DNA of 64,000 nucleotides, taken from Escherichia coli. GTDB lineage: Bacteria; Pseudomonadota; Gammaproteobacteria; Enterobacterales; Enterobacteriaceae. The stretch lies in NCBI RefSeq assembly GCF_003018255.1, contig NZ_CP027440.1; one strand, written 5' to 3'. Made by a program: the position numbers and the translations under genes. Positions within the stretch are counted from its first letter, which is position 1. Each line of letters starts with the position of its first letter. Positions 1-64,000 of this stretch are shown piece by piece. The notes beneath the pieces are model-generated. The model was not told where the DNA came from. It saw nothing but the letters and a program-made list of their open reading frames with translations, and did not search any database.

Positions 1-11
1 GGGAGTTTCGT

Positions 12-1160
12 TCAGCACTGTCCTGCTCCTTGTGATGGTTTACAAACGTAAAAAGTCTCTTTAATACCTGTTTTTGCTTCATATTGTTCAGCGACAGCTT
101 GCTGTACGGCAGGCACCAGCTCTTCCGGGATCAGCGCGACGATACAGCCGCCAAATCCGCCGCCGGTCATGCGTACGCCACCTTTGTCGCCAATCACAGC
201 TTTGACGATTTCTACCAGAGTGTCAATTTGCGGCACGGTGATTTCGAAATCATCGCGCATAGAGGCATGAGACTCCGCCATCAACTCGCCCATACGTTTC
301 AGGTCGCCTTGCTCCAGTGCGCTGGCAGCTTCAACGGTGCGGGCGTTTTCAGTCAGGATATGACGCACGCGTTTCGCCACGATTGGGTCCAGTTCATGCG
401 CAACAGCGTTGAACTCTTCAATGGTGACATCGCGCAGCGCTGGCTGCTGGAAGAAACGCGCACCAGTTTCGCACTGTTCACGACGGGTGTTGTATTCGCT
501 GCCAACCAGGGTACGTTTGAAGTTACTGTTAATGATGACGACAGCCACACCTTTCGGCATGGAAACTGCTTTAGTCCCCAGTGAGCGGCAGTCAATCAGC
601 AAGGCATGATCTTTCTTGCCGAGTGCGGAAATTAGCTGATCCATGATCCCGCAGTTACAGCCAACAAACTGGTTTTCTGCTTCCTGACCGTTAAGCGCGA
701 TTTGTGCGCCGTCCAGCGGCAAATGATAAAGCTGCTGCAATACGGTTCCGACCGCGACTTCCAGTGAAGCGGAAGAACTTAACCCGGCACCCTGCGGCAC
801 ATTGCCGCTGATCACCATGTCCACGCCGCCGAAGCTGTTGTTACGCAGTTGCAGATGTTTCACCACGCCACGAACGTAGTTAGCCCATTGATAGTTTTCA
901 TGCGCGACAATGGTCGCATCGAGGGAAAACTCGTCGAGCTGATTTTCATAATCGGCTGCCATCACGCGAACTTTACGGTCATCGCGTGGTGCACAACTGA
1001 TCACGGTTTGATAATCAATCGCGCAGGGCAGAACGAAACCGTCGTTGTAGTCGGTGTGTTCACCAATCAAATTCACGCGGCCAGGCGCCTGAATGGTGTG
1101 AGTGGCAGGGTAGCCAAATGCGTTGGCAAACAGAGATTGTGTTTTTTCTTTCAGACTCAT
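12..1160 (-). CDS. galK: galactokinase
   Basis: 382-aa ORF; N-terminus [49 protein letters not shown] matches GalK and the GHMP-kinase motif; sits downstream of galT in the gal operon. Confidence 0.96.
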
Positions 1161-1163
1161 TTC

Positions 1164-2210
1164 TTACACTCCGGATTCGCGAAAATGGATATCGCTGACT
1201 GCGCGCAAACGCTCTGCGGCCTGTTCTGCGGTCAGGTCTCGCTGGGTTTCTGCCAGCATTTCATAACCAACCATAAATTTACGTACGGTGGCAGAGCGCA
1301 ACAGAGGCGGATAAAAGTGCGCGTGCAGCTGCCAGTGTTGATTCTCTTCGCCATTAAATGGCGCGCCGTGCCAGCCCATAGAGTAGGGGAAGGAGCACTG
1401 GAAGAGGTTGTCATAACGACTGGTCAGCTTTTTCAACGCCAGTGCCAAATCGCTGCGCTGGGCGTCGGTCAAATCGGTGATCCGTAAAACGTGGGCTTTG
1501 GGCAGCAGTAGCGTTTCGAACGGCCAGGCAGCCCAGTAAGGTACAACGGCTAACCAGTGTTCGGTTTCGACAACGGTACGGCTACCGTCTGCCAGCTCGC
1601 GCTGAACATAATCCACCAGCATTGGCGATTTCTGTTCGGCGAAATATTCTTTTTGCAGACGGTCTTCGCGCTCAGCTTCGTTAGGCAGGAAGCTATTTGC
1701 CCAAATCTGTCCGTGCGGATGCGGGTTAGAGCAGCCCATCGCCGCGCCTTTGTTTTCAAAGACCTGCACCCATGGGTACGTTTTCCCCAGTTCTGCGGTT
1801 TGCTCCTGCCAGGTTTTGACGATTTCCGTCAATGCCGCAACGCTGAGTTCTGGCAACGTTTTGCTGTGATCCGGTGAAAAGCAGATCACCCGACTGGTGC
1901 CACGCGCGCTCTGGCAACGCATCAGCGGATCGTGACTTTCCGGCGCATCTGGTGTGTCAGACATCAAAGCCGCAAAGTCATTAGTGAAAACGTAAGTCCC
2001 GGTGTAATCGGGGTTTTTATCGCCTGTCACCCGCACATTACCTGCGCAGAGGAAGCAATCTGGATCATGAGCAGGTAACACCTGTTTGGCTGGCGTTTCC
2101 TGCGCCCCCTGCCAGGGGCGCTTAGCGCGGTGCGGTGAAACCAGAATCCATTGCCCGGTGAGCGGGTTGTAGCGGCGATGTGGATGATCAACGGGATTAA
2201 ATTGCGTCAT
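1164..2210 (-). CDS. galT: galactose-1-phosphate uridylyltransferase
   Basis: 348-aa [36 protein letters not shown] with HPHGQIW active-site motif; lies between galE and galK. Confidence 0.96.
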
Positions 2211-2219
2211 GGTCGTTCC

Positions 2220-3236
2220 TTAATCGGGATATCCCTGTGGATGGCGTGACTGCCAGTGCCAGGTGTCCTGCGCCATTTCATCGAGTGTGCGCGTTACGCG
2301 CCAGTTCAGTTCACGGTCGGCTTTGCTGGCGTCCGCCCAGTAGGCCGGAAGGTCGCCCTCGCGACGCGGTGCAAAATGATAATTAACCGGTTTGCCGCAG
2401 GCTTTGCTGAAGGCATTAACCACGTCCAGCACGCTGCTGCCTACGCCAGCGCCGAGGTTATAGATGTGTACGCCTGGCTTGTTCGCCAGTTTTTCCATCG
2501 CCACGACGTGACCGTCCGCCAGATCCATTACGTGGATGTAATCGCGTACGCCAGTACCGTCTTCGGTCGGATAATCGTTACCAAAAATCGCCAGCGAGTC
2601 GCGACGGCCTACAGCAACCTGGGCGATGTATGGCATCAGGTTATTCGGAATGCCTTGCGGATCTTCGCCCATATCGCCCGACGGATGCGCGCCAACCGGG
2701 TTGAAGTAGCGCAGCAGGGCAATGCTCCAGTCCGGCTGGGCTTTTTGCAGATCGGTGAGGATCTGTTCCACCATCAGTTTGCTTTTGCCGTAAGGGCTTT
2801 GCGGTGTGCCGGTCGGGAAGCTTTCAACGTATGGAATTTTGGGCTGATCGCCATAGACGGTGGCGGAGGAGCTAAAAATAAAGTTTTTGACGTTCGCGGC
2901 GCGCATGGCGCTAATCAGGCGCAGGGTACCGTTGACATTGTTGTCGTAATATTCAAGCGGTTTTTGTACCGATTCGCCAACGGCTTTCAGCCCGGCGAAG
3001 TGGATCACAGTGTCGATAGCGTGATCGTGCAGGATCTCGGTCATCAACGCTTCGTTACGGATATCGCCTTCAACAAACGTTGGATGTTTGCCGCCTAAAC
3101 GCTCGATAACAGGCAGTACGCTGCGCTTACTGTTACAGAGGTTATCAAGAATGATGACATCATGACCGTTTTGCAGTAATTGCACACAGGTATGACTTCC
3201 AATGTAACCGCTACCACCGGTAACCAGAACTCTCAT
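2220..3236 (-). CDS. galE: UDP-glucose 4-epimerase
   Basis: ORF trimmed to internal Met giving MRVLVTGGSGYIGSH (Rossmann GxxGxxG), 338 aa; ATG at 3236 is preceded by the gal promoter sequence. Confidence 0.95.
   Translation of the reverse strand: MRVLVTGGSGYIGSHTCVQLLQNGHDVIILDNLCNSKRSVLPVIERLGGKHPTFVEGDIRNEALMTEILHDHAIDTVIHFAGLKAVGESVQKPLEYYDNNVNGTLRLISAMRAANVKNFIFSSSATVYGDQPKIPYVESFPTGTPQSPYGKSKLMVEQILTDLQKAQPDWSIALLRYFNPVGAHPSGDMGEDPQGIPNNLMPYIAQVAVGRRDSLAIFGNDYPTEDGTGVRDYIHVMDLADGHVVAMEKLANKPGVHIYNLGAGVGSSVLDVVNAFSKACGKPVNYHFAPRREGDLPAYWADASKADRELNWRVTRTLDEMAQDTWHWQSRHPQGYPD
3202..3217. promoter_or_regulatory. GalR/GalS internal operator OI inside galE
   Basis: Plus strand atgtaaccgctaccac is the reverse complement of GTGGTAGCGGTTACAT, located inside the 5' end of galE. 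Confidence 0.7.
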
Positions 3237-3314
3237 AATTCGCTCCATTAGGCTTATGGTATGAAATAACCATAGCATAACAAAGATGCGAAAAGTGTGA
3301 CATGGAATAAATTA
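3237..3314 (-). promoter_or_regulatory. gal operon promoter region (P1/P2, CRP site)
   Basis: Minus-strand sequence TTTATTCCATGTCACACTTTTCGCATCTTTGTTATGCTATGGTTATTTCATACCATAAGCC directly upstream of the galE ATG matches the classical galP1/P2 region. Confidence 0.75.
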
Positions 3315-3330
3315 GTGGAATCGTTTACAC
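3315..3330. promoter_or_regulatory. GalR/GalS external operator OE
   Basis: gtggaatcgtttacac is the reverse complement of GTGTAAACGATTCCAC, upstream of the gal promoters. Confidence 0.7.
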
Positions 3331-3439
3331 AAGAATTTAGCCGTTTTTTATGCGCCATTAATGGATTATAAAACAGAGGGTTTATGAATGATTGAGCTTT
3401 TTATCTGAAAAAAGTCGCGGTTTCATGCCTGGATGCGTC

Positions 3440-3482
3440 GAACTGTAGGCCGGAGAGGGCGCTTAGGCCGCCTCCGGTACAG
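3440..3482. repeat. GC-rich REP-like palindromic element / possible modF terminator hairpin
   Basis: gtaggccggagagggcgcttaggccgcctccggtac forms an imperfect palindrome just downstream of the modF stop. Confidence 0.4.
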
Positions 3483-3496
3483 TCAGCATTACCGAC

Positions 3497-4969
3497 TCAG
3501 TTTATTTTTGTCAGCGCATAGCGATAAAAGTCACCGTCCGGCACGAACTCAAGACGATGGGTAATACAGGCAGGCGCATCTTCAGCATGGTGCGAAACAA
3601 ACAACAATTGCGTTTCACCTTCGCTAATCAGCACATCAACAAACCGGCGGATAAGCTGGCGATTGAGCGGATCAAGCCCCTGTAGTGGTTCATCGAGAAT
3701 AAGCAACGTCGGATGTTTCACCAGCGCGCGGACGATCAGCGCCAGACGCTGCTGTCCCCAGGAAAGACTATGGAACGGAGCGTCAGCCGTGCGTTTATCA
3801 ATGCCGAGAATATCCAGCCACTGCTGCACCAGTTTTTGCTGGCGATCCGAAACGGCCTGATAAATGCCAATCGAATCAAAATAGCCAGAAAGGATCACAT
3901 TACGCACGGTAGTGCTGACCCGGTAATCCAGATGCAAACTACTGCTGACGTAACCGATATGCTTTTTGATATCCCAGATGGTTTCGCCGCTGCCGCGACG
4001 TCGTCCGAAAAGCGTCAAATCGTTGCTGTAACCTTGCGGATGATCGCCAGTAATCAGGCTTAATAACGTCGATTTTCCCGCGCCATTTGGCCCGACAATT
4101 TGCCAGTGCTCGCCTGGATTCACCTGCCAGCTAAGGTTATTAAGAATGGGGCGATCGTTATAAGAAACCACGCCGTTGTTCAGCACAATGCGCGGTTCGT
4201 TGGCGGGTAAGGCGTGACGTGCTGAAGGTTCATCCGGCTCCGGCAGTTGCACACCTTCAAGCTGTTCGCTATGTGCCAGTTGCGCGACGAGTGCTTGCTG
4301 GAGCAGTTCCTCTTTAGCGCCCGTTTCCGCTAACGTACAATCCGCCAGCACGCCAGCAAACTGGACAAATTCCGGGATCTCATCGAAGCGATTGAGCACC
4401 AGTACCAGAGTAATACCGGACTGATGTAACGAGGCGAGTAGCTCAGCCAGCTGCTGACGTGAGGCAACATCCAGGCCATCGAACGGCTCATCAAGAATCA
4501 ACAAGTCAGGCTCCGACATCAGCGCCTGACACAGCAGGGTTTTTCGCGTCTCGCCAGTGGAAAGGTATTTAAAGCGTCGGTCGAGGAGGGCGGTAATACC
4601 GAACTGCTGCGCCAGTTGCATGCAACGCGGTGCATCCTTTACTTCATCCTGAATGATTTCAGCCGTGGTACGCCCGGTGTCATCTTCGCCAGGGCCGAGC
4701 ATATCGGTGTTATTCCGCTGCCATTCGTCGCTGACGAGCTTTTGCAATTGCTCGAAGGAGAGACGAGTGATGTGGGAAAACTGGCTTTGCCGTTCACCTT
4801 TCAAAAGCGGAAGTTCCCCCGCCTGCGCGCGGGCCAGCGCCGATTTCCCGCTTCCATTCGAACCGACAAACGCCCAACTATCACCCGCGTTTAACGTTAG
4901 CTGAGGCAATTGCAGCGTTTTTGTGTCGCTAAGACGAAACGTGCCTTGCAAAATTTGCAACGATGACAT
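3497..4969 (-). CDS. modF: ABC-type ATPase with two ATP-binding cassettes (ModF)
   Basis: ORF trimmed to MSSLQILQGTFRLSD (490 aa); two Walker A motifs (GSNGSGKS and GPNGAGKS); adjacent to modE. Confidence 0.9.
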   Translation of the reverse strand: MSSLQILQGTFRLSDTKTLQLPQLTLNAGDSWAFVGSNGSGKSALARAQAGELPLLKGERQSQFSHITRLSFEQLQKLVSDEWQRNNTDMLGPGEDDTGRTTAEIIQDEVKDAPRCMQLAQQFGITALLDRRFKYLSTGETRKTLLCQALMSEPDLLILDEPFDGLDVASRQQLAELLASLHQSGITLVLVLNRFDEIPEFVQFAGVLADCTLAETGAKEELLQQALVAQLAHSEQLEGVQLPEPDEPSARHALPANEPRIVLNNGVVSYNDRPILNNLSWQVNPGEHWQIVGPNGAGKSTLLSLITGDHPQGYSNDLTLFGRRRGSGETIWDIKKHIGYVSSSLHLDYRVSTTVRNVILSGYFDSIGIYQAVSDRQQKLVQQWLDILGIDKRTADAPFHSLSWGQQRLALIVRALVKHPTLLILDEPLQGLDPLNRQLIRRFVDVLISEGETQLLFVSHHAEDAPACITHRLEFVPDGDFYRYALTKIN

Positions 4970-5036
4970 TTTATATCCCATTTTGTGCAGCGATTACTGA
5001 CAGGGATACGTGTTTCATAACAAATTGTCAACACGC

Positions 5037-5825
5037 TTAGCACAGCGTGGCGATAATCACGCTGTCGGCATTAAAGTAGGCCGTGACATTCTGTCCTTGC
5101 TGAAGAGAAGTCGCTTCATTTACCGGCACTGTGGCGCACAGTGTTTGCCCGTCGGGTAGCGCCATTAATACTTCGCACTGCTCTGCGCCGCGCTCAATAT
5201 GGCTAATAATACCCGGTAATTGGTTGTCGGCGTTTTGTGCGACCGCTTCGTCCTGAGTAATGCCTACCCACGGCGCTTTTAGTAATATCAACACTTCTTT
5301 GCCTTCATCCAGCCCCAGACGCGCGCCGCTTTGTGCGGTAATTGCGACTTTCAGGCGTGTTTTTCCGTCAGCCAGTAAGACATCAACATGCTGTTGAACG
5401 TCATCATGATTGCGGGCGGTGATGGTGCCAAACCATTGGTTACGGGCGCTGGTTTGCAGTGAAAAACGTGAGATCGCGGCCAGCAGGCTGTTCAGCGGCA
5501 GGGCGTCATCGTCACTTAACACATCGAAGGCTTTTTGCTGGATTTGCGCCAGTAAGTCATAGAGCTGAATCAGTCGCTGACCATAGCGGGTCAGTACTGC
5601 GCCGCCTCCACCTTTACCGCCTGTTGCGCGCTCAACCAGAATATGCTCACTTAACTGATTCATCTCGTTAATGGCATCCCATGCGCTTTTATAGCTGATA
5701 CCGGCATCTTTCGCTCCCTGGCTAATGGAACCGGAAAGCGCAATGTGTTTTAGTAGCGAAATGCGGCGCGGGTCGGCGAATAATTTTTGTTGGAGCTTAA
5801 GGGTGAGAAGGATTTCGGCCTGCAT
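5037..5825 (-). CDS. modE: molybdate-responsive transcriptional regulator ModE
   Basis: 262-aa ORF MQAEILLTLKLQQKLFADPRRISLLKHIALSGSISQGAKDAGISYKSAWDAINEMN with N-terminal HTH and C-terminal Mop repeats. Confidence 0.95.
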   Translation of the reverse strand: MQAEILLTLKLQQKLFADPRRISLLKHIALSGSISQGAKDAGISYKSAWDAINEMNQLSEHILVERATGGKGGGGAVLTRYGQRLIQLYDLLAQIQQKAFDVLSDDDALPLNSLLAAISRFSLQTSARNQWFGTITARNHDDVQQHVDVLLADGKTRLKVAITAQSGARLGLDEGKEVLILLKAPWVGITQDEAVAQNADNQLPGIISHIERGAEQCEVLMALPDGQTLCATVPVNEATSLQQGQNVTAYFNADSVIIATLC

Positions 5826-5935
5826 AACAATATCCTGGAAAAAGTCTTATTGTGACGGAAAACGAACGCCACGCAAAGCTGACCGCACAAAAGGGGAGTG
5901 CTTTTCTTTGCTTAGCGGTTAGAATAGTCTCATGA

Positions 5936-6103
<168 letters not shown>

Positions 6104-6111
6104 ATCCCTGA

Positions 6112-6140
6112 ATGCCCGCTTAGTCGGGCATTTCTTTTTC
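6112..6140 (+). terminator. rho-independent terminator after acrZ
   Basis: Hairpin atgcccg-cttagt-cgggcat followed by ttctttttc. Confidence 0.7.
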
Positions 6141-6225
6141 TCAACCTCCTGCTTTTCCTGCCGATATTTTTTCTCATCTACCTCACAAAGGTTAGCAATA
6201 ACTGCTGGGAAAATTCTGAGTTAGC

Positions 6226-6249
6226 CGTTATATTGTCGCCTACATAACG
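6226..6249. promoter_or_regulatory. ModE operator at the modA promoter
   Basis: cgttaTATATtgtcgccTACATaacg fits the TATAT-N7-TAYAT ModE motif about 20 bp upstream of the modA start. Confidence 0.7.
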
Positions 6250-6268
6250 TTAGATTAAGGGGTTACCA

Positions 6269-7042
6269 ATGGCTCGTAAATGGTTGAACTTGTTTGCCGG
6301 GGCGGCACTCTCTTTCGCTGTTGCTGGCAATGCACTGGCAGATGAAGGGAAAATCACGGTGTTCGCCGCCGCATCACTGACTAACGCAATGCAGGACATT
6401 GCTACGCAGTATAAAAAAGAGAAAGGCGTGGATGTGGTTTCTTCTTTCGCTTCGTCATCTACTTTGGCCCGTCAGATTGAAGCGGGTGCGCCTGCGGATC
6501 TGTTTATTTCTGCCGATCAGAAATGGATGGATTATGCGGTTGATAAAAAAGCGATCGATACGGCTTCGCGCCAGACACTGCTCGGCAATAGCCTGGTCGT
6601 TGTAGCACCGAAAGCCAGCGAGCAGAAAGATTTCACCATCGACAGCAAAACCAACTGGACTTCGCTGCTGAATGGCGGTCGTCTGGCGGTTGGCGATCCG
6701 GAACATGTTCCCGCTGGCATTTATGCAAAAGAAGCACTGCAAAAACTGGGCGCATGGGATACGCTCTCCCCGAAACTGGCTCCGGCGGAAGATGTTCGTG
6801 GCGCGCTGGCGTTGGTCGAACGCAATGAAGCGCCGCTGGGTATTGTTTACGGTTCTGACGCAGTTGCCAGCAAAGGGGTAAAAGTGGTTGCCACCTTCCC
6901 GGAAGATTCGCATAAAAAAGTGGAATATCCGGTTGCTGTTGTGGAAGGGCATAACAATGCGACGGTGAAAGCATTTTATGATTATCTGAAGGGACCGCAG
7001 GCTGCGGAAATCTTTAAACGTTACGGATTTACAACCAAGTAA
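6269..7042 (+). CDS. modA: molybdate ABC transporter periplasmic binding protein
   Basis: 257-aa ORF with signal peptide MARKWLNLFAGAALSFAVAGNALA; stop overlaps the modB start (ATGA). Confidence 0.96.
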   Translation: MARKWLNLFAGAALSFAVAGNALADEGKITVFAAASLTNAMQDIATQYKKEKGVDVVSSFASSSTLARQIEAGAPADLFISADQKWMDYAVDKKAIDTASRQTLLGNSLVVVAPKASEQKDFTIDSKTNWTSLLNGGRLAVGDPEHVPAGIYAKEALQKLGAWDTLSPKLAPAEDVRGALALVERNEAPLGIVYGSDAVASKGVKVVATFPEDSHKKVEYPVAVVEGHNNATVKAFYDYLKGPQAAEIFKRYGFTTK

Positions 7043-7731
7043 TGATACTGACCGATCCAGAATGGCAGGCGGTTTTACTAAGCCTGAAAGTTTCTTCCCT
7101 GGCTGTGCTGTTTAGCCTGCCGTTTGGGATCTTTTTTGCCTGGTTACTGGTGCGTTGCACGTTTCCGGGCAAAGCTCTGCTCGACAGCGTACTGCATCTA
7201 CCGCTGGTGTTACCGCCCGTGGTCGTCGGTTACTTATTATTAGTTTCGATGGGACGGCGCGGATTTATCGGTGAACGTCTGTATGACTGGTTTGGCATTA
7301 CCTTCGCCTTTAGCTGGCGCGGCGCGGTTCTCGCTGCCGCCGTCATGTCGTTTCCGCTGATGGTGCGGGCAATTCGTCTGGCGCTGGAAGGGGTTGATGT
7401 CAAACTGGAACAGGCCGCAAGAACACTGGGTGCCGGGCGCTGGCGCGTTTTCTTTACTATCACGTTACCGCTGACCTTACCGGGCATTATTGTTGGTACG
7501 GTACTGGCTTTTGCTCGTTCTCTCGGTGAGTTTGGTGCAACCATCACCTTTGTGTCGAACATTCCTGGTGAAACGCGAACCATTCCTTCTGCCATGTATA
7601 CCCTGATCCAGACCCCCGGCGGGGAAAGTGGAGCGGCGAGACTGTGCATTATTTCTATTGCACTGGCGATGATCTCCCTGTTGATTTCAGAATGGCTGGC
7701 CAGAATCAGCCGTGAACGGGCGGGGCGCTAA
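7042..7731 (+). CDS. modB: molybdate ABC transporter permease
   Basis: 229-aa hydrophobic ORF with the ABC permease EAA-like loop; between modA and modC. Confidence 0.95.
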
Positions 7732-7733
7732 TC

Positions 7734-8792
7734 ATGCTGGAACTGAATTTTTCCCAGACGTTGGGCAACCATTGCCTGACCATTAATGAAACGCTGCCCG
7801 CCAATGGCATCACTGCTATCTTTGGCGTCTCCGGTGCCGGAAAAACTTCGCTGATTAACGCCATCAGTGGACTGACGCGCCCGCAAAAAGGGCGGATTGT
7901 CCTCAATGGGCGGGTACTAAATGATGCCGAAAAAGGTATCTGCCTGACGCCGGAAAAGCGTCGCGTTGGCTATGTTTTTCAGGATGCGCGGCTGTTCCCG
8001 CATTACAAAGTGCGTGGCAATCTGCGCTACGGCATGGCGAAAAGTATGGTCGATCAGTTCGATAAGCTGGTGGCGCTTTTAGGCATTGAACCGTTGCTTG
8101 ACCGTTTACCAGGCAGCCTGTCCGGAGGTGAAAAACAGCGCGTGGCGATTGGTCGGGCTTTGCTGACAGCACCGGAATTGCTGTTGCTGGATGAACCGCT
8201 GGCGTCACTGGATATTCCGCGTAAACGCGAACTGTTGCCTTATCTGCAACGGCTGACACGGGAAATCAACATTCCGATGTTGTATGTCAGCCATTCGCTG
8301 GATGAGATCCTCCATCTGGCAGACAGAGTGATGGTACTGGAAAACGGTCAGGTGAAAGCCTTTGGCGCGCTGGAGGAAGTGTGGGGCAGTAGCGTGATGA
8401 ATCCGTGGCTGCCGAAAGAGCAACAAAGTAGCATTCTGAAAGTGACGGTGCTTGAGCATCATCCGCATTACGCGATGACCGCGCTGGCGCTGGGCGATCA
8501 GCATTTGTGGGTCAATAAGCTGGACGAACCGCTGCAAGCTGCGCTACGCATCCGCATTCAGGCTTCCGATGTCTCGCTGGTTTTACAACCGCCGCAGCAA
8601 ACCAGCATTCGTAACGTATTGCGGGCAAAAGTGGTTAATAGTTATGACGACAACGGCCAGGTGGAAGTGGAGCTGGAAGTCGGCGGTAAAACGCTGTGGG
8701 CGCGTATCAGCCCGTGGGCCAGGGATGAACTGGCGATCAAACCTGGCCTGTGGCTGTATGCGCAAATTAAAAGTGTGTCGATAACCGCCTGA
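7734..8792 (+). CDS. modC: molybdate ABC transporter ATP-binding protein
   Basis: 352-aa ORF with Walker [18 protein letters not shown] signature and a C-terminal Mop-like domain. Confidence 0.95.
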
Positions 8793-9611
8793 TTAAATCA
8801 GGTGGCTATAAATGAACTGGGCAATGCTGTCGGTGGTGTTATCACCAATCACAATGTTGGCGCGCGCTTTTACTGCGTCATCGGCGTTGCCCATCGCCAC
8901 GCCTGTACCAGCGGCTTCCAGCATACTAATATCATTGAAGTTATCGCCGAAGGCCACGACGTTTTCCATCGACCAGCCTTGCGCCTCAACCCATTTCGTC
9001 AAACGTTTACCTTTGCTGTTGCCGCCGCGTGCAATATCAACCTGATCGTGCCAGGACCATTCACACTCCAGTCCCAGTTCATGTTCGACATGCTTACCAA
9101 AATGCTGCAATTGCGGCAGGTCATCGTGCGTCAGGGCGAACTTCCATACGGCGTTAACTTGTTGCGCCGTTTCAGCCAGAGAAGCGACTTGTGTGAAAGT
9201 CGGACGCTGTTCCGGCGGCAGGGTTTGCGCCCAGTTAGACGTGCGAATGACATGTCCGGTCGGGTGCTCATAGACCATTGCATCATCGACATACATCAGA
9301 CCGTGAATGTGGTGTTCATTCAGCATCTCAATGAGTTGCAGGGCTTTATTAACGGGCATTGGGTCCGCTTCCAGCACTGTTTTTGCATGATAATCATACA
9401 AATAGGTGCCATTACAGCAAATAGCAGGTGTATCCAGCGCCAGCGCCTGATAAAAAGGATGAATAGCGACGTGATGGCGACCTGTGACGATGATTAATTG
9501 ATAGCCTGCTTCGCGAGCGCGGGCCAGGGCTTCTATCGATGATGGAAGCAAGGTCTTTTTCGGGGTCAATAAGGTGCCGTCTAAGTCGAGAGCAATCACG
9601 CGTGTGGTCAT
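8793..9611 (-). CDS. ybhA: HAD-superfamily phosphatase (pyridoxal phosphate phosphatase YbhA)
   Basis: ORF trimmed to MTTRVIALDLDGTLL (HAD motif I DxDGT), 272 aa. Confidence 0.9.
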   Translation of the reverse strand: MTTRVIALDLDGTLLTPKKTLLPSSIEALARAREAGYQLIIVTGRHHVAIHPFYQALALDTPAICCNGTYLYDYHAKTVLEADPMPVNKALQLIEMLNEHHIHGLMYVDDAMVYEHPTGHVIRTSNWAQTLPPEQRPTFTQVASLAETAQQVNAVWKFALTHDDLPQLQHFGKHVEHELGLECEWSWHDQVDIARGGNSKGKRLTKWVEAQGWSMENVVAFGDNFNDISMLEAAGTGVAMGNADDAVKARANIVIGDNTTDSIAQFIYSHLI

Positions 9612-9729
9612 GGCGTATTCCAGATTAAGGTTAAGAATTTTCGTCTGCGCGAATGGTACACCGATACCACTATCGGACAAAATTCTGCGTTTTAATTCAG
9701 CATTCACCGCCAAAAGCGACTAATTTTAG

Positions 9730-10761
<1,032 letters not shown>

Positions 10762-10771
10762 CCGCTGATTT

Positions 10772-10800
10772 ACCCGGCGCAGTCTCTTCTGCGCCGGTGT
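10772..10800. terminator. bidirectional terminator hairpin between convergent pgl and ybhD
   Basis: acccggcgcag-tctcttc-tgcgccggtgt inverted repeat between the two stop codons. Confidence 0.6.
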
Positions 10801-10801
10801 A

Positions 10802-11755
10802 TTAACCTATCTCCTGTAACGCATGTCTCTGGCGTTCGACGATATTGGTCCACAAATTGTCTTTATCGTCAGTCCACAAATTAATCAGCAAGGCAAAAAA
10901 GCGTTCAGCTGCCGGAGAAAGCACGGCATCTTTGCGGCGAATAATCCCCAATGTCCGACGTATAACCGGTTCCACCAGCGGGATACCAATAATCGAAGAA
11001 TAGGGCGCATGGGGCATTGCCAGACCAGGAAGCGCCGAAATCCCCAGTCCCGCCTCCACCAGCCCTAATGACGTCGAAAGATGACGCACTTCGTAAAACC
11101 AGTCCAGCTTCCAGGGCTTGTCGGCTAGCTGTTGTTCTATCAATAGTCGGTTGCCGCTGGAGGAGCGTACGCCAATCATTTTGTAACCCACTAACTCCTG
11201 CCATTCTACAAGCTGCTTTTTGGCCAATGGATGGTCACGCCGACAGGCCAGCACGAACGGCTCGTTGACCAGTGGGGTAAAATCAATGGATGAATTTGTG
11301 ACGTTGTTCATGTTTATGCCAAAGTCTGATTCGTTACACAGCACCGATTCCATGCAATTATTCGTGCCTTGTTCCAGAATCCGCACTTTAATATTGGGAT
11401 ACAGCTCATTAAATTTACCGATTGCCAGCGGTAAAAAATAAAATACTGCGGTCGGAATACACGCTAACGTCACCATACCACGATGATAAGCATTCATATC
11501 ACGAATATTAAAAAGCGTTTCATCGAATTTTTTTATTAATTCCCGCGCCTCCGGGAGCAACCTTTTTCCTGCTTTTGTTAACGTAACCTTGCGAGTTGTA
11601 CGCTCAAATAGTTGAATGTGTAAATCTTCCTCCATCTTTTTTATTCTTCGCGTTAATGCAGGTTGCGTAATATTGAGTAATTTAGCAGCATTGTTAAATG
11701 AACTGGACTCTGCCAGTATGACAAATGCCTTCATACTTGATAATTCATGCTTCAT
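10802..11755 (-). CDS. ybhD: LysR-family transcriptional regulator
   Basis: ORF trimmed to MKHELSSMKAFVILAESSSFNNAAKLLNITQPALTRRIKKMEEDL (LysR HTH), 317 aa; divergent from ybhH. Confidence 0.88.
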   Translation of the reverse strand: MKHELSSMKAFVILAESSSFNNAAKLLNITQPALTRRIKKMEEDLHIQLFERTTRKVTLTKAGKRLLPEARELIKKFDETLFNIRDMNAYHRGMVTLACIPTAVFYFLPLAIGKFNELYPNIKVRILEQGTNNCMESVLCNESDFGINMNNVTNSSIDFTPLVNEPFVLACRRDHPLAKKQLVEWQELVGYKMIGVRSSSGNRLLIEQQLADKPWKLDWFYEVRHLSTSLGLVEAGLGISALPGLAMPHAPYSSIIGIPLVEPVIRRTLGIIRRKDAVLSPAAERFFALLINLWTDDKDNLWTNIVERQRHALQEIG

Positions 11756-11938
11756 TATTACTCCGGAAAATGGAAGCGACGATTTTGGGTGACTGGCAGT
11801 TAAAAATTTTACCTGCATTTAGCCAACTTAAATTAATGAAAAAATGTTATTAATCGTTGAGCTAAAGTCATTAGAGATGCTTTGCCCTTAATGTAACCAT
11901 ATCGCAATAAGTTATGTTTTTAAATTGAGGGCATTATT

Positions 11939-12991
11939 ATGAAAAAAATACCCTGCGTGATGATGCGAGGTGGAACCTCGAGGGGCGCGTTCCTGTTAGC
12001 GGAACATCTACCCGAAGATCAAACGCAGCGCGATAAAATATTGATGGCAATTATGGGTTCCGGTAACGATCTGGAAATTGACGGTATTGGCGGCGGTAAT
12101 CCGCTGACCAGTAAAGTCGCCATTATTAGCCGCTCCAGCGATCCGCGTGCAGATGTCGATTATCTGTTTGCTCAAGTTATCGTCCATGAGCAACGTGTCG
12201 ATACCACGCCTAACTGCGGCAATATGCTGTCTGGCGTTGGGGCATTCGCCATTGAAAATGGTTTGATTGCAGCGACTTCGCCAGTTACCCGCGTACGTAT
12301 CCGCAACGTCAATACGGGTACGTTTATCGAAGCTGATGTGCAAACGCCAAATGGTGTTGTCGAGTACGAGGGTAGCGCCAGAATTGACGGCGTACCGGGT
12401 ACTGCCGCACCGGTTGCGCTCACTTTCCTGAATGCCGCCGGAACGAAAACCGGAAAAGTCTTCCCGACGGATAATCAGATTGATTATTTTGACGATGTCC
12501 CGGTGACCTGTATCGATATGGCGATGCCAGTTGTCATTATTCCTGCTGAATATCTGGGAAAAACAGGCTATGAATTACCGGCAGAGCTGGATGCCGACAA
12601 AGCATTATTAGCCAGCATTGAATCTATCCGTCTACAAGCGGGTAAAGCAATGGGCTTAGGCGATGTCAGTAATATGGTTATCCCTAAACCTGTACTTATT
12701 TCTCCAGCGCAGAAAGGCGGGGCAATTAATGTGCGTTATTTTATGCCGCATTCTTGCCATCGCGCTTTGGCGATAACCGGTGCTATTGCTATTTCCTGTA
12801 GTTGTGCATTGGAAGGCACCGTCACCCGACAAATCGTCCCTTCTGTAGGATACGGCAATATCAATATTGAACACCCCAGTGGTGCGCTCGACGTTCATTT
12901 AAGTAATGAAGGTCAGGATGCCACGACGTTACGCGCATCTGTTATTCGGACGACAAGAAAAATATTTTCCGGTGAAGTTTATCTTCCCTGA
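11939..12991 (+). CDS. ybhH: PrpF/AcnD-accessory family putative isomerase
   Basis: 350-aa ORF MKKIPCVMMRGGTSRGAFLL, typical PrpF-like N-terminus. Confidence 0.88.
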   Translation: MKKIPCVMMRGGTSRGAFLLAEHLPEDQTQRDKILMAIMGSGNDLEIDGIGGGNPLTSKVAIISRSSDPRADVDYLFAQVIVHEQRVDTTPNCGNMLSGVGAFAIENGLIAATSPVTRVRIRNVNTGTFIEADVQTPNGVVEYEGSARIDGVPGTAAPVALTFLNAAGTKTGKVFPTDNQIDYFDDVPVTCIDMAMPVVIIPAEYLGKTGYELPAELDADKALLASIESIRLQAGKAMGLGDVSNMVIPKPVLISPAQKGGAINVRYFMPHSCHRALAITGAIAISCSCALEGTVTRQIVPSVGYGNINIEHPSGALDVHLSNEGQDATTLRASVIRTTRKIFSGEVYLP

Positions 12992-13066
12992 AAAATTTTG
13001 TTGTCGTGATAATGACAATCAATAAAGGAATTCTGTATGAGTCATACAGAAAGAACAGGATATTAA

Positions 13067-14500
13067 ATGAATAAAAAATCGTTATGGAAGCTAATTCTGA
13101 TATTAGCGATCCCATGTATTATTGGCTTTATGCCAGCTCCGGCAGGATTAAGCGAACTGGCGTGGGTGCTTTTTGGTATTTACCTGGCGGCCATTGTGGG
13201 GCTGGTTATCAAGCCTTTCCCGGAACCTGTCGTACTGTTAATTGCCGTCGCCGCATCGATGGTAGTGGTGGGTAACTTATCAGGTGGGGAATTTAAAACC
13301 ACCGCCGTATTAAGCGGTTACTCTTCCGGTACCACCTGGCTGGTGTTTTCTGCGTTTACTTTAAGCGCCGCGTTTGTAACCACAGGCTTAGGTAAACGTA
13401 TTGCCTATCTGCTGATTGGTAAAATTGGTAGCACTACCCTGGGTCTGGGTTACGTTACGGTATTTCTCGATCTGGTACTGGCTCCGGCAACACCGTCTAA
13501 CACCGCGCGTGCGGGCGGCATCGTGTTACCGATCATCAACAGCGTGGCAGTGGCTTTGGGATCAGAACCGGAAAAAAGTCCGCGTCGTGTTGGACATTAC
13601 CTGATGATGTCCATTTACATGGTCACTAAAACCACCAGCTATATGTTCTTTACCGCAATGGCGGGGAACATTCTGGCGCTGAAAATGATCAACGACATTC
13701 TGCACCTGCAAATTAGCTGGGGTGGATGGGCGCTGGCCGCTGGATTGCCGGGTATCATTATGCTGCTGGTCACCCCGCTGGTGATTTACACCATGTATCC
13801 GCCAGAAATTAAGAAGGTGGATAACAAAACCATCGCCAAAGCGGGCCTTGCCGAACTGGGACCGATGAAAATCCGCGAAAAAATGCTGCTCGGTGTCTTC
13901 GTGCTGGCGCTGCTGGGCTGGATTTTCAGTAAGTCACTGGGGGTTGATGAATCCACCGTGGCAATCGTTGTTATGGCGACTATGCTGCTGCTGGGTATCG
14001 TTACCTGGGAAGACGTGGTTAAAAATAAAGGCGGCTGGAATACCTTAATCTGGTACGGCGGTATTATCGGCTTAAGCTCCTTATTATCGAAAGTTAAATT
14101 CTTTGAATGGTTAGCTGAAGTCTTTAAAAATAACCTGGCATTTGATGGTCACGGTAACGTTGCTTTCTTCGTTATTATTTTCCTCAGCATCATCGTGCGT
14201 TATTTCTTCGCTTCCGGTAGTGCCTATATCGTTGCTATGTTACCTGTATTTGCCATGCTGGCGAACGTCTCCGGCGCACCGTTAATGTTAACCGCGCTGG
14301 CACTGTTGTTCTCTAACTCCTATGGCGGCATGGTTACTCACTATGGCGGCGCGGCAGGTCCGGTCATCTTTGGCGTGGGTTACAACGATATTAAATCCTG
14401 GTGGTTGGTCGGTGCGGTACTGACGATATTAACCTTCCTGGTGCATATCACCCTCGGCGTGTGGTGGTGGAATATGCTGATCGGCTGGAACATGCTGTAA
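13067..14500 (+). CDS. ybhI: DASS-family (divalent anion:Na+ symporter-like) transporter
   Basis: 477-aa polytopic membrane ORF MNKKSLWKLILILAIPCIIGFMPAP; follows ybhH. Confidence 0.88.
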   Translation: MNKKSLWKLILILAIPCIIGFMPAPAGLSELAWVLFGIYLAAIVGLVIKPFPEPVVLLIAVAASMVVVGNLSGGEFKTTAVLSGYSSGTTWLVFSAFTLSAAFVTTGLGKRIAYLLIGKIGSTTLGLGYVTVFLDLVLAPATPSNTARAGGIVLPIINSVAVALGSEPEKSPRRVGHYLMMSIYMVTKTTSYMFFTAMAGNILALKMINDILHLQISWGGWALAAGLPGIIMLLVTPLVIYTMYPPEIKKVDNKTIAKAGLAELGPMKIREKMLLGVFVLALLGWIFSKSLGVDESTVAIVVMATMLLLGIVTWEDVVKNKGGWNTLIWYGGIIGLSSLLSKVKFFEWLAEVFKNNLAFDGHGNVAFFVIIFLSIIVRYFFASGSAYIVAMLPVFAMLANVSGAPLMLTALALLFSNSYGGMVTHYGGAAGPVIFGVGYNDIKSWWLVGAVLTILTFLVHITLGVWWWNMLIGWNML

Positions 14501-14502
14501 AT

Positions 14503-14628
14503 ATACTCGTCATACTTCAAGTTGCATGTGCTGCGTCTGCGTTCGCTCACCCCAGTCACTTACTTATGTAAGCTCCTGGGGATTCACTCGCTTGTCGCCT
14601 TCCTGCAACTCGAATTATTTAGAGTATA
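14503..14628. repeat. ERIC/IRU element (enterobacterial repetitive intergenic consensus), complete 126-bp copy
   Basis: Contains cgctcaccccagtcacttactt (reverse complement of the ERIC2 primer) and atgtaagctcctggggattcac (ERIC1R), bounded by tatactcgtcatac and agagtata. Confidence 0.9.
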
Positions 14629-14658
14629 TCCATTTATTATCTTTCTGCGCACTTCACG

Positions 14659-16943
14659 GTGCGCAGATATCTGGAGCATTTGATGATCAAGTTATCTGAA
14701 AAAGGCGTGTTTCTCGCCAGCAATAACGAAATAATTGCCGAAGAACATTTCACCGGCGAAATAAAAAAAGAAGAAGCAAAAAAAGGCACTATTGCCTGGT
14801 CTATTCTCTCTTCTCATAATACGTCCGGAAATATGGATAAACTTAAAATTAAGTTTGATTCATTAGCCTCTCACGATATTACCTTTGTTGGTATTGTACA
14901 GACCGCTAAAGCGTCCAGTATGGAACGTTTCCCGCTGCCGTATGTGCTGACCAACTGCCATAACTCACTCTGTGCTGTGGGCGGCACCATTAACGGTGAT
15001 GACCATGTTTTTGGTTTATCGGCGGCCCAGCGTTATGGCGGTATTTTTGTGCCACCGCATATTGCGGTCATCCATCAATATATGCGTGAAATGATGGCGG
15101 CGGCGGCAAAATGATCCTCGGGTCAGACAGCCATACCCGTTACGGTGCGTTAGGGACAATGGCGGTTGGCGAGGGCGGCGGCGAGTTGGTAAAACAGCTG
15201 CTTAATGACACCTGGGATATCGACTATCCGGGCGTGGTTGCGGTGCATCTGACCGGAAAACCTGCGCCGTATGTGGGGCCGCAGGATGTGGCGCTGGCTA
15301 TCATCGGTGCCGTGTTCAAAAACGGTTACGTCAAAAACAAAGTGATGGAGTTCGTAGGTCCCGGTGTTGCAGCGCTCTCTACCGATTTCCGTAACAGCGT
15401 TGACGTGATGACCACTGAAACGACCTGTTTAAGTTCTGTCTGGCAAACCGATGAAGAAGTCCATAACTGGCTGGCGCTGCACGGTCGCGGCCAGGATTAC
15501 TGCCAACTTAACCCTCAACCAATGGCGTACTACGATGGCTGCATCAGCGTTGATTTAAGCGCCATCAAACCAATGATTGCGCTGCCATTCCACCCGAGCA
15601 ACGTGTATGAAATCGACACGCTGAACCAGAACCTGACCGACATTCTGCGTGAGATTGAAATTGAGTCCGAACGCGTGGCGCACGGTAAAGCCAAACTCTC
15701 GCTGCTGGATAAAGTGGAAAATGGTCGCCTGAAAGTGCAGCAGGGGATTATCGCGGGCTGTTCTGGCGGTAACTACGAAAACGTCATCGCGGCGGCGAAT
15801 GCGCTGCGCGGTCAATCCTGCGGCAACGATACCTTCTCATTGGCGGTTTACCCGTCATCACAGCCGGTGTTTATGGATCTCGCCAAAAAAGGTGTGGTAG
15901 CAGATTTGATTGGCGCAGGCGCAATCATCAGAACCGCGTTCTGCGGCCCATGCTTTGGTGCGGGCGATACGCCAATCAACAACGGTTTGAGTATTCGCCA
16001 CACCACGCGTAACTTCCCGAACCGCGAAGGCTCTAAGCCAGCTAATGGGCAGATGTCAGCGGTGGCGTTGATGGACGCTCGTTCTATCGCTGCAACTGCG
16101 GCAAACGGTGGCTATTTAACCTCTGCCAGCGAACTCGATTGCTGGGACAACGTGCCGGAGTACGCCTTCGATGTAACGCCGTATAAAAATCGCGTCTATC
16201 AAGGCTTTGTGAAAGGGGCGACCCAGCAACCGCTGATCTACGGACCGAACATCAAAGACTGGCCGGAATTGGGCGCGCTGACTGACAATATCGTCCTCAA
16301 AGTGTGCTCGAAGATCCTCGACGAAGTCACCACCACCGACGAACTGATTCCTTCCGGTGAAACCTCTTCTTATCGTTCAAATCCGATTGGTCTGGCGGAG
16401 TTTACCCTGTCACGCCGCGATCCCGGTTATGTTGGCAGAAGTAAAGCGACTGCTGAGCTGGAAAATCAGCGTCTGGCGGGGAATGTCAGCGAGCTGACAG
16501 AGGTGTTTGCGCGCATTAAGCAGATTGCTGGTCAGGAGCATATTGATCCGCTGCAAACTGAAATTGGCAGCATGGTCTATGCGGTGAAACCAGGCGATGG
16601 TTCTGCGCGTGAGCAGGCGGCGAGCTGCCAGCGTGTGATTGGCGGTCTGGCGAATATTGCCGAGGAATACGCGACTAAACGCTACCGTTCTAACGTCATC
16701 AACTGGGGGATGTTACCGCTGCAAATGGCGGAAGCACCAACGTTTGAAGTGGGGGATTACATTTACATCCCTGGCATTAAAGCGGCGCTGGATAATCCTG
16801 GAACGACGTTTAAAGGTTATGTGATCCATGAAGATGCACCGGTAACGGAGATTACGCTCTATATGGAAAGTCTGACTGCTGAAGAGCGCGAGATTATCAA
16901 GGCGGGTAGTTTGATTAACTTCAATAAAAACCGTCAGATGTAA
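14659..16943 (+). pseudogene. ybhJ: aconitase-family putative hydratase YbhJ, apparently interrupted by a frameshift
   Basis: Two ORF pieces in different frames: 14659..15114 (151 aa, ending [10 protein letters not shown]) and 15111..16943 (610 aa, [15 protein letters not shown] with aconitase DSHT motif). The downstream frame is open only from 15090, so the break lies in the gcggcggcggc tract at 15090..15112. Confidence 0.75.
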
Positions 16944-16954
16944 AAAGCGCCATG

Positions 16955-17070
<116 letters not shown>

Positions 17071-17083
17071 TAGTTAACAGCTC

Positions 17084-18367
17084 CTACTTCTTCGCCTCTG
17101 CAACCACTTTGCTACCCACGCCGCGGTTATTGTATTCCCACATGCGGTTGTAGTTAGTGTCATTCAGATTGCGCTGTACTTCGTCGTTATCATCAACGCT
17201 GCCGGTGTTACCCGCGAATGGACGATTGGAAATCACCGCATCAGCCCACGGTTTGGCTGTGTTAAAACCTTCGTTGATGGCGCTATCACGGATCACCACC
17301 TGACCGTTGGTATTGGCATCAACATCCAGCGAGCGGCCCAGTTGCGCCACGCCATCACCGGAAGCATTGAAACGACTGTTTACGGCGAGGAAACCGTAGT
17401 AAATGTTGGACAGCGTAGCCGGTGCAAACACATACGCTTCTTGCTGAGTACGTGAGTTCACCACGCGGAATTCGGTATTATCGAACACCACTGCGCCGCG
17501 ACCAGAAACGATATCCACATCCCCTTCAATGTAGCTGTTGGTCACCAGCGTACGCGGCTGACGATTCGTTTCCAGACGGTTCTGCACACCGCTGTTGGTG
17601 ACAAAGAAGGTGTTCTGACGACCGAGAATGTTAACGTTGTTAATCTGTACCTGGTCACCATCAGTACGCAGTGCCACCGCCGGATGGTTACCCGCATCTA
17701 CGCTATCGCCCAGCGTGTTTTCGATGGTCAGGTTTTGCAGTTGCAGTCCATTGTTTTGTGACCAGAAGACCGCAGAGCAGAGAACGCCGATACTGTCGCT
17801 GCGTTTGCTCTGGCAGCTATCGTACATATACCACGCTGGTTTACCTGGCATATATTTGCCGCGCGGGTTGACGTCGTGACGCCAGTCGGCGGGGCTCATG
17901 CCCCCATCAAGGGAAAGCCCAATCTTCACATCAATCGGTTTTTCACCTGTACCGTACAGAGTAATTCCACCCGGAGCGGCAGGGACATATACCGTTCCCT
18001 GATACTCACCAGGCATCACGGCAATATACTGGCGCTTGTTGGTACGCTTGATAATTGCCGCATCTACCGCCGCCTGAATCGTGGTATGCGTTACACCTTG
18101 AGTACCCGCCGGGCCGACAACAAAGTCAGGTTGTGCAGGCAGGGTAATCGGGGAAGGATTCCACGCTGCCGCACCTGGTGTCAGGGATGCAAAATAGTGT
18201 TGAGCATCGAAATTCTGCGCTTCTTTTGCCGACAGAATCGGGCGAGAAGAGGTACCAGGCGCGGTTTGATCAGAAGGACGTTGATCGGGCGGTGTTGAGC
18301 TACAGGCGGTCAGCGTCACGCCAAAAGCCAATGCCAGCGCCAGACGGGAAACTGAAAATGTGTTCAC
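17084..18367 (-). CDS. ybhC: outer-membrane lipoprotein, pectinesterase-fold acyl-CoA thioesterase-like
   Basis: 427-aa ORF with lipoprotein signal MNTFSVSRLALALAFGVTLTAC. Confidence 0.9.
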   Translation of the reverse strand: MNTFSVSRLALALAFGVTLTACSSTPPDQRPSDQTAPGTSSRPILSAKEAQNFDAQHYFASLTPGAAAWNPSPITLPAQPDFVVGPAGTQGVTHTTIQAAVDAAIIKRTNKRQYIAVMPGEYQGTVYVPAAPGGITLYGTGEKPIDVKIGLSLDGGMSPADWRHDVNPRGKYMPGKPAWYMYDSCQSKRSDSIGVLCSAVFWSQNNGLQLQNLTIENTLGDSVDAGNHPAVALRTDGDQVQINNVNILGRQNTFFVTNSGVQNRLETNRQPRTLVTNSYIEGDVDIVSGRGAVVFDNTEFRVVNSRTQQEAYVFAPATLSNIYYGFLAVNSRFNASGDGVAQLGRSLDVDANTNGQVVIRDSAINEGFNTAKPWADAVISNRPFAGNTGSVDDNDEVQRNLNDTNYNRMWEYNNRGVGSKVVAEAKK

Positions 18368-18518
18368 AGGTTGCTCCGGGCTATGAAATAGAAAAATGAA
18401 TCCGTTGAGGCCTGCTTTTTTATACTAACTTTAGCGAAACGGGAAGGTAAAAAGACAAAAAGTTGTTTTTAATACCTTTAAGTGATACCAGATGGCTTTG
18501 CGCCATCTGGCAGAGTAA

Positions 18519-18995
18519 TTAACTGAACATCGCGGTAATCGATGCGCTTGCCAGAGAGTGGAAATGGATGTTAAACCCGACCATCGCGCCGCTGGCACCT
18601 TCATCGACATCAATACGTTCTACATCCAGCGCATGAACGGTAAAAATGTAGCGATGGGTTTCGCCTTTCGGCGGCGCTGCACCATCGTACCCGGTTTTAC
18701 CAAAGTCGGTACGCGTCTGCAAAACGCCGTCTGGCATTGCTACCAGACCAGAGCCAAGCCCTTGCGGTAATACGCGGGTATCAGCGGGTAAGTTAACAAC
18801 TACCCAGTGCCACCAGCCGGAGCCGGTTGGCGCATCCGGGTCGTAGCAGGTGACAACAAAACTTTTCGTTCCCGCAGGAACATCATCCCACGCCAGATGC
18901 GGTGAAATATTATCGCCATCGTAACCCATGCCGTTAAAGACATGACGATGTGGCAACTTATCGCCATCGCGCAGATCATTACTGATGAGTTTCAT
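18519..18995 (-). CDS. ybhB: PEBP/YbhB-family protein
   Basis: 158-aa ORF MKLISNDLRDGDKLPHRHVFNGMGYDGDNISPHLAWDDVPAGTKSFVV with PEBP motifs. Confidence 0.92.
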   Translation of the reverse strand: MKLISNDLRDGDKLPHRHVFNGMGYDGDNISPHLAWDDVPAGTKSFVVTCYDPDAPTGSGWWHWVVVNLPADTRVLPQGLGSGLVAMPDGVLQTRTDFGKTGYDGAAPPKGETHRYIFTVHALDVERIDVDEGASGAMVGFNIHFHSLASASITAMFS

Positions 18996-19053
18996 GAACC
19001 CTCCTTTCTAGTTTGCAGAAAGTGTAGCCAGAACCCCTCACGCTGACTCCCGG

Positions 19054-20343
19054 TTATTGGCAAAAAAATGTTTCATCCTGCACCGCACGGTTAACCGCTA
19101 CGGTCAGACGCTGCAACTGTTGCGGGAGAATAATATAGGGCGGCATCAGGTAAATCAGTTTGCCAAAAGGCCGGATCCAGACACCCTGTTCGACAAAGAA
19201 TTTTTGCAGCGCTGCCATATTCACCGGACGAGTGGTTTCGACCACGCCGATTGCCCCCAGTACGCGCACATCGGCAACCATTTCGGCGTCACAGGCGGGG
19301 GCAAGTTGCTCGCGTAGCTGCCCTTCAATAGCCGCCACCTGATGCTGCCAGTCGCCAGATTCGAGAATCGCCAGGCTGGCGTTTGCTGCTGCGCAGGCCA
19401 GCGGATTGCCCATAAAAGTTGGCCCATGCATAAAGCAGCCGGCTTCGCCGTTACTGATGGTTTCCGCAACCTCGCGCGTGGTGAGCGTGGCGGAAAGGGT
19501 CATTGTGCCGCCGGTTAAGGCTTTACCGAGACACAAAATATCCGGCGCGATATCTGCATGTTCACAGGCAAACAGTTTGCCGGTACGACCAAATCCGGTG
19601 GCGATCTCGTCAGCAATCAGCAAGATACCTTCGCGATCGCACATTTTGCGGATTCGTTTTAACCATTCCGGATGGTAGATGCGCATCCCGCCTGCGCCCT
19701 GGACAATCGGTTCAATGATCACGGCGGCGATTTCATGACGATGTGCCGCCATCAGGCGGGCAAAGCCCACCATATCGCGTTCATCCCATTCACCATCCAT
19801 GCGGCTTTGCGGGGCGGGAGCAAACAAGTTTTCTGGCAGATAGCCTTTCCACAGGCTGTGCATTGAGTTGTCCGGATCGCACACAGACATCGCGCCAAAG
19901 GTATCGCCATGATAACCATTGCGGAAGGTCAGAAAACGCTGGCGCGCTTCGCCTTTGGCCTGCCAGTACTGCAACGCCATTTTCATCGCCACTTCCACCG
20001 CTACGGAACCGGAGTCCGCGAGAAAAACGCATTCCAGCGGTTGCGGCGTCATCGCCACCAGTTTGCGGCACAGCTCAATGGCTGGCGCATGAGTGATACC
20101 ACCAAACATCACATGCGACATGGCATCAATTTGCGTCTTCATCGCCGCATTAAGCTGCGGGTGATTGTAGCCGTGGATCGCCGCCCACCAGGACGACATA
20201 CCGTCAACCAGGCGTCTGCCGTCAGACAAAATTAGCTCGCAACCTTCGGCGCTCGCCACCGGATAAACCGGTAGCGGGGAGGTCATGGATGTGTATGGGT
20301 GCCAGATATGGCGTTGGTCAAAGGCAAGATCGTCCGTTGTCAT
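19054..20343 (-). CDS. bioA: adenosylmethionine-8-amino-7-oxononanoate aminotransferase
   Basis: ORF trimmed to [20 protein letters not shown] (429 aa); class-III aminotransferase; divergent from bioB across the bio operator. Confidence 0.95.
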
Positions 20344-20348
20344 AATCG

Positions 20349-20390
20349 ACTTGTAAACCAAATTGAAAAGATTTAGGTTTACGAGTCTAC
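20349..20390. promoter_or_regulatory. bio operator (BirA site) within the divergent bioA/bioBFCD promoters
   Basis: cttgtaaaccaaattgaaaagatttaggtttacgagtctac, the imperfect palindrome TTGTAAACC...GGTTTAC, sits between the divergent starts. Confidence 0.8.
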
Positions 20391-20429
20391 ACCGAATTAA
20401 CAACAAAAAACACGTTTTGGAGAAGCCCC

Positions 20430-21470
20430 ATGGCTCACCGCCCACGCTGGACATTGTCGCAAGTCACAGAATTATTTGAAAAACCGTTGCTGGATCTGCT
20501 GTTTGAAGCGCAGCAGGTGCATCGTCAGCATTTCGATCCACGTCAGGTGCAGGTCAGCACTTTGCTGTCAATTAAGACCGGAGCTTGTCCGGAAGATTGC
20601 AAATACTGCCCGCAAAGCTCGCGCTACAAAACCGGGCTGGAAGCCGAGCGGTTGATGGAAGTTGAACAGGTGCTGGCGTCGGCGCGCAAAGCGAAAGCGG
20701 CAGGATCGACGCGCTTCTGCATGGGCGCGGCGTGGAAGAATCCCCACGAACGCGATATGCCCTACCTGGAACAAATGGTGCAGGGAGTAAAAGCGATGGG
20801 GCTGGAGGCGTGTATGACGCTGGGTACGTTGAGTGAATCTCAGGCGCAGCGCCTTGCGAATGCCGGGCTGGATTACTACAACCATAACCTCGACACCTCG
20901 CCGGAGTTTTACGGCAATATCATCACCACACGTACTTATCAGGAACGCCTTGATACGCTGGAAAAAGTGCGCGATGCCGGGATCAAAGTCTGCTCAGGTG
21001 GCATTGTGGGTTTAGGCGAAACGGTAAAAGATCGTGCCGGATTATTACTGCAACTGGCAAACCTGCCGACGCCGCCGGAAAGCGTGCCAATCAACATGCT
21101 CGTGAAGGTGAAAGGTACTCCACTGGCAGATAACGATGATGTCGATGCCTTTGATTTTATTCGCACCATTGCCGTAGCGCGGATCATGATGCCGACCTCA
21201 TACGTGCGCCTTTCTGCCGGACGCGAGCAGATGAATGAACAGACTCAGGCGATGTGCTTTATGGCCGGGGCTAACTCGATTTTCTACGGTTGCAAACTGC
21301 TAACCACGCCGAATCCGGAAGAAGATAAAGACCTGCAACTGTTCCGCAAACTGGGGCTAAATCCACAGCAAACTGCCGTGCTGGCAGGGGATAACGAACA
21401 ACAGCAGCGTCTGGAGCAGGCACTGATGACCCCGGACACTGACGAATATTACAACGCGGCAGCACTATGA
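20430..21470 (+). CDS. bioB: biotin synthase (radical SAM)
   Basis: 346-aa [38 protein letters not shown] with CxxxCxxC (CPEDCKYC) cluster motif. Confidence 0.96.
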
Positions 21471-22621
21471 GCTGGCAGGAGAAAATCAACGCGGCGCTCG
21501 ATGCGCGGCGTGCTGCCGATGCCCTGCGTCGCCGTTATCCGGTGGCGCAAGGGGCCGGACGCTGGCTGGTGGCGGACGATCGCCAGTATCTGAACTTTTC
21601 CAGTAACGATTATTTAGGTTTAAGCCATCATCCGCAAATTATCCGTGCCTGGAAGCAGAGTGCGGAGCAATTTGGCGTCGGTAGCGGCGGCTCCGGTCAC
21701 GTCAGCGGTTATAGCGTGGCACATCAGGCGCTGGAAGAAGAACTGGCCGAGTGGCTGGGCTATTCGCGGGCGCTGCTGTTTATCTCCGGTTTTGCGGCTA
21801 ATCAGGCAGTCATTGCCGCGATGATGGCGAAAGAGGACCGTATTGTTGCCGACCGGCTTAGCCATGCCTCATTGCTGGAGGCTGCAAGTTTAAGCCCGTC
21901 GCCGCTTCGCCGTTTTGCTCATAACGATGTCACTCATCTGGCGCGACTGCTTGCTTCCCCCTGTCCGGGGCAGCAACTGGTAGTGACAGAAGGTGTGTTC
22001 AGCATGGACGGCGATAGTGCGCCACTGGAGGAAATCCAGCAGGTAACGCAACAGCACGATGGCTGGTTGATGGTCGATGACGCCCACGGCACGGGCGTTA
22101 TCGGGGAGCAGGGGCGCGGCAGCTGCTGGCTGCAAAAGGTAAAACCAGAATTGCTGGTGGTGACTTTTGGCAAAGGATTTGGCGTCAGCGGGGCAGCGGT
22201 GCTTTGCTCCGATACGGTGGCGGATTATCTGGTGCAATTTGCCCGCCATCTTATTTACAGCACCAGTATGCCGCCCGCTCAGGCGCAGGCATTACGTGCA
22301 TCGCTGGCGGTCATTCGCAGTGATGAGGGTGATACACGGCGCGAAAAACTGGCGGCACTCATTACGCGTTTTCGTGCCGGAGTACAGGATTTGCCGTTTA
22401 CGCTTGCTGATTCATGCAGCGCCATCCAGCCATTGATTGTTGGTGATAACAGCCGTGCGTTACAACTGGCAGAAAAACTGCGCCAGCAAGGCTGCTGGGT
22501 CACGGCGATTCGCCCGCCAACCGTACCTGCTGGTACTGCGCGACTGCGCTTAACACTAACAGCCGCGCATGAAATGCAGGATATCGACCGTCTGCTGGAG
22601 GTGCTGCATGGCAACGGTTAA
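21467..22621 (+). CDS. bioF: 8-amino-7-oxononanoate synthase
   Basis: 384-aa [28 protein letters not shown]; overlaps the bioB stop. Confidence 0.95.
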
Positions 22622-23363
22622 TAAACAAGCCATTGCAGCGGCATTTGGACGGGCAGCCGCACACTATGAGCAACACGCCGATCTACAGCGCCAGAGTGCT
22701 GACGCCTTACTGGCAATGCTCCCACAGCGTAAATACACCCACGTACTGGATGCGGGTTGTGGACCAGGCTGGATGAGCCGCCGCTGGCGAGAGCGTCACG
22801 CGCAGGTGACTGCGTTAGATCTCTCTCCGCCAATGCTTGTTCAGGCACGCCAGAAGGATGCCGCAGACCATTATCTGGCGGGAGATATCGAATCCCTGCC
22901 GTTAGCGACTGCAACGTTCGATCTTGCATGGAGCAATCTCGCGGTGCAGTGGTGCGGTAATTTATCCATGGCACTCCGCGAGCTGTATCGGGTGGTGCGC
23001 CCCGGAGGCGTGGTCGCGTTTACCACGCTGGTGCAGGGATCGTTACCCGAACTGCATCAGGCGTGGCAGGCGGTGGACGAGCGCCCGCATGCTAATCGCT
23101 TTTTACCGCCAGATAAAATCGAACAGTCGCTAAACGCCGTGCATTATCAACATTATATTCAGCCCATTACGCTGTGGTTTGATGATGCGCTCAGTGCCAT
23201 GCGTTCGCTGAAAGGCATCGGTGCCACGCATCTTCATGAAGGGCGCGACCCGCGAATATTAACGCGTTCGCAGTTGCAGCGATTGCAACTAGCCTGGCCG
23301 CAACAACAGGGGCGATATCCTCTGACGTATCATCTTTTTTTGGGAGTGATTGCTCGTGAGTAA
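22608..23363 (+). CDS. bioC: malonyl-ACP O-methyltransferase
   Basis: ORF trimmed to [27 protein letters not shown] (251 aa) with SAM-binding LDAGCGPG; overlaps the bioF 3' end. Confidence 0.92.
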
Positions 23364-24033
23364 ATGTTATTTTGTCACCGGAACGGATACCGAAGTGGGG
23401 AAAACTGTCGCCAGCTGCGCGCTTTTACAAGCCGCAAAGGCAGCAGGCTACCGGACGGCAGGTTATAAACCGGTGGCCTCTGGCAGCGAAAAGACCCCGA
23501 AAGGCTTACGTAATAGTGACGCGCTGGCGTTACAGCGCAACAGTAGCCTGCAGCTGGATTACGCAACGGTAAATCCTTACACCTTCGCAGAACCCACCTC
23601 GCCGCATATCATCAGCGCGCAAGAGGGCAGGCCGATAGAATCATTGGTAATGAGCGCCGGATTACGCGCGCTTGAACAACAGGCTGACTGGGTGTTAGTG
23701 GAAGGTGCTGGCGGCTGGTTTACGCCGCTTTCTGACACTTTCACTTTTGCGGATTGGGTAACACAGGAACAACTGCCGGTGATACTGGTAGTTGGTGTGA
23801 AACTCGGCTGTATTAATCACGCGATGTTGACTGCGCAGGCAATACTACACGCCGGACTGACTCTGGCGGGGTGGGTGGCGAACGATGTCACGCCTCCGGG
23901 AAAACGTCACGCTGAATATATGACCACGCTCACCCGCATGATTCCCGCGCCGCTGCTGGGCGAAATTCCCTGGCTTGCAGAAAATCCAGAAAATGCGGCA
24001 ACCGGAAAGTACATCAATCTTGCCTTAATGTAG
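23356..24033 (+). CDS. bioD: dethiobiotin synthetase
   Basis: GTG-initiated (M)[19 protein letters not shown] with P-loop, 225 aa; the ORF track opens 6 nt upstream at a TTG. Confidence 0.9.
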
Positions 24034-24040
24034 TCATCCT

Positions 24041-24098
24041 GTAATTGGTTAAATTGCGAGCGAGATCGTGTCTCCGATTGACTGCAATTTAACCAATT
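24041..24098. repeat. long inverted repeat (15-16 bp arms, 26-nt spacer) just downstream of bioD
   Basis: gtaattggttaaattgc ... gcaatttaaccaattaa; no U-tract on either strand, so not a canonical intrinsic terminator. Confidence 0.7.
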
Positions 24099-24192
24099 AA
24101 ATTCTAAAAAAATCACGAAAAAAATTTTACCTCCGCATCATGCGGTGAATGTGGGAATTGCCCAGGCGGCGGGGGATAGGGGCTGCAGACAG

Positions 24193-24215
24193 TTATCCAC
24201 TATTCCTGTGGATAA
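24193..24215. promoter_or_regulatory. inverted pair of DnaA-box-like 9-mers upstream of uvrB
   Basis: ttatccact and tgtggataa (consensus TTATNCACA) in opposite orientation. Confidence 0.55.
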
Positions 24216-24519
24216 CCATGTGTATTAGAGTTAGAAAACACGAGGCAAGCGAGAGAATACGCGGCTTGCACGCGAATTGGCGTTAAAGACGGCTCAAAGA
24301 AATATCTTTTATTTTTTAACAGGTTAGATAATTGCAATGGCAGTCACTGAACAGGCATCTCTTGCCATAAAACTGTCATCAATCATCTTGACAAATGTTA
24401 AAAAAGCCGTTGCTTTGGGGATAACCCGGTAAGGCCGGAGTTTTATCTCGCCGCAGAGTAAATTTTGCTCATGATTGACAGCGGAGTTTACGCTGTAACA
24501 GAAATATTATGGTGATGAA

Positions 24520-24535
24520 CTGTTTTTTTATCCAG
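24520..24535. promoter_or_regulatory. LexA (SOS) box of the uvrB promoter
   Basis: ctgtttttttatccag fits CTGT-N8-ACAG, about 80 bp upstream of the uvrB ATG and overlapping a tataat-like -10. Confidence 0.75.
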
Positions 24536-24611
24536 TATAATTTGTTGGCATAATTAAGTACGACGAGTAAAATTACATACCTGCCCGCCCAACTCCTTCA
24601 GGTAGCGACTC

Positions 24612-26633
24612 ATGAGTAAACCGTTCAAACTGAATTCCGCTTTTAAACCTTCTGGCGATCAGCCGGAGGCGATTCGACGTCTCGAAGAGGGGCTGGAAGA
24701 TGGCCTGGCGCACCAGACGTTACTTGGCGTGACTGGCTCCGGGAAAACCTTCACCATTGCCAATGTCATTGCTGACCTTCAGCGCCCAACCATGGTACTT
24801 GCGCCCAACAAAACGCTGGCGGCCCAGCTGTATGGCGAAATGAAAGAATTCTTCCCGGAAAACGCGGTGGAATATTTCGTCTCCTACTACGACTACTATC
24901 AGCCGGAGGCCTATGTACCGAGTTCCGACACCTTCATTGAGAAAGATGCCTCGGTAAACGAACATATCGAACAGATGCGTTTGTCCGCCACCAAAGCGAT
25001 GCTGGAGCGGCGTGATGTGGTTGTGGTGGCGTCTGTTTCCGCGATTTATGGTCTGGGCGATCCTGATTTATATCTCAAGATGATGCTCCATCTCACGGTC
25101 GGTATGATTATCGATCAGCGCGCGATCCTGCGCCGACTGGCGGAGCTGCAATATGCTCGTAATGATCAAGCCTTCCAGCGTGGTACTTTCCGTGTTCGTG
25201 GCGAGGTGATTGATATCTTCCCGGCAGAATCGGATGACATTGCACTTCGCGTGGAGCTGTTTGACGAGGAAGTGGAACGATTGTCGTTATTTGACCCGCT
25301 GACCGGGCAGATTGTTTCCACTATTCCACGTTTTACCATCTACCCGAAAACGCACTACGTCACGCCACGCGAGCGCATCGTCCAGGCGATGGAGGAGATC
25401 AAAGAAGAGCTGGCCGCCAGACGTAAAGTGCTATTGGAAAACAACAAACTGCTGGAAGAGCAGCGGCTGACCCAGCGTACCCAGTTTGATCTGGAGATGA
25501 TGAACGAGCTAGGCTACTGTTCGGGGATTGAGAACTACTCGCGCTTCCTCTCCGGTCGTGGACCGGGTGAGCCACCGCCGACGCTGTTTGATTACCTGCC
25601 TGCTGATGGGCTGCTGGTGGTCGATGAATCTCACGTCACCATTCCACAAATTGGCGGCATGTATCGCGGTGACCGGGCGCGTAAAGAGACACTGGTGGAG
25701 TACGGCTTCCGCCTGCCATCAGCGCTGGATAACCGTCCGCTGAAATTTGAAGAGTTCGAAGCATTAGCGCCGCAAACCATCTATGTTTCGGCGACGCCGG
25801 GTAATTACGAGCTGGAAAAATCCGGTGGCGATGTGGTGGATCAGGTGGTGCGTCCAACAGGCTTACTCGACCCGATTATCGAAGTGCGGCCAGTGGCAAC
25901 ACAGGTGGATGATCTTCTTTCGGAGATTCGTCAGCGAGCGGCAATTAACGAACGCGTACTGGTTACAACTCTGACCAAGCGGATGGCGGAAGATCTCACT
26001 GAATATCTCGAAGAACACGGTGAGCGCGTGCGTTATCTTCACTCAGATATCGACACCGTCGAACGTATGGAGATTATCCGCGACTTGCGTCTGGGTGAGT
26101 TCGACGTATTGGTAGGGATCAACTTACTGCGCGAAGGTCTGGATATGCCGGAAGTTTCGCTGGTGGCGATCCTCGACGCTGACAAAGAAGGCTTCCTGCG
26201 TTCCGAACGTTCGTTGATCCAGACCATTGGTCGTGCGGCACGTAACGTTAACGGTAAAGCGATTCTCTACGGCGATAAGATCACCCCATCAATGGCGAAA
26301 GCGATTGGCGAAACCGAACGTCGCCGCGAGAAACAGCAGAAGTACAACGAGGAACACGGCATTACGCCGCAAGGCTTGAACAAGAAAGTGGTCGATATCC
26401 TGGCGCTGGGGCAGAACATTGCCAAAACCAAAGCGAAGGGCAGAGGAAAATCGCGACCGATTGTTGAGCCGGATAATGTGCCGATGGATATGTCGCCTAA
26501 AGCGTTGCAGCAGAAAATCCATGAACTGGAAGGGTTGATGATGCAACACGCGCAGAATCTGGAGTTCGAAGAAGCGGCACAAATTCGTGACCAGTTGCAT
26601 CAGCTGCGTGAGTTGTTCATTGCGGCTTCGTGA
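24612..26633 (+). CDS. uvrB: excinuclease ABC subunit B
   Basis: 673-aa [30 protein letters not shown] with Walker A GVTGSGKT and helicase motifs. Confidence 0.97.
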
Positions 26634-26670
26634 CAGGATAACGAAGAAGACAGATGACAAAAGCAAAATT

Positions 26671-26770
26671 GCCTGATGTGCTACGCTTATCAGGCCTACA
26701 TGATCTCTGCAATACATTGAATTAGCGCGGTTTGTAGGCCGGATAAGGCTTTCACGCCGCATCCGGCATA
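26671..26770. repeat. REP/BIME cluster
   Basis: gcctgatgtgctacgcttatcaggcctac and gtaggccggataaggctttcacgccgcatccggca between convergent uvrB and ybhK. Confidence 0.85.
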
Positions 26771-26824
26771 AACAACGCGCACTTTGTCTTCAATAGGAAG
26801 CCGGAATTTTCCTTCGGCTTTCCG

Positions 26825-27793
<969 letters not shown>

Positions 27794-27930
27794 TTAACCT
27801 GCCAATATTGAGGATACAAACTATTTTCTTCTACCTCTAAAGGACGATGTACGCTATGCCTTCCTGATGATGTATATCAAAGTAAAACCGCCATTTTCCC
27901 TTATTCTGTAGCGAAATAGCACGATCATGA

Positions 27931-27954
27931 CGCTATATACATGATTACATAGCG
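27931..27954. promoter_or_regulatory. ModE-type operator upstream of moaA
   Basis: cgcTATATacatgatTACATagcg fits TATAT-N7-TACAT and is palindromic at its ends. Confidence 0.55.
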
Positions 27955-27994
27955 AAAGTGTGGATGGTAAAAATCTCATTTACACGCTAGTATC

Positions 27995-28125
27995 GGCTTA
28001 ACCACTAAACACTCTAGCCTCTGCACCTGGGTCAACTGATACGGTGCTTTGGCCGTGACAATGCTCGTAAAGATTGCCACCAGGGCGAAGGAAGAAATGA
28101 CTTCGCCTCCCGTATCTGGAAAGGT
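27995..28125 (+). ncRNA. molybdenum cofactor (Moco) riboswitch / moaA leader
   Basis: Structured GC-rich leader directly 5' of moaA (ctctgcacctgggtcaactgatacggtgctttggccgtgacaatgctcgtaaagattgccaccagggcgaaggaag...); the Moco RNA motif is established at this position in E. coli. Boundaries approximate. Confidence 0.55.
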
Positions 28126-28129
28126 GTAC

Positions 28130-29119
28130 ATGGCTTCACAACTGACTGATGCATTTGCGCGTAAGTTTTACTACTTGCGCCTGTCGATTACTGATGTGTG
28201 TAACTTTCGTTGCACCTACTGCCTGCCGGATGGCTACAAACCGAGCGGCGTCACCAATAAAGGCTTTCTTACCGTCGATGAAATTCGCCGGGTTACGCGC
28301 GCCTTTGCCAGTCTGGGCACCGAAAAAGTGCGCCTGACAGGCGGTGAGCCGTCTTTACGCCGCGACTTTACCGATATCATCGCCGCTGTGCGGGAAAACG
28401 ACGCTATCCGCCAGATTGCGGTCACCACCAATGGTTACCGTCTGGAACGCGATGTGGCGAACTGGCGCGATGCGGGACTTACTGGCATCAACGTCAGCGT
28501 TGATAGCCTTGACGCTCGCCAGTTTCATGCCATTACCGGGCAGGATAAATTCAACCAGGTCATGGCAGGGATCGATGCTGCATTTGAGGCCGGTTTTGAG
28601 AAGGTCAAAGTCAATACCGTGCTGATGCGTGATGTTAATCATCATCAGCTCGACACCTTTCTGAACTGGATCCAGCATCGCCCTATCCAGCTGCGTTTCA
28701 TCGAATTGATGGAAACGGGTGAGGGCAGCGAGCTCTTCCGTAAGCATCACATCTCTGGTCAGGTTCTGCGTGACGAGCTACTGCGTCGCGGCTGGATCCA
28801 CCAATTACGTCAACGCAGCGACGGTCCCGCGCAAGTCTTTTGTCATCCGGATTACGCCGGAGAGATTGGCCTTATCATGCCGTATGAAAAAGACTTCTGC
28901 GCCACTTGCAACCGCCTGCGCGTTTCCTCCATTGGTAAACTCCATCTCTGCCTGTTTGGTGAAGGCGGCGTTAACCTGCGCGATCTGCTGGAAGACGATA
29001 CCCAGCAACAGGCGCTGGAAGCGCGTATTTCAGCGGCGCTGCGGGAGAAGAAACAGACCCATTTCCTGCATCAAAACAACACCGGTATTACGCAAAACTT
29101 ATCGTACATTGGCGGCTAA
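28130..29119 (+). CDS. moaA: GTP 3',8-cyclase (radical SAM) MoaA
   Basis: ORF trimmed to [31 protein letters not shown] (CxxxCxxC), 329 aa. Confidence 0.95.
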
Positions 29120-29140
29120 AACGTCAAAAGGAGAGATCAG

Positions 29141-29653
29141 ATGAGTCAGGTAAGCACTGAATTTATCCCGACCCGTATTGCTATTCTTACGGTTTCTAAT
29201 CGTCGTGGTGAAGAAGACGATACCTCCGGTCACTATCTGCGCGATTCGGCGCAGGAAGCGGGCCATCACGTTGTCGATAAAGCCATTGTGAAAGAAAACC
29301 GCTACGCTATTCGCGCTCAGGTATCTGCGTGGATCGCCAGCGACGATGTACAAGTGGTATTGATTACGGGTGGTACTGGCCTGACGGAAGGTGATCAGGC
29401 TCCCGAAGCGCTGCTGCCGTTGTTCGACCGTGAAGTTGAAGGTTTTGGTGAAGTGTTCCGGATGTTGTCGTTTGAAGAGATTGGCACCTCAACGTTGCAA
29501 TCTCGTGCGGTAGCGGGCGTCGCTAACAAAACGCTGATTTTCGCCATGCCGGGTTCGACCAAAGCGTGCCGCACCGCGTGGGAAAATATCATCGCGCCGC
29601 AGCTCGATGCCCGTACACGTCCATGCAATTTCCATCCACATTTGAAGAAATAA
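29141..29653 (+). CDS. moaB: MoaB (MogA-like molybdopterin-binding protein)
   Basis: 170-aa [30 protein letters not shown]. Confidence 0.93.
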
Positions 29654-29655
29654 GT

Positions 29656-30141
29656 ATGTCGCAACTGACCCATATCAACGCCGCTGGCGAAGCACACATG
29701 GTGGATGTCTCCGCCAAAGCGGAAACCGTGCGTGAAGCGCGGGCGGAAGCCTTTGTCACCATGCGCAGCGAGACGCTGGCGATGATTATTGATGGTCGCC
29801 ACCACAAAGGCGACGTATTTGCCACTGCGCGTATCGCCGGTATTCAGGCGGCAAAACGCACCTGGGATCTGATCCCGCTGTGTCACCCGCTGATGCTCAG
29901 CAAAGTTGAAGTCAATTTACAGGCCGAGCCGGAGCACAATCGGGTACGTATAGAAACCTTATGCCGCCTGACCGGGAAAACCGGTGTCGAAATGGAAGCG
30001 TTAACCGCGGCCTCCGTGGCGGCGCTGACCATTTATGACATGTGCAAAGCGGTGCAAAAAGATATGGTAATTGGTCCGGTACGTTTGCTGGCGAAGAGCG
30101 GCGGCAAGTCGGGTGACTTTAAGGTGGAAGCGGATGATTAA
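29656..30141 (+). CDS. moaC: cyclic pyranopterin monophosphate synthase MoaC
   Basis: ORF trimmed to [21 protein letters not shown] (161 aa). Confidence 0.93.
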
Positions 30142-30379
30142 AGTTCTTTTTTTCGCCCAGGTGCGCGAGTTGGTGGGAACAGATGCAACCGAAGTGGCTG
30201 CGGATTTCCCAACCGTTGAAGCGTTACGCCAACATCTGGCTGCGCAGAGCGATCGCTGGGCGCTGGCGCTGGAAGATGGCAAATTGCTGGCTGCCGTCAA
30301 CCAGACGCTGGTGAGTCTTGACCATCCGCTGACTGACGGCGACGAAGTGGCTTTCTTCCCGCCGGTAACCGGAGGTTAA
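30134..30379 (+). CDS. moaD: molybdopterin synthase sulfur-carrier subunit MoaD
   Basis: ORF trimmed to [17 protein letters not shown] ... PPVTGG (81 aa, C-terminal GG); start overlaps the moaC stop. Confidence 0.92.
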
Positions 30380-30380
30380 G

Positions 30381-30833
30381 ATGGCAGAAACCAAAATTGT
30401 TGTCGGCCCGCAGCCATTCAGCGTAGGAGAAGAGTATCCGTGGCTGGCGGAGCGTGATGAAGACGGTGCGGTAGTCACCTTTACCGGTAAGGTGCGCAAC
30501 CATAACCTTGGCGACAGCGTCAAAGCATTAACCCTCGAACACTATCCGGGGATGACTGAAAAAGCACTGGCAGAAATTGTCGATGAAGCGCGTAACCGCT
30601 GGCCGCTGGGGCGCGTCACGGTGATTCACCGCATCGGGGAATTATGGCCGGGAGATGAAATCGTTTTTGTCGGTGTCACCAGTGCGCATCGCAGCAGTGC
30701 GTTTGAAGCCGGGCAGTTTATTATGGATTATCTCAAAACCCGCGCACCGTTCTGGAAGCGTGAAGCCACGCCGGAAGGCGACCGCTGGGTTGAAGCTCGG
30801 GAGAGCGATCAGCAGGCGGCAAAACGCTGGTAG
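30381..30833 (+). CDS. moaE: molybdopterin synthase catalytic subunit MoaE
   Basis: 150-aa ORF MAETKIVVGPQPFSVGEEYPWLAERDEDGAVVTFTGKVR. Confidence 0.94.
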   Translation: MAETKIVVGPQPFSVGEEYPWLAERDEDGAVVTFTGKVRNHNLGDSVKALTLEHYPGMTEKALAEIVDEARNRWPLGRVTVIHRIGELWPGDEIVFVGVTSAHRSSAFEAGQFIMDYLKTRAPFWKREATPEGDRWVEARESDQQAAKRW

Positions 30834-30969
30834 TTTTTTGTTAGCCGGATAAGGCACCGCTGCGTCCGGCAATTTCACCGCTCAGTACATGCGTTTACGC
30901 TGCGTCGATGCACAGCCTCATCATTTTGCAGTATCCTTAAGATATTCCTTATATCTTCAGGAGATCGTC

Positions 30970-31674
30970 ATGGACAGATTCCCACGTTCTGATTCAATTG
31001 TACAACCCCGGGCTGGCTTGCAAACTTATATGGCGCAAGTCTATGGCTGGATGACCGTTGGCTTGTTGCTGACCGCATTTGTTGCCTGGTATGCGGCTAA
31101 TTCCGCGGCCGTGATGGAGCTGTTGTTCACTAACCGTGTCTTTTTAATCGGTCTGATCATCGCGCAATTAGCATTGGTTATTGTGTTATCAGCGATGATT
31201 CAAAAGCTGAGCGCAGGTGTAACGACGATGCTCTTTATGCTTTATTCGGCGCTGACGGGTCTTACGCTTTCCAGTATTTTCATTGTTTATACCGCTGCTT
31301 CTATCGCCAGTACTTTCGTCGTTACTGCCGGAATGTTTGGCGCAATGAGCCTGTACGGTTACACCACGAAGCGCGATCTAAGCGGCTTTGGCAATATGCT
31401 GTTTATGGCGTTAATCGGCATTGTGCTGGCATCGCTGGTCAACTTCTGGCTGAAAAGCGAAGCATTGATGTGGGCAGTTACCTACATTGGCGTGATTGTC
31501 TTTGTCGGATTGACGGCGTATGACACGCAGAAATTGAAAAATATGGGTGAGCAGATTGATACCCGCGACACGTCGAACCTGCGCAAATATTCCATTCTTG
31601 GCGCGTTAACCTTGTATCTGGACTTCATCAACTTGTTCCTGATGTTGTTGCGGATCTTCGGCAACCGCCGTTAA
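30970..31674 (+). CDS. ybhL: BAX inhibitor-1 (BI-1/YccA) family inner membrane protein
   Basis: ORF trimmed to MDRFPRSDSIVQPRAGLQTYMAQVYGWMTVGLLLTAF (234 aa), 7-TM profile. Confidence 0.9.
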   Translation: MDRFPRSDSIVQPRAGLQTYMAQVYGWMTVGLLLTAFVAWYAANSAAVMELLFTNRVFLIGLIIAQLALVIVLSAMIQKLSAGVTTMLFMLYSALTGLTLSSIFIVYTAASIASTFVVTAGMFGAMSLYGYTTKRDLSGFGNMLFMALIGIVLASLVNFWLKSEALMWAVTYIGVIVFVGLTAYDTQKLKNMGEQIDTRDTSNLRKYSILGALTLYLDFINLFLMLLRIFGNRR

Positions 31675-31691
31675 TTCTTTTTCACCATCAA

Positions 31692-31720
31692 TATCCCGGC
31701 CATGTGTCGGGATTTTTTTC
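31692..31720 (+). terminator. rho-independent terminator after ybhL
   Basis: atcccggc-catgtg-tcgggat followed by ttttttc. Confidence 0.65.
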
Positions 31721-31879
31721 TTACGAAAAAACGACACTTAACAAGTACCAAGTATAAAATATGCCTTATGGCCGAGCGGAAGTGTTTTCCGTATCCATAA
31801 ATACAAAAGTATTTTGTATGCGTGGCTTTAAATTTATTGATGGTGAATATTAATATTTTTTCTAAGGATAACTAAAAGA

Positions 31880-32269
31880 ATGGAATCATACTCGCAAAGC
31901 AGCAATAAATTAGATTTTCAGCACGAAGCCAGGATATTAAACGGCATATGGCTCATTACCGCTTTGGGTTTGGTGACAACCGCAGGACTGGCCCTGGTGA
32001 TCATCAGGAATGCCGCATTAATGAGTGAACGGCCCATTTGGGTAATAAGTTGCTTAATGATTGTTTTATGGTCAGGCATTATCTCGCATGGACGAAATAA
32101 GCTCCTTGAACTGGCAGGAAAATGCCATAGCGAAGAGTTGTGGAGTCCGGTTAGTTGCGCTTTTACAGGTGCATTAACACTCTATTACTATTTTATCGGC
32201 TTCTTTGGGATACTTGCCGCGATAGCTATAACGCTTGTCTGGCAAAGGCATACGCGGTTTTTTCATTAG
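31880..32269 (+). CDS. ybhM: small inner membrane protein, YbhM-like, shorter than I recall for K-12
   Basis: 129-aa ORF MESYSQSSNKLDFQHEARILNGIWLITALGLVTTAGLALVII with 3-4 hydrophobic segments, at the ybhM position. Confidence 0.6.
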   Translation: MESYSQSSNKLDFQHEARILNGIWLITALGLVTTAGLALVIIRNAALMSERPIWVISCLMIVLWSGIISHGRNKLLELAGKCHSEELWSPVSCAFTGALTLYYYFIGFFGILAAIAITLVWQRHTRFFH

Positions 32270-32304
32270 TCGTAAATGCACATACTAAAGAACTTAACCG
32301 AACT

Positions 32305-33261
32305 TCACATCGCCGCTTCATTTTTCGCCCGCAGCTTCTTCGCCTGGCTTTCCAGTAGCAGGTAACAGATCAGCGCCAGCAGCAGTGGGATAAAGTAATA
32401 CAGCACACGGTAAGCGAGTAGGGCGGCGATAATGCTACCTTTGGAGGTATGCTCCCCAGCCAGTAGTGCGATAAACACCGCTTCCAGCACACCAATCCCC
32501 GCCGGAATATGCACAATCACCCCGGCAATACTACTAACCAGCAACACGCCCAGTACAAAGAAATAGTTCACGCTTTGACCAAGTAACAGCCAGATTATCG
32601 CTCCCATGACCATCCAGTTAACGCTGGAAATCAGCATCTGGGCGAGGGCGAATTTCCATGAAGGCAGCACCAGCTTTTGCCCTTTGATGGTCATATGGCG
32701 GTGCTTCGCGAAAGCGCAAAACCACAAATAAACCGCGATAATCATCAATAAGCCAATGCCGAGAATACGCAGCGTGGTTTGATCGACATACCAGTGATCC
32801 GGCAGCTCCACCACGCCTGCGGTAAAGATAATCCCGGCCAGCAAAATATAGCCCAGCCAGTTGGTGGTAATACTGAGCGAGAAAATCCGCGTAATAGTGC
32901 TGCCCGGTAACCCTAGCCGCGAGTACAAACGATAGCGCATACCTATGCCGCCGACCCAGGTACTGAGCGTCAGGTTGAAGGCGTAGCAGATAAACGACAC
33001 CAGCATCACCTGGCGCTTCGCCAGTTTGTGACCGCAGTAGAAACGGGCGAGCAGGTCATAGCAGCCGTAAATCAGATAGCTGACGACCACCAGCCCGACC
33101 GCACTGAGCAGCGCAACGCGATTGTAGTCGCGGATGACCTTCCAGACCTCTTCCCAGTCCACTTTTTTGGCGTAGACCACCAGCAACACAATCACCGCGA
33201 TAAAAAACAGCCAGGTGAGGATCTTCTTTGCTAAGCGCCAGCGCGGGTGTGATTTACTCAT
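32305..33261 (-). CDS. ybhN: inner membrane protein YbhN (lysylphosphatidylglycerol-synthase-like TM domain)
   Basis: 318-aa polytopic [33 protein letters not shown]; start overlaps the clsB stop. Confidence 0.9.
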   Translation of the reverse strand: MSKSHPRWRLAKKILTWLFFIAVIVLLVVYAKKVDWEEVWKVIRDYNRVALLSAVGLVVVSYLIYGCYDLLARFYCGHKLAKRQVMLVSFICYAFNLTLSTWVGGIGMRYRLYSRLGLPGSTITRIFSLSITTNWLGYILLAGIIFTAGVVELPDHWYVDQTTLRILGIGLLMIIAVYLWFCAFAKHRHMTIKGQKLVLPSWKFALAQMLISSVNWMVMGAIIWLLLGQSVNYFFVLGVLLVSSIAGVIVHIPAGIGVLEAVFIALLAGEHTSKGSIIAALLAYRVLYYFIPLLLALICYLLLESQAKKLRAKNEAAM

Positions 33262-34502
33262 CAGGGTTTTACCCCCGTGTTTTCAGTTTCTACCCGATCC
33301 TGCGTTTCCATTGTCGGTTGTGCGGGGGGATCAACCTGCGCCAGACGTGGTGTATGTGCCGGAAGCCAGCCAACCAGCGCCGGGAAGTGGCGTAAAAAGT
33401 GGAACGCCAGCACGCTTTTGGTCAGGTTCCACCAGGTGCGTTTCGGCAGCATGGTCTCATCGACCTGCTGACAATCTGCGGCAATAATGCCGTTCAGATT
33501 ATCGCGCAGCGTCTGGTTAAAATGACGATCGTGGATGATGACATTTGCTTCGAGATTCAGTGACAAACTGAGCGGATCGAGATTACTGGACCCTACTGTC
33601 GCCCAGTGATCGTCCATCAATGCCACTTTGCCGTGGAGCGGGCGGCGGCGGTACTCAAATACCTGAACGCCGCCTTTAACCAGATAGTTATACAGCAAGC
33701 GCGCACCGACTCTGACAATCGGCATATCCGGTTCGCCCTGAATGATCAGTTTGATCCGCACCCCGCGCCGTGCCGCTTTACGCAAGGCGTGTAAAAATCG
33801 ATAGCCGGGGAAGAAGTAGGCGTTGGCGATAATGACTTCTCGCCGCGCCTGAGTGAGCATTTTCAGATAGTGACGTTCAATATCATCGCGATGTTCTTCG
33901 TTATCGCGCCAGACCAGCAATACCTGCGCTTCTCCCGGCTGGCGGTTCTCTTCCGCTTTGTGATGACGTCGCCACCAGCGTCGTGCCGCGCTCTGTCCAG
34001 GCAGGTTTTCCAGCTCAAACTGGAGAATATCTTCGACAATCGGCCCTTCAAGGCGTACCGCGTAATCCTGTTTAGCCTCTGGACCGTAGCTGGACATATG
34101 CTCGGCGGAGTAATTCAGCCCGCCAATAAAGGCGATACGCGCGTCGATCACCACAATTTTGCGATGCATCCGGCGAAACACATTGGTGCGCATACCAAAA
34201 AGGCGAGGACGGGGATCGTAGTAGCGAAATACCACGCCAGCTGCCGTCAGTTCATTGACAAACTCATCGCTGAGATCCGGCGAACCGTAGCCATCCAGCA
34301 AGACTTCCGCTTTCACCCCGCGTTGCGCTGCTGCCAGTAGCGCCGCATGCAGCTGTTTGCCGACGTCATCCTCAAACCAGATAAACGTTTCAAGAATGAT
34401 GCGTTCTTGCGCCTCGCCAATCGCCTTAAACATCGCGGGATAATATTGCTCGCCGTTTTCCAGCAACTGGATCTTATTGCCTTCGCGCCAGCTACATTTC
34501 AT
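33261..34502 (-). CDS. clsB: cardiolipin synthase B (phospholipase D superfamily)
   Basis: 413-aa ORF with two HxK(x)4D motifs (HRKIVVID and HGKVALMD). Confidence 0.93.
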
Positions 34503-35260
34503 AAATGAATCTCCGCACTTAAAGGGGCATGATCAGAAAGGTGTCGCCATGTCCGCAGCGGCAACGCGGTTGGCGCGCTGGCGCTGGCATTTTTGACATA
34601 GATCCTGTCCAGACGTAGTAGAGGAAATTGCACCGGAAACGTGCGCGCCGGGCGTCCGTGGGCGCGGGTAAATATCTCATCCAGCCCGGCCTGCATTTTT
34701 AACGGATGATTAGCTTTTTGCCGCCAGTCGTTGAAATCACCCGCCACCAATACTGGTTCGCCGTCCGGCAGCTCATTCACCCATTCGGCGAGCATCGCAA
34801 GCTGCGCCTGACGGTGCGCCTCACGCAGGCCCAGATGTACGCACATCACATGAATCGCTTTCCCGGTCATCGGCGGCACAATGCGGCAGTAGAGCACGCC
34901 GCGCTTTTCCGCACCATCGACCGAAACATCGCGATTCTCATAATGTTCAATGGGATAACGTGAAAGAACCGCGTTGCCGTGATGCCCTTCCGGGTATACG
35001 GCATTGCGACCGTAGGCGAAATCGCTCCACATGGTGTCGGCGAGAAACTCGTAGTGCGAGGTATCGGGCCAGTTTTCCACATGCAGCGGATGAACTTCGT
35101 GCGCGCCCATCACTTCCTGCAGGCAAACAATATCGGCGCTGACGGTACGCACGGCGTCGCGAAGTTCCGGCAAAATGAAGCGTCGGTTAAACGCGGTAAA
35201 GCCTTTGTGAATATTGATGGTGAGCACCTTGAACGAAAATTGTTGTGTTTGATCGGGCAT
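34499..35260 (-). CDS. ybhP: endonuclease/exonuclease/phosphatase (EEP) family protein
   Basis: 253-aa [24 protein letters not shown]; overlaps the clsB start. Confidence 0.9.
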
Positions 35261-35392
35261 AATTTTCCTGTCTTTGCCTCTTATCTCATTGAAATAGTGT
35301 AGTCGGCGTCACAAAAAGGTGCGGTCTTACGGAATTTTCCGTAAAGTTCGGTACTCTGAGTAAGTAGAGATAAATTCTTCAGGAGAGAAGCC

Positions 35393-35803
35393 ATGAAGTG
35401 GCAACAACGTGTTCGTGTCGCAACGGGTCTAAGTTGCTGGCAGATTATGTTGCATTTACTGGTAGTGGCGCTGCTGGTGGTGGGCTGGATGAGTAAGACT
35501 CTGGTTCACGTCGGCGTGGGATTATGCGCACTGTATTGTGTCACGGTAGTGATGATGCTGGTGTTTCAGCGCCACCCCGAGCAACGCTGGCGTGAGGTGG
35601 CAGACGTGCTGGAAGAGCTGACCACGACCTGGTATTTTGGCGCAGCGCTGATTGTGCTGTGGCTGTTGTCCCGCGTACTGGAAAACAACTTTTTGCTGGC
35701 GATTGCAGGGCTGGCAATCCTTGCTGGCCCGGCGGTAGTGTCTTTGCTGGCGAAAGATAAGAAGTTACATCACCTTACGTCTAAACATCGCGTACGCCGC
35801 TGA
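35393..35803 (+). CDS. ybhQ: inner membrane protein YbhQ
   Basis: 136-aa ORF with 4 hydrophobic segments; its 3' end overlaps the convergent ybhR 3' end. Confidence 0.85.
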
Positions 35804-36871
35804 CCCTGTCGTGGCCGTTATCACCAGTAGCGGCCACAAACTATTCCACACAATATCCAGACTCGCATCTTTCAAATAAATCTGCTTGGTAATGTCCGTA
35901 AAGTGGCGAATAGGGTTAATCCACGTCAGGTTTTGCAGCCATACTGGCATGTTTTCCACCGGCGAAACGTAACCGGAAAGGAGAATGGCGGGCATCATAA
36001 AGACAAACACGCCGATAAACGCCTGCTGTTGTGTTGAACAGAGTGATGAAATCAACAGACCGAATCCCACCAGCGATAAACCGTAAATCACCATCGTAAA
36101 GTAGAACAGCGCCAGCGATCCGGCGAAGGGGATTTGATACGCCCAGATACCAATCGCCAGCACAATGGTGGCCTGGAAGGTGGCGACAATTAATGCCGGT
36201 ACGGCCTTGCCGATGAAGATCTGCCAGGTGGTGAGCGGTGAGACCAGTAACTGATCGAGCGTACCTTGTTCACGTTCGCGGGCGACAGAAAGTGAAGTGA
36301 CGATCATTACGCCGATAGTGGTGATCATGGCGATCAGCGACGGCACCACAAACCATTTGTAGTCGAGATTCGGGTTATACCAGTTGCGTACCACCAGCTC
36401 GCTGTTGTTAGGTTTCGGTTTTCCTTCCAGCAGCTCCTGCTGATAATTTTTGACGATCTGTTGCAGGTAGTTGGCGGCAATTTGCGCACTGTTGGAGTTA
36501 CGCCCGTCGAGGATCAACTGCAACGGCGCGGTCTGGAAGGTATCCAGTTTGCGCGAGAAGTCAGCCGGGAAACGCACCAGGAGTAATGCCTTTTGTGTGT
36601 CGATGGTTGGGCGGATCTCCTGCGGGCTTTTCAACAGCAGCACATGGGTAAAGGCGCTGGCGCGGGCAAAACGTTGAGTAAGTTCTACCGAGTGTTCGCC
36701 GTTATCTTCATCGTAGATGGCGATGGTGGCGTTGGTCACTTCCAGCGTGGCGGCGAACGGGAACAGGATCACCTGAATCAGCACGGGTAAAATAAGAATC
36801 GCACGGGTTTGCGGTTCGCGCAGCAGCGACTGCAACTCTTTGCGGATTAACGTCCATAAGCGATGAAACAT
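35765..36871 (-). CDS. ybhR: ABC-2 type efflux transporter permease
   Basis: 368-aa membrane [36 protein letters not shown]. Confidence 0.92.
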
Positions 36872-36881
36872 GCTCTTCTCC

Positions 36882-38007
36882 CTAATCCAGCCGACGTTTG
36901 GTTTTCAGCCACGTCAGGCCGATAAACATCACCGCCGAAGCGATCAAAAACAGCACGTTTACCACCAGCACCACTGGAATATTCCCGGCGAGGAACAGGC
37001 TTTGCAGGGTGCTGACGAAATAACGAGCGGGAATAATGTACGTCACCGCGCGGATCACCGCGGGCATACTGTCGATTTGAAAAATAAAGCCGGAAAGCAT
37101 AATCGACGGCAGAAAAGCCGCGTTCAGAGCGACCTGAGCGGCATTGAACTGGTTGCGGGTTATCGTGGAAATCAGCAGCCCCATCCCCAGGGTACTGAGT
37201 AAAAACAGGCTGGAGATAAAAAACAGAATCAGCAGCGAACCGCGATACGGCACGCCGAGAATAAACACTGACACCAGCATACACAGCAACATCGCCAGCA
37301 TCCCGAGAAAGTAATAAGGGATCAGTTTACACAGCAGCAGTTCCGTGCGGGTAATCTCTGTAGAGAGTAACGCCTCCATGGTGCCGCGTTCCCATTCTCG
37401 CGCCACCACCAGCGAGGTGAGAATCGCGCCGATGACCGTCATGATAATGGTCACCGCACCGGGGATAATAAAGTGCTGGCTTATTGCCGCCGGGTTAAAC
37501 CAGTAGCGGGTTTGTACATCAATAAGCGGTTCAAAAGTCTGCCCGTTATCCTCCGCTCGCTGCATTTGCCAGATCTGCCAGATCCCTTCGACATACCCCT
37601 GCACAAAGTTAGCGGTATTCGGCTCACTGCCGTCGGTGATCACCTGAATCGGTGCGGTGGCGTTGGCGCGCTCCATCTGTTCGGCGAAATCCACCGGAAT
37701 AACCACCAGACCGCGAATTTTCCCCGCCTGCATTTTGGCGATCAGTTCCTGACGGTTATCGCTGATGGTGGCGTCGATGTAGGGCGAACCGGTCATGGTG
37801 TGGGTGAAATCCAGCGCCGCTTCGCTACGCTGTTCCAGTAAAATCCCGACCCGCAGCTTGCTGGAGTCGAGGTTAATGCCGTATCCAAAAATAAACAGCA
37901 GTAGCAGTGGGATCACTACCGCAATCAGCCAGCTACTCGGATCGCGAACGATCTGCCGCGTCTCTTTGACGCACAGCGCCCGCACGCGACGCCAGGACAG
38001 GATCGGA

Positions 38008-38015
<8 letters not shown>
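36882..38015 (-). CDS. ybhS: ABC-2 type efflux transporter permease
   Basis: 377-aa membrane [36 protein letters not shown], paralogous to ybhR. Confidence 0.92.
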
Positions 38016-41406
<3,391 letters not shown>

Positions 41407-41634
41407 CGCACAGTCCATTCTTAATCAAATGATTGATTAAGATTATGACTCCATATGAGAGTTGTCCAGTATGGCTAAGAATTTTAGCAACGCCAGTCAC
41501 AGGGATAATTTATGCGCTGCGTCACAAAAACTGCTACACTCCGCTCCCTCATGACATTGTGGTTTTTGTCATTTTCCTTTTCAGTATCTCCCTGAAAACT
41601 ACACCGGTAACGGTCGGGGCGGTTCGGAGTAGTT

Positions 41635-42996
41635 ATGTCTTTCGATTCTTTGGGTTTAAGCCCTGATATCCTGCGCGCCGTTGCCGAGCAGGGTTACCGT
41701 GAACCCACCCCTATTCAGCAGCAGGCGATCCCTGCGGTGCTGGAAGGCCGCGACCTGATGGCCAGCGCCCAGACCGGTACCGGCAAAACAGCGGGCTTTA
41801 CGCTGCCGCTGTTGCAACACCTGATCACTCGCCAGCCGCACGCCAAAGGGCGTCGTCCGGTACGCGCGCTCATTCTTACCCCGACCCGTGAACTGGCGGC
41901 GCAGATTGGCGAAAACGTCCGTGATTACAGCAAATATCTGAACATTCGTTCGCTGGTGGTGTTTGGCGGTGTCAGCATTAACCCACAAATGATGAAGTTG
42001 CGCGGCGGCGTTGATGTGCTGGTGGCAACGCCGGGACGTCTGCTGGACCTGGAACATCAAAATGCAGTGAAGCTGGATCAGGTTGAAATCCTCGTCCTTG
42101 ATGAAGCTGACCGCATGCTCGACATGGGCTTTATCCACGATATCCGTCGCGTGTTAACAAAACTGCCAGCGAAGCGCCAGAACCTGTTGTTCTCCGCGAC
42201 CTTCTCTGACGATATTAAAGCCCTGGCGGAAAAACTGTTGCACAACCCGCTGGAAATCGAAGTGGCACGCCGCAATACCGCGTCTGATCAGGTGACCCAG
42301 CACGTTCACTTTGTCGATAAGAAACGCAAACGCGAATTGCTGTCGCATATGATTGGGAAAGGGAACTGGCAGCAGGTGCTGGTGTTTACCCGTACCAAAC
42401 ATGGCGCTAACCATCTGGCTGAACAGCTTAATAAAGATGGCATCCGTAGTGCGGCGATCCACGGTAATAAATCGCAAGGTGCGCGTACTCGTGCGCTGGC
42501 TGATTTTAAATCGGGCGATATTCGTGTACTGGTGGCAACTGACATCGCTGCGCGCGGCCTGGATATTGAAGAGCTGCCGCACGTGGTCAACTATGAACTG
42601 CCAAACGTACCGGAAGATTATGTCCACCGTATCGGGCGTACCGGTCGTGCGGCTGCTACCGGTGAAGCGTTGTCGCTGGTGTGTGTTGATGAACACAAAC
42701 TGCTGCGTGATATCGAAAAACTGCTGAAAAAAGAGATCCCGCGCATTGCGATTCCGGGTTATGAGCCGGACCCGTCAATCAAAGCCGAACCGATCCAGAA
42801 CGGTCGCCAGCAACGTGGCGGCGGTCGTGGGCAAGGTGGTGGTCGCGGTCAACAGCAACCACGCCGTGGAGAAGGTGGCGCAAAATCTGCAAGTGCGAAA
42901 CCTGCAGAAAAACCGTCTCGCCGCCTCGGCGATGCCAAACCGGCAGGCGAACAACAACGTCGCCGCCGTCCACGTAAACCTGCCGCTGCGCAGTAA
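41635..42996 (+). CDS. rhlE: ATP-dependent RNA helicase RhlE (DEAD-box)
   Basis: 453-aa ORF with Q-motif, [15 protein letters not shown] and HRIGRTGR motifs and an RGG-rich basic tail. Confidence 0.96.
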
Positions 42997-43004
42997 TCTT
43001 TTGA

Positions 43005-43150
<146 letters not shown>

Positions 43151-43230
43151 TCACAACAAGCACTTGTCAGCCATTTGCGAGCGCGGCAAAAAGATTTCTC
43201 TGTTTTAACGCCCACAAGCCACCCGATGCG

Positions 43231-43536
43231 TTACTTCTCCGCAGCCAATTGTCCGCGCAACGCCATTAAAAGGTACCCCAGGCGATTCTTGCCCTGACCA
43301 TTACCGCTATCTCCCCAGTAAGCATCATTTTGCGTATGCTCAACCAGTTTTGCGGACGCGGTTGCCAGCAAGAGTGTACGCAGTTCTGCATGTTGTTCGA
43401 ATTTAGCGCGAAGCGCTTTACGCATCATCCTGCTGGTTATTGCGAGCCGCTTTCCAGAAACAGAAAAACCATTACCCCTGAAAACCGAAAAATGCCACAA
43501 TATTGGCTGTTTATACAGTATTTCAGGTTTTCTCAT
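43231..43536 (-). pseudogene. ybiA: YbiA-like (DUF1768 N-glycosidase family) gene, apparently 5'-truncated
   Basis: 101-aa ORF whose C-terminal ~64 aa (MRKALRAKFEQHAELR...NRLGYLLMALRGQLAAEK) match YbiA as I recall it; N-terminal 37 codons run through the dinG promoter and LexA box and abut the dinG ATG. Confidence 0.5.
43501..43520. promoter_or_regulatory. non-canonical LexA box of dinG
   Basis: tattggctgtttatacagta, with a good right half (ATACAGTA) and degenerate left half, about 15 bp upstream of the dinG ATG. Confidence 0.65.
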
Positions 43537-45685
43537 GGCATTAACCGCCGCGCTTAAAGCGCAAATTGCCGCCTGGTATAAGGCGCTTCAGGAACAGATC
43601 CCCGACTTTATTCCCCGTGCGCCGCAGCGGCAGATGATTGCGGACGTCGCCAAAACGCTGGCCGGAGAAGAAGGGCGGCATCTGGCGATTGAAGCACCCA
43701 CCGGCGTTGGGAAAACGCTCTCCTATTTGATTCCCGGCATCGCCATTGCCCGCGAAGAGCAAAAAACGCTGGTGGTGAGTACCGCCAACGTGGCATTGCA
43801 GGATCAGATCTACAGTAAAGATTTGCCTCTGCTGAAAAAGATCATTCCCGATCTTAAATTCACTGCTGCTTTTGGGCGTGGGCGCTACGTTTGTCCGCGT
43901 AATCTGACAGCGCTTGCCAGTACTGAACCCACGCAACAGGATCTGCTGGCGTTTCTTGACGACGAGCTGACGCCGAACAATCAGGAAGAGCAAAAACGTT
44001 GTGCGAAGCTGAAGGGCGATCTCGACACTTATAAATGGGATGGTCTGCGCGATCATACGGATATCGCCATTGATGACGATCTCTGGCGTCGTTTAAGTAC
44101 CGACAAAGCCAGCTGCCTCAACCGCAACTGTTACTACTATCGTGAATGCCCGTTTTTTGTTGCTCGTCGGGAGATTCAGGAAGCGGAAGTGGTGGTGGCA
44201 AACCATGCGCTGGTGATGGCGGCGATGGAAAGCGAAGCCGTACTACCTGACCCGAAAAATCTGCTGCTGGTGCTGGACGAAGGTCATCACCTGCCAGATG
44301 TGGCGCGGGATGCGCTGGAGATGAGCGCCGAAATCACCGCGCCCTGGTATCGGCTACAGCTGGACTTGTTCACGAAACTGGTCGCTACCTGCATGGAGCA
44401 GTTTCGCCCGAAGACCATCCCACCGCTGGCGATCCCTGAACGTTTGAATGCGCATTGTGAAGAGCTGTATGAGCTTATCGCCTCGTTAAACAACATTCTC
44501 AATCTCTACATGCCTGCCGGGCAGGAGGCAGAGCACCGTTTTGCGATGGGCGAACTGCCTGATGAAGTGCTGGAGATCTGCCAGCGGCTGGCAAAACTCA
44601 CCGAGATGCTGCGTGGCCTGGCGGAGTTATTTCTTAACGATTTAAGTGAGAAAACCGGTAGCCATGACATTGTACGTCTGCATCGGTTGATTTTGCAGAT
44701 GAATCGCGCGTTGGGGATGTTCGAGGCGCAAAGCAAACTCTGGCGGCTGGCGTCTCTGGCGCAATCTTCCGGTGCGCCGGTGACTAAATGGGCGACGCGG
44801 GAAGAGCGCGAAGGGCAGCTGCATCTCTGGTTTCACTGTGTGGGTATTCGTGTCAGCGATCAGCTGGAAAGGCTGCTGTGGCGCAGTATTCCGCACATTA
44901 TTGTCACTTCCGCGACCTTACGTTCGCTGAACAGTTTTTCGCGTTTACAGGAGATGAGTGGTCTGAAAGAGAAAGCGGGCGACCGCTTTGTGGCGCTGGA
45001 TTCGCCCTTTAACCACTGCGAACAGGGCAAAATTGTTATTCCCCGGATGCGCTTTGAGCCTTCCATCGACAACGAAGAGCAGCACATTGCTGAAATGGCA
45101 GCCTTTTTCCGTGAGCAGGTGGAGAGCAAAAAACATCTCGGTATGTTGGTACTGTTTGCCAGCGGGCGTGCGATGCAGCGCTTTCTCGACTATGTGACGG
45201 ATTTACGCCTGATGTTGCTGGTGCAGGGCGATCAGCCACGTTATCGCTTAGTTGAACTGCACCGCAAACGCGTTGCCAACGGTGAGCGTAGCGTGCTGGT
45301 GGGCTTACAGTCCTTTGCCGAAGGTCTTGATCTGAAAGGCGATCTGCTCAGTCAGGTGCATATCCACAAGATCGCTTTTCCGCCCATCGACAGTCCGGTG
45401 GTGATCACCGAAGGTGAATGGCTGAAAAGCCTCAACCGCTATCCGTTTGAGGTGCAAAGCCTGCCGAGCGCTTCGTTTAACCTGATTCAGCAGGTTGGGC
45501 GACTGATTCGAAGCCACGGTTGCTGGGGGGAAGTGGTTATCTACGACAAACGCTTGCTGACCAAAAATTATGGCAAGCGACTACTGGATGCATTACCGGT
45601 ATTTCCGATAGAGCAACCGGAAGTCCCTGAAGGTATAGTTAAAAAGAAAGAAAAAACGAAATCCCCACGCCGTCGGCGGCGTTAA
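43535..45685 (+). CDS. dinG: ATP-dependent DNA helicase DinG (Fe-S, superfamily 2)
   Basis: 716-aa ORF MALTAALKAQIAAWYKALQEQIPDFIPRAPQRQMI with Walker A APTGVGKT and DEGHH box. Confidence 0.96.
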   Translation: MALTAALKAQIAAWYKALQEQIPDFIPRAPQRQMIADVAKTLAGEEGRHLAIEAPTGVGKTLSYLIPGIAIAREEQKTLVVSTANVALQDQIYSKDLPLLKKIIPDLKFTAAFGRGRYVCPRNLTALASTEPTQQDLLAFLDDELTPNNQEEQKRCAKLKGDLDTYKWDGLRDHTDIAIDDDLWRRLSTDKASCLNRNCYYYRECPFFVARREIQEAEVVVANHALVMAAMESEAVLPDPKNLLLVLDEGHHLPDVARDALEMSAEITAPWYRLQLDLFTKLVATCMEQFRPKTIPPLAIPERLNAHCEELYELIASLNNILNLYMPAGQEAEHRFAMGELPDEVLEICQRLAKLTEMLRGLAELFLNDLSEKTGSHDIVRLHRLILQMNRALGMFEAQSKLWRLASLAQSSGAPVTKWATREEREGQLHLWFHCVGIRVSDQLERLLWRSIPHIIVTSATLRSLNSFSRLQEMSGLKEKAGDRFVALDSPFNHCEQGKIVIPRMRFEPSIDNEEQHIAEMAAFFREQVESKKHLGMLVLFASGRAMQRFLDYVTDLRLMLLVQGDQPRYRLVELHRKRVANGERSVLVGLQSFAEGLDLKGDLLSQVHIHKIAFPPIDSPVVITEGEWLKSLNRYPFEVQSLPSASFNLIQQVGRLIRSHGCWGEVVIYDKRLLTKNYGKRLLDALPVFPIEQPEVPEGIVKKKEKTKSPRRRRR

Positions 45686-45712
45686 TGATGTGAGTCAGGT
45701 AAGGAGTCGTAA

Positions 45713-46806
<1,094 letters not shown>

Positions 46807-46811
46807 GAGTA

Positions 46812-47901
<1,090 letters not shown>

Positions 47902-48040
47902 AAAAAAGCCCGTCCAGTGGCGGACGGGCAAACAAGGGTAACATAGGATCAATGAGGGTTAGAGCATATGCGTCTGTCGGCAAACAGACAGGGAAATACT
48001 TGTGCTGGACGTAGCGTAAACGCCTTATCCGTTCTACGAA

Positions 48041-48301
48041 TTACTTATAAATTACCGCAGTACCGCTTAATTTATTGTTGTTGGTGGCAGAAGTGATGCT
48101 GTATCCACTCGCCCCAGCTGCCGCAGCTTTCTCAGCCAGTTTCGCTTCCAGGGCATCGAGGGTGGATGCGCCATCGGCAGAAACCACGCCGATTTTATTC
48201 ATGTTCTGTGCCTGGGATGCCGTTACCGGTTCCGCGGCAAACACGCCAAATGACAGAGTTGAAAGAGCCATAGCAGCAACAACAGTATTGATAGTTTTCA
48301 T
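48041..48301 (-). CDS. ybiJ: DUF1471 (YhcN-family) small secreted protein
   Basis: 86-aa ORF with signal peptide MKTINTVVAAMALSTLSFGVFA and C-terminal ...GTAVIYK. Confidence 0.9.
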   Translation of the reverse strand: MKTINTVVAAMALSTLSFGVFAAEPVTASQAQNMNKIGVVSADGASTLDALEAKLAEKAAAAGASGYSITSATNNNKLSGTAVIYK

Positions 48302-48565
48302 AATTAATCTCTCGCAGGTGATTTTTGTATAAGTGACGTTGTTTCGTCGATGTGATGAGTATCACGTTTTTTTTCGAGAGATAAAATCGAAGAGAATTGA
48401 CCGCCTTGTTCAAATAAATTGATTGATATCTAACATACTGATAATCCATTTATTTGTTGAACTTATGGACTTGTTTTATGCAGCGTGGCAGTCACGACAG
48501 CGTTAAAGGCACGGAATGCCACGCAAAATACAAATTATACTCGCTATACATCCCGCCAGTTGTAG

Positions 48566-48832
48566 TTAACGTAACTGGCTGTCTTTCGAACCTCTGCGAT
48601 TATATCCTGTATAAGCTGGTTTTTGTAAATCTTTCTCCTGCTGACAATGAATGCATAAGCGCACACCAGGAATGGCTTCCCGACGGGCTTGCGGGATGGG
48701 GGCTCCGCACTCTTCACATTCATACAGGCTTTCGCCACGCGGAATTTCACCCCGAGCGCGGGCAATCGCATCTTCAATTGTACTGTTGATCTGTTCGTTG
48801 ACGGCGTCATCGTTAGCCCAACCGGATGCCAT
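48566..48832 (-). CDS. ybiI: DksA/TraR-type C4 zinc-finger protein
   Basis: 88-aa ORF with CxxC-N17-CxxC (CEECGAPIPQARREAIPGVRLCIHC). Confidence 0.9.
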   Translation of the reverse strand: MASGWANDDAVNEQINSTIEDAIARARGEIPRGESLYECEECGAPIPQARREAIPGVRLCIHCQQEKDLQKPAYTGYNRRGSKDSQLR

Positions 48833-48905
48833 ATCGTCCTCCCCATATCAATACTTGTACAGTTAAGTGTAGCTAATATAGGGACGAACTCGGGCAGTTC
48901 AAGCG

Positions 48906-49583
48906 TCAGATCTCCGACCATTCCCGCAGCAGATTATGATAAAGATTGAGCAGCGACAGGATCTCTTCACTTTCGCCGTAGCGGCTTTTCAGCGACTGAA
49001 TATTGTTGTCCAGTTCAAACAGCATGGCGCGCTTTTTATCATCGCGGATCATCGACTGGATCCACATAAATGATGCCACTCGTACGCCGCGGGTTACGGG
49101 TGTCACGCAATGCAGGCTGCTGGAGGGATACAACACCAGATCGCCTGCCGGAAGTTTTACCCGATGTTGCCCGAAGGTGTCATTAACGACCAGTTCGCCG
49201 CCATCGTAGCTTTGTGGATCGCTTAAAAACAGCGTGGCAGAAAGGTCAGTGCGCATCCAGCCGTTTTGTGGGTGACTGCGTACTGCGCCATCCACATGAA
49301 AACCATAGGTTTCATTGTTCTGATAGCGATTAAACAGCGGCGTGGAAAGGGTACGCGGCAAGGCCGCGGCAAAGAACAAAGCATGTTGGTTAACCGCGTT
49401 CAGCACCTCATTTTGCAGGGCGGCGTATAACGTGCTGCGGGTGTCTACCTGTTGATTGTTCTTAACTTGCGCACCTTGTGCGCCAGTGGTGACGCGTCCA
49501 TCCACCCATTCGGCTTGTTCCAGTTGTTCGCGAAAACGGGCGACGTCCTGTGGCGATAGCACGCCGGGAATGTGGTACATCAT
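48906..49583 (-). CDS. ybiX: PKHD-type Fe(II)/2-oxoglutarate-dependent hydroxylase
   Basis: ORF trimmed to [30 protein letters not shown] (225 aa) with HxD...H motif; immediately downstream of fiu. Confidence 0.9.
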
Positions 49584-49624
49584 ACAAGTTCTCCAAAAAG
49601 TGGGGCCTGCGCCCCACATCTCAA

Positions 49625-51907
49625 TCAGAAATGCATATTGGCCGTGAGCAAGAAGGTTCTTGGCTCGCCCGGGTGATAACGGTAGCCGCTCTTGTTGATT
49701 GAGGCGACGTAATCGGTATCAAACAGGTTGTAGACGTTTAGCTGGAAGTCGAGATTGCGATTAACCCGATACCCCAGTTTAGCGTCGGCGACCCAATAAC
49801 CTTCGGTAAACGCTGGCGTTCCCACCGCGCCGTCAGAACCTTTATGCATACTGCCGATATAGCGTGCGCCCGCACCAACGGAAATATCATCGGTTGCCTG
49901 ATACTGGCTCCATAAGGTAAAGGCGTGCTCCGGGGTATACGGCAGCGATGAGGAACCATCCTGGGCAACATCTTTGCCGTTTTTGATGGTTGCTTTTTGC
50001 TGGGTATAGCCGCCAATCACCTGCCACGCGGGAGTGATATTCCCGGCCACGGATATCTCATAGCCTTCGACGCGTTTCTTACCGTATTGCGAGTAAGTTC
50101 CGTCATCATTTTGCTCAACTTCATTTTTGATATCAGTACGGAACAGCGCGGCGGTGAGCAACAGGCGTTTATCCAGAACCTGCCATTTGGTGCCAATCTC
50201 GCTGGTGTTGGCTTTTTGCGGTTTAAAATCGGTGCGGTTGGCACTGTTACCGCTGCCAGACTGCGCAAGGGCGAAGTTGTTGCCGCCCGGAGGCTGCTGG
50301 GAAACGGCATAGTTAATATAGACATTGCCGTTTTCCGTCAGGTGATACAGCGCCCCGGCTTTCCAGTTCACCAGATTGCCCGACTTGGCGGTATCGACGG
50401 TGGTGACCGGAGAACCTTTTGCCACGCCAGCAGGGCAGGTGATGGCACCGCGTCCGCTGCCGCCGCAGGCGGTGGCACTGTCATATTCAGTATGATAATT
50501 ATCCAGACGGATCCCGCCGTTCAGCTCAAAATCACGGGTGATTTGCAGCGTATCGAAGGCGTAAATTGCGAAGGTATCCGTCTGACCATTGGCGTTTGCG
50601 CCGTTGCGCGTCAGGCCGCCGGGATGAATGCTGCTGTCAGGATGATAAATATTTACCGCAGGTAACGTCACCGGATTAACGCCGTAGTTAGTCTGCGTTT
50701 CACGGGTAAATTCCACGCCGGTACTGACATCATGACCGATAGCGCCGGTATAGAACGTCGAGGTCAGGTTGGTCTGGTTGGTGAGAATTTTATTACTCAC
50801 ATCTTTAGTATTCGCCGTGCGTGACCAGGTCCAGCTATTCACATCGCTGGTGGGCTGGGTAATATTCGACGCCCCGCCCATAATCGCCGTCATCAGGTAA
50901 TCCTGCTTCACGCGCGACCAACGGGTAGTATTGCGAATGGTGGTGTTATCGTTGATGTCGTGCTCAAAACGCATGGTAGCGGTGTCGGTGGTCGAATCGT
51001 CGTAATCGGAATCCGTGCCGTAAAAGTTATGAGTATCAACTTTTCCGGAATGATTCAGAGCCGCTGTTCCCGCAGATGGGGCAGAATAACCCGGTAAACC
51101 GATAGTCGGAATGCCGCCGTCTGGCGTGTTGTGCTGGGTGACATGCAGATAATTAAGATACAAACGATTCGCTGTACCAAGGCCAAAAGCGACAGAAGGG
51201 GCGACGCCGTAACGCTCATTTTTGACTTTGTCGCGTCCGGCATCGTGCGTTTTTTCGCCCATTACATTCAGGCGCACCGCAGTGGTATCACCAATGACCT
51301 GATTGACGTCCAGCGTGCCGCGGCGGAACCAGGCGCTGCCAATACTGGCGGAGGCGTCAATGCCGGAATCATTGCGCGGCTGTTTGCTGATCATATTGAT
51401 CGAGCCTGTCGGCGCGCTGCGCCCGTAGTCGGTGCCGGACGGCCCTTTAATTACTTCGACCTGCTCGGTATTGAAGGTGTCGCGCGAGACGCTGCCGATA
51501 TCGCGAATGCCATCGATATAAATACTGTTAGAGGTATCGGCACCGCGCATATAAATGGCGTCGCCAGTGGTGGAGTTACCGTTCTCACCCGCAAAAAACG
51601 CACCCACGCCGGGGACGTTTTTGAGCGCGTCGGTAAGGTTGGTTGCACCCTGATCTTTAATCACTTGTTCAGAAATCACCGTCATCGTGCGGGTAGTATC
51701 CGCTACCGGACGCGAGAATTTCGGATCGGCAGATTGTTGTGGCGCATAAAGCGAAGGCGTTGATGCTTCGACAACCAGCGTGTCATCCGCGTTAGCTTGC
51801 CCTTCGGCAGCGAGTGCCTGCGCCACAGGCGTAATACCAATACAAAGACCGGCAAAGAACGTGAGCGAATGAAATTGTCTGGCAGGGAAATTGCGATTGT
51901 TTTCCAT
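49625..51907 (-). CDS. fiu: TonB-dependent catecholate siderophore receptor Fiu
   Basis: 760-aa ORF with signal peptide, TonB box region and C-terminal beta-barrel ending in F. Confidence 0.95.
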
Positions 51908-52011
51908 TTTGCAGGTGACTTTTTCTTATATGGTGAAATTTTCACTGTCACGAGAAAGCATCTCTGCGGATGCGATGCCACTGTTAATCCCGTGATAGCG
52001 TCCGTGCAAGT

Positions 52012-52037
52012 GATAATAATTTTGATAAGCATTATCA
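52012..52037. promoter_or_regulatory. Fur box in the fiu promoter
   Basis: gataataattttgataagcattatca matches the GATAATGATAATCATTATC-type consensus about 100 bp upstream of the fiu start. Confidence 0.7.
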
Positions 52038-52171
52038 CTTGGCGCGATTTTCTATCACCCATTGCGCGAAAAAGAAATACATTTATTTACATTGCGTTCA
52101 TATTTGATGTTTTTTGCTTACAAATTGGACGAAAACTGCATCCAGAGGCGAATGCAGTTACGTTGGTGGGG

Positions 52172-52432
52172 TTATTTGTAGATGATTGCAGTACCGAACA
52201 TCTGGTCATTTCCGCCTGCGGAATTAATGACATAACCTTTCGCGCCTTGTTCGCGCGCTTTTTCTGCCAGTTTATCCTCCAGATCGCTTAGGTTTGATGC
52301 GCCAGTTGCCGAAACGGTACCGGCGGGCCGTAGTTGACCACTGTCCAGGTTACTCATCGGTTGCGCGGCATAAGCCGTGAGAGAGATTCCGCTCAGGACG
52401 GTGGCAATCAGTAGTGTGAGGCACTTTTTCAT
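52172..52432 (-). CDS. mcbA: DUF1471 (YhcN-family) small secreted protein McbA
   Basis: ORF trimmed to MKKCLTLLIATVLSGISLTAYA (86 aa), C-terminal ...GTAIIYK; paralog of ybiJ. Confidence 0.88.
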   Translation of the reverse strand: MKKCLTLLIATVLSGISLTAYAAQPMSNLDSGQLRPAGTVSATGASNLSDLEDKLAEKAREQGAKGYVINSAGGNDQMFGTAIIYK

Positions 52433-52707
52433 AATGACATCCTCATAAATACAACGGGTAGTGCCAGATAAGTGTAGGTCGCCTGCGCGATGAAAATGAC
52501 GCAAAAAATTGACAGAGATGCGCTTATTTTTTGAACAATATATTTTTACAAAATAAGATAAATCAATGACATGCATGATGATGATTTTTATGGTGAATTA
52601 CCATAAACCATAGCCATGTGAAGGTTTTTAGAAATGATAAACGCAGCCAGATATTTACCCTGTCGCGTTATGCGGGTATCTTACGCCGCTGCTTAAAGGA
52701 GAATGCT

Positions 52708-53634
52708 ATGTCCGCCCAGAAACCGGGGTTGCATCCGCGCAACCGTCATCACAGCCGCTACGATCTCGCCACGCTTTGTCAGGTCAATCCTGAACTCAGG
52801 CAATTCCTCACGCTTACACCCGCCGGGGAGCAAAGCGTAGACTTTGCCAATCCGCTGGCGGTGAAGGCGCTCAATAAGGCGTTGCTGGCCCATTTTTACG
52901 CCGTAGCGAACTGGGATATCCCGGACGGTTTTCTCTGCCCGCCAGTACCGGGCCGGGCGGATTATATTCATCACCTTGCCGATTTACTGGCTGAAGCAAG
53001 CGGAACAATTCCAGCTAATGCCAGCATTCTGGATATCGGTGTTGGTGCGAACTGTATTTATCCGCTGATTGGCGTACATGAATATGGCTGGCGTTTTACC
53101 GGTAGTGAAACCAGCAGCCAGGCGTTAAGCAGTGCGCAGGCGATCATCAGTGCTAATCCGGGGCTTAACCGCGCCATTCGTCTGCGTCGGCAAAAAGAGA
53201 GTGGGGCGATTTTTAACGGCATCATCCATAAAAACGAGCAATACGATGCGACCTTGTGTAACCCGCCATTCCACGATTCCGCCGCTGCGGCACGGGCAGG
53301 TAGTGAACGTAAACGCCGTAACCTGAGGCTGAACAAAGACGATGCACTGAACTTTGGTGGTCAGCAACAGGAGTTGTGGTGTGAAGGCGGTGAGGTCGCT
53401 TTTATCAAAAAGATGATTGAAGAGAGCAAAGGCTTCGCGAAGCAGGTGATGTGGTTTACCTCGCTGGTATCTCGTGGTGAAAACTTACCGCCGTTGTATC
53501 GTGCTTTGACGGACGTAGGTGCGGTGAAGGTGGTAAAAAAAGAGATGGCCCAGGGGCAAAAGCAGAGCCGCTTTATAGCCTGGACCTTTATGAACGACGA
53601 GCAGCGCCGCCGTTTTGTCAATCGCCAGCGTTAA
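52708..53634 (+). CDS. rlmF: 23S rRNA m6A1618 methyltransferase
   Basis: ORF trimmed to [23 protein letters not shown] (308 aa) with SAM motif [14 protein letters not shown] and NPPF. Confidence 0.9.
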
Positions 53635-55856
53635 AGCGTTGGCTCCCCCGGCGGCAACGGTTCAGCCGGGGCCGCGCCCGGAGCTGGCAGCACCTGATAA
53701 GTCTGCACCGGCGCGCGAACACCCGCCAGGTCGAAATGTTTTTTCACCTGGCTGTCGAGGGCAAAGCGGACCGTCCACTGTTTGAGTGGCAGCGTGGTGA
53801 ACGAAACACGCAGTGTAAACGCGGTATTGCTTAAGCCGACAATCCCGGCAAAGTTCGGTTCACCAATAACCAGCCCGCGAATTTCTTCGTTTTCCATCAA
53901 TTCTGCTACCGCATCTTTCAGTGCCTGATTGGCTTTATCAGCATCTTCATGGCGATCAACATCGTAGTTTGCCACTACCGAACCAATACCGCGGACGAAG
54001 TTAGCAAAGGTGGTTATCGAAGACCACGGAATGATGTGATACGCCCCGGTATCCTGGCGCACGCCCACGGAGCGAATCGACATCCGTTCCACAGTGCCGG
54101 TCAACGGCCCGATAGTCACCAAATCTCCAGTGTTCATGCCGTTTTCAAACTGAATAAATACCCCGGTGATAATATCTTTCACCAGCGTTTGCGAACCAAA
54201 AGAGATAGCCAGACCTAATGCCCCGGCACCTGCCAGCAATGGCGCGATATTAACGCCGATTTCCGACAACACAATCATGATGGTGATGGTACTGATAATC
54301 ACCGCCAGCGCGTTACGGAACAGCGTCAGCAGGGTACGCGTACGGGCGCTGGGTAGTGGGCGGCCATGAATATCCGAAGCCAGCCGGTTTTCGATCAAAC
54401 TGGCGAGCACCGTCCAGCCAACCGCCGAGAAGAAAAGAATGAGTGCGATACGGATCAGGATATCTACGGTTTTCTGCCCCGCACCGTTTTGCAGCCAGTT
54501 CCAGAAATCGAATAATCCCCATGCGCTCAACAGCAGCATTACCGCCACGCAGACGGTCAGAATACGCGCCGTTTTCAGCGCCGCCGAAAGCCAGCCATTC
54601 AGCCGTTTTTGCAGCTCCGGATAATTTCGCTGAGTATGTGGCGAGAGGGTGATGGTTTTCGCCAGCCAGCGGGAAAACATACCGGAAACAAATGCTGCGA
54701 TACCAATAATCGCCAGGCTGCGCACCGTTGCACCCATCATAAATTTCAGGCTGTTGCCCGGATCGAACAACGAAAAGAAAAACAGCACGATAAAATAGGC
54801 GCTTGCCAGCCAGTGCCACACCAGCGCAAAGGCGCGGATAAACAAGCTGAAAAAGGCCAGCGAATGCTCCGCAAAGTTGAGCAAATGTTGGGTAATCTCT
54901 TTTTTATTACGAAAGATCAGGTACAACGCCCAGATGGTCATGCACAGCATAATGATGACGTTCGCCAGCGCGCCAATTTGTACATTCACCTGATTAGAGA
55001 TAATCGGCACGGCCACAATCAGGCCATAACCTATCAAACTGCTTAACCAGCTCAGGCGACGGCTCCAGTAACGGGCGGTCTCGTCATGAATCGTGAATGG
55101 GCGCAGCTCCGCCACATTTGGGCAAAAAATCAGGCGTAGTACAGCTTTGAAAAATTCAATCAGGGCAAAGGCGTTGAGAAACAAACTTTGTTGGAAAGCG
55201 ATGGTGCGACTGCCCGCATTCAGGTTGTCGCTTAAAACCTGACCGACAAATAATGTCAGTGCCAGTAACAGCAGGTCGATAATAAACGCCCCGATAATCA
55301 TCGCCGGAAGCTGCAACCAGTTACTGCGCTCACGATTTTTTTGCCGCGCCCACTGGCCCATTTTGCGATACAGCGGAAGTGCGCACAGGCGAATCAGCCA
55401 GTAAAAACCAAACACTAATACCGCTAACATTGAAAAATGGGTCAACGCATTGCTGAAGGTTTGTGGATTAAACGGCTTATGCGGGGAGCCGGTGATATTG
55501 CGATAAAGTTGTCCGAAGCGGGCGGAAAGGGCTTCACCATAATGGCGGCTGACTTCGGTGACTTTTTGCAGCACGGTTTGCTCTTCAACCAGCGTCGGCG
55601 GCACGATCTTCGGTACGGGTTCCGCAGGGGGCGTCGCGGCGACGGTGCGCAACTGGTCGATCAACTCTTTACGTGAGGTGTCATTATCCAGCACATCCGC
55701 CAGTGCACCATAGGCCGCTTTTTTTTGTTCGATATCCGGTTCCGGGGCCGGTTCAGTCGTTGAGTCCGTTGTCGTTGTGGTTGTAACGCCGGGTATGGAT
55801 ACCGCGTGGGCAGGTGCGCCCAGCAGGCAGAAGAGGATGAACAGGATCCACCGCAT
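53631..55856 (-). CDS. ybiO: MscS-family mechanosensitive channel (large, multi-TM)
   Basis: ORF trimmed to [18 protein letters not shown] (signal peptide), 741 aa, with C-terminal MscS core. Confidence 0.9.
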
Positions 55857-55972
55857 GACTCCTCCAGTGAGAAAACAGAGCAAAAAGATAAGTATAGATG
55901 CTGGAGGAGGGGCGATTTTAAATGAGAGGAATCTGGTGTGCCTCCCTTTCGGAGGAAAGGGAGGCTGAGAAG

Positions 55973-56695
55973 TTAAGAGACGTGCTGCAAAAATTCCTGC
56001 AAGCGCTGGCTCGGTGGGTTCTTGATCAACACCTGCGGATCGCCATCTTCCGCAATCCGGCCTTTGTCGATAAAGATCAGGCGCGAAGCTACTTTCTCGG
56101 CAAAACCGATTTCGTGTGTCACGATCACCATCGTCATCCCTTCTTCAGCCAGATCCTGCATAACCTTCAGCACTTCATGGCGCAGTTCCGGGTCAAGAGC
56201 GGAAGTCGGTTCATCAAACAGCATCATTTTCGGCTTCACCGCCAGCGCGCGTGCGATCGCCACACGCTGCTGTTGACCACCAGAAAGTTCGGAAGGGTAG
56301 TGATGTGCACGTTCTGCCAGACCGACTTTCGCCAGCAGCTCACGCGCCAGTTTTTCCGCCTCTTCTTTGTTCGCGCCACGCACGCGTAGCGGACCAAACA
56401 TGACGTTTTCCAGCGCCGTCAGATGCGGGAAGAGGTAAAACTGCTGGAACACCATACCTGCTTCCTGGCGAATCAGGCGCTCGTCAACTTTCGGATCGTT
56501 AACCTTCAGGCCATCGACAATCAGATCGCCGGAAGTGATTTCTTCCAGTTTGTTGATGCAGCGCAGCAGGGTCGATTTACCGGAACCGGACGGCCCGATA
56601 ATCACCACGACTTCGCCCTGAGCAATGTTCAAATCGATATTGTGCAGCACCTGGGTTGGACCAAAATGCTTGGAGACGTTTTTAAATTCAATCAC
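55973..56695 (-). CDS. glnQ: glutamine ABC transporter ATP-binding protein
   Basis: 240-aa ORF with GPSGSGKST and LSGGQQQR. Confidence 0.96.
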
Positions 56696-57351
56696 AGGAT
56701 TTTCATCCTTCTTTCCAGACGACGCAGAATAAAGCTCAGCACCAGGGTAATAATCAGATAGAACACCGCCACGGCGCTCCAGATCTCAAGGGCGCGGAAG
56801 TTACCGGCAATAATTTCTTGCCCCTGACGGGTCAGTTCCGCCACGCCGATAACAATAAACAGCGAGGTGTCTTTAATGCTGATGATCCACTGGTTACCCA
56901 GCGGCGGCAGCATACGACGCAGTGCCAGCGGTAAAATGACGTAGCGAATGGTTTCCCAACGTGAAAGACCGAGCGCCAGTCCTGCTTCACGAAAACCTTT
57001 GTGAATAGACAGCACCGCACCACGCGTGATTTCCGCAATGTATGCGCCGGAGTTGATCATGATGGTGACCACCGCCGCAGTAAATGGGTCGATGCGTAAG
57101 TCGTTAAATGCCATCGGCAGGGCGAAATAGATAAACATCACCTGGACGACGATAGGTGTGCCGCGGATCACTTCAATAAAGACCAGCGCGACGTGGTTGG
57201 CTATCCAACCACCGAAGGTGCGTGCAAAACCTGCCAGCAATCCGATCACCAGGCCGCCAGCCAGACCGAGGACCGAGATCCACAGGGTCATTTTGGCACC
57301 TTCAATCAGAAGCGGAATGGCAGGCCAGATGGCACTCCAGTCAAACTGCAT
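56692..57351 (-). CDS. glnP: glutamine ABC transporter permease
   Basis: 219-aa membrane ORF; overlaps the glnQ start. Confidence 0.95.
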
Positions 57352-57399
57352 ATGTTGTTCCTGTTACCGTGGTGTAAATAATCAAATTCAGGGTAATTA

Positions 57400-57480
57400 A
57401 TGGCCCCGGAGCGGGTTTGCGCCCCTCACCCTAATCCTCTCCCCAGAGGGGAGAGGGAACTGCCAGTGCGCCTTACAGGC
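57400..57480. repeat. GC-rich hairpin-containing intergenic repeat between glnH and glnP
   Basis: gcccctcaccctaatcctctccccagaggggagagggaactgcc with stem cctctcccc/ggggagagg; family (boxC- or REP-related) not resolved by eye. Confidence 0.5.
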
Positions 57481-57489
57481 GTAGCGTTA

Positions 57490-58251
<762 letters not shown>

Positions 58252-58275
58252 CTATCCACGGGACGATCCCCTGCG

Positions 58276-58407
58276 TGACATTCACATATATGAAAAAATC
58301 GTGCCAGTTTTGCAACTCATTGATTTTTCGAGATGCGGCAAAAACGTGATGCACGATTTATAGGGCAATACCCTGAAGATGCACCATTCTGGGGCACCAA
58401 ACTGGTG
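58276..58407 (-). promoter_or_regulatory. glnH regulatory region: sigma-54-type promoter and two overlapping NtrC sites
   Basis: Minus strand reads CTGGCACGATTTTTTCATATATG (TGGCAC -24 element with a weak -12); upstream TGCACCATTCTGGGGCA and GCACCAAACTGGTGC fit the NtrC palindrome. Confidence 0.6.
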
Positions 58408-58572
58408 CGCTAAAATTGTGCACTCAACACAGTGATTATTTAGCGTAAAACCTGATGAAAAAACAATCTTTATGTAACGATTGTGTGATGATGTGGATAC
58501 AAAAAATTTACTTAATCAGCTGAAGATAGCAGATGGATGCACTAAATAAGTGCGTTGAGGCGGGCTACAAAA

Positions 58573-58600
58573 CAAAACGGCCTCCTGTCAGGAAGCCGCC
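58573..58600 (-). terminator. rho-independent terminator after dps
   Basis: Minus strand ggcggcttcctgacaggaggccg followed by ttttgtttt. Confidence 0.6.
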
Positions 58601-58639
58601 TTTATCGTGTACTAAAGTTCTGCACCATCAGCGATGGAT

Positions 58640-59317
<678 letters not shown>

Positions 59318-59404
59318 TTATTTGCTCGCCAGGAATTTTCGGAATAAATATGCTTTTGCATAATTCGATATATAAAGACGGTGTAGAGGAAAAGTAGCGA
59401 TAAA

Positions 59405-59434
59405 TTCTGCATGGTTATGCATAACCATGCAGAA
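59405..59434. repeat. perfect 30-bp palindrome; likely rhtA terminator in the far-upstream dps region
   Basis: ttctgcatggttatgcataaccatgcagaa lies 9 bp downstream of the rhtA stop and is followed on the minus strand by tttatcgctactttt. Confidence 0.6.
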
Positions 59435-59442
59435 ATGTAAAT

Positions 59443-60330
59443 TTAATTAATGTCTAATTCTTTTATTTTGCTCTCTTTGCGTACTGTCAGCGTAGAACCC
59501 ATTGAAGCGGCGATAATTGCGCCGAGCGCCAGCAGCTGTATGGGTGTCAGTGTTTCTCCGAGGAAAATCATCCCGGAAACGGCAGCCAGTGCCGGTTCCA
59601 TGCTCATCAGCGTACCAAATGTCCGCGTTGGCAAACGGGTGAGGGCAATCATTTCCAGCGAATAAGGCAGAGCGGTCGAGAGAATAGCGACCGCCAGACC
59701 CAATGGAATAACCGACCAGTGCCAGAGTGCTTCACCAGCCTGAAGCGCTCCAATTGGCACGAAAATTAACGCTGCAATCAACGAACCAATTGCCACCGTC
59801 GCAGGGCCATGTTCCGCTCCTGCGCGTTGCCCACTTAAAATGTAAATAGCCCAACAAGCCCCTGCTCCCAGTGCCAGCGCACAGCCGGTTAAATCGACAT
59901 GGGAAACGTCTTGCCCCAGCGGTAGCAGGAACCACAGACCAAGAGCCGCCAGAACAACCCAGACGAAATCTACCGGGCGACGAGAAGAGAACAGCGCCAC
60001 CGCCAGTGGTCCGGTGAACTCCAGCGCCACCGCAATACCCAGCGGTACCGTCTGAATAGAAAGATAAAAAAGATAATTCATCCCCCCCAGCGAAACGCCG
60101 TAAAACAACAGCGGTAACCGCTGCTCTTTGGCAAAGCGCAGTCGCCATGGCTTAAAGAACGCGATGAGGATCAGCGTTCCTAATGCCAGACGCAGCGCAG
60201 TGACACCCGGTGCGCCCACCAGAGGAAAAAGTGACTTAGCTAACGAGGCTCCACCCTGAATAGACGCCATGGCAACGAGCAATATGACTATTGGTAACCA
60301 GACCGGCATTTTACGTAATGAACCAGGCAT
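59443..60330 (-). CDS. rhtA: threonine/homoserine exporter (DMT superfamily)
   Basis: ORF trimmed to MPGSLRKMPVWLPIVILLVAMASIQ (295 aa), 10-TM profile. Confidence 0.93.
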   Translation of the reverse strand: MPGSLRKMPVWLPIVILLVAMASIQGGASLAKSLFPLVGAPGVTALRLALGTLILIAFFKPWRLRFAKEQRLPLLFYGVSLGGMNYLFYLSIQTVPLGIAVALEFTGPLAVALFSSRRPVDFVWVVLAALGLWFLLPLGQDVSHVDLTGCALALGAGACWAIYILSGQRAGAEHGPATVAIGSLIAALIFVPIGALQAGEALWHWSVIPLGLAVAILSTALPYSLEMIALTRLPTRTFGTLMSMEPALAAVSGMIFLGETLTPIQLLALGAIIAASMGSTLTVRKESKIKELDIN

Positions 60331-60682
60331 CCTTTCTCCCACAAATATCTAAACCTAAGTAAAGCGTGGAGTGTACTGGATATACCCAATGCTGGTTGAG
60401 CATTTGTTGAAAAAATTTTCCCCCGTTTTGACTAAAATGCGCCAGGATTGATGGAATCATTAGTCTGGTGATTAGGAATAATCTGGATGAATGACAGGGA
60501 AAACATGCGTAATACTTATGCAGTTCTCTGAAAAAGTGATTTAAATTTAGATGGATAGCGGTGTATGGAAACGTTCTGTTACATGAAATGGCCCGTTAGA
60601 CATCACAAATCGCGAAGAGTTTCCCATTAATTTTTGATATATTTAAAACTTAGGACTTATTTGAATCACATTTGAGGTGGTT

Positions 60683-61198
60683 ATGAAAAAAATTGCATGT
60701 CTTTCAGCACTGGCCGCAGTTCTGGCTTTCACCGCAGGTACTTCCGTAGCTGCGACTTCTACCGTAACTGGCGGTTACGCACAGAGCGACGCTCAGGGCC
60801 AAATGAACAAAATGGGCGGTTTCAACCTGAAATACCGCTATGAAGAAGACAACAGCCCGCTGGGTGTGATCGGTTCTTTCACTTACACCGAGAAAAGCCG
60901 TACTGCAAGCTCTGGTGACTACAACAAAAACCAGTACTACGGCATCACTGCTGGTCCGGCTTACCGCATTAACGACTGGGCAAGCATCTACGGTGTAGTG
61001 GGTGTGGGTTATGGTAAATTCCAGACCACTGAATACCCGACCTACAAACACGACACCAGCGACTACGGTTTCTCCTACGGTGCTGGTCTGCAGTTCAACC
61101 CGATGGAAAACGTTGCTCTGGACTTCTCTTACGAGCAGAGCCGTATTCGTAGCGTTGACGTAGGCACCTGGATTGCCGGTGTTGGTTACCGCTTCTAA
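60683..61198 (+). CDS. ompX: outer membrane protein X
   Basis: ORF trimmed to MKKIACLSALAAVLAFTAGTSVA (171 aa), C-terminal ...GVGYRF beta-barrel signature. Confidence 0.96.
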   Translation: MKKIACLSALAAVLAFTAGTSVAATSTVTGGYAQSDAQGQMNKMGGFNLKYRYEEDNSPLGVIGSFTYTEKSRTASSGDYNKNQYYGITAGPAYRINDWASIYGVVGVGYGKFQTTEYPTYKHDTSDYGFSYGAGLQFNPMENVALDFSYEQSRIRSVDVGTWIAGVGYRF

Positions 61199-61214
61199 TC
61201 ACTTCGGTGATATA

Positions 61215-61245
61215 AAAAATCCGCCTCTCGGGGCGGATTTTTGTT
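61215..61245. terminator. bidirectional rho-independent terminator between ompX and opgE
   Basis: aaaaatccgcc-tctcg-gggcggattttt with U-tracts on both strands. Confidence 0.8.
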
Positions 61246-61246
61246 T

Positions 61247-62830
61247 TTAAGGTTTCGGGTCGAAAATATCGGTTCCGAGATGGTTGTAATCTACCTTCTG
61301 TAACTGGAAGTTGGTGATGTATATCGGCCCGGCTTTCTTCTCAGATATAAACGGGTATTTGATATTTATTTCCTTCGCTTTAATTCCCGTCCACTGGGAG
61401 AAAAAGCCTAAGAAGTCATTGGCAGAGCGGCGGGCTTTAATCACCCGATGCGCTTTATCGTCGCTCGAAATGACCATAAAAGGCACCTGGAAATTTTGCT
61501 GATACTTATCATCATGGGCAAGGTATTGCACGTCTTTGCCACGCTCTTTAAAGGCCAGACCGTGGTCAGAAAAGTAAACCAGCGAGAAGCTACTGCCGCT
61601 GTTGCGTAACTGATCGTACAGCTTACGCAGTAAATCGTCTGTTTGCGTCATGGTATAGAGATAGCACGACGTTTCTTTCGATTGCACAAAGGTTTCGTAT
61701 TTGCCTTGTGTCCGGTCGCAGGCCTGCGGATGTGAGCCCATCAGATGTAAAACAATCAGCTGCGGTTGCGAGTGCTCTTGCGCCAGCACTTGAGCGGTCA
61801 TATCCAGTAACGCTTCGTCTTTCGTGTTTTTATCTGCTTCAAAATTACCTTCTTTCAGGAAGTACACTTCATCTGCACGTTTGGCGATGCTGGCGATGGC
61901 GGTATCGTATTCGCCGATTTGGCCCTGGTTGGAAAACCACCAGGTCTGGAAGCCCGCGCGATTTGCCAGGGTGACAAAGTTATCCTGAAACTGTGGTTTG
62001 CCATCGACAACGCGATTGAGCGTTAAGCCAAGCGATTTCTGCGTGGAGCCACTGGCGGCAATGTAGTCAGCAAATATCAAACCGTTAACGCTGCTGGCAA
62101 ACGGGGTATTGTCCCAGTGACCGCCAAAGGCACCGAGGGCATCGCGACGCGCGCTTTCTCCGATCACCACCACATAGGTCTGATACTTCGGCTTAACGGC
62201 AGTGACCGTCCAGGTATCTTTCATTCCGGACAGTTTTGCCATCCGTTCTTGCTCTTCAATCACCTCGTTATTATTGACGATGACATCCTTAGCAAAACGA
62301 AATACCGGATAGCCAGTATCTTTCAGTTTAAATACGCCACCCCAGGCCAGGTTTTGCACGGGAGCAACAAAAAATGTCGCCACACTGAATACCAGACACA
62401 GGCTGTCGAAGGTATTCCAGCGCGCTTTTTCACTCTCTTTTTTCCGCCTGATTGCTATTACGCCGAGCGCAAAAATAAATAAGCCGACCAGGTAGCTGTA
62501 CCACGGAAAAATCGTCAGGATTTCGGTCGACTCTTCCATATTGGTGGAGTGCAATGCCAGCAATGTATTGAAATTAGGTGCGCCGTAGGCCTGAGCAAAA
62601 GGGAAATAACAAGCCGCCACCAGCGAACTGACACCGACCAGAACTTTTTGTACGCGAGGCAATGTTCGCCATAGCAAAAGCAAAATAGCCGTAAACGCAG
62701 CGGTGTAGAGCAAACTGAAGGGATAACCTAAGCCGAGGTTAATTAATAGCGACTGTAAAAAGTAGAACGCAGTCCACGGGCTAAATACCCGGCTACGGGT
62801 AACAAGCGATTCTTTGAGGGTTAAATTCAT
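61247..62830 (-). CDS. opgE: phosphoethanolamine transferase (osmoregulated periplasmic glucan modification)
   Basis: 527-aa ORF with N-terminal TM segments and sulfatase-like domain. Confidence 0.9.
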   Translation of the reverse strand: MNLTLKESLVTRSRVFSPWTAFYFLQSLLINLGLGYPFSLLYTAAFTAILLLLWRTLPRVQKVLVGVSSLVAACYFPFAQAYGAPNFNTLLALHSTNMEESTEILTIFPWYSYLVGLFIFALGVIAIRRKKESEKARWNTFDSLCLVFSVATFFVAPVQNLAWGGVFKLKDTGYPVFRFAKDVIVNNNEVIEEQERMAKLSGMKDTWTVTAVKPKYQTYVVVIGESARRDALGAFGGHWDNTPFASSVNGLIFADYIAASGSTQKSLGLTLNRVVDGKPQFQDNFVTLANRAGFQTWWFSNQGQIGEYDTAIASIAKRADEVYFLKEGNFEADKNTKDEALLDMTAQVLAQEHSQPQLIVLHLMGSHPQACDRTQGKYETFVQSKETSCYLYTMTQTDDLLRKLYDQLRNSGSSFSLVYFSDHGLAFKERGKDVQYLAHDDKYQQNFQVPFMVISSDDKAHRVIKARRSANDFLGFFSQWTGIKAKEINIKYPFISEKKAGPIYITNFQLQKVDYNHLGTDIFDPKP

Positions 62831-63101
62831 ATGCCACTATCGTAACAAACGCCATGTGCTTACCCTGGCGTCAAGGGTCAATACCTGCAAGAGTGCGTGG
62901 AGAGGGGAAAGGGGTCCGCATCCGCGAGCCGCAATATACGCAGGGCTGCAAGAAGATAGAGCGAGCCGCCGTTCAGGTCAACTACTGACGAACAAATCTT
63001 TTGCGAAGGGGATTGCAAATCCGACAAAAAGTGGGGTTTTTCAGACCAAAACGCGTTATGCCTGCATAAAAGCAGGAGTGAAGCGGCGTACCGCGACGCC
63101 G

Positions 63102-63230
63102 CTATTTATCTGAAGGTTTATCTTGCTGCGGTTTGTTGTTGACCATATCGCACAACATAGAGAGCAGCATTAACCGTACTTTAAAGGGAGAATGACTAAA
63201 CACGCGCATACACCTCTTGAACTCATTCAT
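63102..63230 (-). CDS. mntS: small protein MntS (manganese homeostasis)
   Basis: Hand-translated 42-codon minus-strand ORF MNEFKRCMRVFSHSPFKVRLMLLSMLCDMVNNKPQQDKPSDK, below the ORF-track floor; MntR-type operators lie upstream. Confidence 0.85.
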   Translation of the reverse strand: MNEFKRCMRVFSHSPFKVRLMLLSMLCDMVNNKPQQDKPSDK

Positions 63231-63288
63231 AAGACCTCCTGACTTGCTAATCCCGTCGATCCTTGAGGGATGATTGCATTACATACAG

Positions 63289-63322
63289 ATATAGCACAGG
63301 CTATATTATATAGCTATTGCTA
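63289..63322. promoter_or_regulatory. MntR operator(s) in the mntS promoter
   Basis: atatagcacaggctatat is an ATAGC-centred palindrome, followed by a second partial copy tatatagctattgcta. Confidence 0.65.
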
Positions 63323-63415
63323 AAACGTTAATTTTTTGTACCTTCGCAACTCTGGTTTACAATGTGCGCACGAAATGAGAACGCTATGTATGCGTCACCA
63401 TAATGAGGAAGCACA

Positions 63416-63883
63416 ATGAGTCGTCGCGCAGGTACGCCAACAGCAAAAAAAGTGACGCAGTTAGTGAACGTGGAAGAGCACGTTGAAGGGTTCCGCCAGG
63501 TCAGAGAGGCGCATCGGCGCGAGCTGATTGATGATTACGTTGAGCTGATTTCTGACTTGATCAGGGAAGTGGGGGAAGCTCGTCAGGTAGACATGGCTGC
63601 TCGTTTGGGAGTTTCGCAACCGACGGTGGCTAAAATGCTTAAGCGACTGGCAACCATGGGGCTGATTGAAATGATCCCCTGGCGTGGCGTGTTTTTAACG
63701 GCAGAAGGAGAGAAACTGGCGCAGGAAAGCCGCGAGCGACATCAGATAGTCGAAAATTTCTTGTTGGTGTTGGGCGTCAGTCCGGAAATCGCCCGTCGCG
63801 ACGCGGAAGGCATGGAGCACCATGTTAGTGAAGAGACGCTGGATGCCTTTCGTTTGTTTACCCAGAAACACGGTGCCAAATGA
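63416..63883 (+). CDS. mntR: manganese-responsive transcriptional regulator MntR (DtxR family)
   Basis: 155-aa [51 protein letters not shown]. Confidence 0.95.
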
Positions 63884-64000
63884 GCCTGCCTTTTTTACGC
63901 ACGCTGCAAGGCGATCGTTTTTTTCAGTTATTAATTCTTGTTGGCATCGGATTAAGTTTTTTCGTTCCCTTTGCACCGAAATCCTGGCCTGCTGCTATCG
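63880..64000 (+). CDS. ybiR: putative anion transporter YbiR, 5' partial (runs off window end)
   Basis: ATG at 63880 overlaps the mntR stop (ATGA); reads [40 protein letters not shown]. Confidence 0.8.

Follow-up and report, generated by a model that had tools for sequence, protein, structure and literature searches.

The Escherichia coli ybhD-ybhHIJ cluster: a possible operon for importing and funnelling trans-aconitate or a related acid

The tarR-tarAB genes of Bacillus velezensis FZB42 form a validated trans-aconitate assimilation system (PMC11495376). Like ybhD-ybhHIJ, this system has a divergent LysR regulator, a shared control region with AT-rich palindromic hexamers, and an operon that starts with a PrpF-superfamily isomerase (an aconitate isomerase in tar) followed by an importer. 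The two differ in that TarB is an MFS protein whereas YbhI is a DASS carrier, in that tar lacks a dedicated aconitase gene, in that TarR activates whereas published data suggest that YbhD represses, and in that isomerase activity is known for TarA but assigned to YbhH by family. TarA is ~37–40.5% identical to its enteric homologues, which are tabulated for Citrobacter, Klebsiella, E. fergusonii, Shigella and Edwardsiella (37–40.5%; PMC11495376 Table S6), and aconitate isomerase activity of such homologues is reported for 7 of the 10 isolates studied (PMC11495376). The AcnD-PrpF pair of the 2-methylcitrate cycle in Shewanella oneidensis (PMC5690661) likewise joins an Fe-S aconitase-family dehydratase to a PrpF-superfamily isomerase on aconitate-type intermediates. 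In contrast to that pair, ybhHIJ is linked to neither prpB nor prpC and includes a transporter, from which we infer that its substrate is imported. LigU/GalD, the (4E)-oxalomesaconate delta-isomerase of the protocatechuate 4,5-cleavage and gallate pathways, acts on an unsaturated tricarboxylate through a 1,3-allylic shift and, among characterised proteins, is the nearest homologue of YbhH, but the E. coli locus has no dioxygenase, LigJ/GalB hydratase or LigK/GalC aldolase genes nearby, and YbhH is accompanied instead by a carrier of the DASS family and a hydratase of the aconitase family. The citrate/succinate antiporter CitT and the tartrate/succinate antiporter TtdT (TC 2.A.47.3) are E. coli DASS proteins whose genes, like ybhI, adjoin those of enzymes processing the imported acid; their substrates are defined, whereas YbhI is likened to them by family and gene setting.

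We analyzed a 64-kb stretch of the E. coli chromosome (the window), in which the cluster is flanked by pgl and ybhC (Table 1). Gene names follow the RefSeq annotation of the nearest complete genome, NZ_AP045067, which labels ybhD as a LysR regulator, ybhH as a 4-oxalomesaconate tautomerase, ybhI as an anion permease and ybhJ as a hydratase, and family membership was judged against NCBIfam model cut-offs. All open reading frame positions claimed for the module were verified (10802-11818 on the minus strand; 11939-12991 and 13067-14500 on the plus strand), and two further plus-strand frames abut at 14659-15114 and 15111-16943; together with the family models, these positions bear out the gene content and divergent LysR arrangement of the original prediction. 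The RefSeq counterpart places the ybhD start at 11755, the remainder to 11818 being mere mechanical extension of the frame. The prediction had also called the module the least understood multi-gene module in the window, but it is not unstudied: the cluster is already described and not new, with a YbhH crystal structure deposited (6OTV) and YbhD data published (PMC9068703), although the literature we found establishes no substrate for it. New here are the YbhJ active-site and fold analysis, the Firmicutes and Actinobacteria contexts, the Acidaminococcus fermentans gene order and the Klebsiella aerogenes neighborhood.

Table 1. Features of the ybhD-ybhHIJ locus, in window coordinates
Feature	Position	Strand	Basis
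ybhD, LysR-type transcriptional regulator, 317 aa	10802..11755	-	RefSeq start of nearest genome
Divergent ybhD/ybhH control region, 183 bp, AT-rich	11756..11938		GC 0.37
Candidate YbhD recognition dyad ATTAAT-N11-ATTAAT	11832..11854		Sequence reading
ybhH, PrpF-superfamily 1,3-allylic isomerase, LigU/GalD clade, 350 aa	11939..12991	+	NF033377, PDB
ybhI, DASS-family anion carrier, 477 aa	13067..14500	+	TIGR00785
Presumed ERIC/IRU repeat element, ybhI-ybhJ gap	14506..14629		Primer matches, Rfam, folding
ybhJ, aconitase-family [4Fe-4S] hydratase, 753 aa if intact, interrupted here	14683..16943	+	NF008503
Private missense G79S in ybhJ	14917..14917	+	Comparison with nearest genome
ybhJ lesion: 1-bp G deletion, then premature TGA	15097..15114	+	Comparison with nearest genome
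REP-type palindromic repeats between convergent ybhJ and ybhC	16963..17078		Sub-threshold Rfam

YbhH scores above the cut-off of the NF033377 equivalog model (511.7 vs 440 bits), matches PDB 6OTV, which is E. coli YbhH, over 350 of 350 residues with 2 substitutions, and is 45.5% identical to LigU (6P3H/J/K; E = 1e-92), its K59 and C93 aligning with LigU K66 and C100. The next-best PDB relative after LigU is the 3-methylitaconate isomerase 3G7K, at 229 bits over residues 3-241 only. YbhI far exceeds the cut-off of the DASS model TIGR00785 (553.5 vs 198.6 bits) and shares 35.7% identity with the spinach 2-oxoglutarate/malate translocator (TC 2.A.47.3.1; PMC9068703 supplement), while YbhD matches many LysR models over its full length with every score below the equivalog cut-off, the best being PsrA (256.6 vs 540 bits). 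The sequence of locus L001 served as intact YbhJ; it matches the NF008503 'hydratase' model at 1541 bits, and the AcnA, AcnB and AcnD models all fall far under their cut-offs. The resemblance to a methylcitrate AcnD/PrpF module that had been proposed did not survive these membership tests, and we rejected both identities, as the AcnD model gives YbhJ 63.5 bits (cut-off 1419.85) and the PrpF model gives YbhH 185.6 bits (cut-off 440.55).

Despite only ~21% identity, YbhJ shares with mitochondrial aconitase (PDB 5ACN/7ACN/1NIS) its length, its domain order, the three cysteine ligands and the catalytic Asp/His/Glu/Ser/Arg residues. The proposed check for Fe-S ligand cysteines, on which candidacy as a hydratase hinged, was borne out: C360, C421 and C424 are all present, alongside the catalytic Asp/His/Ser/Arg set. 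Alignment with the pig mitochondrial enzyme shows C358/C421/C424, H147, D165, H167, E262, R447, R452, S642 and R644 conserved in YbhJ, as are the carboxylate-binding arginines R443, R448 and R643 and, going by motif spacing, R565. Across 28 family members, none of the cluster cysteines, catalytic residues or carboxylate-binding residues varies. The AlphaFold model of YbhJ (pLDDT 86.8) matches aconitase 1NIS/7ACN over its full length in Foldseek (E = 2e-48, TM 0.69), so that the suggested structure prediction returned a four-domain mitochondrial-aconitase fold with the active-site residues kept, and YbhJ, as modelled, is built like a working aconitase. Its substrate pocket is not identical to that of aconitase, because Q72, D100 and N258 are replaced by His64, Cys92 and Val.

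In the sequence given here, ybhJ is interrupted. Relative to the nearest genome, one G is lost from GGCGGGCGGCGGC (~15097-15100), which turns ...MMAGGGK-M144... into ...MMAAAAK-stop; the premature TGA (15112-15114) overlaps the Met144 ATG (15111-13) as ATGA, splitting the gene into a 150-aa N-terminal product (14683-15114) and a 610-aa frame (15111-16943). The lesion noted earlier is genuine in this sequence, a 1-bp deletion not seen in any of the 4,895 complete E. coli genomes that match a probe of 60 bp spanning it. A further private change, G to A at 14917 (0 of 5,373 matching genomes), substitutes serine for G79, which is invariant in 28 family members (alignments A2 and A4). Among 5,426 complete E. 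coli genomes, 5,316 carry at least 80% of the 6.4-kb region and 5,375–5,380 match internal ybhJ probes, placing ybhJ in ~99% of the total; the suggested decay applies at most to this strain, whose lesion is private, and not to the species. The chance is nearly even that the deletion arose in sequencing or assembly and that the strain has an intact module, given a single base lost in a short G run of a GC-rich triplet repeat, the absence of the allele from the 4,895 matching genomes, and 99.97–99.99% identity of the remaining window to the nearest genome. Arguing that it is real, G79S is a second private and probably damaging change only 181 bp upstream, 3 of the 8 differences over 64 kb sit in the 6.1-kb module (binomial p ~0.03, post hoc), and other ybhJ lesions exist in E. 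coli at low frequency.

ChIP-exo has identified a YbhD site, and ybhH is strongly up-regulated in a ybhD deletion (Rodionova et al. 2022, PMC9068703), which indicates that YbhD acts as a repressor of ybhH; Nac control and an L-malate-dependent growth phenotype of the deletion are described in the same study. We infer YbhD binding at the ATTAAT-N11-ATTAAT dyad, which is of the T-N11-A type, with a left hexamer that is invariant and a right one that is semi-conserved across E. coli, E. albertii, Citrobacter, Edwardsiella and K. aerogenes (alignment A3). The plus strand of the ybhD/ybhH intergenic region contains no good sigma-70 consensus, and the control region carries a private SNP (11812 C, vs A in the nearest genome; 0 of 5,098 matching genomes). 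Further downstream, the 182-bp gap between ybhI and ybhJ, across which any co-transcription of ybhJ with ybhHI would have to run, holds what we take to be an ERIC element, since it matches both ERIC primer sequences exactly. Its match to Rfam V_AS5 is sub-threshold (46.9 bits), it folds into a long hairpin (−44.4 kcal/mol, z = −6.6), and it probably accounts for part of the median of 27 matches per genome in the search with the 6.4-kb region; the Citrobacter gap is 71 bp and lacks the element. Two Rfam naRNA4 (REP-derived) matches 3′ of ybhJ (16963-17015 and 17037-17078) are both sub-threshold.

Homologues 66–74% identical to YbhJ are widespread in gut Firmicutes and Actinobacteria, and their residue pattern is identical to that of YbhJ at 23 of 25 checked active-site positions. 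They adjoin a citrate synthase (PRK14032, 574.5 bits vs cut-off 426) and an isocitrate-dehydrogenase-like gene in L013, L014, L020, L021, L029 and L031, and divergently in L033, and adjoin CitD/E/F citrate lyase genes in L011, L015, L036, L079 and L087. These settings, with aconitase, citrate synthase and isocitrate dehydrogenase genes in one operon or with citrate lyase genes alongside, make it very probable that the members of the YbhJ family are genuine aconitases. Most of these gut Clostridia loci differ from the E. coli cluster in lacking a PrpF-like gene and all in lacking a YbhI homologue, and there the protein apparently serves as aconitase in a biosynthetic oxidative TCA branch or in citrate fermentation rather than in an uptake module. 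Acidaminococcus fermentans, which ferments trans-aconitate via citrate (PMC3035267), has at L067 genes for a PrpF-like protein (40% identity to YbhH), a MatC/CitMHS carrier and a YbhJ-like protein (68% identity to YbhJ), arranged as in E. coli, and a PrpF-like gene lies within 10 kb of a YbhJ-like gene also in L006, L021, L035, L036 and L087. Isomerase, carrier and hydratase genes have been brought together on more than one occasion, and since Firmicute identities differ between YbhH (~40%) and YbhJ (~70%), we regard the A. fermentans resemblance as convergent assembly rather than inherited synteny. The K. aerogenes module comprises LysR, PrpF-like, DASS, second DASS and YbhJ genes; genes of the citrate-fermentation type, namely a sensor kinase/response regulator pair and oxaloacetate decarboxylase genes, are found a few kb away. 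In four enteric genera YbhJ shares one LysR regulator with a linked transporter and isomerase, and these modules occupy three different chromosomal sites.

The tricarboxylate or aconitate-isomer handling originally predicted fits this comparative evidence from homologue contexts, A. fermentans and the tar system. Trans-aconitate is an abundant plant acid, and we tentatively favor, at somewhat less than an even chance, a YbhD-repressed, substrate-inducible operon that takes up and funnels an unsaturated tricarboxylate, with trans-aconitate or a close analogue as the best candidate. Several points count against trans-aconitate: the closest characterised YbhH relative is LigU, an oxalomesaconate isomerase, not TarA or PrpF; the Iso_dh-like neighbors score under every curated cut-off; the literature we found reports neither an activity for YbhH or YbhJ nor an experiment with E. 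coli using or sensing trans-aconitate; and the sole reported ybhD-deletion phenotype involves L-malate (PMC9068703). E. coli also has AcnA and AcnB already, so that a third dedicated aconitase needs a reason; that YbhJ might be insensitive to trans-aconitate inhibition is pure conjecture.

That L-malate phenotype, seen with no other substrate and taken by its authors as 'L-malate utilisation related' (PMC9068703), could instead point to a C4/C5-dicarboxylate module, in which YbhI would carry malate or an itaconate-, citraconate- or mesaconate-type acid, YbhH would resemble methylitaconate delta-isomerase and YbhJ a dimethylmalate- or citramalate-type dehydratase. The likeness of YbhI to the 2-oxoglutarate/malate translocator, the rank of 3G7K directly after LigU, and one UniRef name, '2,3-dimethylmalate dehydratase large subunit' for Edwardsiella YbhJ, are consistent with it, but malate utilisation calls for no allylic isomerase and no aconitase-type hydratase, malate could be the antiporter counter-substrate, the 3G7K match is partial, YbhJ keeps the aconitase carboxylate-binding arginines, and the gene contexts center on citrate, making this reading unlikely. 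Slightly less likely again is an oxalomesaconate-type pathway, in which YbhH, as a LigU/GalD orthologue, would isomerise imported 4-oxalomesaconate or a close aromatic-ring-cleavage keto-tricarboxylate and YbhJ would replace LigJ/GalB, making 4-carboxy-4-hydroxy-2-oxoadipate that is then split to pyruvate and oxaloacetate. The equivalog score and the LigU identity with its aligned Lys/Cys pair argue for it, the LigJ reaction would be chemically analogous to cis-aconitate hydration, and RraA/LigK-like genes (PRK06201, 249 vs 231 bits) lie beside YbhJ-like or other aconitase genes in L019, L035 and L079, with a PrpF-like gene in L035 only. However, ring-cleavage dioxygenase, LigJ/GalB and LigK/GalC genes are absent from the window and its flanks, the operon partners of YbhJ homologues point to citrate-type substrates, and products of oxygen-dependent ring cleavage would be no obvious gut nutrient.

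A non-catalytic or regulatory role for YbhJ as a paralogue of aconitase, such as that of a stress or iron sensor, in a cluster that is no catabolic pathway, is very improbable. YbhJ has been termed a 'catalytically inactive' paralogue, its deletion lowers NADPH, as does icd deletion, and confers H2O2 sensitivity (PMC4054840), and distant relatives without the cysteines exist (P0148, P0154). The lower NADPH is, for its part, compatible with YbhJ supplying isocitrate. Counting against the trans-aconitate reading as well, ybhJ inactivation in work by Blank et al. in 2002 reportedly left the residual aconitase activity of an acnAB mutant unaffected, the result that PMC4054840 condenses to 'catalytically inactive', but ybhJ may simply have been repressed there. 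Against a non-catalytic role, E. coli YbhJ and every aligned relative at least 40% identical to it keep all cluster ligands and catalytic residues, and the linkage to transporter and isomerase recurs across the enteric genera.

On the trans-aconitate reading, YbhD, a repressor according to the literature, would occupy the putative dyad and keep ybhH(I J) off until an effector arrives. YbhI, which belongs to the CitT/TtdT/2-oxoglutarate-malate translocator subgroup of DASS carriers, would import the acid, probably in exchange for a C4-dicarboxylate. The Lys59/Cys93 pair of YbhH would then shift the double bond by 1,3-allylic proton transfer, converting trans-aconitate to cis-aconitate as family chemistry suggests, and YbhJ, a [4Fe-4S] aconitase-type protein by active site and fold, would, judging from the gene context of its 66–74% identical homologues, hydrate the product to citrate or isocitrate, a step that the private frameshift and G79S would break in this sequence unless the frameshift is a sequencing error. 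Citrate or isocitrate would thereupon enter the TCA cycle or, anaerobically, citrate lyase.

The LysR gene ybhD and the three genes that diverge from it, encoding a PrpF/LigU-type isomerase (ybhH), a DASS carrier (ybhI) and an aconitase-family hydratase (ybhJ), lie between pgl and ybhC on the E. coli chromosome as located by megablast, and the ORFs, RefSeq annotation and NCBIfam matches all agree with the divergent gene order of the original prediction. Gene names follow the RefSeq annotation of NZ_AP045067, the nearest complete genome, and ybhD as annotated comprises 317 aa (10802-11755), the stretch up to 11818 being a mechanical extension only. Of 5,426 complete genomes searched by megablast, 5,316 covered at least 80% of a 6.4-kb query at a single site. 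ybhD-ybhHIJ is a core-genome cluster, found in about 98-99% of complete genomes, and one that is already catalogued and partly characterized. The original interpretation is supported in part: the tricarboxylate reading fits our comparative evidence; the proposed likeness to methylcitrate modules and the suspected decay of ybhJ, taken as a property of the species, are rejected.

Positions of features and variants in the window, and rearranged YbhJ proteins (P-numbers, proteins compared) by residue
Feature	Position	Strand or change	Remarks
ybhD ORF	10802-11818	-	ORF list; opposes three + strand reading units
SNP	11812	C in window, A in NZ_AP045067	divergent control region; 0/5,098 matching genomes
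Dyad ATTAAT-N11-ATTAAT	11832-11854		candidate T-N11-A LysR site in divergent spacer
ybhH ORF	11939-12991	+	ORF list
ybhI ORF	13067-14500	+	ORF list
Complete ERIC/IRU element	14506-14629		fills ybhI-ybhJ gap; hairpin -44.4 kcal/mol, z=-6.6
ybhJ, two abutting ORFs	14659-15114 and 15111-16943	+	ORF list
Missense G79S in YbhJ	14917	A in window, G in NZ_AP045067	0/5,373 genomes
1-bp G deletion in GGCGGGCGGCGGC	~15097-15100	+	0/4,895 matching genomes
Two REP-type palindromic units	16963-17078		between convergent ybhJ and ybhC; sub-threshold Rfam naRNA4 matches
P0036 (634 aa), P0066	residues 418-536	missing, in frame	CGPC motif absent
P0029 (648 aa)	residues about 479-583	missing, in frame	
P0001		internal duplication in YbhJ	

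Among NCBIfam models, YbhJ matched only its own 'hydratase' model and belongs to none of the AcnA, AcnB or AcnD equivalogs, scoring below the curated cut-offs of all three (79-97 bits vs 686-945, 31-51 bits vs 782-1287 and 63.5 bits vs 1419.85, respectively). Loss of the Fe-S ligand cysteines had been proposed as grounds for rejecting a hydratase, and these are present: in a HMMER alignment to 5ACN, YbhJ C360 (IAGCSGG) and C421/C424 (FCGPCFG) correspond to pig aconitase C358, C421 and C424, and they are invariant in both of our alignments of YbhJ family members (A2 and A4). The same alignment to 5ACN shows that aconitase H147, D165, H167, E262, R447, R452, S642 and R644 are all kept, and invariant in the family, and that H64, C92 and Val stand in place of Q72, D100 and N258. 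The YbhJ segment TTDELIPSG...R565 aligned with the region of aconitase R580 below significance; we take R565 to be the equivalent of R580 by motif spacing alone. The AlphaFold model of YbhJ (pLDDT 86.8, pTM 0.83) retrieved mitochondrial aconitases as its best Foldseek matches over its full length (E=2e-48, TM 0.69/0.69, ~800 alignment columns) and is built of four domains, the fourth being C-terminal. The structural comparison originally suggested yields a mitochondrial-aconitase fold with cluster and catalytic residues retained.

Few full-length relatives of YbhJ were recovered among 1.84 billion cluster representatives. A scan of species-representative genomes with YbhJ gave more than 599 loci, of which the best 80 were analysed; enterics were under-sampled among the matches listed, and Edwardsiella and Klebsiella loci were added separately. 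These best 80 of more than 599 loci come mostly from gut anaerobes (Lachnospiraceae, Collinsella, Acidaminococcus, Megasphaera and Ellagibacter), encode proteins 66-74% identical to YbhJ except for two enteric loci at 85-98%, and share an identical pattern at 23 of 25 checked positions. The surrounding genes were clustered and then annotated with NCBIfam, which brought out two recurrent arrangements. In one, the YbhJ-like gene is followed by citrate synthase (574.5 bits vs 426) and then by an isocitrate-dehydrogenase-like gene (loci L013, L014, L020, L021, L029 and L031, with the same set in divergent orientation in L033); in the other, it adjoins the citrate lyase genes CitD/CitE/CitF (L011, L015, L036, L079 and L087). 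These loci often carry a divergent LysR gene too, and in Collinsella dnaK, clpB and other housekeeping genes surround the YbhJ-like gene. Since aconitase catalyzes the step that links citrate synthase to isocitrate dehydrogenase, the first arrangement is strong indirect evidence, drawn from gene context, that members of the YbhJ family are genuine aconitases, and the context of homologues this close (66-74% identical) argues for hydratase activity in YbhJ itself.

The wider searches also returned aconitase-family genes of other kinds. Two candidate distant YbhJ orthologues, P0148 and P0154, were rejected because their cysteines and DSH motif have been lost and Macro-domain genes adjoin them. 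Two metagenome-assembled genomes (GCA_947589235 and GCA_947589555; L007 8001-10966 and L008 1175-4287) encode aconitase-like proteins 704-753 aa long that show 37-38% identity to YbhJ. None of the three cysteine ligands is left in these proteins, the DSH motif is gone as well, and a Macro-domain gene lies directly downstream; they may represent a non-catalytic offshoot of the family. At three anaerobe loci (L006 199-10202, L035 8567-14660 and L019 7250-12432), two or three different aconitase-family genes (YbhJ type, a 40-48% paralogue and PRK07229 type) are packed together, accompanied by Iso_dh-like (L006, L019), PrpF-like (L006, L035) and/or RraA/LigK-like (L019, L035) genes, which suggests a tricarboxylate pathway more elaborate than simple aconitate isomerization.

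YbhH scores above the cut-off of the 4-oxalomesaconate tautomerase equivalog model NF033377 (511.7 bits vs 440, full length) and falls below the cut-off of the PrpF model TIGR02334 (185.6 bits vs 440.55). Its crystal structure has been deposited as a 'putative isomerase' (PDB 6OTV), and its nearest characterized relative is LigU (6P3H/J/K; E=1e-92, 45.5% identity), with YbhH K59 and C93 aligned to LigU positions 66 and 100, a Lys/Cys pair that we take to be catalytic. As established by enzymology, aconitate isomerization and LigU catalysis share one chemistry, a 1,3-allylic proton shift, and act on homologous tricarboxylates. A methylcitrate module of the AcnD/PrpF kind, to which the gene set had originally been likened, is ruled out by the AcnD and PrpF scores together with the absence of prp genes, since nothing in the window links YbhH to acnD or prpBC. 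The equivalog assignment of YbhH and its kinship with LigU would also suit an oxalomesaconate-type pathway. No ring-cleavage dioxygenase, LigJ/GalB hydratase or LigK/GalC aldolase is annotated in the nearest genome within ~11 kb upstream or 48 kb downstream of the module, and we consider such a pathway improbable.

YbhI is a member of the DASS family (TIGR00785, 553.5 bits vs 198.6, residues 23-468) and shares 35.7% identity with the 2-oxoglutarate/malate translocator of spinach. An Rfam match to the Yersinia antisense sRNA Ysr283 within ybhI (13532-13783, minus strand; 41.2 bits, below the gathering score of 58) may reflect conservation of the ybhI coding sequence. YbhD is a generic LysR-type regulator that matches LTTR models over its full length; it was hit by 54 such models, none at its equivalog cut-off; the top characterized model, the L-proline-binding PsrA of Serratia, reached only 256.6 bits vs 540 and was discarded as a guide to the effector. 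The AT-rich ybhD-ybhH spacer of 183 bp contains a dyad that is invariant in its left half and semi-conserved in its right across five enterics, a plausible LysR site as judged from its sequence. Gaps of 75 bp and 182 bp separate ybhH from ybhI and ybhI from ybhJ. The element in the latter gap contains what we take to be exact matches to both ERIC primer sequences; it gives a sub-threshold Rfam match to the Vibrio AS5 model. Citrobacter lacks the element at this position and has a gap of 71 bp. Consensus scans found fewer promoter-like sites than in shuffled controls, with no convincing internal promoter, and no convincing terminator between the genes, and this anatomy appears compatible with co-transcription of ybhJ with ybhHI.

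Exactly this cluster was treated by Rodionova et al. 2022 (PMC9068703), who list a YbhD site from ChIP-exo and a strong rise of ybhH in a ybhD deletion, cite Nac control and a growth phenotype confined to L-malate, and tentatively name the cluster 'L-malate utilisation related'. As ybhH rises in the deletion, YbhD behaves as a repressor. Expression of ybhJ was 18-fold higher at the mRNA level in co-culture with Chlamydomonas (PMC10972114). The L-malate phenotype, together with the resemblance of YbhI to a malate translocator, would be expected of a C4/C5-dicarboxylate module; malate, for its part, would need neither an allylic isomerase nor a hydratase of the aconitase type, and the phenotype may instead reflect the counter-substrate of an antiporter. 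We regard a dicarboxylate module as unlikely, if somewhat less so than the oxalomesaconate-type pathway. Krisko et al. 2014 (PMC4054840) report that a ybhJ deletion is sensitive to H2O2 and low in NADPH, and describe YbhJ, with reference to Blank et al. 2002, as a paralogue without catalytic activity. A non-catalytic YbhJ of this kind sits poorly with the retained cluster ligands and catalytic residues and with the citrate synthase context of its relatives; we consider it very improbable. The work of Blank and colleagues is an indirect, negative genetic result; it reportedly showed only that an acnAB mutant kept its residual aconitase activity unchanged when ybhJ was inactivated. We found in the literature searched no enzymology of YbhH, YbhI or YbhJ, and no assay data on aconitate isomerase activity of YbhH or on induction by trans-aconitate via YbhD.

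The ybhD/H/I/J arrangement also occurs in E. albertii, Citrobacter, Edwardsiella tarda and K. aerogenes. Phylogenetic profiling, as originally proposed, places the triad in several enterics and excludes it as inherited synteny beyond them: among the best 80 of more than 599 YbhJ loci, YbhH and YbhI homologues are in place only in E. albertii and Citrobacter, and none of these loci outside the enterics carries a YbhI homologue. In E. tarda CP100797 (L090) the module occupies a different chromosomal site, and its four genes are 84-93% identical to those of E. coli, a level that in our impression is high for Hafniaceae and hints at transfer between enterics. There the ybhI match (5483-6912) falls into two pieces in different reading frames with no gene called and is probably a pseudogene, while ybhD, ybhH and ybhJ are intact. 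K. aerogenes CP166156 (L091, 4170-6945 and 11016-16286) has a second DASS transporter of 420 aa in the ybhI-ybhJ interval; a sensor kinase/response regulator pair and genes for the beta and alpha subunits of oxaloacetate decarboxylase are found a few kb away from its module.

Beyond the enterics, PrpF-like genes 34-41% identical to YbhH occur near YbhJ-like genes at loci L006, L021, L035, L036, L067 and L087. The most telling of these is L067 from Acidaminococcus fermentans, which ferments trans-aconitate via citrate (PMC3035267). At this locus a PrpF-like isomerase with 40% identity to YbhH comes first, followed by a MatC/CitMHS carrier and then by a YbhJ-like hydratase (68%). We read the recurrence of isomerase, carrier and hydratase as convergent evidence of functional coupling. 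YbhH is only ~40% identical to its Firmicute counterparts and YbhJ ~70%, which indicates that the enteric module was assembled from parts with different histories.

A validated parallel is the tar system of B. velezensis (PMC11495376), in which the LysR regulator TarR diverges from the genes of TarA, an aconitate isomerase of the PrpF family, and of TarB, an importer, and which shares with ybhD-ybhHI the divergent LysR regulator and the PrpF-superfamily isomerase as first gene of the operon. The importers differ, TarB being an MFS protein and YbhI a DASS carrier, and YbhI is a possible functional analogue of TarB. TarA homologues of 37-40.5% identity were listed in Citrobacter, Klebsiella, E. 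fergusonii, Shigella and Edwardsiella (Table S6 of that study), and such homologues were active aconitate isomerases in 7 of the 10 isolates examined. By analogy, YbhI would import trans-aconitate or a near analogue, YbhH would turn the imported acid into its cis isomer, and YbhJ would hydrate the cis isomer to citrate or isocitrate, with YbhD keeping the genes off until an effector is present. This model is the best supported because of the logic of the tar system, the activity of TarA homologues, and the chemistry common to LigU and aconitate isomerization; as a whole, with all four proteins in these roles, we advance it tentatively.

Variants in the window were called against NZ_AP045067, and their privacy was checked with sixty-base probes in complete genomes. 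The module differs at three places. The frameshift changes ...MMAGGGK-M144... to ...MMAAAAK-stop, and the premature TGA overlaps the Met144 ATG as ATGA (15111-15114), a geometry typical of translational coupling that makes a two-piece YbhJ (150 aa + 610 aa, GGG to AAA) conceivable on sequence grounds; that the 610-aa fragment is made is conjecture, requiring that translation re-initiate. G79, changed to Ser in the window, is invariant across 28 YbhJ family members. Either ybhJ was inactivated very recently in this strain alone, with G79S alongside, or the frameshift is an assembly or sequencing error. Over all 64 kb the window departs from NZ_AP045067 by 7 substitutions and 1 indel, and the 6.1-kb module holds 3 of these 8 differences (p ~0.03 by a post hoc binomial estimate), a clustering weaker than over the first 50 kb, where it holds 3 of 4; the excess is weak evidence of relaxed or loss-favouring selection in this lineage. 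Elsewhere, a substitution in ybhB (18758, G in the window, A in NZ_AP045067) is common to only 1 of 4,849 matching complete genomes, and four further substitutions lie in 49761-64000.

Rare large in-frame ybhJ deletion alleles do exist in public E. coli data, the 119-residue deletion taking out the CGPC cluster ligands and R443/R448, and probe counts suggest no more than about 5-9 affected genomes among 5,426 complete ones. The original prediction raised decay of the module in this strain; as a trait of the species, decay of ybhJ is rejected, a probe for the deleted 357 bp matching 5,375 of 5,426 genomes vs 5,380 of 5,426 for a flanking 357-bp probe within ybhJ.

In itself the locus is ordinary, being annotated, partly characterized and structurally not unusual, and the strain-specific frameshift is one private event that may or may not be real. 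Its value lies in a concrete and cheaply testable substrate hypothesis for a cluster of core E. coli genes of unknown function with no assigned substrate, and in the view, which we infer, that YbhJ is a real Firmicute-type aconitase and not an inactive paralogue. A more far-reaching scenario, possible though doubtful, is that YbhJ is a third, hitherto unrecognized functional E. coli aconitase, of the type that gut Firmicutes and Actinobacteria use as their aconitase and probably acquired horizontally from them. It would have been recruited, alongside an isomerase of the LigU clade and an antiporter of the DASS family, to an operon that YbhD represses and that serves enterics in the use of dietary trans-aconitate or a close plant tricarboxylate. 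Should the proposed trans-aconitate model prove right, it would assign four y-genes at once, give the best-studied bacterium a third aconitase, correct the 'catalytically inactive' statement about YbhJ in the literature, and provide a possible route for enteric use of trans-aconitate, a major organic acid of grasses, with relevance to rumen and gut ecology.

Follow-up and report, generated by a model that had tools for sequence, protein, structure and literature searches.

What does a long, repeated palindrome do when it lies between two neighboring bacterial genes that are most likely read as one message? The question is raised by an ERIC element found between ybhI and ybhJ in a stretch of 64,000 nucleotides of Escherichia coli DNA, the whole of which is referred to here as the window. 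ERIC elements have been known since 1990–91, and the family (ERIC, IRU, or RU-1 of the Enterobacteriaceae) reportedly goes back to Sharples and Lloyd in 1990 and to Hulton, Higgins, and Sharp in 1991; the copies present in E. coli genomes are said to have been catalogued by Wilson and Sharp in 2006.

Gene names at the locus were taken from the RefSeq annotation of near-identical E. coli loci, in which ybhD lies upstream and is divergent, ybhH, ybhI, and ybhJ are co-directional, and ybhC converges on them from downstream. According to the open reading frame list and this annotation, ybhI occupies positions 13067–14500 of the + strand, encodes an anion permease of 477 amino acids, and ends in a TAA stop codon at 14498–14500. 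The ERIC element begins one base past this stop and ends 54 bases short of the start of ybhJ, a hydratase gene on the same strand (14683–16943). The translation start region of ybhJ (14673–14685, + strand) consists of a GGAG ribosome-binding site at 14673–14676 and an ATG at 14683–14685, as read from the sequence and from the RefSeq start in K-12 TG1. The open reading frame list and alignment with K-12, DETEC-S792, and GF4-3 reveal that ybhJ is frameshifted in the window, where a 1-bp deletion near 15099 leads to a stop codon at 15112–15114 and the rest of the gene is open from 15111 to 16943. The deletion is private to the window, with 0 of 5375 genomes carrying the same one. A preliminary description of this DNA had placed the element inside an otherwise compact putative operon, and such an arrangement is supported both by the shared direction of ybhH, ybhI, and ybhJ and by the adjacency of ybhI and ybhJ, which is kept in three other genera (Citrobacter, Edwardsiella, and Intestinirhabdus), where the spacer can be as small as 24 nt.

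The identity of the element is clear from its core. Both ERIC-PCR primers, which were derived from the conserved ERIC core and are used worldwide, find an exact match: ERIC2 (AAGTAAGTGACTGGGGTGAGCG) at 14544–14565 on the − strand and ERIC1R (ATGTAAGCTCCTGGGGATTCAC) at 14566–14587 on the + strand. The two matches abut at 14544–14587, and each is the only one in the 64 kb within 3 mismatches, with a chance expectation of 0. The + strand of the element, which is also the mRNA sense of ybhI and ybhJ, reads as the reverse complement of the ERIC2-bearing strand. To set the limits of the element, we aligned it with 37 ERIC copies from independent genomic sites, in which the family ends are TATACTC (or TATACCC) and GAGTATA (or GGGTATA). 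By these common ends and the exact primer matches, positions 14502–14628 (+ strand) are a canonical 127-bp ERIC element (TATACTC...GAGTATA). The preliminary description was therefore right to call a complete ERIC element between ybhI and ybhJ, as the primer matches and inverted repeats bear out, but the extent that it gave (126 bp, 14503–14628) is one base short at the left, which makes no material difference.

The internal anatomy is equally regular. The terminal inverted repeats, at 14501–14526 and 14604–14629, are 26 nt long and 81% complementary. The left one (repeat I1, fold helices 1–2, with compensatory changes in the family) forms the 5′ arm of a hairpin in the mRNA sense, and the right one, assigned from the repeat and the fold, forms the 3′ arm and includes the AU-rich stretch GAAUUAUUUAGAG; within it, A113, A117, T118, and T120 are invariant across 38 ERIC copies. 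Between the arms lies the central conserved core hairpin (CCCCAGTCACTTAC / GTAAGCTCCTGGGG; 14550–14581), built from the two halves of inverted repeat I3 (14550–14563 and 14568–14581), and its helices 4–5 are 96–100% paired over the 37 distinct copies. Near-identical copies are dispersed in E. coli, where a megablast search gave a median of 6 and a maximum of 11 ERIC-like matches per genome, and ~45 distinct ERIC flanking contexts were present in a metagenome sample. All five sequence-level features that define the ERIC/IRU family are thus present, namely the core, the length with inverted repeats, the TA duplication, the dispersed copies, and the stem-loop. Compared with the family as reviewed in PMC2229807, the copy is alike in its length, terminal inverted repeats, core, flanking TA, intergenic place on the transcribed strand, multiplicity per genome, and hairpin, and there is no substantive difference. 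It is an ordinary full-length member of a long-known repeat and a non-coding relic of a mobile element.

Alleles that lack the element allow the anatomy of the insertion to be described. The empty allele reads TAAATATCC (in a longer extract, CTGTAAATATCC), and the filled allele reads CTGTAAA-TA-[TACTCG...GAGTA]-TA-TCC. The net gain is 125 bp, made up of a 123-bp core and one duplicated TA, which takes the ybhI-ybhJ spacer from 57 to 182 bp. Comparison of filled and empty alleles places the left copy of the TA target dinucleotide at 14502–14503 and the right copy at 14627–14628. Duplication of TA on insertion is a reported signature of ERIC elements (PMC2229807 Table 1; PMC3184786). The data fit, without uniquely proving, such a duplication here, as the junction is ambiguous within the ATAT at 14501–14504.

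Three empty alleles were identified, in E. coli GF4-3, E. coli SCPM-O-B-8794, and Escherichia sp. MOD1-EC7003. GF4-3 is an E. coli from guinea fowl with a complete genome and has the 57-bp spacer; its empty allele sits in a patch of at most ~155 bp that carries three linked variants in common with SCPM-O-B-8794, and its flanks are K-12-like. A fresh, precise excision in GF4-3 was rejected on account of these three shared variants, which suggest instead that a short patch was recombined in or that an old allele persisted. We also considered whether the MOD1-EC7003 allele (CTGTAATTATTTAAAAATATCC) might be a scar left by the right end of an ERIC element (AATTATTTA); this was rejected since Edwardsiella hoshinae, which has no ERIC element there, carries CTGTAATTATTT past the stop codon, and the AT-rich string of MOD1-EC7003 is more likely to be ancestral spacer. 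The lineages with empty alleles retain the same gene order, so the element is not required.

The preliminary description had proposed that presence or absence of the element be surveyed across E. coli, and this survey showed almost no variation. The element was found with both flanks in 5321 of 5426 complete E. coli genomes, using a 431-bp query for which 80% coverage is out of reach without the element. The flanks of the site were found in 5346 of the 5426, and about 80 genomes, such as BLR(DE3), are without this part of the locus. A 58-nt probe across the empty junction, designed so that filled alleles miss the E-value cut-off, detected a single empty site among the 5426 genomes, that of GF4-3. 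The element is essentially fixed in E. coli, K-12 included. A wider scan of YbhI relatives, with one genome per species, returned 50 loci; in these, E69 (a second E. coli lineage), E. albertii, and E. whittamii likewise have an ERIC element after ybhI, and none follows ybhI in any of the Citrobacter, Edwardsiella, and Intestinirhabdus loci, where ybhJ is still the next gene.

The copy is also strongly conserved in sequence. Between the window and E. albertii, the ERIC element has 0 differences in 129 positions and the 53-bp spacer has 3, and third codon positions differ by 25% over the last 900 bp of ybhI and by 31% over the first 420 bp of ybhJ; changes specific to E. albertii reach to within 29 bp of the element on each side. 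Within E. coli, the element has 6 segregating sites and a nucleotide diversity (π) of 0.010–0.012 in 21 haplotypes, compared with 0.027 and 0.086 at the flanking third positions. High conservation of ERIC copies was already part of the family's original description, and the E. coli-type copies at eight sites are 97.7–100% identical to one another. The identity across species could come from purifying selection, from gene conversion between copies, or from short-patch exchange between species. A stronger proposal is that the element is more than a passive relic and is nearly unchanged across Escherichia species either because it sets the ybhI:ybhJ ratio as an RNA processing or stability element or because it is homogenized by short-patch gene conversion between loci or species; we consider this proposal doubtful.

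The preliminary description had suggested that the element would form a large stem-loop in mRNA, and as a prediction this is borne out. In the mRNA sense (+ strand), the predicted fold of the element is a single long hairpin with interruptions (−44.3 kcal/mol, z = −6.4), which 0 of 200 shuffles equaled. The − strand folds more stably (−54.0 kcal/mol, z = −8.6), since what is a G-U pair on one strand is an A-C mismatch on the other. When the structure is scored over 37 distinct ERIC copies, 90% of the cells are standard pairs, compared with 24–40% when the partners are slid, and changes on both sides of a pair (compensatory changes) are present at 17 of 40 pairs against a shuffled mean of 5.8, a number reached in 0 of 500 shuffles. 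The pattern of substitutions shows that the palindromic symmetry of the family is under constraint. Rather than from selection on RNA, such covariation could equally come from recognition of both ends by a transposase or from templated repair of a quasi-palindrome, and the latter route is illustrated by the E. whittamii copy, in which three adjacent changes (CTC to TGA) make the imperfect central hairpin perfect.

A second, smaller hairpin lies in the native spacer between the element and ybhJ. Inverted repeat I5 (UCUGCGCACU-UCAC-GGUGCGCAGA; 14644–14667, + strand) forms a perfect 10-bp stem (−17 kcal/mol, z = −7.2) and leaves 5 nt before the ybhJ Shine-Dalgarno sequence. This hairpin is separate from the ERIC element and is found in empty-site alleles as well, and when the element was folded together with its flanks, the two hairpins formed independently. 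Several Citrobacter species and Intestinirhabdus have a hairpin of other sequence at the equivalent position.

For the ERIC hairpin to act in RNA, transcription would have to cross it. A consensus scan found neither a σ70-like promoter nor a terminator-like site on the + strand between 14500 and 14683, and in a relaxed promoter scan of 14480–14690, the best score was 8 of 12, which is the commonest best score of random 210-nt windows of the same sequence. An independent ybhJ promoter downstream of the element, which the preliminary description had named as the finding that would overturn its reading, was therefore not seen in the sequence by either scan. The hairpin itself departs from the form of an intrinsic terminator in that the base of its stem is AU-rich and the stem is broken by internal loops, although a T-rich tract does follow. 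An informative comparison comes from the cusC-cusF junction, where an identical ERIC element (127 of 127 positions) lies in the same orientation, 5 nt past the cusC stop codon and 25 nt before the cusF start. Since cusCFBA is induced as one operon (PMC12589874), an ERIC element in such a position and orientation is compatible with read-through. Published maps bear on the ybhI-ybhJ junction to a limited degree. The literature searched, including the PMC9068703 supplements and SMRT-Cappable-seq, yielded no transcription start site, 3′ end, or operon data for the junction, and the 3′-end maps of Adams 2021 show only an antisense 3′ end inside ybhJ and none at the junction. A full-text literature search likewise yielded nothing on the operon structure of ybhI, ybhJ, and ybhH. 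In the single functional study that deals with these genes, "ybhHI" is named as a cluster to which ybhJ is added; the study reports induction of ybhH in a ybhD mutant, with ybhJ unmentioned there, and control of ybhH and ybhI by Nac, with ybhJ treated as a neighbor. Deletion of ybhD and nitrogen limitation, under which Nac is active, are reported to induce ybhH and ybhI. Given the lack of a promoter or terminator above chance in the scans and the identical cusC-cusF copy, co-transcription of ybhI and ybhJ, with the ERIC element as an intercistronic RNA hairpin, is most likely the state of this locus.

What such a hairpin might do is suggested by work on Yersinia. In the portions of three reviews (PMC2229807, PMC10969869, PMC3184786) that relay De Gregorio 2005, Yersinia ERIC elements are described as co-transcribed with their neighbors and as affecting the stability of the flanking transcripts in an orientation-dependent manner. 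In one orientation, by these accounts, upstream transcripts accumulate less than downstream ones, and the cause proposed there is that ribosomes keep the hairpin from folding, so that an RNase E site within one of the inverted repeats becomes accessible. The ybhI-ybhJ copy resembles the Yersinia elements in its TA insertion, its proximity to a stop codon, its co-directional flanking genes, a hairpin base that would be covered by the ribosome, and an AU-rich stretch in one arm. Here pairing at the base of the hairpin starts at 14501, directly after the last base of the ybhI TAA (14500), and a match to the classical RAUUW motif, GAAUUAUUUAG, is found in the arm that is 3′ in the mRNA sense. The two cases differ in that E. 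coli ERIC elements are few and apparently immobile and those of Yersinia are many.

Taken together, the ybhI-ybhJ element belongs to the ERIC/IRU family of miniature inverted repeats and is a fixed, now apparently immobile copy inserted at a TA, and we think it reasonably probable that it is carried as a co-transcribed intercistronic hairpin. Under this reading, insertion at the TA directly 3′ of the ybhI stop codon would have enlarged the 57-bp spacer of the ancestral Escherichia allele by 125 bp, and the element would be carried in a ybhH-ybhI-ybhJ (or ybhI-ybhJ) message, where its RNA would form a long, imperfect hairpin between the cistrons that would not stop transcription. By analogy with Yersinia, one may further speculate that a ribosome finishing translation of ybhI would open the lowest pairs of the hairpin, given a 5′ arm that starts only 1 nt past the stop codon. 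Melting could in turn expose the AU-rich 3′ arm (GAAUUAUUUAGAGUAUAU) and the AU-rich spacer that follows (about 14612–14643), and processing by a ribonuclease there might uncouple the levels of ybhI and ybhJ mRNA. There is perhaps an even chance that the element measurably changes how stable the ybhI and ybhJ mRNA segments are relative to each other; a negligible effect, with the element as a tolerated passenger, is about as likely as an mRNA-uncoupling one.

The orientation of ERIC elements near stop codons, which bears on the A and B orientation classes of the Yersinia work, was also surveyed, using 120 ERIC-bearing metagenome loci that fell into 57 flank clusters and ~45 distinct near-full-length sites, with naive open reading frames of at least 100 amino acids. 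Among stop-proximal elements (≤18 nt), 4 were in the ybhI-ybhJ orientation and 12 in the opposite one (one-sided binomial p ~0.04, from crude open reading frame calls). This count is in conflict with the location of the RAUUW-like motif and is suggestive only.

The co-transcribed hairpin has to be weighed against several other accounts of the same element. The most serious of them, to which we give a substantial but somewhat smaller probability, holds that the element is a neutral passenger, an old transposition relic fixed by drift or hitch-hiking and without function, whether or not it is transcribed. Empty alleles occur alongside an intact ybhH-ybhI-ybhJ order in three lineages, the element is polymorphic within E. 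coli (the 6 segregating sites in 21 haplotypes noted above), the downstream gene ybhJ is itself broken in the window, and the ybh genes are poorly characterized and little expressed in available data, all of which fit a passenger. Harder to accommodate are a diversity 2–7 times below that of the flanking third codon positions, the absence of any difference from E. albertii over 129 positions next to third positions that differ by 25–31%, and the maintenance of the hairpin by compensatory changes throughout the family. Conservation of this kind can also be read at the level of DNA, with the element serving as a substrate for ectopic gene conversion or short-patch recombination, as a cruciform, or as a protein-binding site. 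Paralogous copies at the 8 E. coli-type sites are 97.7–100% identical, the orthologous E. albertii copy is identical even though the flanks have diverged to within 29 bp of it, and the GF4-3 patch (≤~155 bp in a K-12-like background) implies that short-patch exchange does occur at the site. The identity patterns are explained as well by purifying selection or retention of the consensus, however, ERIC elements have no known DNA motif (PMC2229807 Table 1), and nothing ties an action on DNA to the expression of ybhI or ybhJ; we regard a DNA-level role as unlikely.

If the element acted on transcription instead, its hairpin and the U-rich spacer (CCAUUUAUUAUCUUUCU) would terminate ybhHI, and ybhJ would have a promoter in or after the element. 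The T-rich tract past the long hairpin, which begins 2 nt beyond the stem and has 5 T among its 8 bases, and the separate handling of ybhHI and ybhJ in the literature would suit such an insulator. It is quite unlikely all the same, given that the scan called no terminator-like site for a stem that is interrupted and AU-rich at its base, that no promoter rose above chance in 14480–14690, that the mere 54 nt between the element and the ybhJ start are filled by the small hairpin and the Shine-Dalgarno sequence, and that the identical copy lies in the same orientation between cusC and cusF within the cusCFBA operon. A product encoded by the element itself, either a small RNA or a small protein, is very improbable. 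Elsewhere, ERIC-type sequences have entered catalogues of small RNAs, as is shown by a full-length match of the element (model positions 1–129, − strand) to Rfam RF02818, V_AS5, the Vibrio antisense RNA AS5, with 46.9 bits and E = 2.6e-9 against a gathering score of 96, and a partial match to isrH with 17.5 against 45; both scores are far under threshold. The V_AS5 match runs opposite to the orientation of the ybhI-ybhJ mRNA, and RF02818 most likely models a Vibrio repeat of the ERIC type. At gathering thresholds, Rfam contains no ERIC family, and its sole match in the window is a Moco riboswitch elsewhere. Mechanical open reading frames of 53–57 amino acids do run through the element, and ERIC elements are known to carry open reading frames (PMC2229807), but those seen here show no sign of ribosome binding and arise as a side effect of the repeat, and no promoter was found on either side.

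A co-transcribed ERIC hairpin would have parallels in other repeat families. The REP or BIME sequences (e.g. malE-malF) are likewise repeated intercistronic palindromes whose hairpins can alter the stability of mRNA segments; they differ in consisting of GC-rich units of ~35 bp without terminal inverted repeats or TA duplication, in being mobilized by RAYT proteins, and in having an unrelated sequence. The Correia or NEMIS elements of Neisseria are closer in build, being miniature inverted-repeat elements that duplicate TA, are co-transcribed, and form a hairpin that is a ribonuclease target, but they belong to another sequence family and host, are cut by RNase III, and in some cases carry promoters or IHF sites, which are unseen here.

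The element between ybhI and ybhJ is, then, a correct identification of an already known and ubiquitous element, and, within E. coli, the site is of no use as a presence/absence marker. As far as the literature searched shows, an effect of ERIC elements on the stability of intercistronic mRNA has been tested only in Yersinia. At ybhI-ybhJ, the natural empty alleles define the exact anatomy of the insertion, and a natural control for such an effect is already at hand in GF4-3, or in a K-12 strain engineered with the GF4-3 spacer.

Almost every sequenced E. coli genome carries the filled ybhI-ybhJ spacer, in which the 127-bp ERIC element lies at 14502-14628. Among 5426 complete E. coli genomes, an empty site was found in one alone, that of strain GF4-3 (3090-3225 in its own locus). 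The empty site in this strain forms part of a patch of at most ~155 bp that matches the allele of SCPM-O-B-8794, a divergent E. coli lineage that lacks the element, and the sequence to either side of the patch is K-12-like. GF4-3 also has a G-to-A change immediately upstream of the ybhJ ATG.

A perfect 10-bp hairpin at 14644-14667, separated by 5 nt from the ybhJ Shine-Dalgarno sequence that follows it, occurs in filled and empty alleles alike; within Escherichia, variation in this structure is confined to the loop. A hairpin of different sequence occupies the equivalent position in Citrobacter youngae, FP75, gillenii and Res13 and in Intestinirhabdus; none is present there in C. sedlakii, where the ybhI-ybhJ spacer measures 24 nt. 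The window hairpin may be an RNA structure native to the intercistronic gap, or alternatively a protein-binding site with dyad symmetry. In Intestinirhabdus alba, the spacer (5434-5640 in the comparison locus, ~200 bp) is occupied by GC-rich REP-like palindromes, and the gap between ybhI and ybhJ has therefore taken differing small palindromic elements across genera. Downstream of the ybhI homologue of Klebsiella indica, a 22-nt fragment with a 95% match to the left end of ERIC (5454-5475 in that locus) lies 20 nt past the stop codon, and a 10-mer of the ERIC core follows ~190 bp beyond it (5663-5672); together, these fragments may represent a disrupted, independent insertion of ERIC.

A copy with 127-nt identity to the ybhI-ybhJ element was found in E. 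coli BLR(DE3) between cusC and cusF (3002-3128 in its locus), within the cusCFBA operon, in the same orientation and with similar proximity to a stop codon. Neither flank of the ybhI-ybhJ site was matched in the BLR(DE3) genome, suggesting that this part of the locus is absent from the strain. The minus strand of 14506-14629 matched the Vibrio antisense RNA AS5 family (Rfam RF02818 V_AS5) over its full length but below threshold, at 46.9 bits (E = 2.6e-9), and isrH in part, which suggests that both families contain ERIC-type repeat sequence. The sole Rfam match in the window at the gathering threshold is a molybdenum cofactor riboswitch (RF01055) at 27998-28142 on the plus strand (103.4 bits). 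For ybhJ itself, published data list a cis-antisense small RNA candidate of ~66 nt, ECS012, inside the gene on the minus strand (PMC3175480) and a 3' end antisense to it (supplement of PMC7815308).

The ybhJ gene of the window is interrupted, in the stretch 15098-15114, by a 1-bp deletion near 15099 within the run ATGGC-GGCGGCGGC, which reads ATGGCAGGC in K-12 and ATGGCGGGC in DETEC-S792, the genome closest to the window across the ybhI-ybhJ region. The resulting frame shift leads to a stop codon at 15112-15114; an open frame spanning 15111-16943 covers the rest of ybhJ. The deletion was seen in none of 5375 E. coli genomes, the best match in each being 98.8%, equivalent to a single gap. Either the mutation is private to this genome and pseudogenising, or the base was lost through a sequencing error. 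In DETEC-S792 (5878-8751 in its locus), a Mu-like prophage cuts ybhJ short, with an annotated helix-turn-helix protein and a Mu transposase directly past the break; this insertion is absent from the window.

Across species, the element of E. albertii (5435-5563 in its locus) is identical to window 14501-14629 at 129 of 129 positions, with species-specific changes within 29 bp of ERIC on either side and a difference of 25-31% at flanking third codon positions. This identity may reflect selection, gene conversion or short-patch transfer. The E. whittamii element (5435-5563 in its locus) carries three adjacent substitutions, CTC to TGA, at the equivalent of window 14573-14575, and these convert the imperfect central hairpin of ERIC into a perfect palindrome. 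Substitutions of this kind are characteristic of templated quasi-palindrome correction, a process able to mimic compensatory evolution.

Follow-up and report, generated by a model that had tools for sequence, protein, structure and literature searches.

A common and probably ancestral G in the right arm of the Escherichia coli biotin operator, where K-12 carries A

The biotin operator (bioO) of Escherichia coli K-12, the target of BirA-biotinoyl-5'-AMP, is said to have been described by Otsuka and Abelson in 1978. BirA-biotinoyl-5'-AMP dimerises, each winged helix-turn-helix domain takes one operator arm, and the bound BirA dimer occludes both promoters, whereby bioA and bioBFCD are repressed (PMC5640590; PMC4382993). 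These two promoters are described as 'face-to-face' in a review (PMC5640590). The K-12 bioB transcription start was mapped 43 nt upstream of the ATG, and the sigma-70 -35 element given for it is aatcGACTTGTAAacca (Mendoza-Vargas et al., 2009; PMC2760140, Table S1); this published bioB -35 element, GACTTGTAA, falls within the operator (PMC2760140, Table S1).

We examined the counterpart of this operator in a 64,000-nt stretch of E. coli DNA (the window; contig NZ_CP027440.1 of assembly GCF_003018255.1) by aligning positions 20300–20460 with K-12 MG1655 (NZ_CP097883.1) and five further E. coli genomes. Over these 161 bp, the window and K-12 MG1655 differ at a single base, a G at 20383 where K-12 has A; the window reads GGTTTACGAGTCTAC at 20376–20390, the K-12 segment aligned to it reads GGTTTACAAGTCTAC, and the sequence of 20341–20393 is CATAATCGACTTGTAAACCAAATTGAAAAGATTTAGGTTTACGAGTCTACACC. 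The same G is present in the B2-type strains 536 and ATCC 25922. A sequence-only reading of the window had set the bio operator against the K-12 sequence and suspected one differing base in its right BirA half-site, in the stretch that separates the divergent bioA and bioB; the alignment with the K-12 bioA-bioB region and the other strains bears out the K-12 sequence it gave, the site, and the difference itself, since the reference is not identical. Its placement of the base at the edge of the half-site was correct as to the right arm but too far out, as the base is not the outermost one but the fifth from the outer end of the arm.

Judged by its sequence, the 40-bp element in the window is a textbook biotin operator, i.e., a known element with a common allele, and every feature of bioO that can be read from sequence is present (Table 1): an imperfect inverted repeat of about 40 bp with two 12-bp arms and 16 bp between them, a location between divergently transcribed bioA and bioBFCD, and an overlap with the promoter, whereby the K-12 bioB start and -35 element lie in the operator and the window is identical there. 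An independent repeat finder returned the inverted repeat as 20348–20362 / 20373–20387, with 87% complementarity. G20383 is the 8th of the 12 right-arm bases (operator position 36), and the 12/12 arm symmetry of K-12 is lost at this position alone. Read on the opposite strand, the base takes second place in the conserved 9-bp core and turns TTGTAAACC into TCGTAAACC. This half-site core (TTGTAAACC / GGTTTACAA) is kept among relatives; in the window the left core is intact, and the right core has the form GGTTTACGA, which is found in 27 of 44 related operators among the matches listed. As for the flanking genes, the list of open reading frames holds a longer bioA frame that reaches upstream of the annotated start.

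Table 1. Features of the bioA-bioBFCD control region and its genes in the window
Feature	Position	Strand	Basis or remark
bioA CDS, 429 aa	19054..20343	-	Annotation of identical strain JNE23-011 and K-12
bioO, 40-bp operator	20348..20387		GACTTGTAAACC + 16-bp spacer + GGTTTACGAGTC; 39/40 bases as in K-12
Left operator arm, GACTTGTAAACC	20348..20359		Sequence read
PB (bioBFCD) -35 hexamer, TTGTAA	20351..20356	+	PMC2760140, Table S1; 17-bp spacer to TAGGTT
PB -10 hexamer, TAGGTT (inferred)	20374..20379	+	Invariant in 44/44 among the matches listed; only 20376–20379 imposed by the search pattern
Right operator arm, GGTTTACGAGTC	20376..20387		11/12 complementary to left arm; 12/12 in K-12
Polymorphic base	20383		G here, A in K-12; mirror partner T20352
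-10-like hexamer, TAGACT (inferred PA, bioA, -10)	20384..20389	-	Conservation in 44 species among the matches listed
bioB transcription start	20387	+	K-12 mapping, transferred by sequence identity
bioB CDS, 346 aa	20430..21470	+	ORF table and JNE23-011 annotation
Rest of rightward operon	21467..24033	+	bioF 21467–22621, bioC 22608–23363, bioD 23356–24033

Other positions of the operator vary in nature as well. At 20365 in the spacer, where the window has G, E. coli TL012, the Escherichia-clade genome E69, and Citrobacter have A; of the 44 species in the matches listed, 24 have A, 19 have G, and one has C. In E. coli A39, the left-arm core carries a C-to-T change at the equivalent of 20358 (TTGTAAATC), a base that is otherwise invariant in all other E. 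coli and outgroup operators of the alignment behind the tree described below; the 44-species set is uninformative there, because its search pattern imposed this base.

TAGGTT, the putative -10 hexamer of the bioB promoter, has the correct spacing to both the -35 hexamer and the mapped start, and 20383 is located at -4 of this promoter, 4 bp upstream of that start. On the other strand, the hexamer next to 20383 has the form TAnnnT in 44/44 species among the matches listed, where it occurs as TATACT (20), TAGACT (14), TAAACT (3), and also as TATGAT, TAGGAT, and others. TAnnnT is the signature of a -10 element, and we take it for the putative -10 of the leftward bioA promoter; 20383 would then be the first base downstream of TAGACT, at -6. 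A bioA -10 at 20389–20384 fits the 'face-to-face' description (PMC5640590); no bioA start site was found in the literature searched. A model in which a bioA -35 hexamer lies over 20383, changing from TTGTAA to TCGTAA on the minus strand, was dropped: its matching -10 (TTGGTT / ATGGTT) is not conserved, and TAnnnT at 20389–20384 is instead invariant in the 44 species among the matches listed. A simple promoter scan called no promoter inside the operator, as both bio promoters score under its thresholds.

We then measured how common the two alleles are in 5,426 complete E. coli genomes by megablast with 55-base queries, in which the variable base is central; every 28-base seed therefore spans it, and genomes with the alternative allele yield no seed. 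The G query matched 1,949 genomes (36%), including 536, JJ1886, LF82, and ExPEC XM, and the A query matched 3,469, including K-12 derivatives, C43(DE3), O157:H7, and O111:H8. Together they make 5,418, which is exactly how many genomes cover at least 80% of the 161-bp query, so the two alleles account for essentially all E. coli. G20383 is thus a common natural polymorphism rather than an error or a private mutation.

Among the 5,426 genomes, seven lack any match to the bioA-bioB control region, and in two cases the match is plasmid-borne. A second natural variant, G to T at the equivalent of 20385 (GGTTTACAATTC), was found in 177 complete genomes, apparently of O111-type and related large-genome STEC isolated from cattle and humans. 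Read on the minus strand, it converts TAGACT to TAGAAT, which is nearer the -10 consensus, and it may affect bioA transcription more than the 20383 variant does.

Over 24 kb (window 8000–32000), the sequence is identical only to JNE23-011 and JNE112863, two Japanese human isolates, and the next-best genomes are 98.7% identical; by this comparison the window is from an uncommon lineage, distinct from that of strain 536. Somewhere upstream of bioA, JNE23-011 has one extra base. At 18414–18428 the window matches the phage lambda attachment-site core GCTTTTTTATACTAA exactly; the site lies in the ybhC-ybhB intergenic region, and is unoccupied. On the same ybhB side, O157:H7, O111:H8, O84:H7, and ETEC4075 carry prophage or type III effector genes (nleH1-1, nleD, espJ, nleA, and a phage head-binding protein gene), and in strain 536 an InsQ/TnpB gene sits between ybhB and bioA. 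The sole Rfam match in the window at the gathering threshold is a molybdenum cofactor riboswitch (RF01055, 103 bits) at 27998–28142, upstream of moaA.

To look beyond E. coli, one genome per species was scanned with the pattern TTGTAAACC-N16-GGTTTAC, which returned at least 120 loci. The pattern demands an intact left arm (it imposes 20351–20359) and GGTTTAC, and the number of loci is a lower bound, so the sample is biased and incomplete, and Salmonella and E. fergusonii are absent from it. At the loci just upstream of a BioB homologue among the matches listed, the next base after the pattern is G in 28 of 45, A in 16, and C in one. Over the 44 Enterobacteriaceae operators among the matches listed, the counts are 27 G, 16 A, and 1 C, making 20383 the most variable position of the right arm. 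Among these same matches, 20384, 20388, and 20389 are invariant (44/44) although the pattern does not impose them, 20385–20387 vary, and 20348–20350, which also lie outside the imposed pattern, are conserved in 42–44 of the 44 species. Because 20383 is the most variable base of the arm across species, BirA probably tolerates either base there, and any effect of the allele, such as the slightly altered repression of both bio promoters that the sequence-only reading had proposed, is likely to be small.

The scan also returned matches in distant organisms. In Clostridia, Paenibacillus, Treponema, and Spirochaetales, many operator-pattern matches occur on both strands with a 2-base offset and are therefore perfect palindromes of the form TTGTAAACC-N14-GGTTTACAA; these are probably BirA sites in distant phyla rather than chance matches. 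In Klebsiella oxytoca NBRC 105695 the pattern is present in the locus, yet no operator is found in the 110 bases that immediately precede the BioB homologue, and the control region there appears to be arranged differently or interrupted.

The G is shared by E. albertii and by two genomes labelled E. coli, SCPM-O-B-8794 and E69; the latter two are only 91–94% identical to the window in bioA-bioD, which places them outside E. coli proper. Among the matches listed, it is also found in several Citrobacter, Kluyvera, Pluralibacter, Pseudescherichia, Kosakonia cowanii, Trabulsiella, and Buttiauxella, and A occurs mainly in the Enterobacter cloacae complex, Cedecea, and Lelliottia. A neighbour-joining tree was computed from 3,677 shared columns of bioA-bioD, with four A-carrying and five G-carrying E. 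coli and four outgroups. The A strains (K-12, O157:H7, O111:H8, and A39) are monophyletic in 199 of 200 bootstraps, and their clade is nested among the G-carrying E. coli (the window, 536, O84:H7, ETEC4075, and PCN033); each of the four outgroups has G. Since the A clade is nested in G strains and the outgroups have G, the tree is most simply read with G as the ancestral base and the K-12 A as a derived one that arose once, in the lineage that would have led to the clade with K-12, O157:H7, and O111:H8. Recombination in the bioA-bioD region could blur this history. Between E. coli strains this region diverges by 3–4%, a high value for core genes. The sequence-only reading had treated the G as a change in the window's operator, and here the direction appears to be reversed: the G is widespread (E. 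albertii, the Escherichia-clade genomes, Citrobacter, and 27/44 operators among the matches listed), it is carried by 36% of complete E. coli genomes, and the K-12 A would be the derived allele.

Our preferred reading, to which we assign a probability of about 0.82, is that G is one of two common alleles and the ancestral one, that an operator carrying it would work normally, and that the effects of the allele would be small. Against this stands the possibility that G20383 is a sequencing or assembly error, or that the A is a laboratory mutation specific to K-12. Either is next to impossible, as nothing beyond the difference being a single base speaks for them, and both are refuted by the allele counts and the 24-kb identity: a G shared by 1,949 independent complete genomes does not come from sequencing error, the window matches two independent assemblies over 24 kb, and the A occurs in 3,469 genomes that include wild, clinical, and animal isolates (O157:H7, O111:H8). 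It is also very improbable that the G is a lesion of the operator-constitutive type that derepresses the bio operon in the window's strain. Such mutations, laboratory-selected for derepression, were reportedly described by Barker, Kuhn, and Campbell in 1981, and the G does lie inside an operator arm; however, it is not a derived change against a wild-type population but an apparently ancestral base, carried by 36% of E. coli and by the outgroups, and it is the majority base in related genera with an intact bioA-bioBFCD and operator. A derepressing lesion would not be expected to stay conserved for so long, which speaks against such a lesion.

We consider it unlikely that the G is a functional regulatory allele, one that weakens the BirA half-site or the overlapped promoters and shifts the biotin set-point or the bioA:bioBFCD ratio relative to K-12-like lineages. 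Its position would suit such a role: it breaks an otherwise perfect arm symmetry, falls within the 9-bp core on the other strand, stands at -4 of the mapped bioB start, and adjoins the strongly conserved bioA-strand -10-like hexamer on the downstream side; in addition, G and A are partitioned by lineage in the tree, not scattered. On the other side, 20383 varies freely in Enterobacteriaceae among the matches listed, where the adjacent positions are invariant, both alleles remain frequent, and the literature searched yielded no experimental support. That search, of partial coverage, found no binding or expression data for the G or the A allele and nothing addressing base 20383 among operator mutants, footprints, or a BirA-DNA structure, and neither 12-mer arm is quoted in a bio context in the literature it covered. 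It is likewise doubtful that the switch between an ancestral asymmetric and a derived symmetric bioO measurably retunes BirA occupancy or the bioA / bioBFCD output between phylogroups, e.g., B2 and D versus A, B1, and E.

Neither the left arm, the GGTTTAC of the right arm, nor either -10 hexamer is altered by the G. The alleles are old, frequent, and interchangeable among species, and on these grounds the G-bearing operator is predicted to repress normally, with at most a small quantitative difference; any difference between the alleles in BirA affinity or promoter strength would be expected to be small. We infer that G and A are nearly neutral with respect to each other, and a small regulatory effect of the allele may exist. 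Should such an effect prove measurable, E. coli phylogroups would differ slightly in biotin regulation, along lineage lines. The polymorphism also bears on how K-12 is used. The perfectly symmetric bioO that serves as the model for BirA-DNA studies would be derived and restricted to a single clade of E. coli, K-12 should not be taken as the ancestral reference at 20383, and operator models or BirA motifs drawn from K-12 would overstate the symmetry of natural sites.

The closest described system is the K-12 bioO itself, with which the window's operator shares the locus, the arrangement of 12-bp arms around a 16-bp spacer, the flanking genes, and 39 of 40 bases; K-12 differs in having A at operator position 36, where the window has G, and in arms that pair at 12/12 rather than 11/12 positions. 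The bio operator of E. albertii carries the same G and, together with its flanks, equals the window over the 65 bp compared, although bioA-bioD of that species is only about 90% identical to the window. In Citrobacter the operators also have the G, and they differ by an A in the spacer at the equivalent of 20365 and by bases downstream of the operator. The operator-constitutive bio mutations are likewise single-base changes in the 40-bp operator, but they were selected in the laboratory, whereas the G described here is a natural allele of high frequency and, by the simplest reading of the tree, the ancestral one.

Follow-up and report, generated by a model that had tools for sequence, protein, structure and literature searches.

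A common, intact non-K-12 bioD allele in an Escherichia coli lineage close to JNE23-011

The bioD gene in this 64-kb stretch of Escherichia coli DNA (hereafter, the window) encodes a protein that departs at several sites from its K-12 counterpart, which raises the question of what these departures say about the lineage of the strain and whether they matter to the enzyme. The original prediction had listed several substitutions relative to the K-12 protein, an opening (M)SKCYF in place of MSKRYF and a terminal M, and had suggested that, taken with lesions in ybhJ, ybhM and ybiA, they place the window outside the MG1655 lineage. The gene and its changed codons are as follows.

23356..24033, + strand: bioD, dethiobiotin synthase; intact 225-codon ORF with GTG start and TAG stop
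23365..23367, + strand: bioD codon 4, CGT>TGT, R4C (R3C in PDB numbering)
23500..23502, + strand: bioD codon 49, GAA>AAA, E49K
23839..23847, + strand: bioD codons 162–164, GTA>GCA V162A (23840) and CAA>CTA Q164L (23846)
24028..24030, + strand: bioD codon 225, TTG>ATG, C-terminal L225M

Base-by-base comparison with the MG1655 gene (NC_000913.3, 812270–812947) revealed 27 differences in 678 bases and no gaps (96.0% identity), comprising 22 synonymous and five nonsynonymous changes (R4C, E49K, V162A, Q164L and L225M). The window protein reads (M)SKCYF...EKTPKG...AQAILHAG...LALM. The K-12 protein given in the original prediction proved accurate against the MG1655 record, and the sites it named are these five, the altered opening corresponding to R4C and the terminal M to L225M. 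The coordinates agree with those of the PGAP-annotated bioD in the closest genome, JNE23-011, where the product, as in strain 1105, is annotated as WP_000030925.1.

Departure from K-12 extends well beyond bioD. The window is collinear with MG1655 positions 788,820–853,767 at 96.9–98.5% identity per block, with 1.5–3.1% divergence across the whole 64 kb and five indel breaks, located in the ybhJ–ybhC spacer, ybhM, ybiA, the hcxB–ybiJ spacer and the ybiO–glnQ spacer. Compared gene by gene, 110 amino-acid differences were found in 16,427 comparable codons (0.67%). Neither the near-100% identity nor the identical indel structure of the MG1655 lineage was seen across the window, and the 100% identity that would have contradicted the proposed non-MG1655 origin is absent in every block.

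Other parts of the window gave further observations. Among intact genes, ybhK/yvcK (26825–27733; 94.4% identity, dS 0.25) diverged most from K-12 at the nucleotide level, with only three amino-acid changes (dN/dS 0.017), a pattern that suggests an older or imported haplotype that may be under strong constraint. Two copies of a ~140-nt repeat lie at 26653–26794, downstream of uvrB, and at 43026–43165, downstream of rhlE; they share 82–85% identity with repeats found between genes at several places in MG1655, and a further copy, present in the K-12 ybiO–glnQ spacer, has no counterpart in the window. Judged by where they lie and how they are dispersed, these are putative REP/BIME-type elements. 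At 18414–18428, between ybhC and ybhB, the window retains an intact phage lambda attachment core, GCTTTTTTATACTAA, and therefore no prophage is integrated at this site.

The window was divided into three and, as the original prediction had proposed, its closest lineage was sought by BLASTN among 5426 complete E. coli genomes. Two of these, JNE23-011 (NZ_AP045067.1, human, Japan) and JNE112863, matched far better than all others; those that followed were only 98.3–99.4% identical, and K-12 derivatives sat in an undifferentiated bulk at 97.1%. Together with the per-block identity to MG1655, this supports the view that the window lies outside the MG1655 lineage. In JNE23-011 the whole window is collinear with chromosomal positions 1,415,939–1,479,939 at 99.988% identity, and direct alignment left seven SNPs and a single deleted base as the only differences across the 64 kb; JNE112863 is about equally close. 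A literature search on these two strains returned nothing on either, mentioning only JNE120442, a more distant match from a LEE-negative STEC set.

The seven SNPs relative to JNE23-011 are at window positions 11812, 14917, 18758, 53326, 55098, 59945 and 63610. At six of them JNE23-011 carries the MG1655 base, so the window holds the derived state there. Four of the six coding SNPs are nonsynonymous (ybhJ G79S, ybhB F80L, rlmF G207R and rhtA V129A), and such a pattern is expected of very recent, unpurged mutations. The deletion falls in a GGC run of ybhJ (gene 14683–16943; deletion within 15085–15105, GGCGGGCGGC > GGCGGCGGC) and splits the gene by frameshift into ORFs at 14659–15114 and 15111–16943. 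It is private to the window, the extra G being present in both JNE23-011 and MG1655 and the JNE112863 match spanning the same base; either a genuine mutation of recent date or an error in the consensus may account for it.

The other two lesions are of a different kind. The ybhM remnant (31880–32269) lacks 314 nt relative to K-12 and the ybiA remnant (~43231–43432) lacks 288 nt, and both states are common to JNE23-011, where PGAP calls ybhM a 390-nt 'Bax inhibitor 1 family protein' gene and ybiA a 'NADAR family protein' pseudogene; in strain 1105, too, the place of ybhM is taken by a 390-nt gene. By this comparison, the two truncations are features of the lineage and not private lesions. As signs of lineage, therefore, the ybhM and ybiA lesions stand, while the ybhJ frameshift does not.

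To place this lineage within the species, JNE23-011 was typed in silico for phylogroup markers with the degenerate Clermont primers given in PMC7656184. The arpA gene is absent, aceK and iclR being adjacent and 17 nt apart, with a match to primer AceK_f and none to ArpA1_r. In turn, chuA is present, both as an annotated gene and as a 288 bp in-silico product with both primers matching, and yjaA is absent, with no gene between the 5S rRNA gene and yjaB and neither primer matching that locus. Both degenerate G-type ybgD primers match a ybgD homologue exactly, giving a 177-bp product; strains of phylogroup D may be matched by this primer pair as well, although they carry arpA (PMC7656184). The resulting profile (arpA−, chuA+, yjaA−, ybgD+) is incompatible with phylogroups A, B1, C, D and E and favours G. 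JNE23-011 thus belongs to the B2/F/G side of E. coli, with phylogroup G as its most likely assignment and B2 with an atypical profile as the alternative. TspE4.C2 primers had no match in the 314 kb of JNE23-011 examined, a result that says nothing on the remaining genome.

Among the next-best BLAST matches to the window are APEC O78:H4 strains, which we take to be ST117 and phylogroup G; the link between ST117 and phylogroup G was reportedly drawn by Clermont et al. in 2019. A literature search for the 177-bp ybgD product and for the ST117–phylogroup G link found no supporting paper. A wider listing of BLAST matches showed nearly all remaining genomes, K-12, B, O157/O55, O26 and F11 among them, compressed at 97.0–97.9%, with no phylogroup gradient.

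How widespread the bioD variant is was assessed at the level of the whole allele and of each substitution. The exact 678-base allele is carried by the complete genomes of four strains (1105, DETEC-S792, JNE23-011 and JNE112863), 901 of 5424 complete E. coli genomes have an allele that matches it at 99% identity or more, and the identical protein, WP_000030925.1, is found on at least 1000 public contigs. Individual substitutions were followed with short probes placed so that any possible 28-base megablast seed must include the variant base; matches therefore count carriers of the local haplotype, and the numbers are lower bounds on carriers of the substitution among the 5426 complete genomes. 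The 55-nt, SNP-centred R4C probe matched 1035 genomes and the E49K probe 1125; the 49-nt probe for V162A and Q164L, which needs both changes, matched 1102, and the L225M probe 1317. The local haplotype of each substitution is thus found in 19–24% of the genomes. All four probes match strain SA186 perfectly, an O25b:H4 ST131 isolate (PMC6498225). Because the probes are so widely matched, ST131 strain SA186 included, the five changes represent a standard allele in a large part of the species and not a peculiarity of this strain.

The presence of one allele in distant strains raises the possibility that bioD does not share the history of its surroundings. Strain 1105 differs from the window at only seven positions across 23001–26000 (bioD to uvrB), compared with 20–55 differences per kb in the flanks, and a second stretch of low divergence lies at ~10–16 kb. 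Strain 1105 also has an InsQ/TnpB-family gene between ybhB and bioA that is absent from the window. The pattern of divergence is recombination-like, and the bioD–uvrB tract has probably been exchanged among backgrounds by homologous recombination. Since one allele recurs in backgrounds that otherwise diverge, bioD alone is a weak marker of lineage.

A stronger form of the argument holds that bioD was imported by local homologous recombination, so that its divergence would belong to a mosaic segment and not to the strain's own lineage. The confinement of near-identity with strain 1105 to this tract speaks for it, as do dS values of 0.11–0.25 in the bio–ybhK stretch versus 0.07–0.08 in genes such as modF, fiu and hcxB, and we retain it as a tentative option, somewhat doubtful but not negligible. 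However, it leaves the non-K-12 conclusion untouched, because the whole window, and not bioD only, diverges from K-12. Mosaicism is, moreover, normal in E. coli and compatible with bioD being an ordinary allele of a wild lineage, so that the two are not true alternatives.

BioD is the ATP-dependent dethiobiotin synthetase (EC 6.3.3.3), which closes the ureido ring on 7,8-diaminopelargonate (DAPA) with CO2 and ATP, and the second question is whether the substitutions affect this activity. The reading frame is uninterrupted over 225 codons, with neither an internal stop nor an indel relative to K-12. Against TIGR00347, the NCBIfam equivalog model of dethiobiotin synthase (cutoff 83.3), the protein scored 223 bits, the match covering profile positions 1–166 of 166 and protein residues 6–176, with residues 4 and 225 outside this core. 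Its alignment with the E. coli enzyme of known structure (1a82 and 11 more entries) is gap-free from end to end, with differences at those five residues only. The P-loop GTDTEVGKT (residues 9–17; GxxxxGKT) is unchanged from K-12, and T11, E12, K15, T16, K37, S41, D54, E115 and N175 (mature numbering) are all retained. In the BioD crystal structures these nine residues are catalytic or bind ATP, Mg2+ or substrate; a search of the literature on the active site of the E. coli enzyme brought up nothing but docking papers on M. tuberculosis and unrelated matches. Position 49 is variable in solved homologues, being E in Francisella and D in Mycobacterium, as are positions 162 and 164, both of which are Ala in Mycobacterium. 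Relative to K-12, bioD has a dN/dS of 0.067 (dS 0.147, dN 0.0099; Nei–Gojobori), which falls inside the 0.006–0.14 range of 12 neighbouring genes. The gene is accordingly intact and predicted to be functional, making dethiobiotin from DAPA, CO2 and ATP, and the five substitutions would leave enzyme activity unchanged.

The surrounding operon is arranged as follows.

19054..20343, − strand: bioA, divergently transcribed
20344..20429: bioA–bioB control region with the bio operator palindrome, 85/86 bases identical to K-12
20430–21470, + strand: bioB, in the bioBFCD operon upstream of bioD
21467–22621, + strand: bioF, in the bioBFCD operon upstream of bioD
22608..23363, + strand: bioC, its last 8 bases overlapping the bioD start, as in K-12
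24042–24057 / 24084–24099: perfect inverted repeat with 16-nt arms and a 26-nt spacer, directly after the bioD stop

Within this arrangement bioD is the last gene of bioBFCD, with bioA divergent and the bio operator between bioA and bioB. The bioC/bioD junction differs from K-12 at one of 61 bases, namely the R4C SNP, two bases past the bioC stop. The one change in the control region, A>G at 20383, lies in the right half-site of the operator (GGTTTACAAG > GGTTTACGAG) and leaves the 10-bp symmetry, which is perfect in K-12, broken at one position; its local haplotype occurs in 1949 of 5426 complete genomes, by which count this change in the BirA operator is a common polymorphism. The inverted repeat after bioD is A+T-rich, and a simple terminator scan called no terminator there (24042–24099).

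At the protein level, the bio enzymes form the most amino-acid-divergent block of the window relative to MG1655, with differences at 11/429 residues in BioA, 12/384 in BioF, 6/251 in BioC, 5/225 in BioD and 1/346 in BioB. At 2.2%, BioD divergence is roughly threefold the average of the window (0.67%) and resembles that of BioA, BioF and BioC; since the bio enzymes diverge most as a block, that of bioD is typical of its operon.

This elevated divergence lends some colour to the proposal that the substitutions alter BioD function, by adaptive tuning or partial loss, for example through the new N-terminal cysteine. R4C and E49K change the charge of the protein, the bio operon enzymes lead the window in amino-acid divergence, an operator half-site is also changed, and R4C is chemically non-conservative, a point against the neutral-polymorphism reading. 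Nonetheless, the low dN/dS, the unchanged catalytic and ligand-binding residues and the location of the substituted sites at variable positions or outside the conserved core all argue against an altered function, as does the occurrence of the allele in ~20% of complete genomes from several lineages, which would be unexpected for a defective enzyme of an essential pathway. We consider such a functional effect very unlikely. Similarly improbable is a broader version, by which a B2/F/G-type bio locus would set a level or regulation of biotin synthesis different from that of K-12 as a lineage-specific metabolic adaptation; the candidate differences, to which we would give equally little credence in that role, are the five BioD changes, the 11–12 substitutions carried by each of BioA and BioF, together with A>G in the right half-site of the BirA operator.

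Sequencing or assembly errors, or a wrong version of the K-12 protein, are a vanishingly improbable source of the bioD differences: the private 1-base deletion in ybhJ and six private SNPs do show some low-level error or very recent mutation elsewhere in the window, but none of the eight differences between the window and JNE23-011 falls inside bioD, the K-12 comparison was made on the actual MG1655 record, and bioD is identical base for base to four independently assembled complete genomes. Since the same 678-base allele recurs in those four, error was rejected and the differences are real polymorphisms and not noise.

We therefore return to the reading favoured throughout, that the window carries a common, intact and ordinary non-K-12 bioD allele in a wild lineage close to JNE23-011, which we hold to be very probably correct. 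The allele would be the one typical of the B2/F/G side of E. coli, as opposed to that of K-12 (phylogroup A), and the five changes would be long-standing polymorphisms, neutral or close to neutral, at surface or terminal sites that are not conserved. They would then reflect no more than the origin of the strain in a wild lineage, as close kin of the Japanese human isolates JNE23-011 and JNE112863 and most likely in phylogroup G. Judged from the alignments and allele counts, bioD variation of this kind is routine between-lineage polymorphism under purifying selection, and already known.

The bioD variant thus has no special biological significance, and its value is one of provenance: the proper reference for annotations and apparent 'lesions' elsewhere in the window is a background like that of JNE23-011, probably of phylogroup G, and not K-12. 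Against that background, the ybhJ frameshift and a few SNPs are all that is private to the strain.

Two known versions of the enzyme frame these conclusions. K-12 BioD (BIOD1_ECOLI, b0778; PDB entries including 1a82, 1byi and 1dad) has the same 225 codons and is identical to the window protein at 220 of 225 residues; its gene likewise begins with a GTG overlapping bioC, occupies the equivalent operon position, encodes an identical P-loop and identical catalytic residues, and is followed by the same inverted repeat with one pair fewer. The window differs from it by R4C, E49K, V162A, Q164L and L225M, with 22 synonymous changes in the gene. In contrast, no difference separates the window from WP_000030925.1 of JNE23-011, JNE112863, strain 1105 and DETEC-S792, to which it is identical in both protein and 678-base DNA; with JNE23-011 it also shares the ybhM and ybiA remnants.

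What the first reader, a model, noticed from the sequence alone, without database searches (positions are those of the whole stretch)
24041..24098. Long inverted repeat downstream of bioD with no terminator U-tract
Arms of 15-16 bp (gtaattggttaaattgc / gcaatttaaccaattaa) separated by 26 nt form a strong AT-rich stem-loop that neither strand follows with a U-run, and it is not REP-like. It could be a protein-binding palindrome, an RNA processing structure at the bio operon 3' end, or part of the uvrB upstream control region.
Basis: seen in the sequence. Interest (0 to 1): 0.35.

Follow-up and report, generated by a model that had tools for sequence, protein, structure and literature searches.

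The report
Escherichia-only hairpin after bioD
The inverted repeat is real: it is a single-copy, Escherichia-specific stem-loop that starts 8 bases after the bioD stop codon and lies 94 bases upstream of the DnaA-reactivating site DARS1. It most likely marks and protects the 3' end of the biotin-operon mRNA, which makes it an ordinary kind of element in an interesting neighbourhood, and its function is untested.

Summary
The window is E. coli (100% identical to LF82 here). The repeat is confirmed: perfect 16-nt arms at 24042-24057 and 24084-24099 with a 26-nt structured loop. It is the longest perfect inverted repeat in the 64 kb, and no simulated sequence matched it. It is single-copy in 5,424 of 5,426 E. 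coli genomes and matches no Rfam family.

Only a 13-bp core (TTGGTTAAATTGC/GCAATTTAACCAA) is shared across the genus Escherichia. The perfect 16-bp form is a minority allele. Citrobacter, Salmonella and Enterobacter have homologous sequence at the same spacing from DARS1 but no hairpin. Most of those genera also carry a convergent ABC-type ATPase gene between bioD and uvrB that Escherichia has lost.

Within Escherichia the core arms vary less than the loop and flanks. There are no double compensatory changes. Six of seven transition events keep pairing as G.U on the + (bio mRNA) strand only.

The tail after the core stem is a weak, interrupted U-tract (UUAAAUUCU). The hairpin holds no DnaA, IHF, CRP or BirA site.

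Best reading (about 0.45): a 3'-UTR stem-loop of bioBFCD mRNA that blocks exonucleases and is at most a weak terminator. Main rival (about 0.3): a functionless quasi-palindrome kept perfect by template switching. No 3'-end data could be retrieved. Interest is modest.

The parts
24031..24033 (+). bioD stop codon (TAG); the hairpin starts 8 nt downstream
   Evidence: ORF 23350-24033; LF82 annotation places bioD at 957-1634 of L002
24042..24057 (+). Left arm, TAATTGGTTAAATTGC. The genus-conserved core is 24045-24057; the outer 3 bp pair only in the LF82-type allele
24058..24083 (+). 26-nt 'loop', itself structured: 2 extra pairs plus an inner 5-bp hairpin, GAUCG 24064-24068 with CGAUU 24075-24079. 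It contains the only GATC of the spacer (24064) and the decayed remnant of an ancestral TGTGA-N6-TCNCA palindrome (TGCGAGCGAGATCGTG, 24054-24069)
24084..24099 (+). Right arm, GCAATTTAACCAATTA. The genus-conserved core is 24084-24096
24097..24105 (+). Tail after the 13-bp core stem, UUAAAUUCU: a weak, interrupted U-tract (5 of 9 U)
24100..24130 (.). A/T-tract block (AATTCTAAAAAAATCACGAAAAAAATTTTAC). This is the family-wide conserved part of the spacer (consensus CAAAAAAAA..GATAAAAATTTTTT) at fixed distance from DnaA box I. It is context, not part of the hairpin
24193..24227 (.). DARS1 core: DnaA boxes I (24193-24201, +), II (24207-24215, -) and III (24219-24227, -), overlapping uvrB promoter P3. 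It lies 94 nt downstream of the hairpin
   Evidence: PMC6015884, PMC6868365, PMC11317965

Best explanation
The repeat acts as RNA on the + strand. It is a stem-loop in the 3' untranslated end of the bioBFCD transcript: a 13-bp core in all Escherichia, extended to 16 bp in LF82-type strains, with further pairs inside the loop.

With only a weak interrupted U-tract it is not a canonical intrinsic terminator. Its most likely job is to define and protect the mRNA 3' end. RNA polymerase may pause or terminate inefficiently there, or may stop further downstream (by Rho, or at the DnaA-bound DARS1 boxes). 3'->5' exonucleases then trim back to the base of the stem, as described for Rho-dependent 3' ends in E. 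coli.

A side benefit would be less biotin-regulated transcription running into DARS1 and uvrB P3, 94 nt downstream.

Shown: the structure, its position, its restriction to Escherichia, reduced arm variation, and strand-asymmetric wobble changes. Inferred: that the RNA forms in vivo, that 3' ends map there, and any effect on mRNA stability or read-through.
For: - Position and orientation: the stem starts 8 nt after the bioD stop on the coding strand.
- Stability: -24.6 kcal/mol, z about -6, and kept in a 241-nt context.
- Every Escherichia lineage sampled keeps the 13-bp core, although flanking coding DNA differs by 3-21%.
- The core arms have 6 of 26 variable columns, against 14 of 26 in the loop (Fisher p=0.045) and 54 of 92 in the other spacer columns (p=0.0017).
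- The homologous columns are not conserved in 68 non-Escherichia genomes (mean information 0.24-0.29 bit, close to the loop's 0.20). A family-wide DNA motif therefore does not explain the arm conservation.
- Seven cells across three pairs change to G.U or U.G. By parsimony on the flank tree, 6 of 7 transition events preserve pairing on the + strand only (binomial p=0.06).
- Accordingly the + strand fold stays at -12.8 to -24.6 kcal/mol, while the - strand falls to -7.9 and -12.4 in two lineages.
- Salmonella, which also lacks the intervening gene, has its own canonical terminator-like hairpin 23 nt after bioD: GCAGGATC-agac-GATCCTGC followed by TGTTCTTTCG. A 3' structure there therefore appears to be needed once bioD no longer converges on another gene.
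- Published rationale: strong transcription through DARS1 abolishes its activity, and the native locus shows very low transcription (PMC5010248).
- Stable stem-loops mark processed 3' ends of Rho-dependent transcripts (PMC6061677 abstract).
Against: - No mapped 3' end at this site could be retrieved. The Term-seq tables of PMC7815308 list none near the bio genes, and other supplements are not held or have no entry. The bio operon is poorly expressed in the conditions used, so this absence is uninformative.
- There are no double compensatory substitutions. The strand-asymmetry test rests on about 7 events and is not significant at 0.05.
- Citrobacter koseri, C. amalonaticus and C. sedlakii also lack the intervening gene and show neither the E. 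coli hairpin nor a terminator-like hairpin after bioD (the fold scan shows only GC-rich structures further downstream). A 3' hairpin is therefore not obligatory.
- A long-read-based prediction groups bioB, F, C, D and uvrB in one transcription unit (bioRxiv 10.1101/2021.01.02.425006). Any termination at the hairpin is therefore incomplete.
- The downstream RNA is G-rich rather than C-rich (C/G 0.6 from 24114 on), which makes a nearby Rho site a poor fit.
- Perfect inverted repeats can be conserved without function, by template-switch correction (PMC5941160).
Confidence: 0.45

Rival explanations
1. The repeat has no selected function. It is a quasi-palindrome that arose in a spacer remodelled after loss of the convergent ABC-ATPase gene. 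It is made and kept (near-)perfect by replication template switching, which copies one arm from the other.
For: - The hairpin exists only in Escherichia. The same block in Citrobacter, Salmonella and Enterobacter is homologous but not self-complementary.
- The ancestral sequence already had partial complementarity (..TGG..AA / TT..CCA..).
- The left arm is 12 of 16 identical to Citrobacter sp. R56, which is the background level. The right arm is only about 8 of 16 identical. That pattern is expected if one arm was rewritten from the other (my own reading of the sequences).
- The LF82 allele differs from K-12 by a single change that perfects the repeat.
- There are no double compensatory changes.
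- Published model: perfect inverted repeats in E. coli are over-conserved through biased template-switch correction (PMC5941160).
- Sister Citrobacter lineages with the same gene loss manage without a hairpin.
Against: - Template-switch correction should restore Watson-Crick pairs. Instead several lineages carry stable G.T (G.U) positions, all in the + strand-compatible direction.
- The 13-bp core has persisted through all sampled Escherichia species (3-21% flank divergence), while the adjacent loop and flanks drifted.
- Its placement immediately after a stop codon is where functional RNA hairpins lie.
Confidence: 0.3
2. The repeat is a DNA-level element. It is either a binding site for a dimeric or tetrameric protein (half-sites 42 bp centre to centre, about four helical turns) or a cruciform-forming repeat. 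Either would modulate DARS1 or uvrB promoter P3.
For: - It lies 94 bp upstream of DnaA box I, inside what one laboratory defines as the 'DARS1 region'.
- The whole 170 bp upstream of box I keeps near-fixed spacing across the family. That suggests the phase relative to DARS1 matters.
- The sequence is AT-rich and therefore easily melted, with a DNA hairpin energy of -16.1 kcal/mol and z of -6.6.
Against: - No DnaA box (up to 2 mismatches), IHF site or CRP site lies in the hairpin.
- bioO has its half-sites in the opposite relative order and at a different spacing.
- DARS1 works in vitro as a 70-bp fragment that excludes the hairpin (PMC6868365). The reported auxiliary flank is downstream of box III (PMC4585315).
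- Arm changes are one-sided and break the DNA symmetry.
- A 26-bp spacer disfavours cruciform extrusion (established knowledge, not tested here).
- The arms are not conserved in other genera that have DARS1.
Confidence: 0.1
3. The repeat is an efficient but non-canonical terminator, possibly dependent on NusA, NusG or another factor. It evolved as an insulator that keeps bio-operon transcription out of DARS1.
For: - Transcription through DARS1 abolishes its activity, and native transcription there is very low (PMC5010248).
- In Escherichia, bioD came to lie only about 160 bp from DARS1 after the gene loss.
- The hairpin is strong and is followed by a partial U-tract of 5-6 of 9 U.
Against: - The U-tract is interrupted by AAA right after two U residues. 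The stem is AT-rich (4 G-C pairs of 16) with a 26-nt loop, so it fails the consensus terminator scan.
- A predicted bioBFCD-uvrB co-transcript implies read-through.
- The sister Citrobacter lineages have the same geometry without a hairpin.
Confidence: 0.1
4. The hairpin functions in a minus-strand RNA, for example an antisense transcript of bioD starting from a relic of the lost gene's promoter.
For: - The - strand fold is as stable as the + strand fold in E. coli (-25.4 kcal/mol).
- The lost ABC-ATPase gene was transcribed leftwards from this region in other genera.
Against: - No promoter-like site on the - strand lies upstream of the hairpin.
- All wobble substitutions become A.C mismatches on the - strand, and its fold energy drops to -7.9 and -12.4 kcal/mol in two lineages.
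- There is no U-run after the stem on that strand.
Confidence: 0.03

Closest known systems
Stem-loops at processed 3' ends of Rho-dependent or read-through transcripts in E. coli (Dar & Sorek 2018, PMC6061677), and mRNA-stabilising 3' hairpins in general
   Same: A stable hairpin just downstream of the last stop codon of an operon, on the sense strand, without a proper U-tract. The expected role is to block PNPase and RNase II.
   Different: No 3' end has been mapped here. The stem is unusually long and AT-rich with a structured 26-nt loop. The downstream RNA is not C-rich.
Canonical intrinsic (Rho-independent) terminator
   Same: Position after the stop codon, a hairpin, and some U residues in the tail (UUAAAUUCU).
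   Different: The stem is AT-rich (4 G-C pairs of 16), the loop is 26 nt, and the U-tract is interrupted. It fails the consensus scan. By contrast, Salmonella has a canonical-looking terminator at the equivalent place.
REP/BIME and other dispersed intergenic palindromes
   Same: An intergenic inverted repeat at an operon end that could stabilise upstream mRNA.
   Different: It is single-copy in every genome, AT-rich, and has no sequence relation to REP.
DARS1 (DnaA-reactivating sequence 1) and the uvrB P3 control region
   Same: The same intergenic spacer. The hairpin is included in the 'DARS1 region' numbering and in the delta-DARS1::cat allele of PMC4585315.
   Different: It contains no DnaA box and lies outside the 70-bp active fragment. 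It is absent from other genera that keep the DARS1 core.
Quasi-palindromes perfected by template switching (PMC5941160; PMC7202029)
   Same: A perfect or near-perfect inverted repeat whose alleles differ by changes that complete the repeat. The arms are more conserved than the spacer.
   Different: That model gives an origin and a maintenance mechanism, not a function. It does not predict the + strand-only wobble pattern.

Membership tests
Canonical intrinsic terminator | G+C-rich stem of about 5-14 bp with a short (3-8 nt) loop | tested here: not met
   16-bp stem with only 4 G-C pairs and a 26-nt loop; not reported by the terminator scan
Canonical intrinsic terminator | U-tract (at least 5 U in 8) immediately 3' of the stem | tested here: not met
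   E. coli tail after the 13-bp core is UUAAAUUCU (4 U in the best 8-nt window); after the 16-bp stem it is AAUUCUAAA. Borderline (5 of 8) in E. whittamii, E1V33 and SCPM-8794
Canonical intrinsic terminator | Lies downstream of a stop codon on the sense strand | tested here: met
   Starts 8 nt after the bioD TAG
3'-end protective stem-loop (processed or Rho-dependent 3' ends) | Thermodynamically stable hairpin in the 3' UTR | tested here: met
   -24.6 kcal/mol, z -5.8, and persists in 241-nt context
3'-end protective stem-loop (processed or Rho-dependent 3' ends) | RNA 3' ends map at the 3' base of the stem; ends shift or extend in exonuclease or Rho-inhibited cells | not testable with these tools
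   No entry for the bio locus in the retrievable Term-seq or long-read supplements
3'-end protective stem-loop (processed or Rho-dependent 3' ends) | Pairing maintained in evolution | tested here: inconclusive
   90% of cells paired, 9 of 16 pairs invariant, 4 pairs vary to G.U, 0 double compensatory changes; the shuffle control is not exceeded. Core arms are less variable than the loop (p=0.045). 6 of 7 transitions are + strand-compatible (p=0.06)
REP/BIME or other dispersed repeat, MITE | Multiple copies per genome | tested here: not met
   Median of 1 place per genome in 5,424 genomes; no further copy in the window at up to 3 mismatches beyond chance
BirA operator (bioO-like) | TTGTAAACC-N16-GGTTTACAA arrangement (ACC/GGT facing inward, about 40 bp in total) | tested here: not met
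   bioO in the window at 20350-20387. The hairpin has GGTTAAA on the left and TTTAACC on the right (opposite order), the site is 58 bp long, and a half-site matches at only about 5 of 9 positions
DARS1 functional element | DnaA boxes; lies within the fragment sufficient for ADP release | tested here: not met
   No DnaA-box match at up to 2 mismatches in 24036-24105; boxes I-III lie at 24193-24227; the 70-bp core fragment is sufficient in vitro (PMC6868365)
Known RNA family (Rfam 15) | Covariance-model match at the gathering threshold | tested here: not met
   Only chance eukaryotic hits at E of 2 or more, far below gathering scores

The most novel reading that the evidence does not exclude
After Escherichia lost the convergent ABC-ATPase gene that separates bioD from DARS1 in most Enterobacteriaceae, this hairpin evolved as a lineage-specific insulator. 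It limits biotin-regulated read-through into the DnaA-reactivating site, so that replication-initiation control is shielded from (or deliberately tuned by) bio-operon activity.

One corollary follows. Published delta-DARS1 alleles delete from the first base of the hairpin core through uvrB P3. Their phenotypes, including the strong mouse-colonisation defect, may therefore not be due to the DnaA boxes alone.
Probability: 0.12. Interest if true: 0.55.

Novelty: new member of a known kind. Interest (0 to 1): 0.25.

Why it matters
On its own this is one more 3'-UTR hairpin, and specialists would not be surprised by it. It gains some interest from its neighbourhood. It is the only structure between a biotin-regulated operon and DARS1, a replication-control site that is inactivated when transcribed (PMC5010248).

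The comparative work also shows three things that could be followed up.
- The bioD-DARS1 junction was rebuilt by gene loss in Escherichia.
- About 170 bp upstream of the DARS1 boxes keeps near-fixed spacing across the family and includes a strongly conserved A/T-tract block.
- A widely used delta-DARS1 allele removes the hairpin and uvrB P3 together with the DnaA boxes, which matters when interpreting its phenotypes.

If the hairpin proves inert, it would be a clean natural example of a perfect inverted repeat arising from non-palindromic ancestral sequence.

Tried and rejected
- **Dispersed repeat, REP or MITE.** Rejected: single copy per genome.
- **Known RNA family.** Rejected: no Rfam match.
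- **Relic of the lost ABC-ATPase coding sequence.** Rejected for E. coli. tblastn of the Klebsiella and Citrobacter proteins finds a 44-aa C-terminal relic only in Citrobacter sp. R56, and nothing in Escherichia. The 69-aa minus-strand ORF 23907-24116 has no Pfam match.
- **Second BirA operator.** Rejected: half-sites in the opposite relative order and at a different spacing.
- **DnaA, IHF or CRP site in the hairpin.** None found. The ancestral TGTGA-N6-TCNCA palindrome seen in 25 of 74 other genomes has decayed to TGCGAGCGAGATCGTG in E. coli. It is not concentric with the big repeat; the centres are about 9 bp apart.
- **Integron attC-like or Xer/dif-like site (my own inspection of the sequence, no tool run).** The arms contain GTTAAAT and ATTTAAC, and an 8-of-10 match to the XerD arm of dif as I recall it. 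However, the motifs are in the reverse order to attC, and there is no XerC arm or central region. I treat this as a chance resemblance.
- **Published 3'-end data.** I searched PMC7815308, PMC6061677, PMC5927463 and PMC6131387 and found nothing for this locus. The older primary papers (van den Berg 1985, Fujimitsu 2009, Ju 2019) are not held.
- **Metagenome scan with an arm-independent anchor.** It returned only 12 E. coli-type sequences carrying already-seen alleles, so it added no power to the covariation test.
- **Whether the DARS1 fragment in the 'transcription through DARS1' experiment included the hairpin.** The primer table is not held.

Full report
**Observation.** The window is E. coli. 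A 751-bp query spanning the site is 100% identical to strain LF82 and 95-99% identical to most of 5,424 complete genomes. bioD ends at 24033 and uvrB starts at 24612.

The repeat finder confirms a perfect inverted repeat: arms 24042-24057 (TAATTGGTTAAATTGC) and 24084-24099 (GCAATTTAACCAATTA), 26 nt apart.

It is the longest perfect inverted repeat with a 3-40 nt loop in the whole 64 kb. Sixty Markov simulations gave none with arms of 16 or more, and 0.08 per simulation with arms of 13 or more.

As RNA it folds to -24.6 kcal/mol on the + strand and -25.4 on the - strand, with z-scores of -5.8 to -7.3. As DNA it folds to -16.1 kcal/mol. It is retained in the MFE and centroid folds of a 241-nt context. 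The 26-nt 'loop' is itself structured, with two extra pairs and a 5-bp inner hairpin.

It is single-copy in every genome and matches no Rfam family.

**What varies.** K-12, E. coli B and most strains have TAT instead of TAA at the outer end of the left arm. This gives a 13-bp core, then a T.T mismatch, then 2 bp. Only 590 of 5,424 genomes are identical to the window over the 69-nt query. The '15-16 bp' perfect repeat is therefore a minority, mostly B2-type allele. The feature common to the species is the 13-bp core TTGGTTAAATTGC / GCAATTTAACCAA.

After that core the + strand tail is UUAAAUUCU, with 5 of 9 U, or 6 of 9 in three other Escherichia species. 'No U-tract' therefore holds for the - strand but only partly for the + strand. 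The tract is weak and interrupted, and the element fails a consensus terminator scan.

**Comparative anatomy.** A BioD-anchored scan of one genome per species returned 80 loci.

- In Klebsiella, Enterobacter, Kosakonia, the C. freundii complex and most other genera, the bioD-uvrB gap is about 1.4 kb.
- That gap holds a convergent minus-strand gene of about 240 aa, whose 3' end overlaps the bioD 3' end. It is an orphan ABC-type ATPase: Pfam ABC_tran at 6e-23, and best NCBIfam match UrtE, which is below the curated cutoff.
- Escherichia, C. koseri, C. amalonaticus, C. sedlakii, Intestinirhabdus and Salmonella lack it, with gaps of 563-650 bp.
- Citrobacter sp. R56 keeps a 44-aa relic.

The roughly 450 bp upstream of uvrB (window 24153-24611) is 68-77% identical across the family.

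The segment that carries the hairpin is also ancestral. In genomes with the ATPase gene it lies upstream of that gene's start. It reads AAAATGGTGAAAATGCGAGCAAGATCTCG...CGTTAGCTGATAAAAATCAAAAATTAGCGATAATTTTTTTTTA in Citrobacter, and it is at nearly the same distance from DnaA box I in all genera.

There it is not an inverted repeat. The left arm of E. coli corresponds to AAAATGGTGAAAATGC (12 of 16 identical). The right arm corresponds to about GCGCTGTTAGCTGATA (about 8 of 16). The hairpin is thus an Escherichia-genus innovation built by substitution on pre-existing sequence, at the junction left by the gene loss.

**Evolution within Escherichia.** I aligned eleven sequences (ten distinct): five E. 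coli alleles, E. albertii, E. whittamii and four unnamed Escherichia lineages. Their flanking coding DNA differs by 3-21%.

- Variation: the 13-bp core arms have 6 of 26 variable columns. The loop has 14 of 26 (Fisher p=0.045). All other spacer columns have 54 of 92 (p=0.0017).
- Control: the homologous columns are not conserved in 68 non-Escherichia genomes, with information 0.24-0.29 bit against 0.20 for the loop. A family-wide DNA motif therefore does not account for the arm conservation.
- Pair counts: 90% of cells are paired, 9 of 16 pairs are invariant, and four pairs vary to G.U or U.G. There are no double compensatory changes, and the observed values do not exceed the shuffle control.
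- Events: mapped by parsimony on the flank tree, the core shows about 7 transition events. Six preserve pairing as a wobble on the + strand only, and these would be A.C mismatches on the - strand (binomial p=0.06). There are also 2 pair-breaking transversions.
- Fold energies: the + strand stays at -12.8 to -24.6 kcal/mol in all lineages. The - strand falls to -7.9 and -12.4 in two of them.

This is suggestive, not conclusive, evidence for constraint on a + strand RNA structure. A metagenome scan with an arm-independent anchor added only known E. coli alleles.

**Neighbourhood.** The spacer is one of the best-studied in E. coli.

- DnaA boxes I-III of DARS1 lie at 24193-24227. They overlap uvrB promoter P3, and the LexA-regulated P1 and P2 lie near 24520-24580.
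- DARS1 works in vitro as a 70-bp fragment (PMC6868365). Its reported auxiliary flank is downstream of box III (PMC4585315).
- The hairpin is 94 nt upstream of box I and contains no DnaA, IHF or CRP-like site.
- It does not resemble the BirA operator once orientation and spacing are considered.
- The delta-DARS1::cat allele of PMC4585315 has a left homology arm ending ...CTGTATT. The deletion therefore begins at the first base of the core left arm and runs to just before P2, removing the hairpin, DARS1 and P3 together.
- PMC5010248 reports that strong transcription through DARS1 abolishes its activity and that the native locus is transcriptionally quiet.

**Interpretation.** The most economical reading is an RNA stem-loop at the 3' end of bioBFCD mRNA. 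Its position, strand, stability, genus-level retention and the direction of the wobble changes all fit.

Salmonella also lost the convergent gene and has acquired a canonical terminator-like hairpin 23 nt after bioD. Because the E. coli U-tract is poor, I expect at most weak intrinsic termination. The main role would be as a barrier to 3'->5' exonucleases after polymerase stops further on, as described for Rho-dependent 3' ends (PMC6061677).

Read-through is likely. A long-read-based prediction joins bioBFCD and uvrB in one unit. I put this reading at about 0.45.

The chief rival, at about 0.3, is that the repeat has no function. Perfect inverted repeats in E. coli are reported to be over-conserved through template-switch correction (PMC5941160). 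The greater divergence of the right arm from the ancestral sequence and the single perfecting change in LF82 fit that origin. So does the absence of a hairpin in the sister Citrobacter lineages with the same gene loss.

Origin by template switching and later use as an RNA structure are not mutually exclusive.

The remaining readings are weaker, for the reasons tabulated in the rival explanations:
- a DNA-level role (about 0.1);
- an efficient non-canonical terminator acting as an insulator for DARS1 (about 0.1);
- a minus-strand RNA (about 0.03).

**What is missing.** No experimental 3'-end data for this locus could be retrieved. The older primary papers on the uvrB upstream region and on DARS1 are not held. 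I therefore cannot exclude that the dyad was noted in the 1980s sequence papers.

**Verdict.** This is a real, statistically exceptional, Escherichia-specific hairpin of a familiar kind (a 3'-UTR stem-loop). Its function is unproven, and it sits in a neighbourhood that makes a simple experiment worthwhile. Interest 0.25.

Noticed in passing
L074:3165-3887 (-), L012:3165-3890 (-); absent from the window between 24033 and 24612: Most Enterobacteriaceae carry a convergent, orphan ABC-type ATPase gene of about 240 aa between bioD and uvrB. It is UrtE/LivF-like but below the family cutoffs, and it overlaps the bioD 3' end. Escherichia, Salmonella and the C. koseri/amalonaticus/sedlakii group have lost it. 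Citrobacter sp. R56 (L016) keeps a 44-aa relic.
   Followed up: partly
window 24100-24130; the same offset in L011-L084: The A/T-tract block (consensus CAAAAAAAA..GATAAAAATTTTTT; E. coli CTAAAAAAATCACGAAAAAAATTTTAC) is the most conserved part of the spacer across 68 non-Escherichia genomes (mean 0.91 bit). It sits at near-fixed distance, about 65-95 bp, upstream of DARS1 DnaA box I. It could be an intrinsic bend or an unrecognised DARS1 or P3 flank element. I did not find it described in the DARS1 papers I could read.
   Followed up: partly
about 138 nt upstream of DnaA box I in L019, L022, L025-L032, L038, L040, L042, L048, L052-L059, L062, L063, L066, L070; E. coli equivalent at window 24054-24069: A palindromic TGTGA-N6-TC(N)CA motif (CRP-like, usually containing GATC) sits at a constant offset in 25 of 74 genomes. 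Nearly all of them (Enterobacter, Kosakonia, Lelliottia, Silvania, Siccibacter and relatives) retain the ATPase gene. It has decayed to TGCGAGCGAGATCGTG in E. coli, where it spans the end of the left arm and the start of the loop.
   Followed up: partly
L035:3211-3240 and L036 (Salmonella enterica subsp. diarizonae and arizonae): Salmonella has a canonical terminator-like hairpin 23 nt after bioD: GCAGGATC-agac-GATCCTGC followed by TGTTCTTTCG. E. coli has nothing equivalent.
   Followed up: partly
window 24045-24487 (K-12 equivalent): The published delta-DARS1::cat allele (PMC4585315) deletes from the first base of the hairpin core to just upstream of the uvrB P2 LexA box. It therefore removes the hairpin and promoter P3 as well as the DnaA boxes, which is a possible confounder for its fitness and mouse-colonisation phenotypes.
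   Followed up: partly
window about 24378; L004:2980 onward (E. coli ZH063): One strain has a prophage (a terminase large subunit gene is adjacent) inserted in the bioD-uvrB spacer. The insertion lies downstream of DARS1, between P3 and P2, after ...AAAACTGTCAT.
   Followed up: no
window 24192-24216: The head-to-head DnaA boxes I and II of DARS1 form a 9-bp inverted repeat followed by CATGTGTATT, which the scan flags as terminator-like. The same hit occurs in Salmonella and Citrobacter. It might contribute to stopping read-through from bio or P3-upstream transcripts.
   Followed up: no
window 59405-59434: This is the only other perfect inverted repeat with arms of 12 or more in the window: TTCTGCATGGTTA-tgca-TAACCATGCAGAA, a 30-bp perfect palindrome with no T-run immediately after it.
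   Followed up: no
window 24153-24611: The whole roughly 450-bp region upstream of uvrB is 68-77% identical across Enterobacteriaceae genera, which is unusually high for non-coding DNA. An invariant TGGGAATTGCCCAG (24152-24165) occurs within Escherichia.
   Followed up: no

Follow-up and report, generated by a model that had tools for sequence, protein, structure and literature searches.

A ModE-type operator and a Moco riboswitch in the control region ahead of moaABCDE in Escherichia coli

The operon moaABCDE encodes the enzymes that carry out the early steps in making the molybdenum cofactor (Moco), and its locus raises the question of which signals control it and where in the DNA ahead of moaA they act. 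We addressed this in one stretch of 64,000 nucleotides of E. coli DNA, called here the window, and all coordinates are counted from its first letter. The original prediction for this region was that of a ModE-type box followed by a structured, GC-rich leader with a Moco riboswitch, giving two layers of control. Our analysis indicates that the region is very probably the native control region of moaABCDE, with FNR acting at a distal promoter (S2), ModE acting at a proximal promoter (S1), and a Moco riboswitch hiding the Shine-Dalgarno sequence (SD), and with CsrA and Rho as additional inputs.

The local gene order is uvrB, yvcK (ybhK, on the minus strand) and moaABCDE, and the MoaA protein matches TIGR02666 with 369.7 bits (cutoff 284). 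A region of 801 bp around the site showed 100% identity to many complete E. coli genomes and was present in 5424 of 5426. Coordinates of K-12 MG1655 were converted to window positions with an offset of 788914, taken from the moaA start (817044 = 28130). Compared to MG1655, the yvcK-moaA intergenic region has 3 substitutions in 396 bp (27850, 27862 and 27998), and both the box and the paired core of the aptamer are untouched; because the intergenic region differs at these positions only, experiments performed on K-12 transfer directly to the window. The comparative set consisted of 80 moaA loci, one genome per species, from Enterobacterales, Vibrionales, Aeromonadales and Pasteurellales; the counts below refer to 81 sequences. 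The genes and sites considered first are the following.

5037..5825, minus strand: modE, whose product responds to molybdate and would bind at both boxes (annotated in an identical strain).
6226..6249, no strand assigned: second ModE-type box, CGTTATATTGTCGCCTACATAACG, found by motif search and consensus score; it ends 20 nt before the modA ATG (6269).
27867..27880, no strand assigned: candidate FNR site ATGAT-GTAT-ATCAA, 9/10 to TTGAT-N4-ATCAA, ~40 bp upstream of S2.
27902..27913, plus strand: distal promoter S2, with a candidate -10, TATTCT, at 27902..27907 and its start at ~27913.
27931..27954, no strand assigned: ModE-type operator, the imperfect palindrome CGCTATATA-CATGAT-TACATAGCG (motif, consensus score, inverted-repeat search and conservation).
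27965..28000, plus strand: proximal promoter S1, with putative -35 TGGTAA at 27965..27970 (3/6), putative -10 TAGTAT at 27988..27993 (4/6) and its start at 28000.
28130..30833, plus strand: moaABCDE, the regulated operon (open reading frames and the annotation of a strain identical here).

Several features of the wider locus were also recorded. In the annotation strain H3 a prophage precedes ybhB, and colinearity with the window is lost before ~18.5 kb; the mod region was annotated from a second, identical strain. Strain 20Ec-P-124, which is identical to the window around moaA, has an IS1 and a lambdoid prophage on the upstream side of ybhB (positions 1..18,200 of our sequence L083), at a place that we take to be the lambda attachment region; the window, compared at ~18,000..18,500, has neither of them. 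The distance from modA to moaA in the window is 21.86 kb, presumably close to the spacing in K-12. The uvrB-yvcK intergenic region (26692..26773) gave sub-threshold Rfam matches to ES036/CssrF (23 bits) and naRNA4/CssrE (31 bits), two families that we take to be REP-type repeats, and its counterpart in E. albertii (L003, 63..104) scored above the Rfam threshold with 43 bits.

The palindrome had been predicted about 175 bp upstream of moaA, and it was found there, its last base lying 176 nt before the ATG at 28130. The core of this 24-bp palindrome is TATATACATGATTACAT (TATAT-N7-TACAT) at 27934..27950, and its two arms (27931-27939 and 27946-27954), 9 nt each, 89% complementary and 6 nt apart, form an inverted repeat; the 400-bp intergenic region contains no other of short range. 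ModE binds the consensus CGnTATATA-N6-TATATAnCG, which encloses the kind of motif named in the original prediction; the modA copy and 52 orthologous sites corroborate this consensus. Scored against CGNTATATA-N6-TATATANCG, the moaA and modA sites reach 15/16 and 14/16, respectively, and the next best site in the 64 kb reaches 12. The simpler pattern TATAT-N7-TAYAT occurs twice in the 64 kb (6229..6245 and 27934..27950) against 0.10 occurrences expected, and two or more occurrences were obtained in 0 of 100 shuffles. The first of these two matches lies in the copy at modA (6226..6249), as predicted. The third-best ModE-like match, CGCTACATAACTCGCATCATATCG at 47156..47179 (12/16), falls within the hcxB coding region and is probably due to chance.

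The 24 bp of the moaA box are identical in K-12, and a box scoring at least 14/16 was found in 52 of the 81 sequences, nearly all of them from Enterobacterales. Alignment of these 52 sites revealed that the CG...CG flanks and both half-sites are kept and that the 6-bp spacer is free. A -10-like hexamer (GCTAsTAT) lies 33-34 bp 3' of the box in 41 of the 52 species, with TGG kept at the -35 position. A constant distance from box to aptamer was expected as well and was ruled out, the range being 65-170 bp. Since the spacing from box to -10 is constant and that from box to aptamer is not, the box belongs to the promoter, and it is the leader between the start and P1, the closing stem of the aptamer, that varies. 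Citrobacter, Enterobacter, Serratia, Yersinia and others (L004, L006, L009-L013 and further loci) have a hairpin-forming insert of ~20-50 nt between an AACCAC start motif and P1; Escherichia is without it, so that the S1 transcript starts directly at P1. In all sampled loci of Vibrio, Aeromonas and Pasteurellaceae the box score stayed at 12 or below. Most of the loci from Vibrio, Photobacterium, Aeromonas and related genera (L058-L067, L070-L077, L079 and L082) have a moaA riboswitch, and no E. coli-type ModE box was found within 420 bp upstream in this group; molybdate control at these loci would be either absent or exerted through a different site.

The position of the box relative to transcription could be fixed from published primers. 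The '1 to 145' cloning primer of PMC2408646 begins with AACCACTAAAC, which places the +1 of S1 at 28000, and the moaA forward primer of PMC7815308 (Adams et al. 2021) has its first base there too. This puts the ATG of moaA at +131, in agreement with the '131 nt stretch' of PMC2408646. Counted from S1, the box has its centre at -57.5, a short way ahead of the -35 region, which is not the textbook position of a class I activator. S1 is reported to be activated by molybdate-bound ModE, and molybdate-dependent binding of ModE here has been reported for K-12, with the location of the site given as approximate (PMC2408646). Compared with the ModE operator of the K-12 proximal moa promoter (Anderson et al. 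2000 via PMC2408646), the box has the same 24 bp at the same place upstream of the S1 -35, and no difference was found. We assigned the exact bases of this putative operator from the motif, its conservation and the approximate position given in PMC2408646.

A consensus promoter scan of 27750..28200 found no promoter; because the hexamers of both moa promoters lie below its thresholds, this absence is not evidence against them. With such hexamers, S1 is consistent with a weak, activator-dependent promoter. The distal promoter S2 lies at -87 relative to S1 (position from the Fig. 2 legend) and is FNR-dependent (PMC2408646), and its transcripts would carry the box at +19..+42. The word TAyyCT, which corresponds to the candidate -10 of S2, keeps its distance to the box in ~24 species. 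An FNR-like site of at least 8/10 is found at the E. coli offset from the box in 24 of the 52 box-bearing species (Enterobacteriaceae), and one within 150 bp upstream of the box in 35 of the 52, against a null of 8.6%. Across the window the FNR pattern is unspecific (6 matches against 2.3 expected), and it is therefore position and conservation that support the candidate site at moaA.

The second box offers a comparison for the first. It has the same CGnTATAT-N-TAYATAnCG palindrome as the moaA box and is presumably read by the same regulator, the product of modE (5037..5825), a gene that is intact and full-length in the window (NF007957, 508 bits; cutoff 369). The two sites differ in position, the modA box ending 20 nt before the ATG and the moaA box being centred at -57.5, where ModE activates. 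Binding of ModE at modA represses molybdate uptake. The left half of the modA box, TATATT, is a -10-like word; if this putative -10 is the one used, overlap with the box means that ModE occupancy should occlude the promoter and repress it. The wording in PMC2408646 is instead that ModE upregulates modABCD. A consensus promoter scan of 6100..6300, covering modA, returned no promoter. A terminator-like hairpin with a T-run was seen at 6110..6133, just after acrZ and ~90 bp upstream of the modA box.

Downstream of S1, the leader could be assigned to a known RNA family, and its parts are listed below.

27998..28142, plus strand: Moco riboswitch, match to RF01055, with consensus pairing over 28000..28136 (Rfam, PGAP and covariation).
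28008..28014, plus strand: 5' strand of P1, AACACUC, with U28013 bulged (Rfam alignment).
28017..28053, plus strand: P2, with the internal bulge CCUGGG/UACGG at the tetraloop-receptor position; 8 of its 11 proximal pairs change on both sides.
28055..28080, plus strand: P3; 4 of 5 pairs change on both sides, with 95% of cells paired.
28083..28108, plus strand: P4, with a GAAA tetraloop at 28094..28097 and a GGA motif at 28090..28092; 8 of 11 pairs change on both sides.
28109..28119, plus strand: P5 (CC...GG), followed by a GGA motif at 28118..28120; invariant in 21 of 21 sequences.
28121..28132, plus strand: expression platform, with the SD AAGGUG at 28121..28126 in the 3' strand of P1 (28123..28128) and the moaA AUG at 28130..28132.
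28138, plus strand: abundant RNA 3' end of K-12 (MG1655 817052; Term-seq, PMC7815308 supplementary tables).

A covariance-model scan was positive: RF01055 matches 27998..28142 with 103.4 bits (gathering threshold 36, E = 1.2e-24, model positions 1-135), and no other Rfam family exceeds its threshold in the window. In identical strains, RefSeq/PGAP places a 'molybdenum cofactor riboswitch' on exactly this interval. These two results, together with the match to the moaA leader of K-12, which is the experimentally studied representative of the Moco RNA family (PMC2408646), strongly support the predicted riboswitch. The K-12 riboswitch (RF01055; Regulski et al. 2008, PMC2408646) shares with ours the locus, stems P1-P5, the GAAA tetraloop, P3 and the placement of the SD within the 3' strand of P1. 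The two leaders are identical from 27999 to 28145; position 27998 is U here and A in MG1655, precedes the S1 start by 2 nt and takes part in no consensus pair, and the substitution is expected to have no functional effect.

Other details of the prediction fared less uniformly. The interval given for it ends at 28125; the riboswitch is present, but this end cuts the 3' strand of P1, as pairing extends to 28136 and the model match to 28142. The leader proved not to be GC-rich: its GC content is 51.5%, the window averages 51.9%, and the leader exceeds only the promoter DNA upstream of it (38-41% GC). That the leader is structured is upheld by the covariance model and by covariation, but not by thermodynamic folding alone (z = -1.57 for the single-sequence fold of the aptamer). 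In the loci of other species, RF01055 was detected in 20 of 20 tested with 82-103 bits, including one Vibrio and one Aeromonas, and an nhmmer profile found the aptamer in 79 of the 81 sequences, the two without it being L068 (Rosenbergiella gaditana) and L080 (an Actinobacillus MAG).

When the Rfam consensus was mapped onto the leader, P1 was formed by 28008-28012 and 28014 with 28128-28123, and a distal extension paired 28000, 28001 and 28003 with 28136, 28135 and 28133. The presence of P3 defines the 'Moco' subtype and its loss the 'Tuco' subtype, and a GNRA tetraloop is typical of the family (PMC2408646). The 'Tuco' variants, which lack P3, and the Moco RNAs of the terminator type belong to the same aptamer family and share the junction core (PMC2408646); unlike them, the moaA copy has P3, sequesters the SD in P1 and has no terminator stem. 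Using 21 aptamers, RNAalifold recovered P2-P5 unaided, with compensatory changes in 15 of 26 pairs. In the same 21-sequence alignment, 24 Rfam consensus pairs change on both sides, compared to 14.2 ± 2.0 in shuffles (0 of 500 reach 24) and 8-12 in slid controls, and the cells forming a standard pair amount to 80.6%, compared to 75.2% in shuffles and 36-43% in slid controls. In the MAFFT alignment, P1 shows no variation in its 3' strand (GGUGU, the SD) and a register shift in its 5' strand (ACACUC against AACUCC types), and the expression platform GGAAAGGUGU is invariant in 21 species. The Rfam score together with covariation in P2-P4 settles membership of the Moco family.

The internal bulge of P2 (28026..28031 and 28040..28044) differs among lineages, being CCUGGG/UACGG in Escherichia and Citrobacter and having CCUAAG in 11 of the 21 aligned relatives. 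Its variable positions change together, with G..C in Escherichia and C..G in Shimwellia, Pantoea and Morganella, which suggests that in some lineages a base pair may replace the A-A platform of the bulge.

Single-sequence folding was set aside as evidence in either direction, with z = -1.78 for the S2-length leader in addition to the value for the aptamer, and with a minimum free energy (MFE) fold that differs from the consensus. The MFE fold has -42 kcal/mol, compared to -33.2 with the consensus pairs enforced. In it, a 7-bp helix between 28022..28028 (UGCACCU, the 5' strand of P2) and 28122..28128 (AGGUGUA, the SD region) replaces P1 and P2, and 28016..28019 additionally pair with 28132..28135. 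The 3' strand of P2, GGUGC, resembles the SD, GGUGU, and the alternative helix is thus beyond the reach of the covariation test. Because the MFE fold also sequesters the SD, the energy models do not support the simple picture in which absence of ligand means an open SD. This predicted helix may be related to the reported role of CsrA in exposing the SD.

The published experiments, done on effectively identical sequence, supply the transcription starts, the dependence on ModE and FNR, translational repression by Moco, and the effects of CsrA and Rho. The ribosome binding site lies within P1, and folding of the ligand-bound aptamer represses translation; repression was more than threefold and Moco-dependent in a translational fusion driven by a constitutive promoter, and control was altered when the structure was disrupted and restored (PMC2408646). 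CsrA has two binding sites in the aptamer and acts as an activator of translation (PMC7652899). The GGA motifs at 28090..28092 and 28118..28120 are candidates for these sites, an assignment that, like those of the exact FNR site and of the promoter hexamers, is ours. The RNA 3' end at 28138 is 8 nt into moaA and 2 nt past the last consensus pair of P1, which implies a stable RNA of aptamer size, ~139 nt from S1, with two GGA motifs. A fusion with the moaA 5'UTR and ORF is more than twofold up in a rho R66S mutant, and a bicyclomycin-sensitive region at MG1655 817336 corresponds to window position ~28422 (PMC7815308).

Combined with our own observations on the motif, its rarity, its conservation and its spacing to the -10, on the covariance match, on covariation in P2-P4, on the SD within P1 and on the intact modE, these reports lead to the following proposal. 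S2 (~27913), with the FNR-like site ~40 bp upstream, would respond to anaerobiosis, and S1 (28000), with its poor -35, would depend on molybdate-ModE bound at 27931..27954. The 130-nt leader would fold as the five-stem Moco aptamer, in which the 3' strand of the closing stem P1 is the moaA SD. Abundant Moco, or an abundant close derivative, would keep the aptamer folded and P1 shut, so that ribosomes would not load and MoaA would not be made. CsrA on its two aptamer sites would favour translation, and Rho would terminate within moaA. The original idea of two-layer control therefore holds for ModE and for a cofactor-sensing RNA, but 'two' undercounts the inputs, given the published FNR-dependent S2, CsrA and Rho.

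A further idea concerns the relation between the two promoters. The FNR site, the S2 -10, the ModE box and the S1 -10 keep a rigid spacing in Enterobacteriaceae. ModE-molybdate might both activate S1 and act as a roadblock to transcription from S2, thereby switching leaders, and in the longer leader the palindrome would form an RNA hairpin ahead of the aptamer; we regard this as a speculative and improbable addition. Anderson et al. (2000) reportedly studied S1 and S2 separately.

Three other explanations need to be weighed against this proposal. The palindrome could be AT-rich promoter sequence that matches the motif by chance, whether as an UP-like element, as a cryptic -10 or as a site for some other regulator, and the 38-41% GC of the surrounding promoter DNA does make TATA-like words likelier. 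This is extremely improbable, as the two matches in 64 kb exceed the 0.10 expected and both precede molybdenum genes, a score of 14 is reached by only 1 of 4000 shuffled 400-bp upstream regions, and the combination of conserved CG...CG and half-sites with a drifting spacer is the signature of a dimeric protein site rather than of an UP element. Activation of S1 by ModE has also been reported (PMC2408646). The reading as a ModE-type box is thus borne out by the palindrome itself, the copy at modA, the footprint across Enterobacterales, the intact modE and the reported activation. Regarding the leader, the RNA could be structured and conserved without binding Moco, with repression relayed by some protein or by another metabolite of the pathway. 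Ligand binding was out of reach in PMC2408646 because Moco is unstable, the regulating metabolite is still unidentified according to a 2024 paper from a Moco-biosynthesis laboratory (PMC10845959), and neither paper offers a demonstration of binding; our literature search for a structure or ligand binding of the Moco riboswitch found none. CsrA, a protein, does bind within the aptamer (PMC7652899). Against such a relay, the RNA is a riboswitch-like conserved multistem junction that is widespread ahead of Mo and W genes across distant phyla, and mutants in late Moco synthesis were used to narrow down the effector (PMC2408646); no protein factor has been found since 1991, and the junction and P5 nucleotides are invariant in 21 of 21 aligned species. 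We consider the relay improbable and retain direct sensing of Moco or a close derivative as the preferred reading.

The main output of the leader could also be premature Rho-dependent termination instead of a block of translation initiation. The rise of the moaA fusion in the rho mutant speaks for this, as do the bicyclomycin-sensitive region at ~28422 and the abundant 3' end at 28138 (PMC7815308). However, no intrinsic terminator was found in the leader (scan of 27750..28200), for the 3' end at 28138 the Rho score is 1.24, with the call 'No' (PMC7815308), and repression by Moco was seen with translational fusions (PMC2408646). Termination within an untranslated ORF is expected when translation is blocked, so that the Rho effect is better viewed as downstream amplification than as a rival. 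We therefore hold it unlikely, though with a real chance of being right, that Rho provides the main output, and keep the block of translation initiation as the principal one.

Both the moaA box and the riboswitch are already known and annotated, and nothing is added here for E. coli. The comparative by-products are modest: a fixed spacing from the box to the S1 -10 in Enterobacterales, a box that is missing in the Vibrio, Aeromonas and Pasteurellaceae loci examined, most of which keep the riboswitch, and a leader that varies by genus in its length between the transcription start and the aptamer. The moaA region thus serves as a positive control, in that a ModE box and a riboswitch leader were recognisable from raw sequence.
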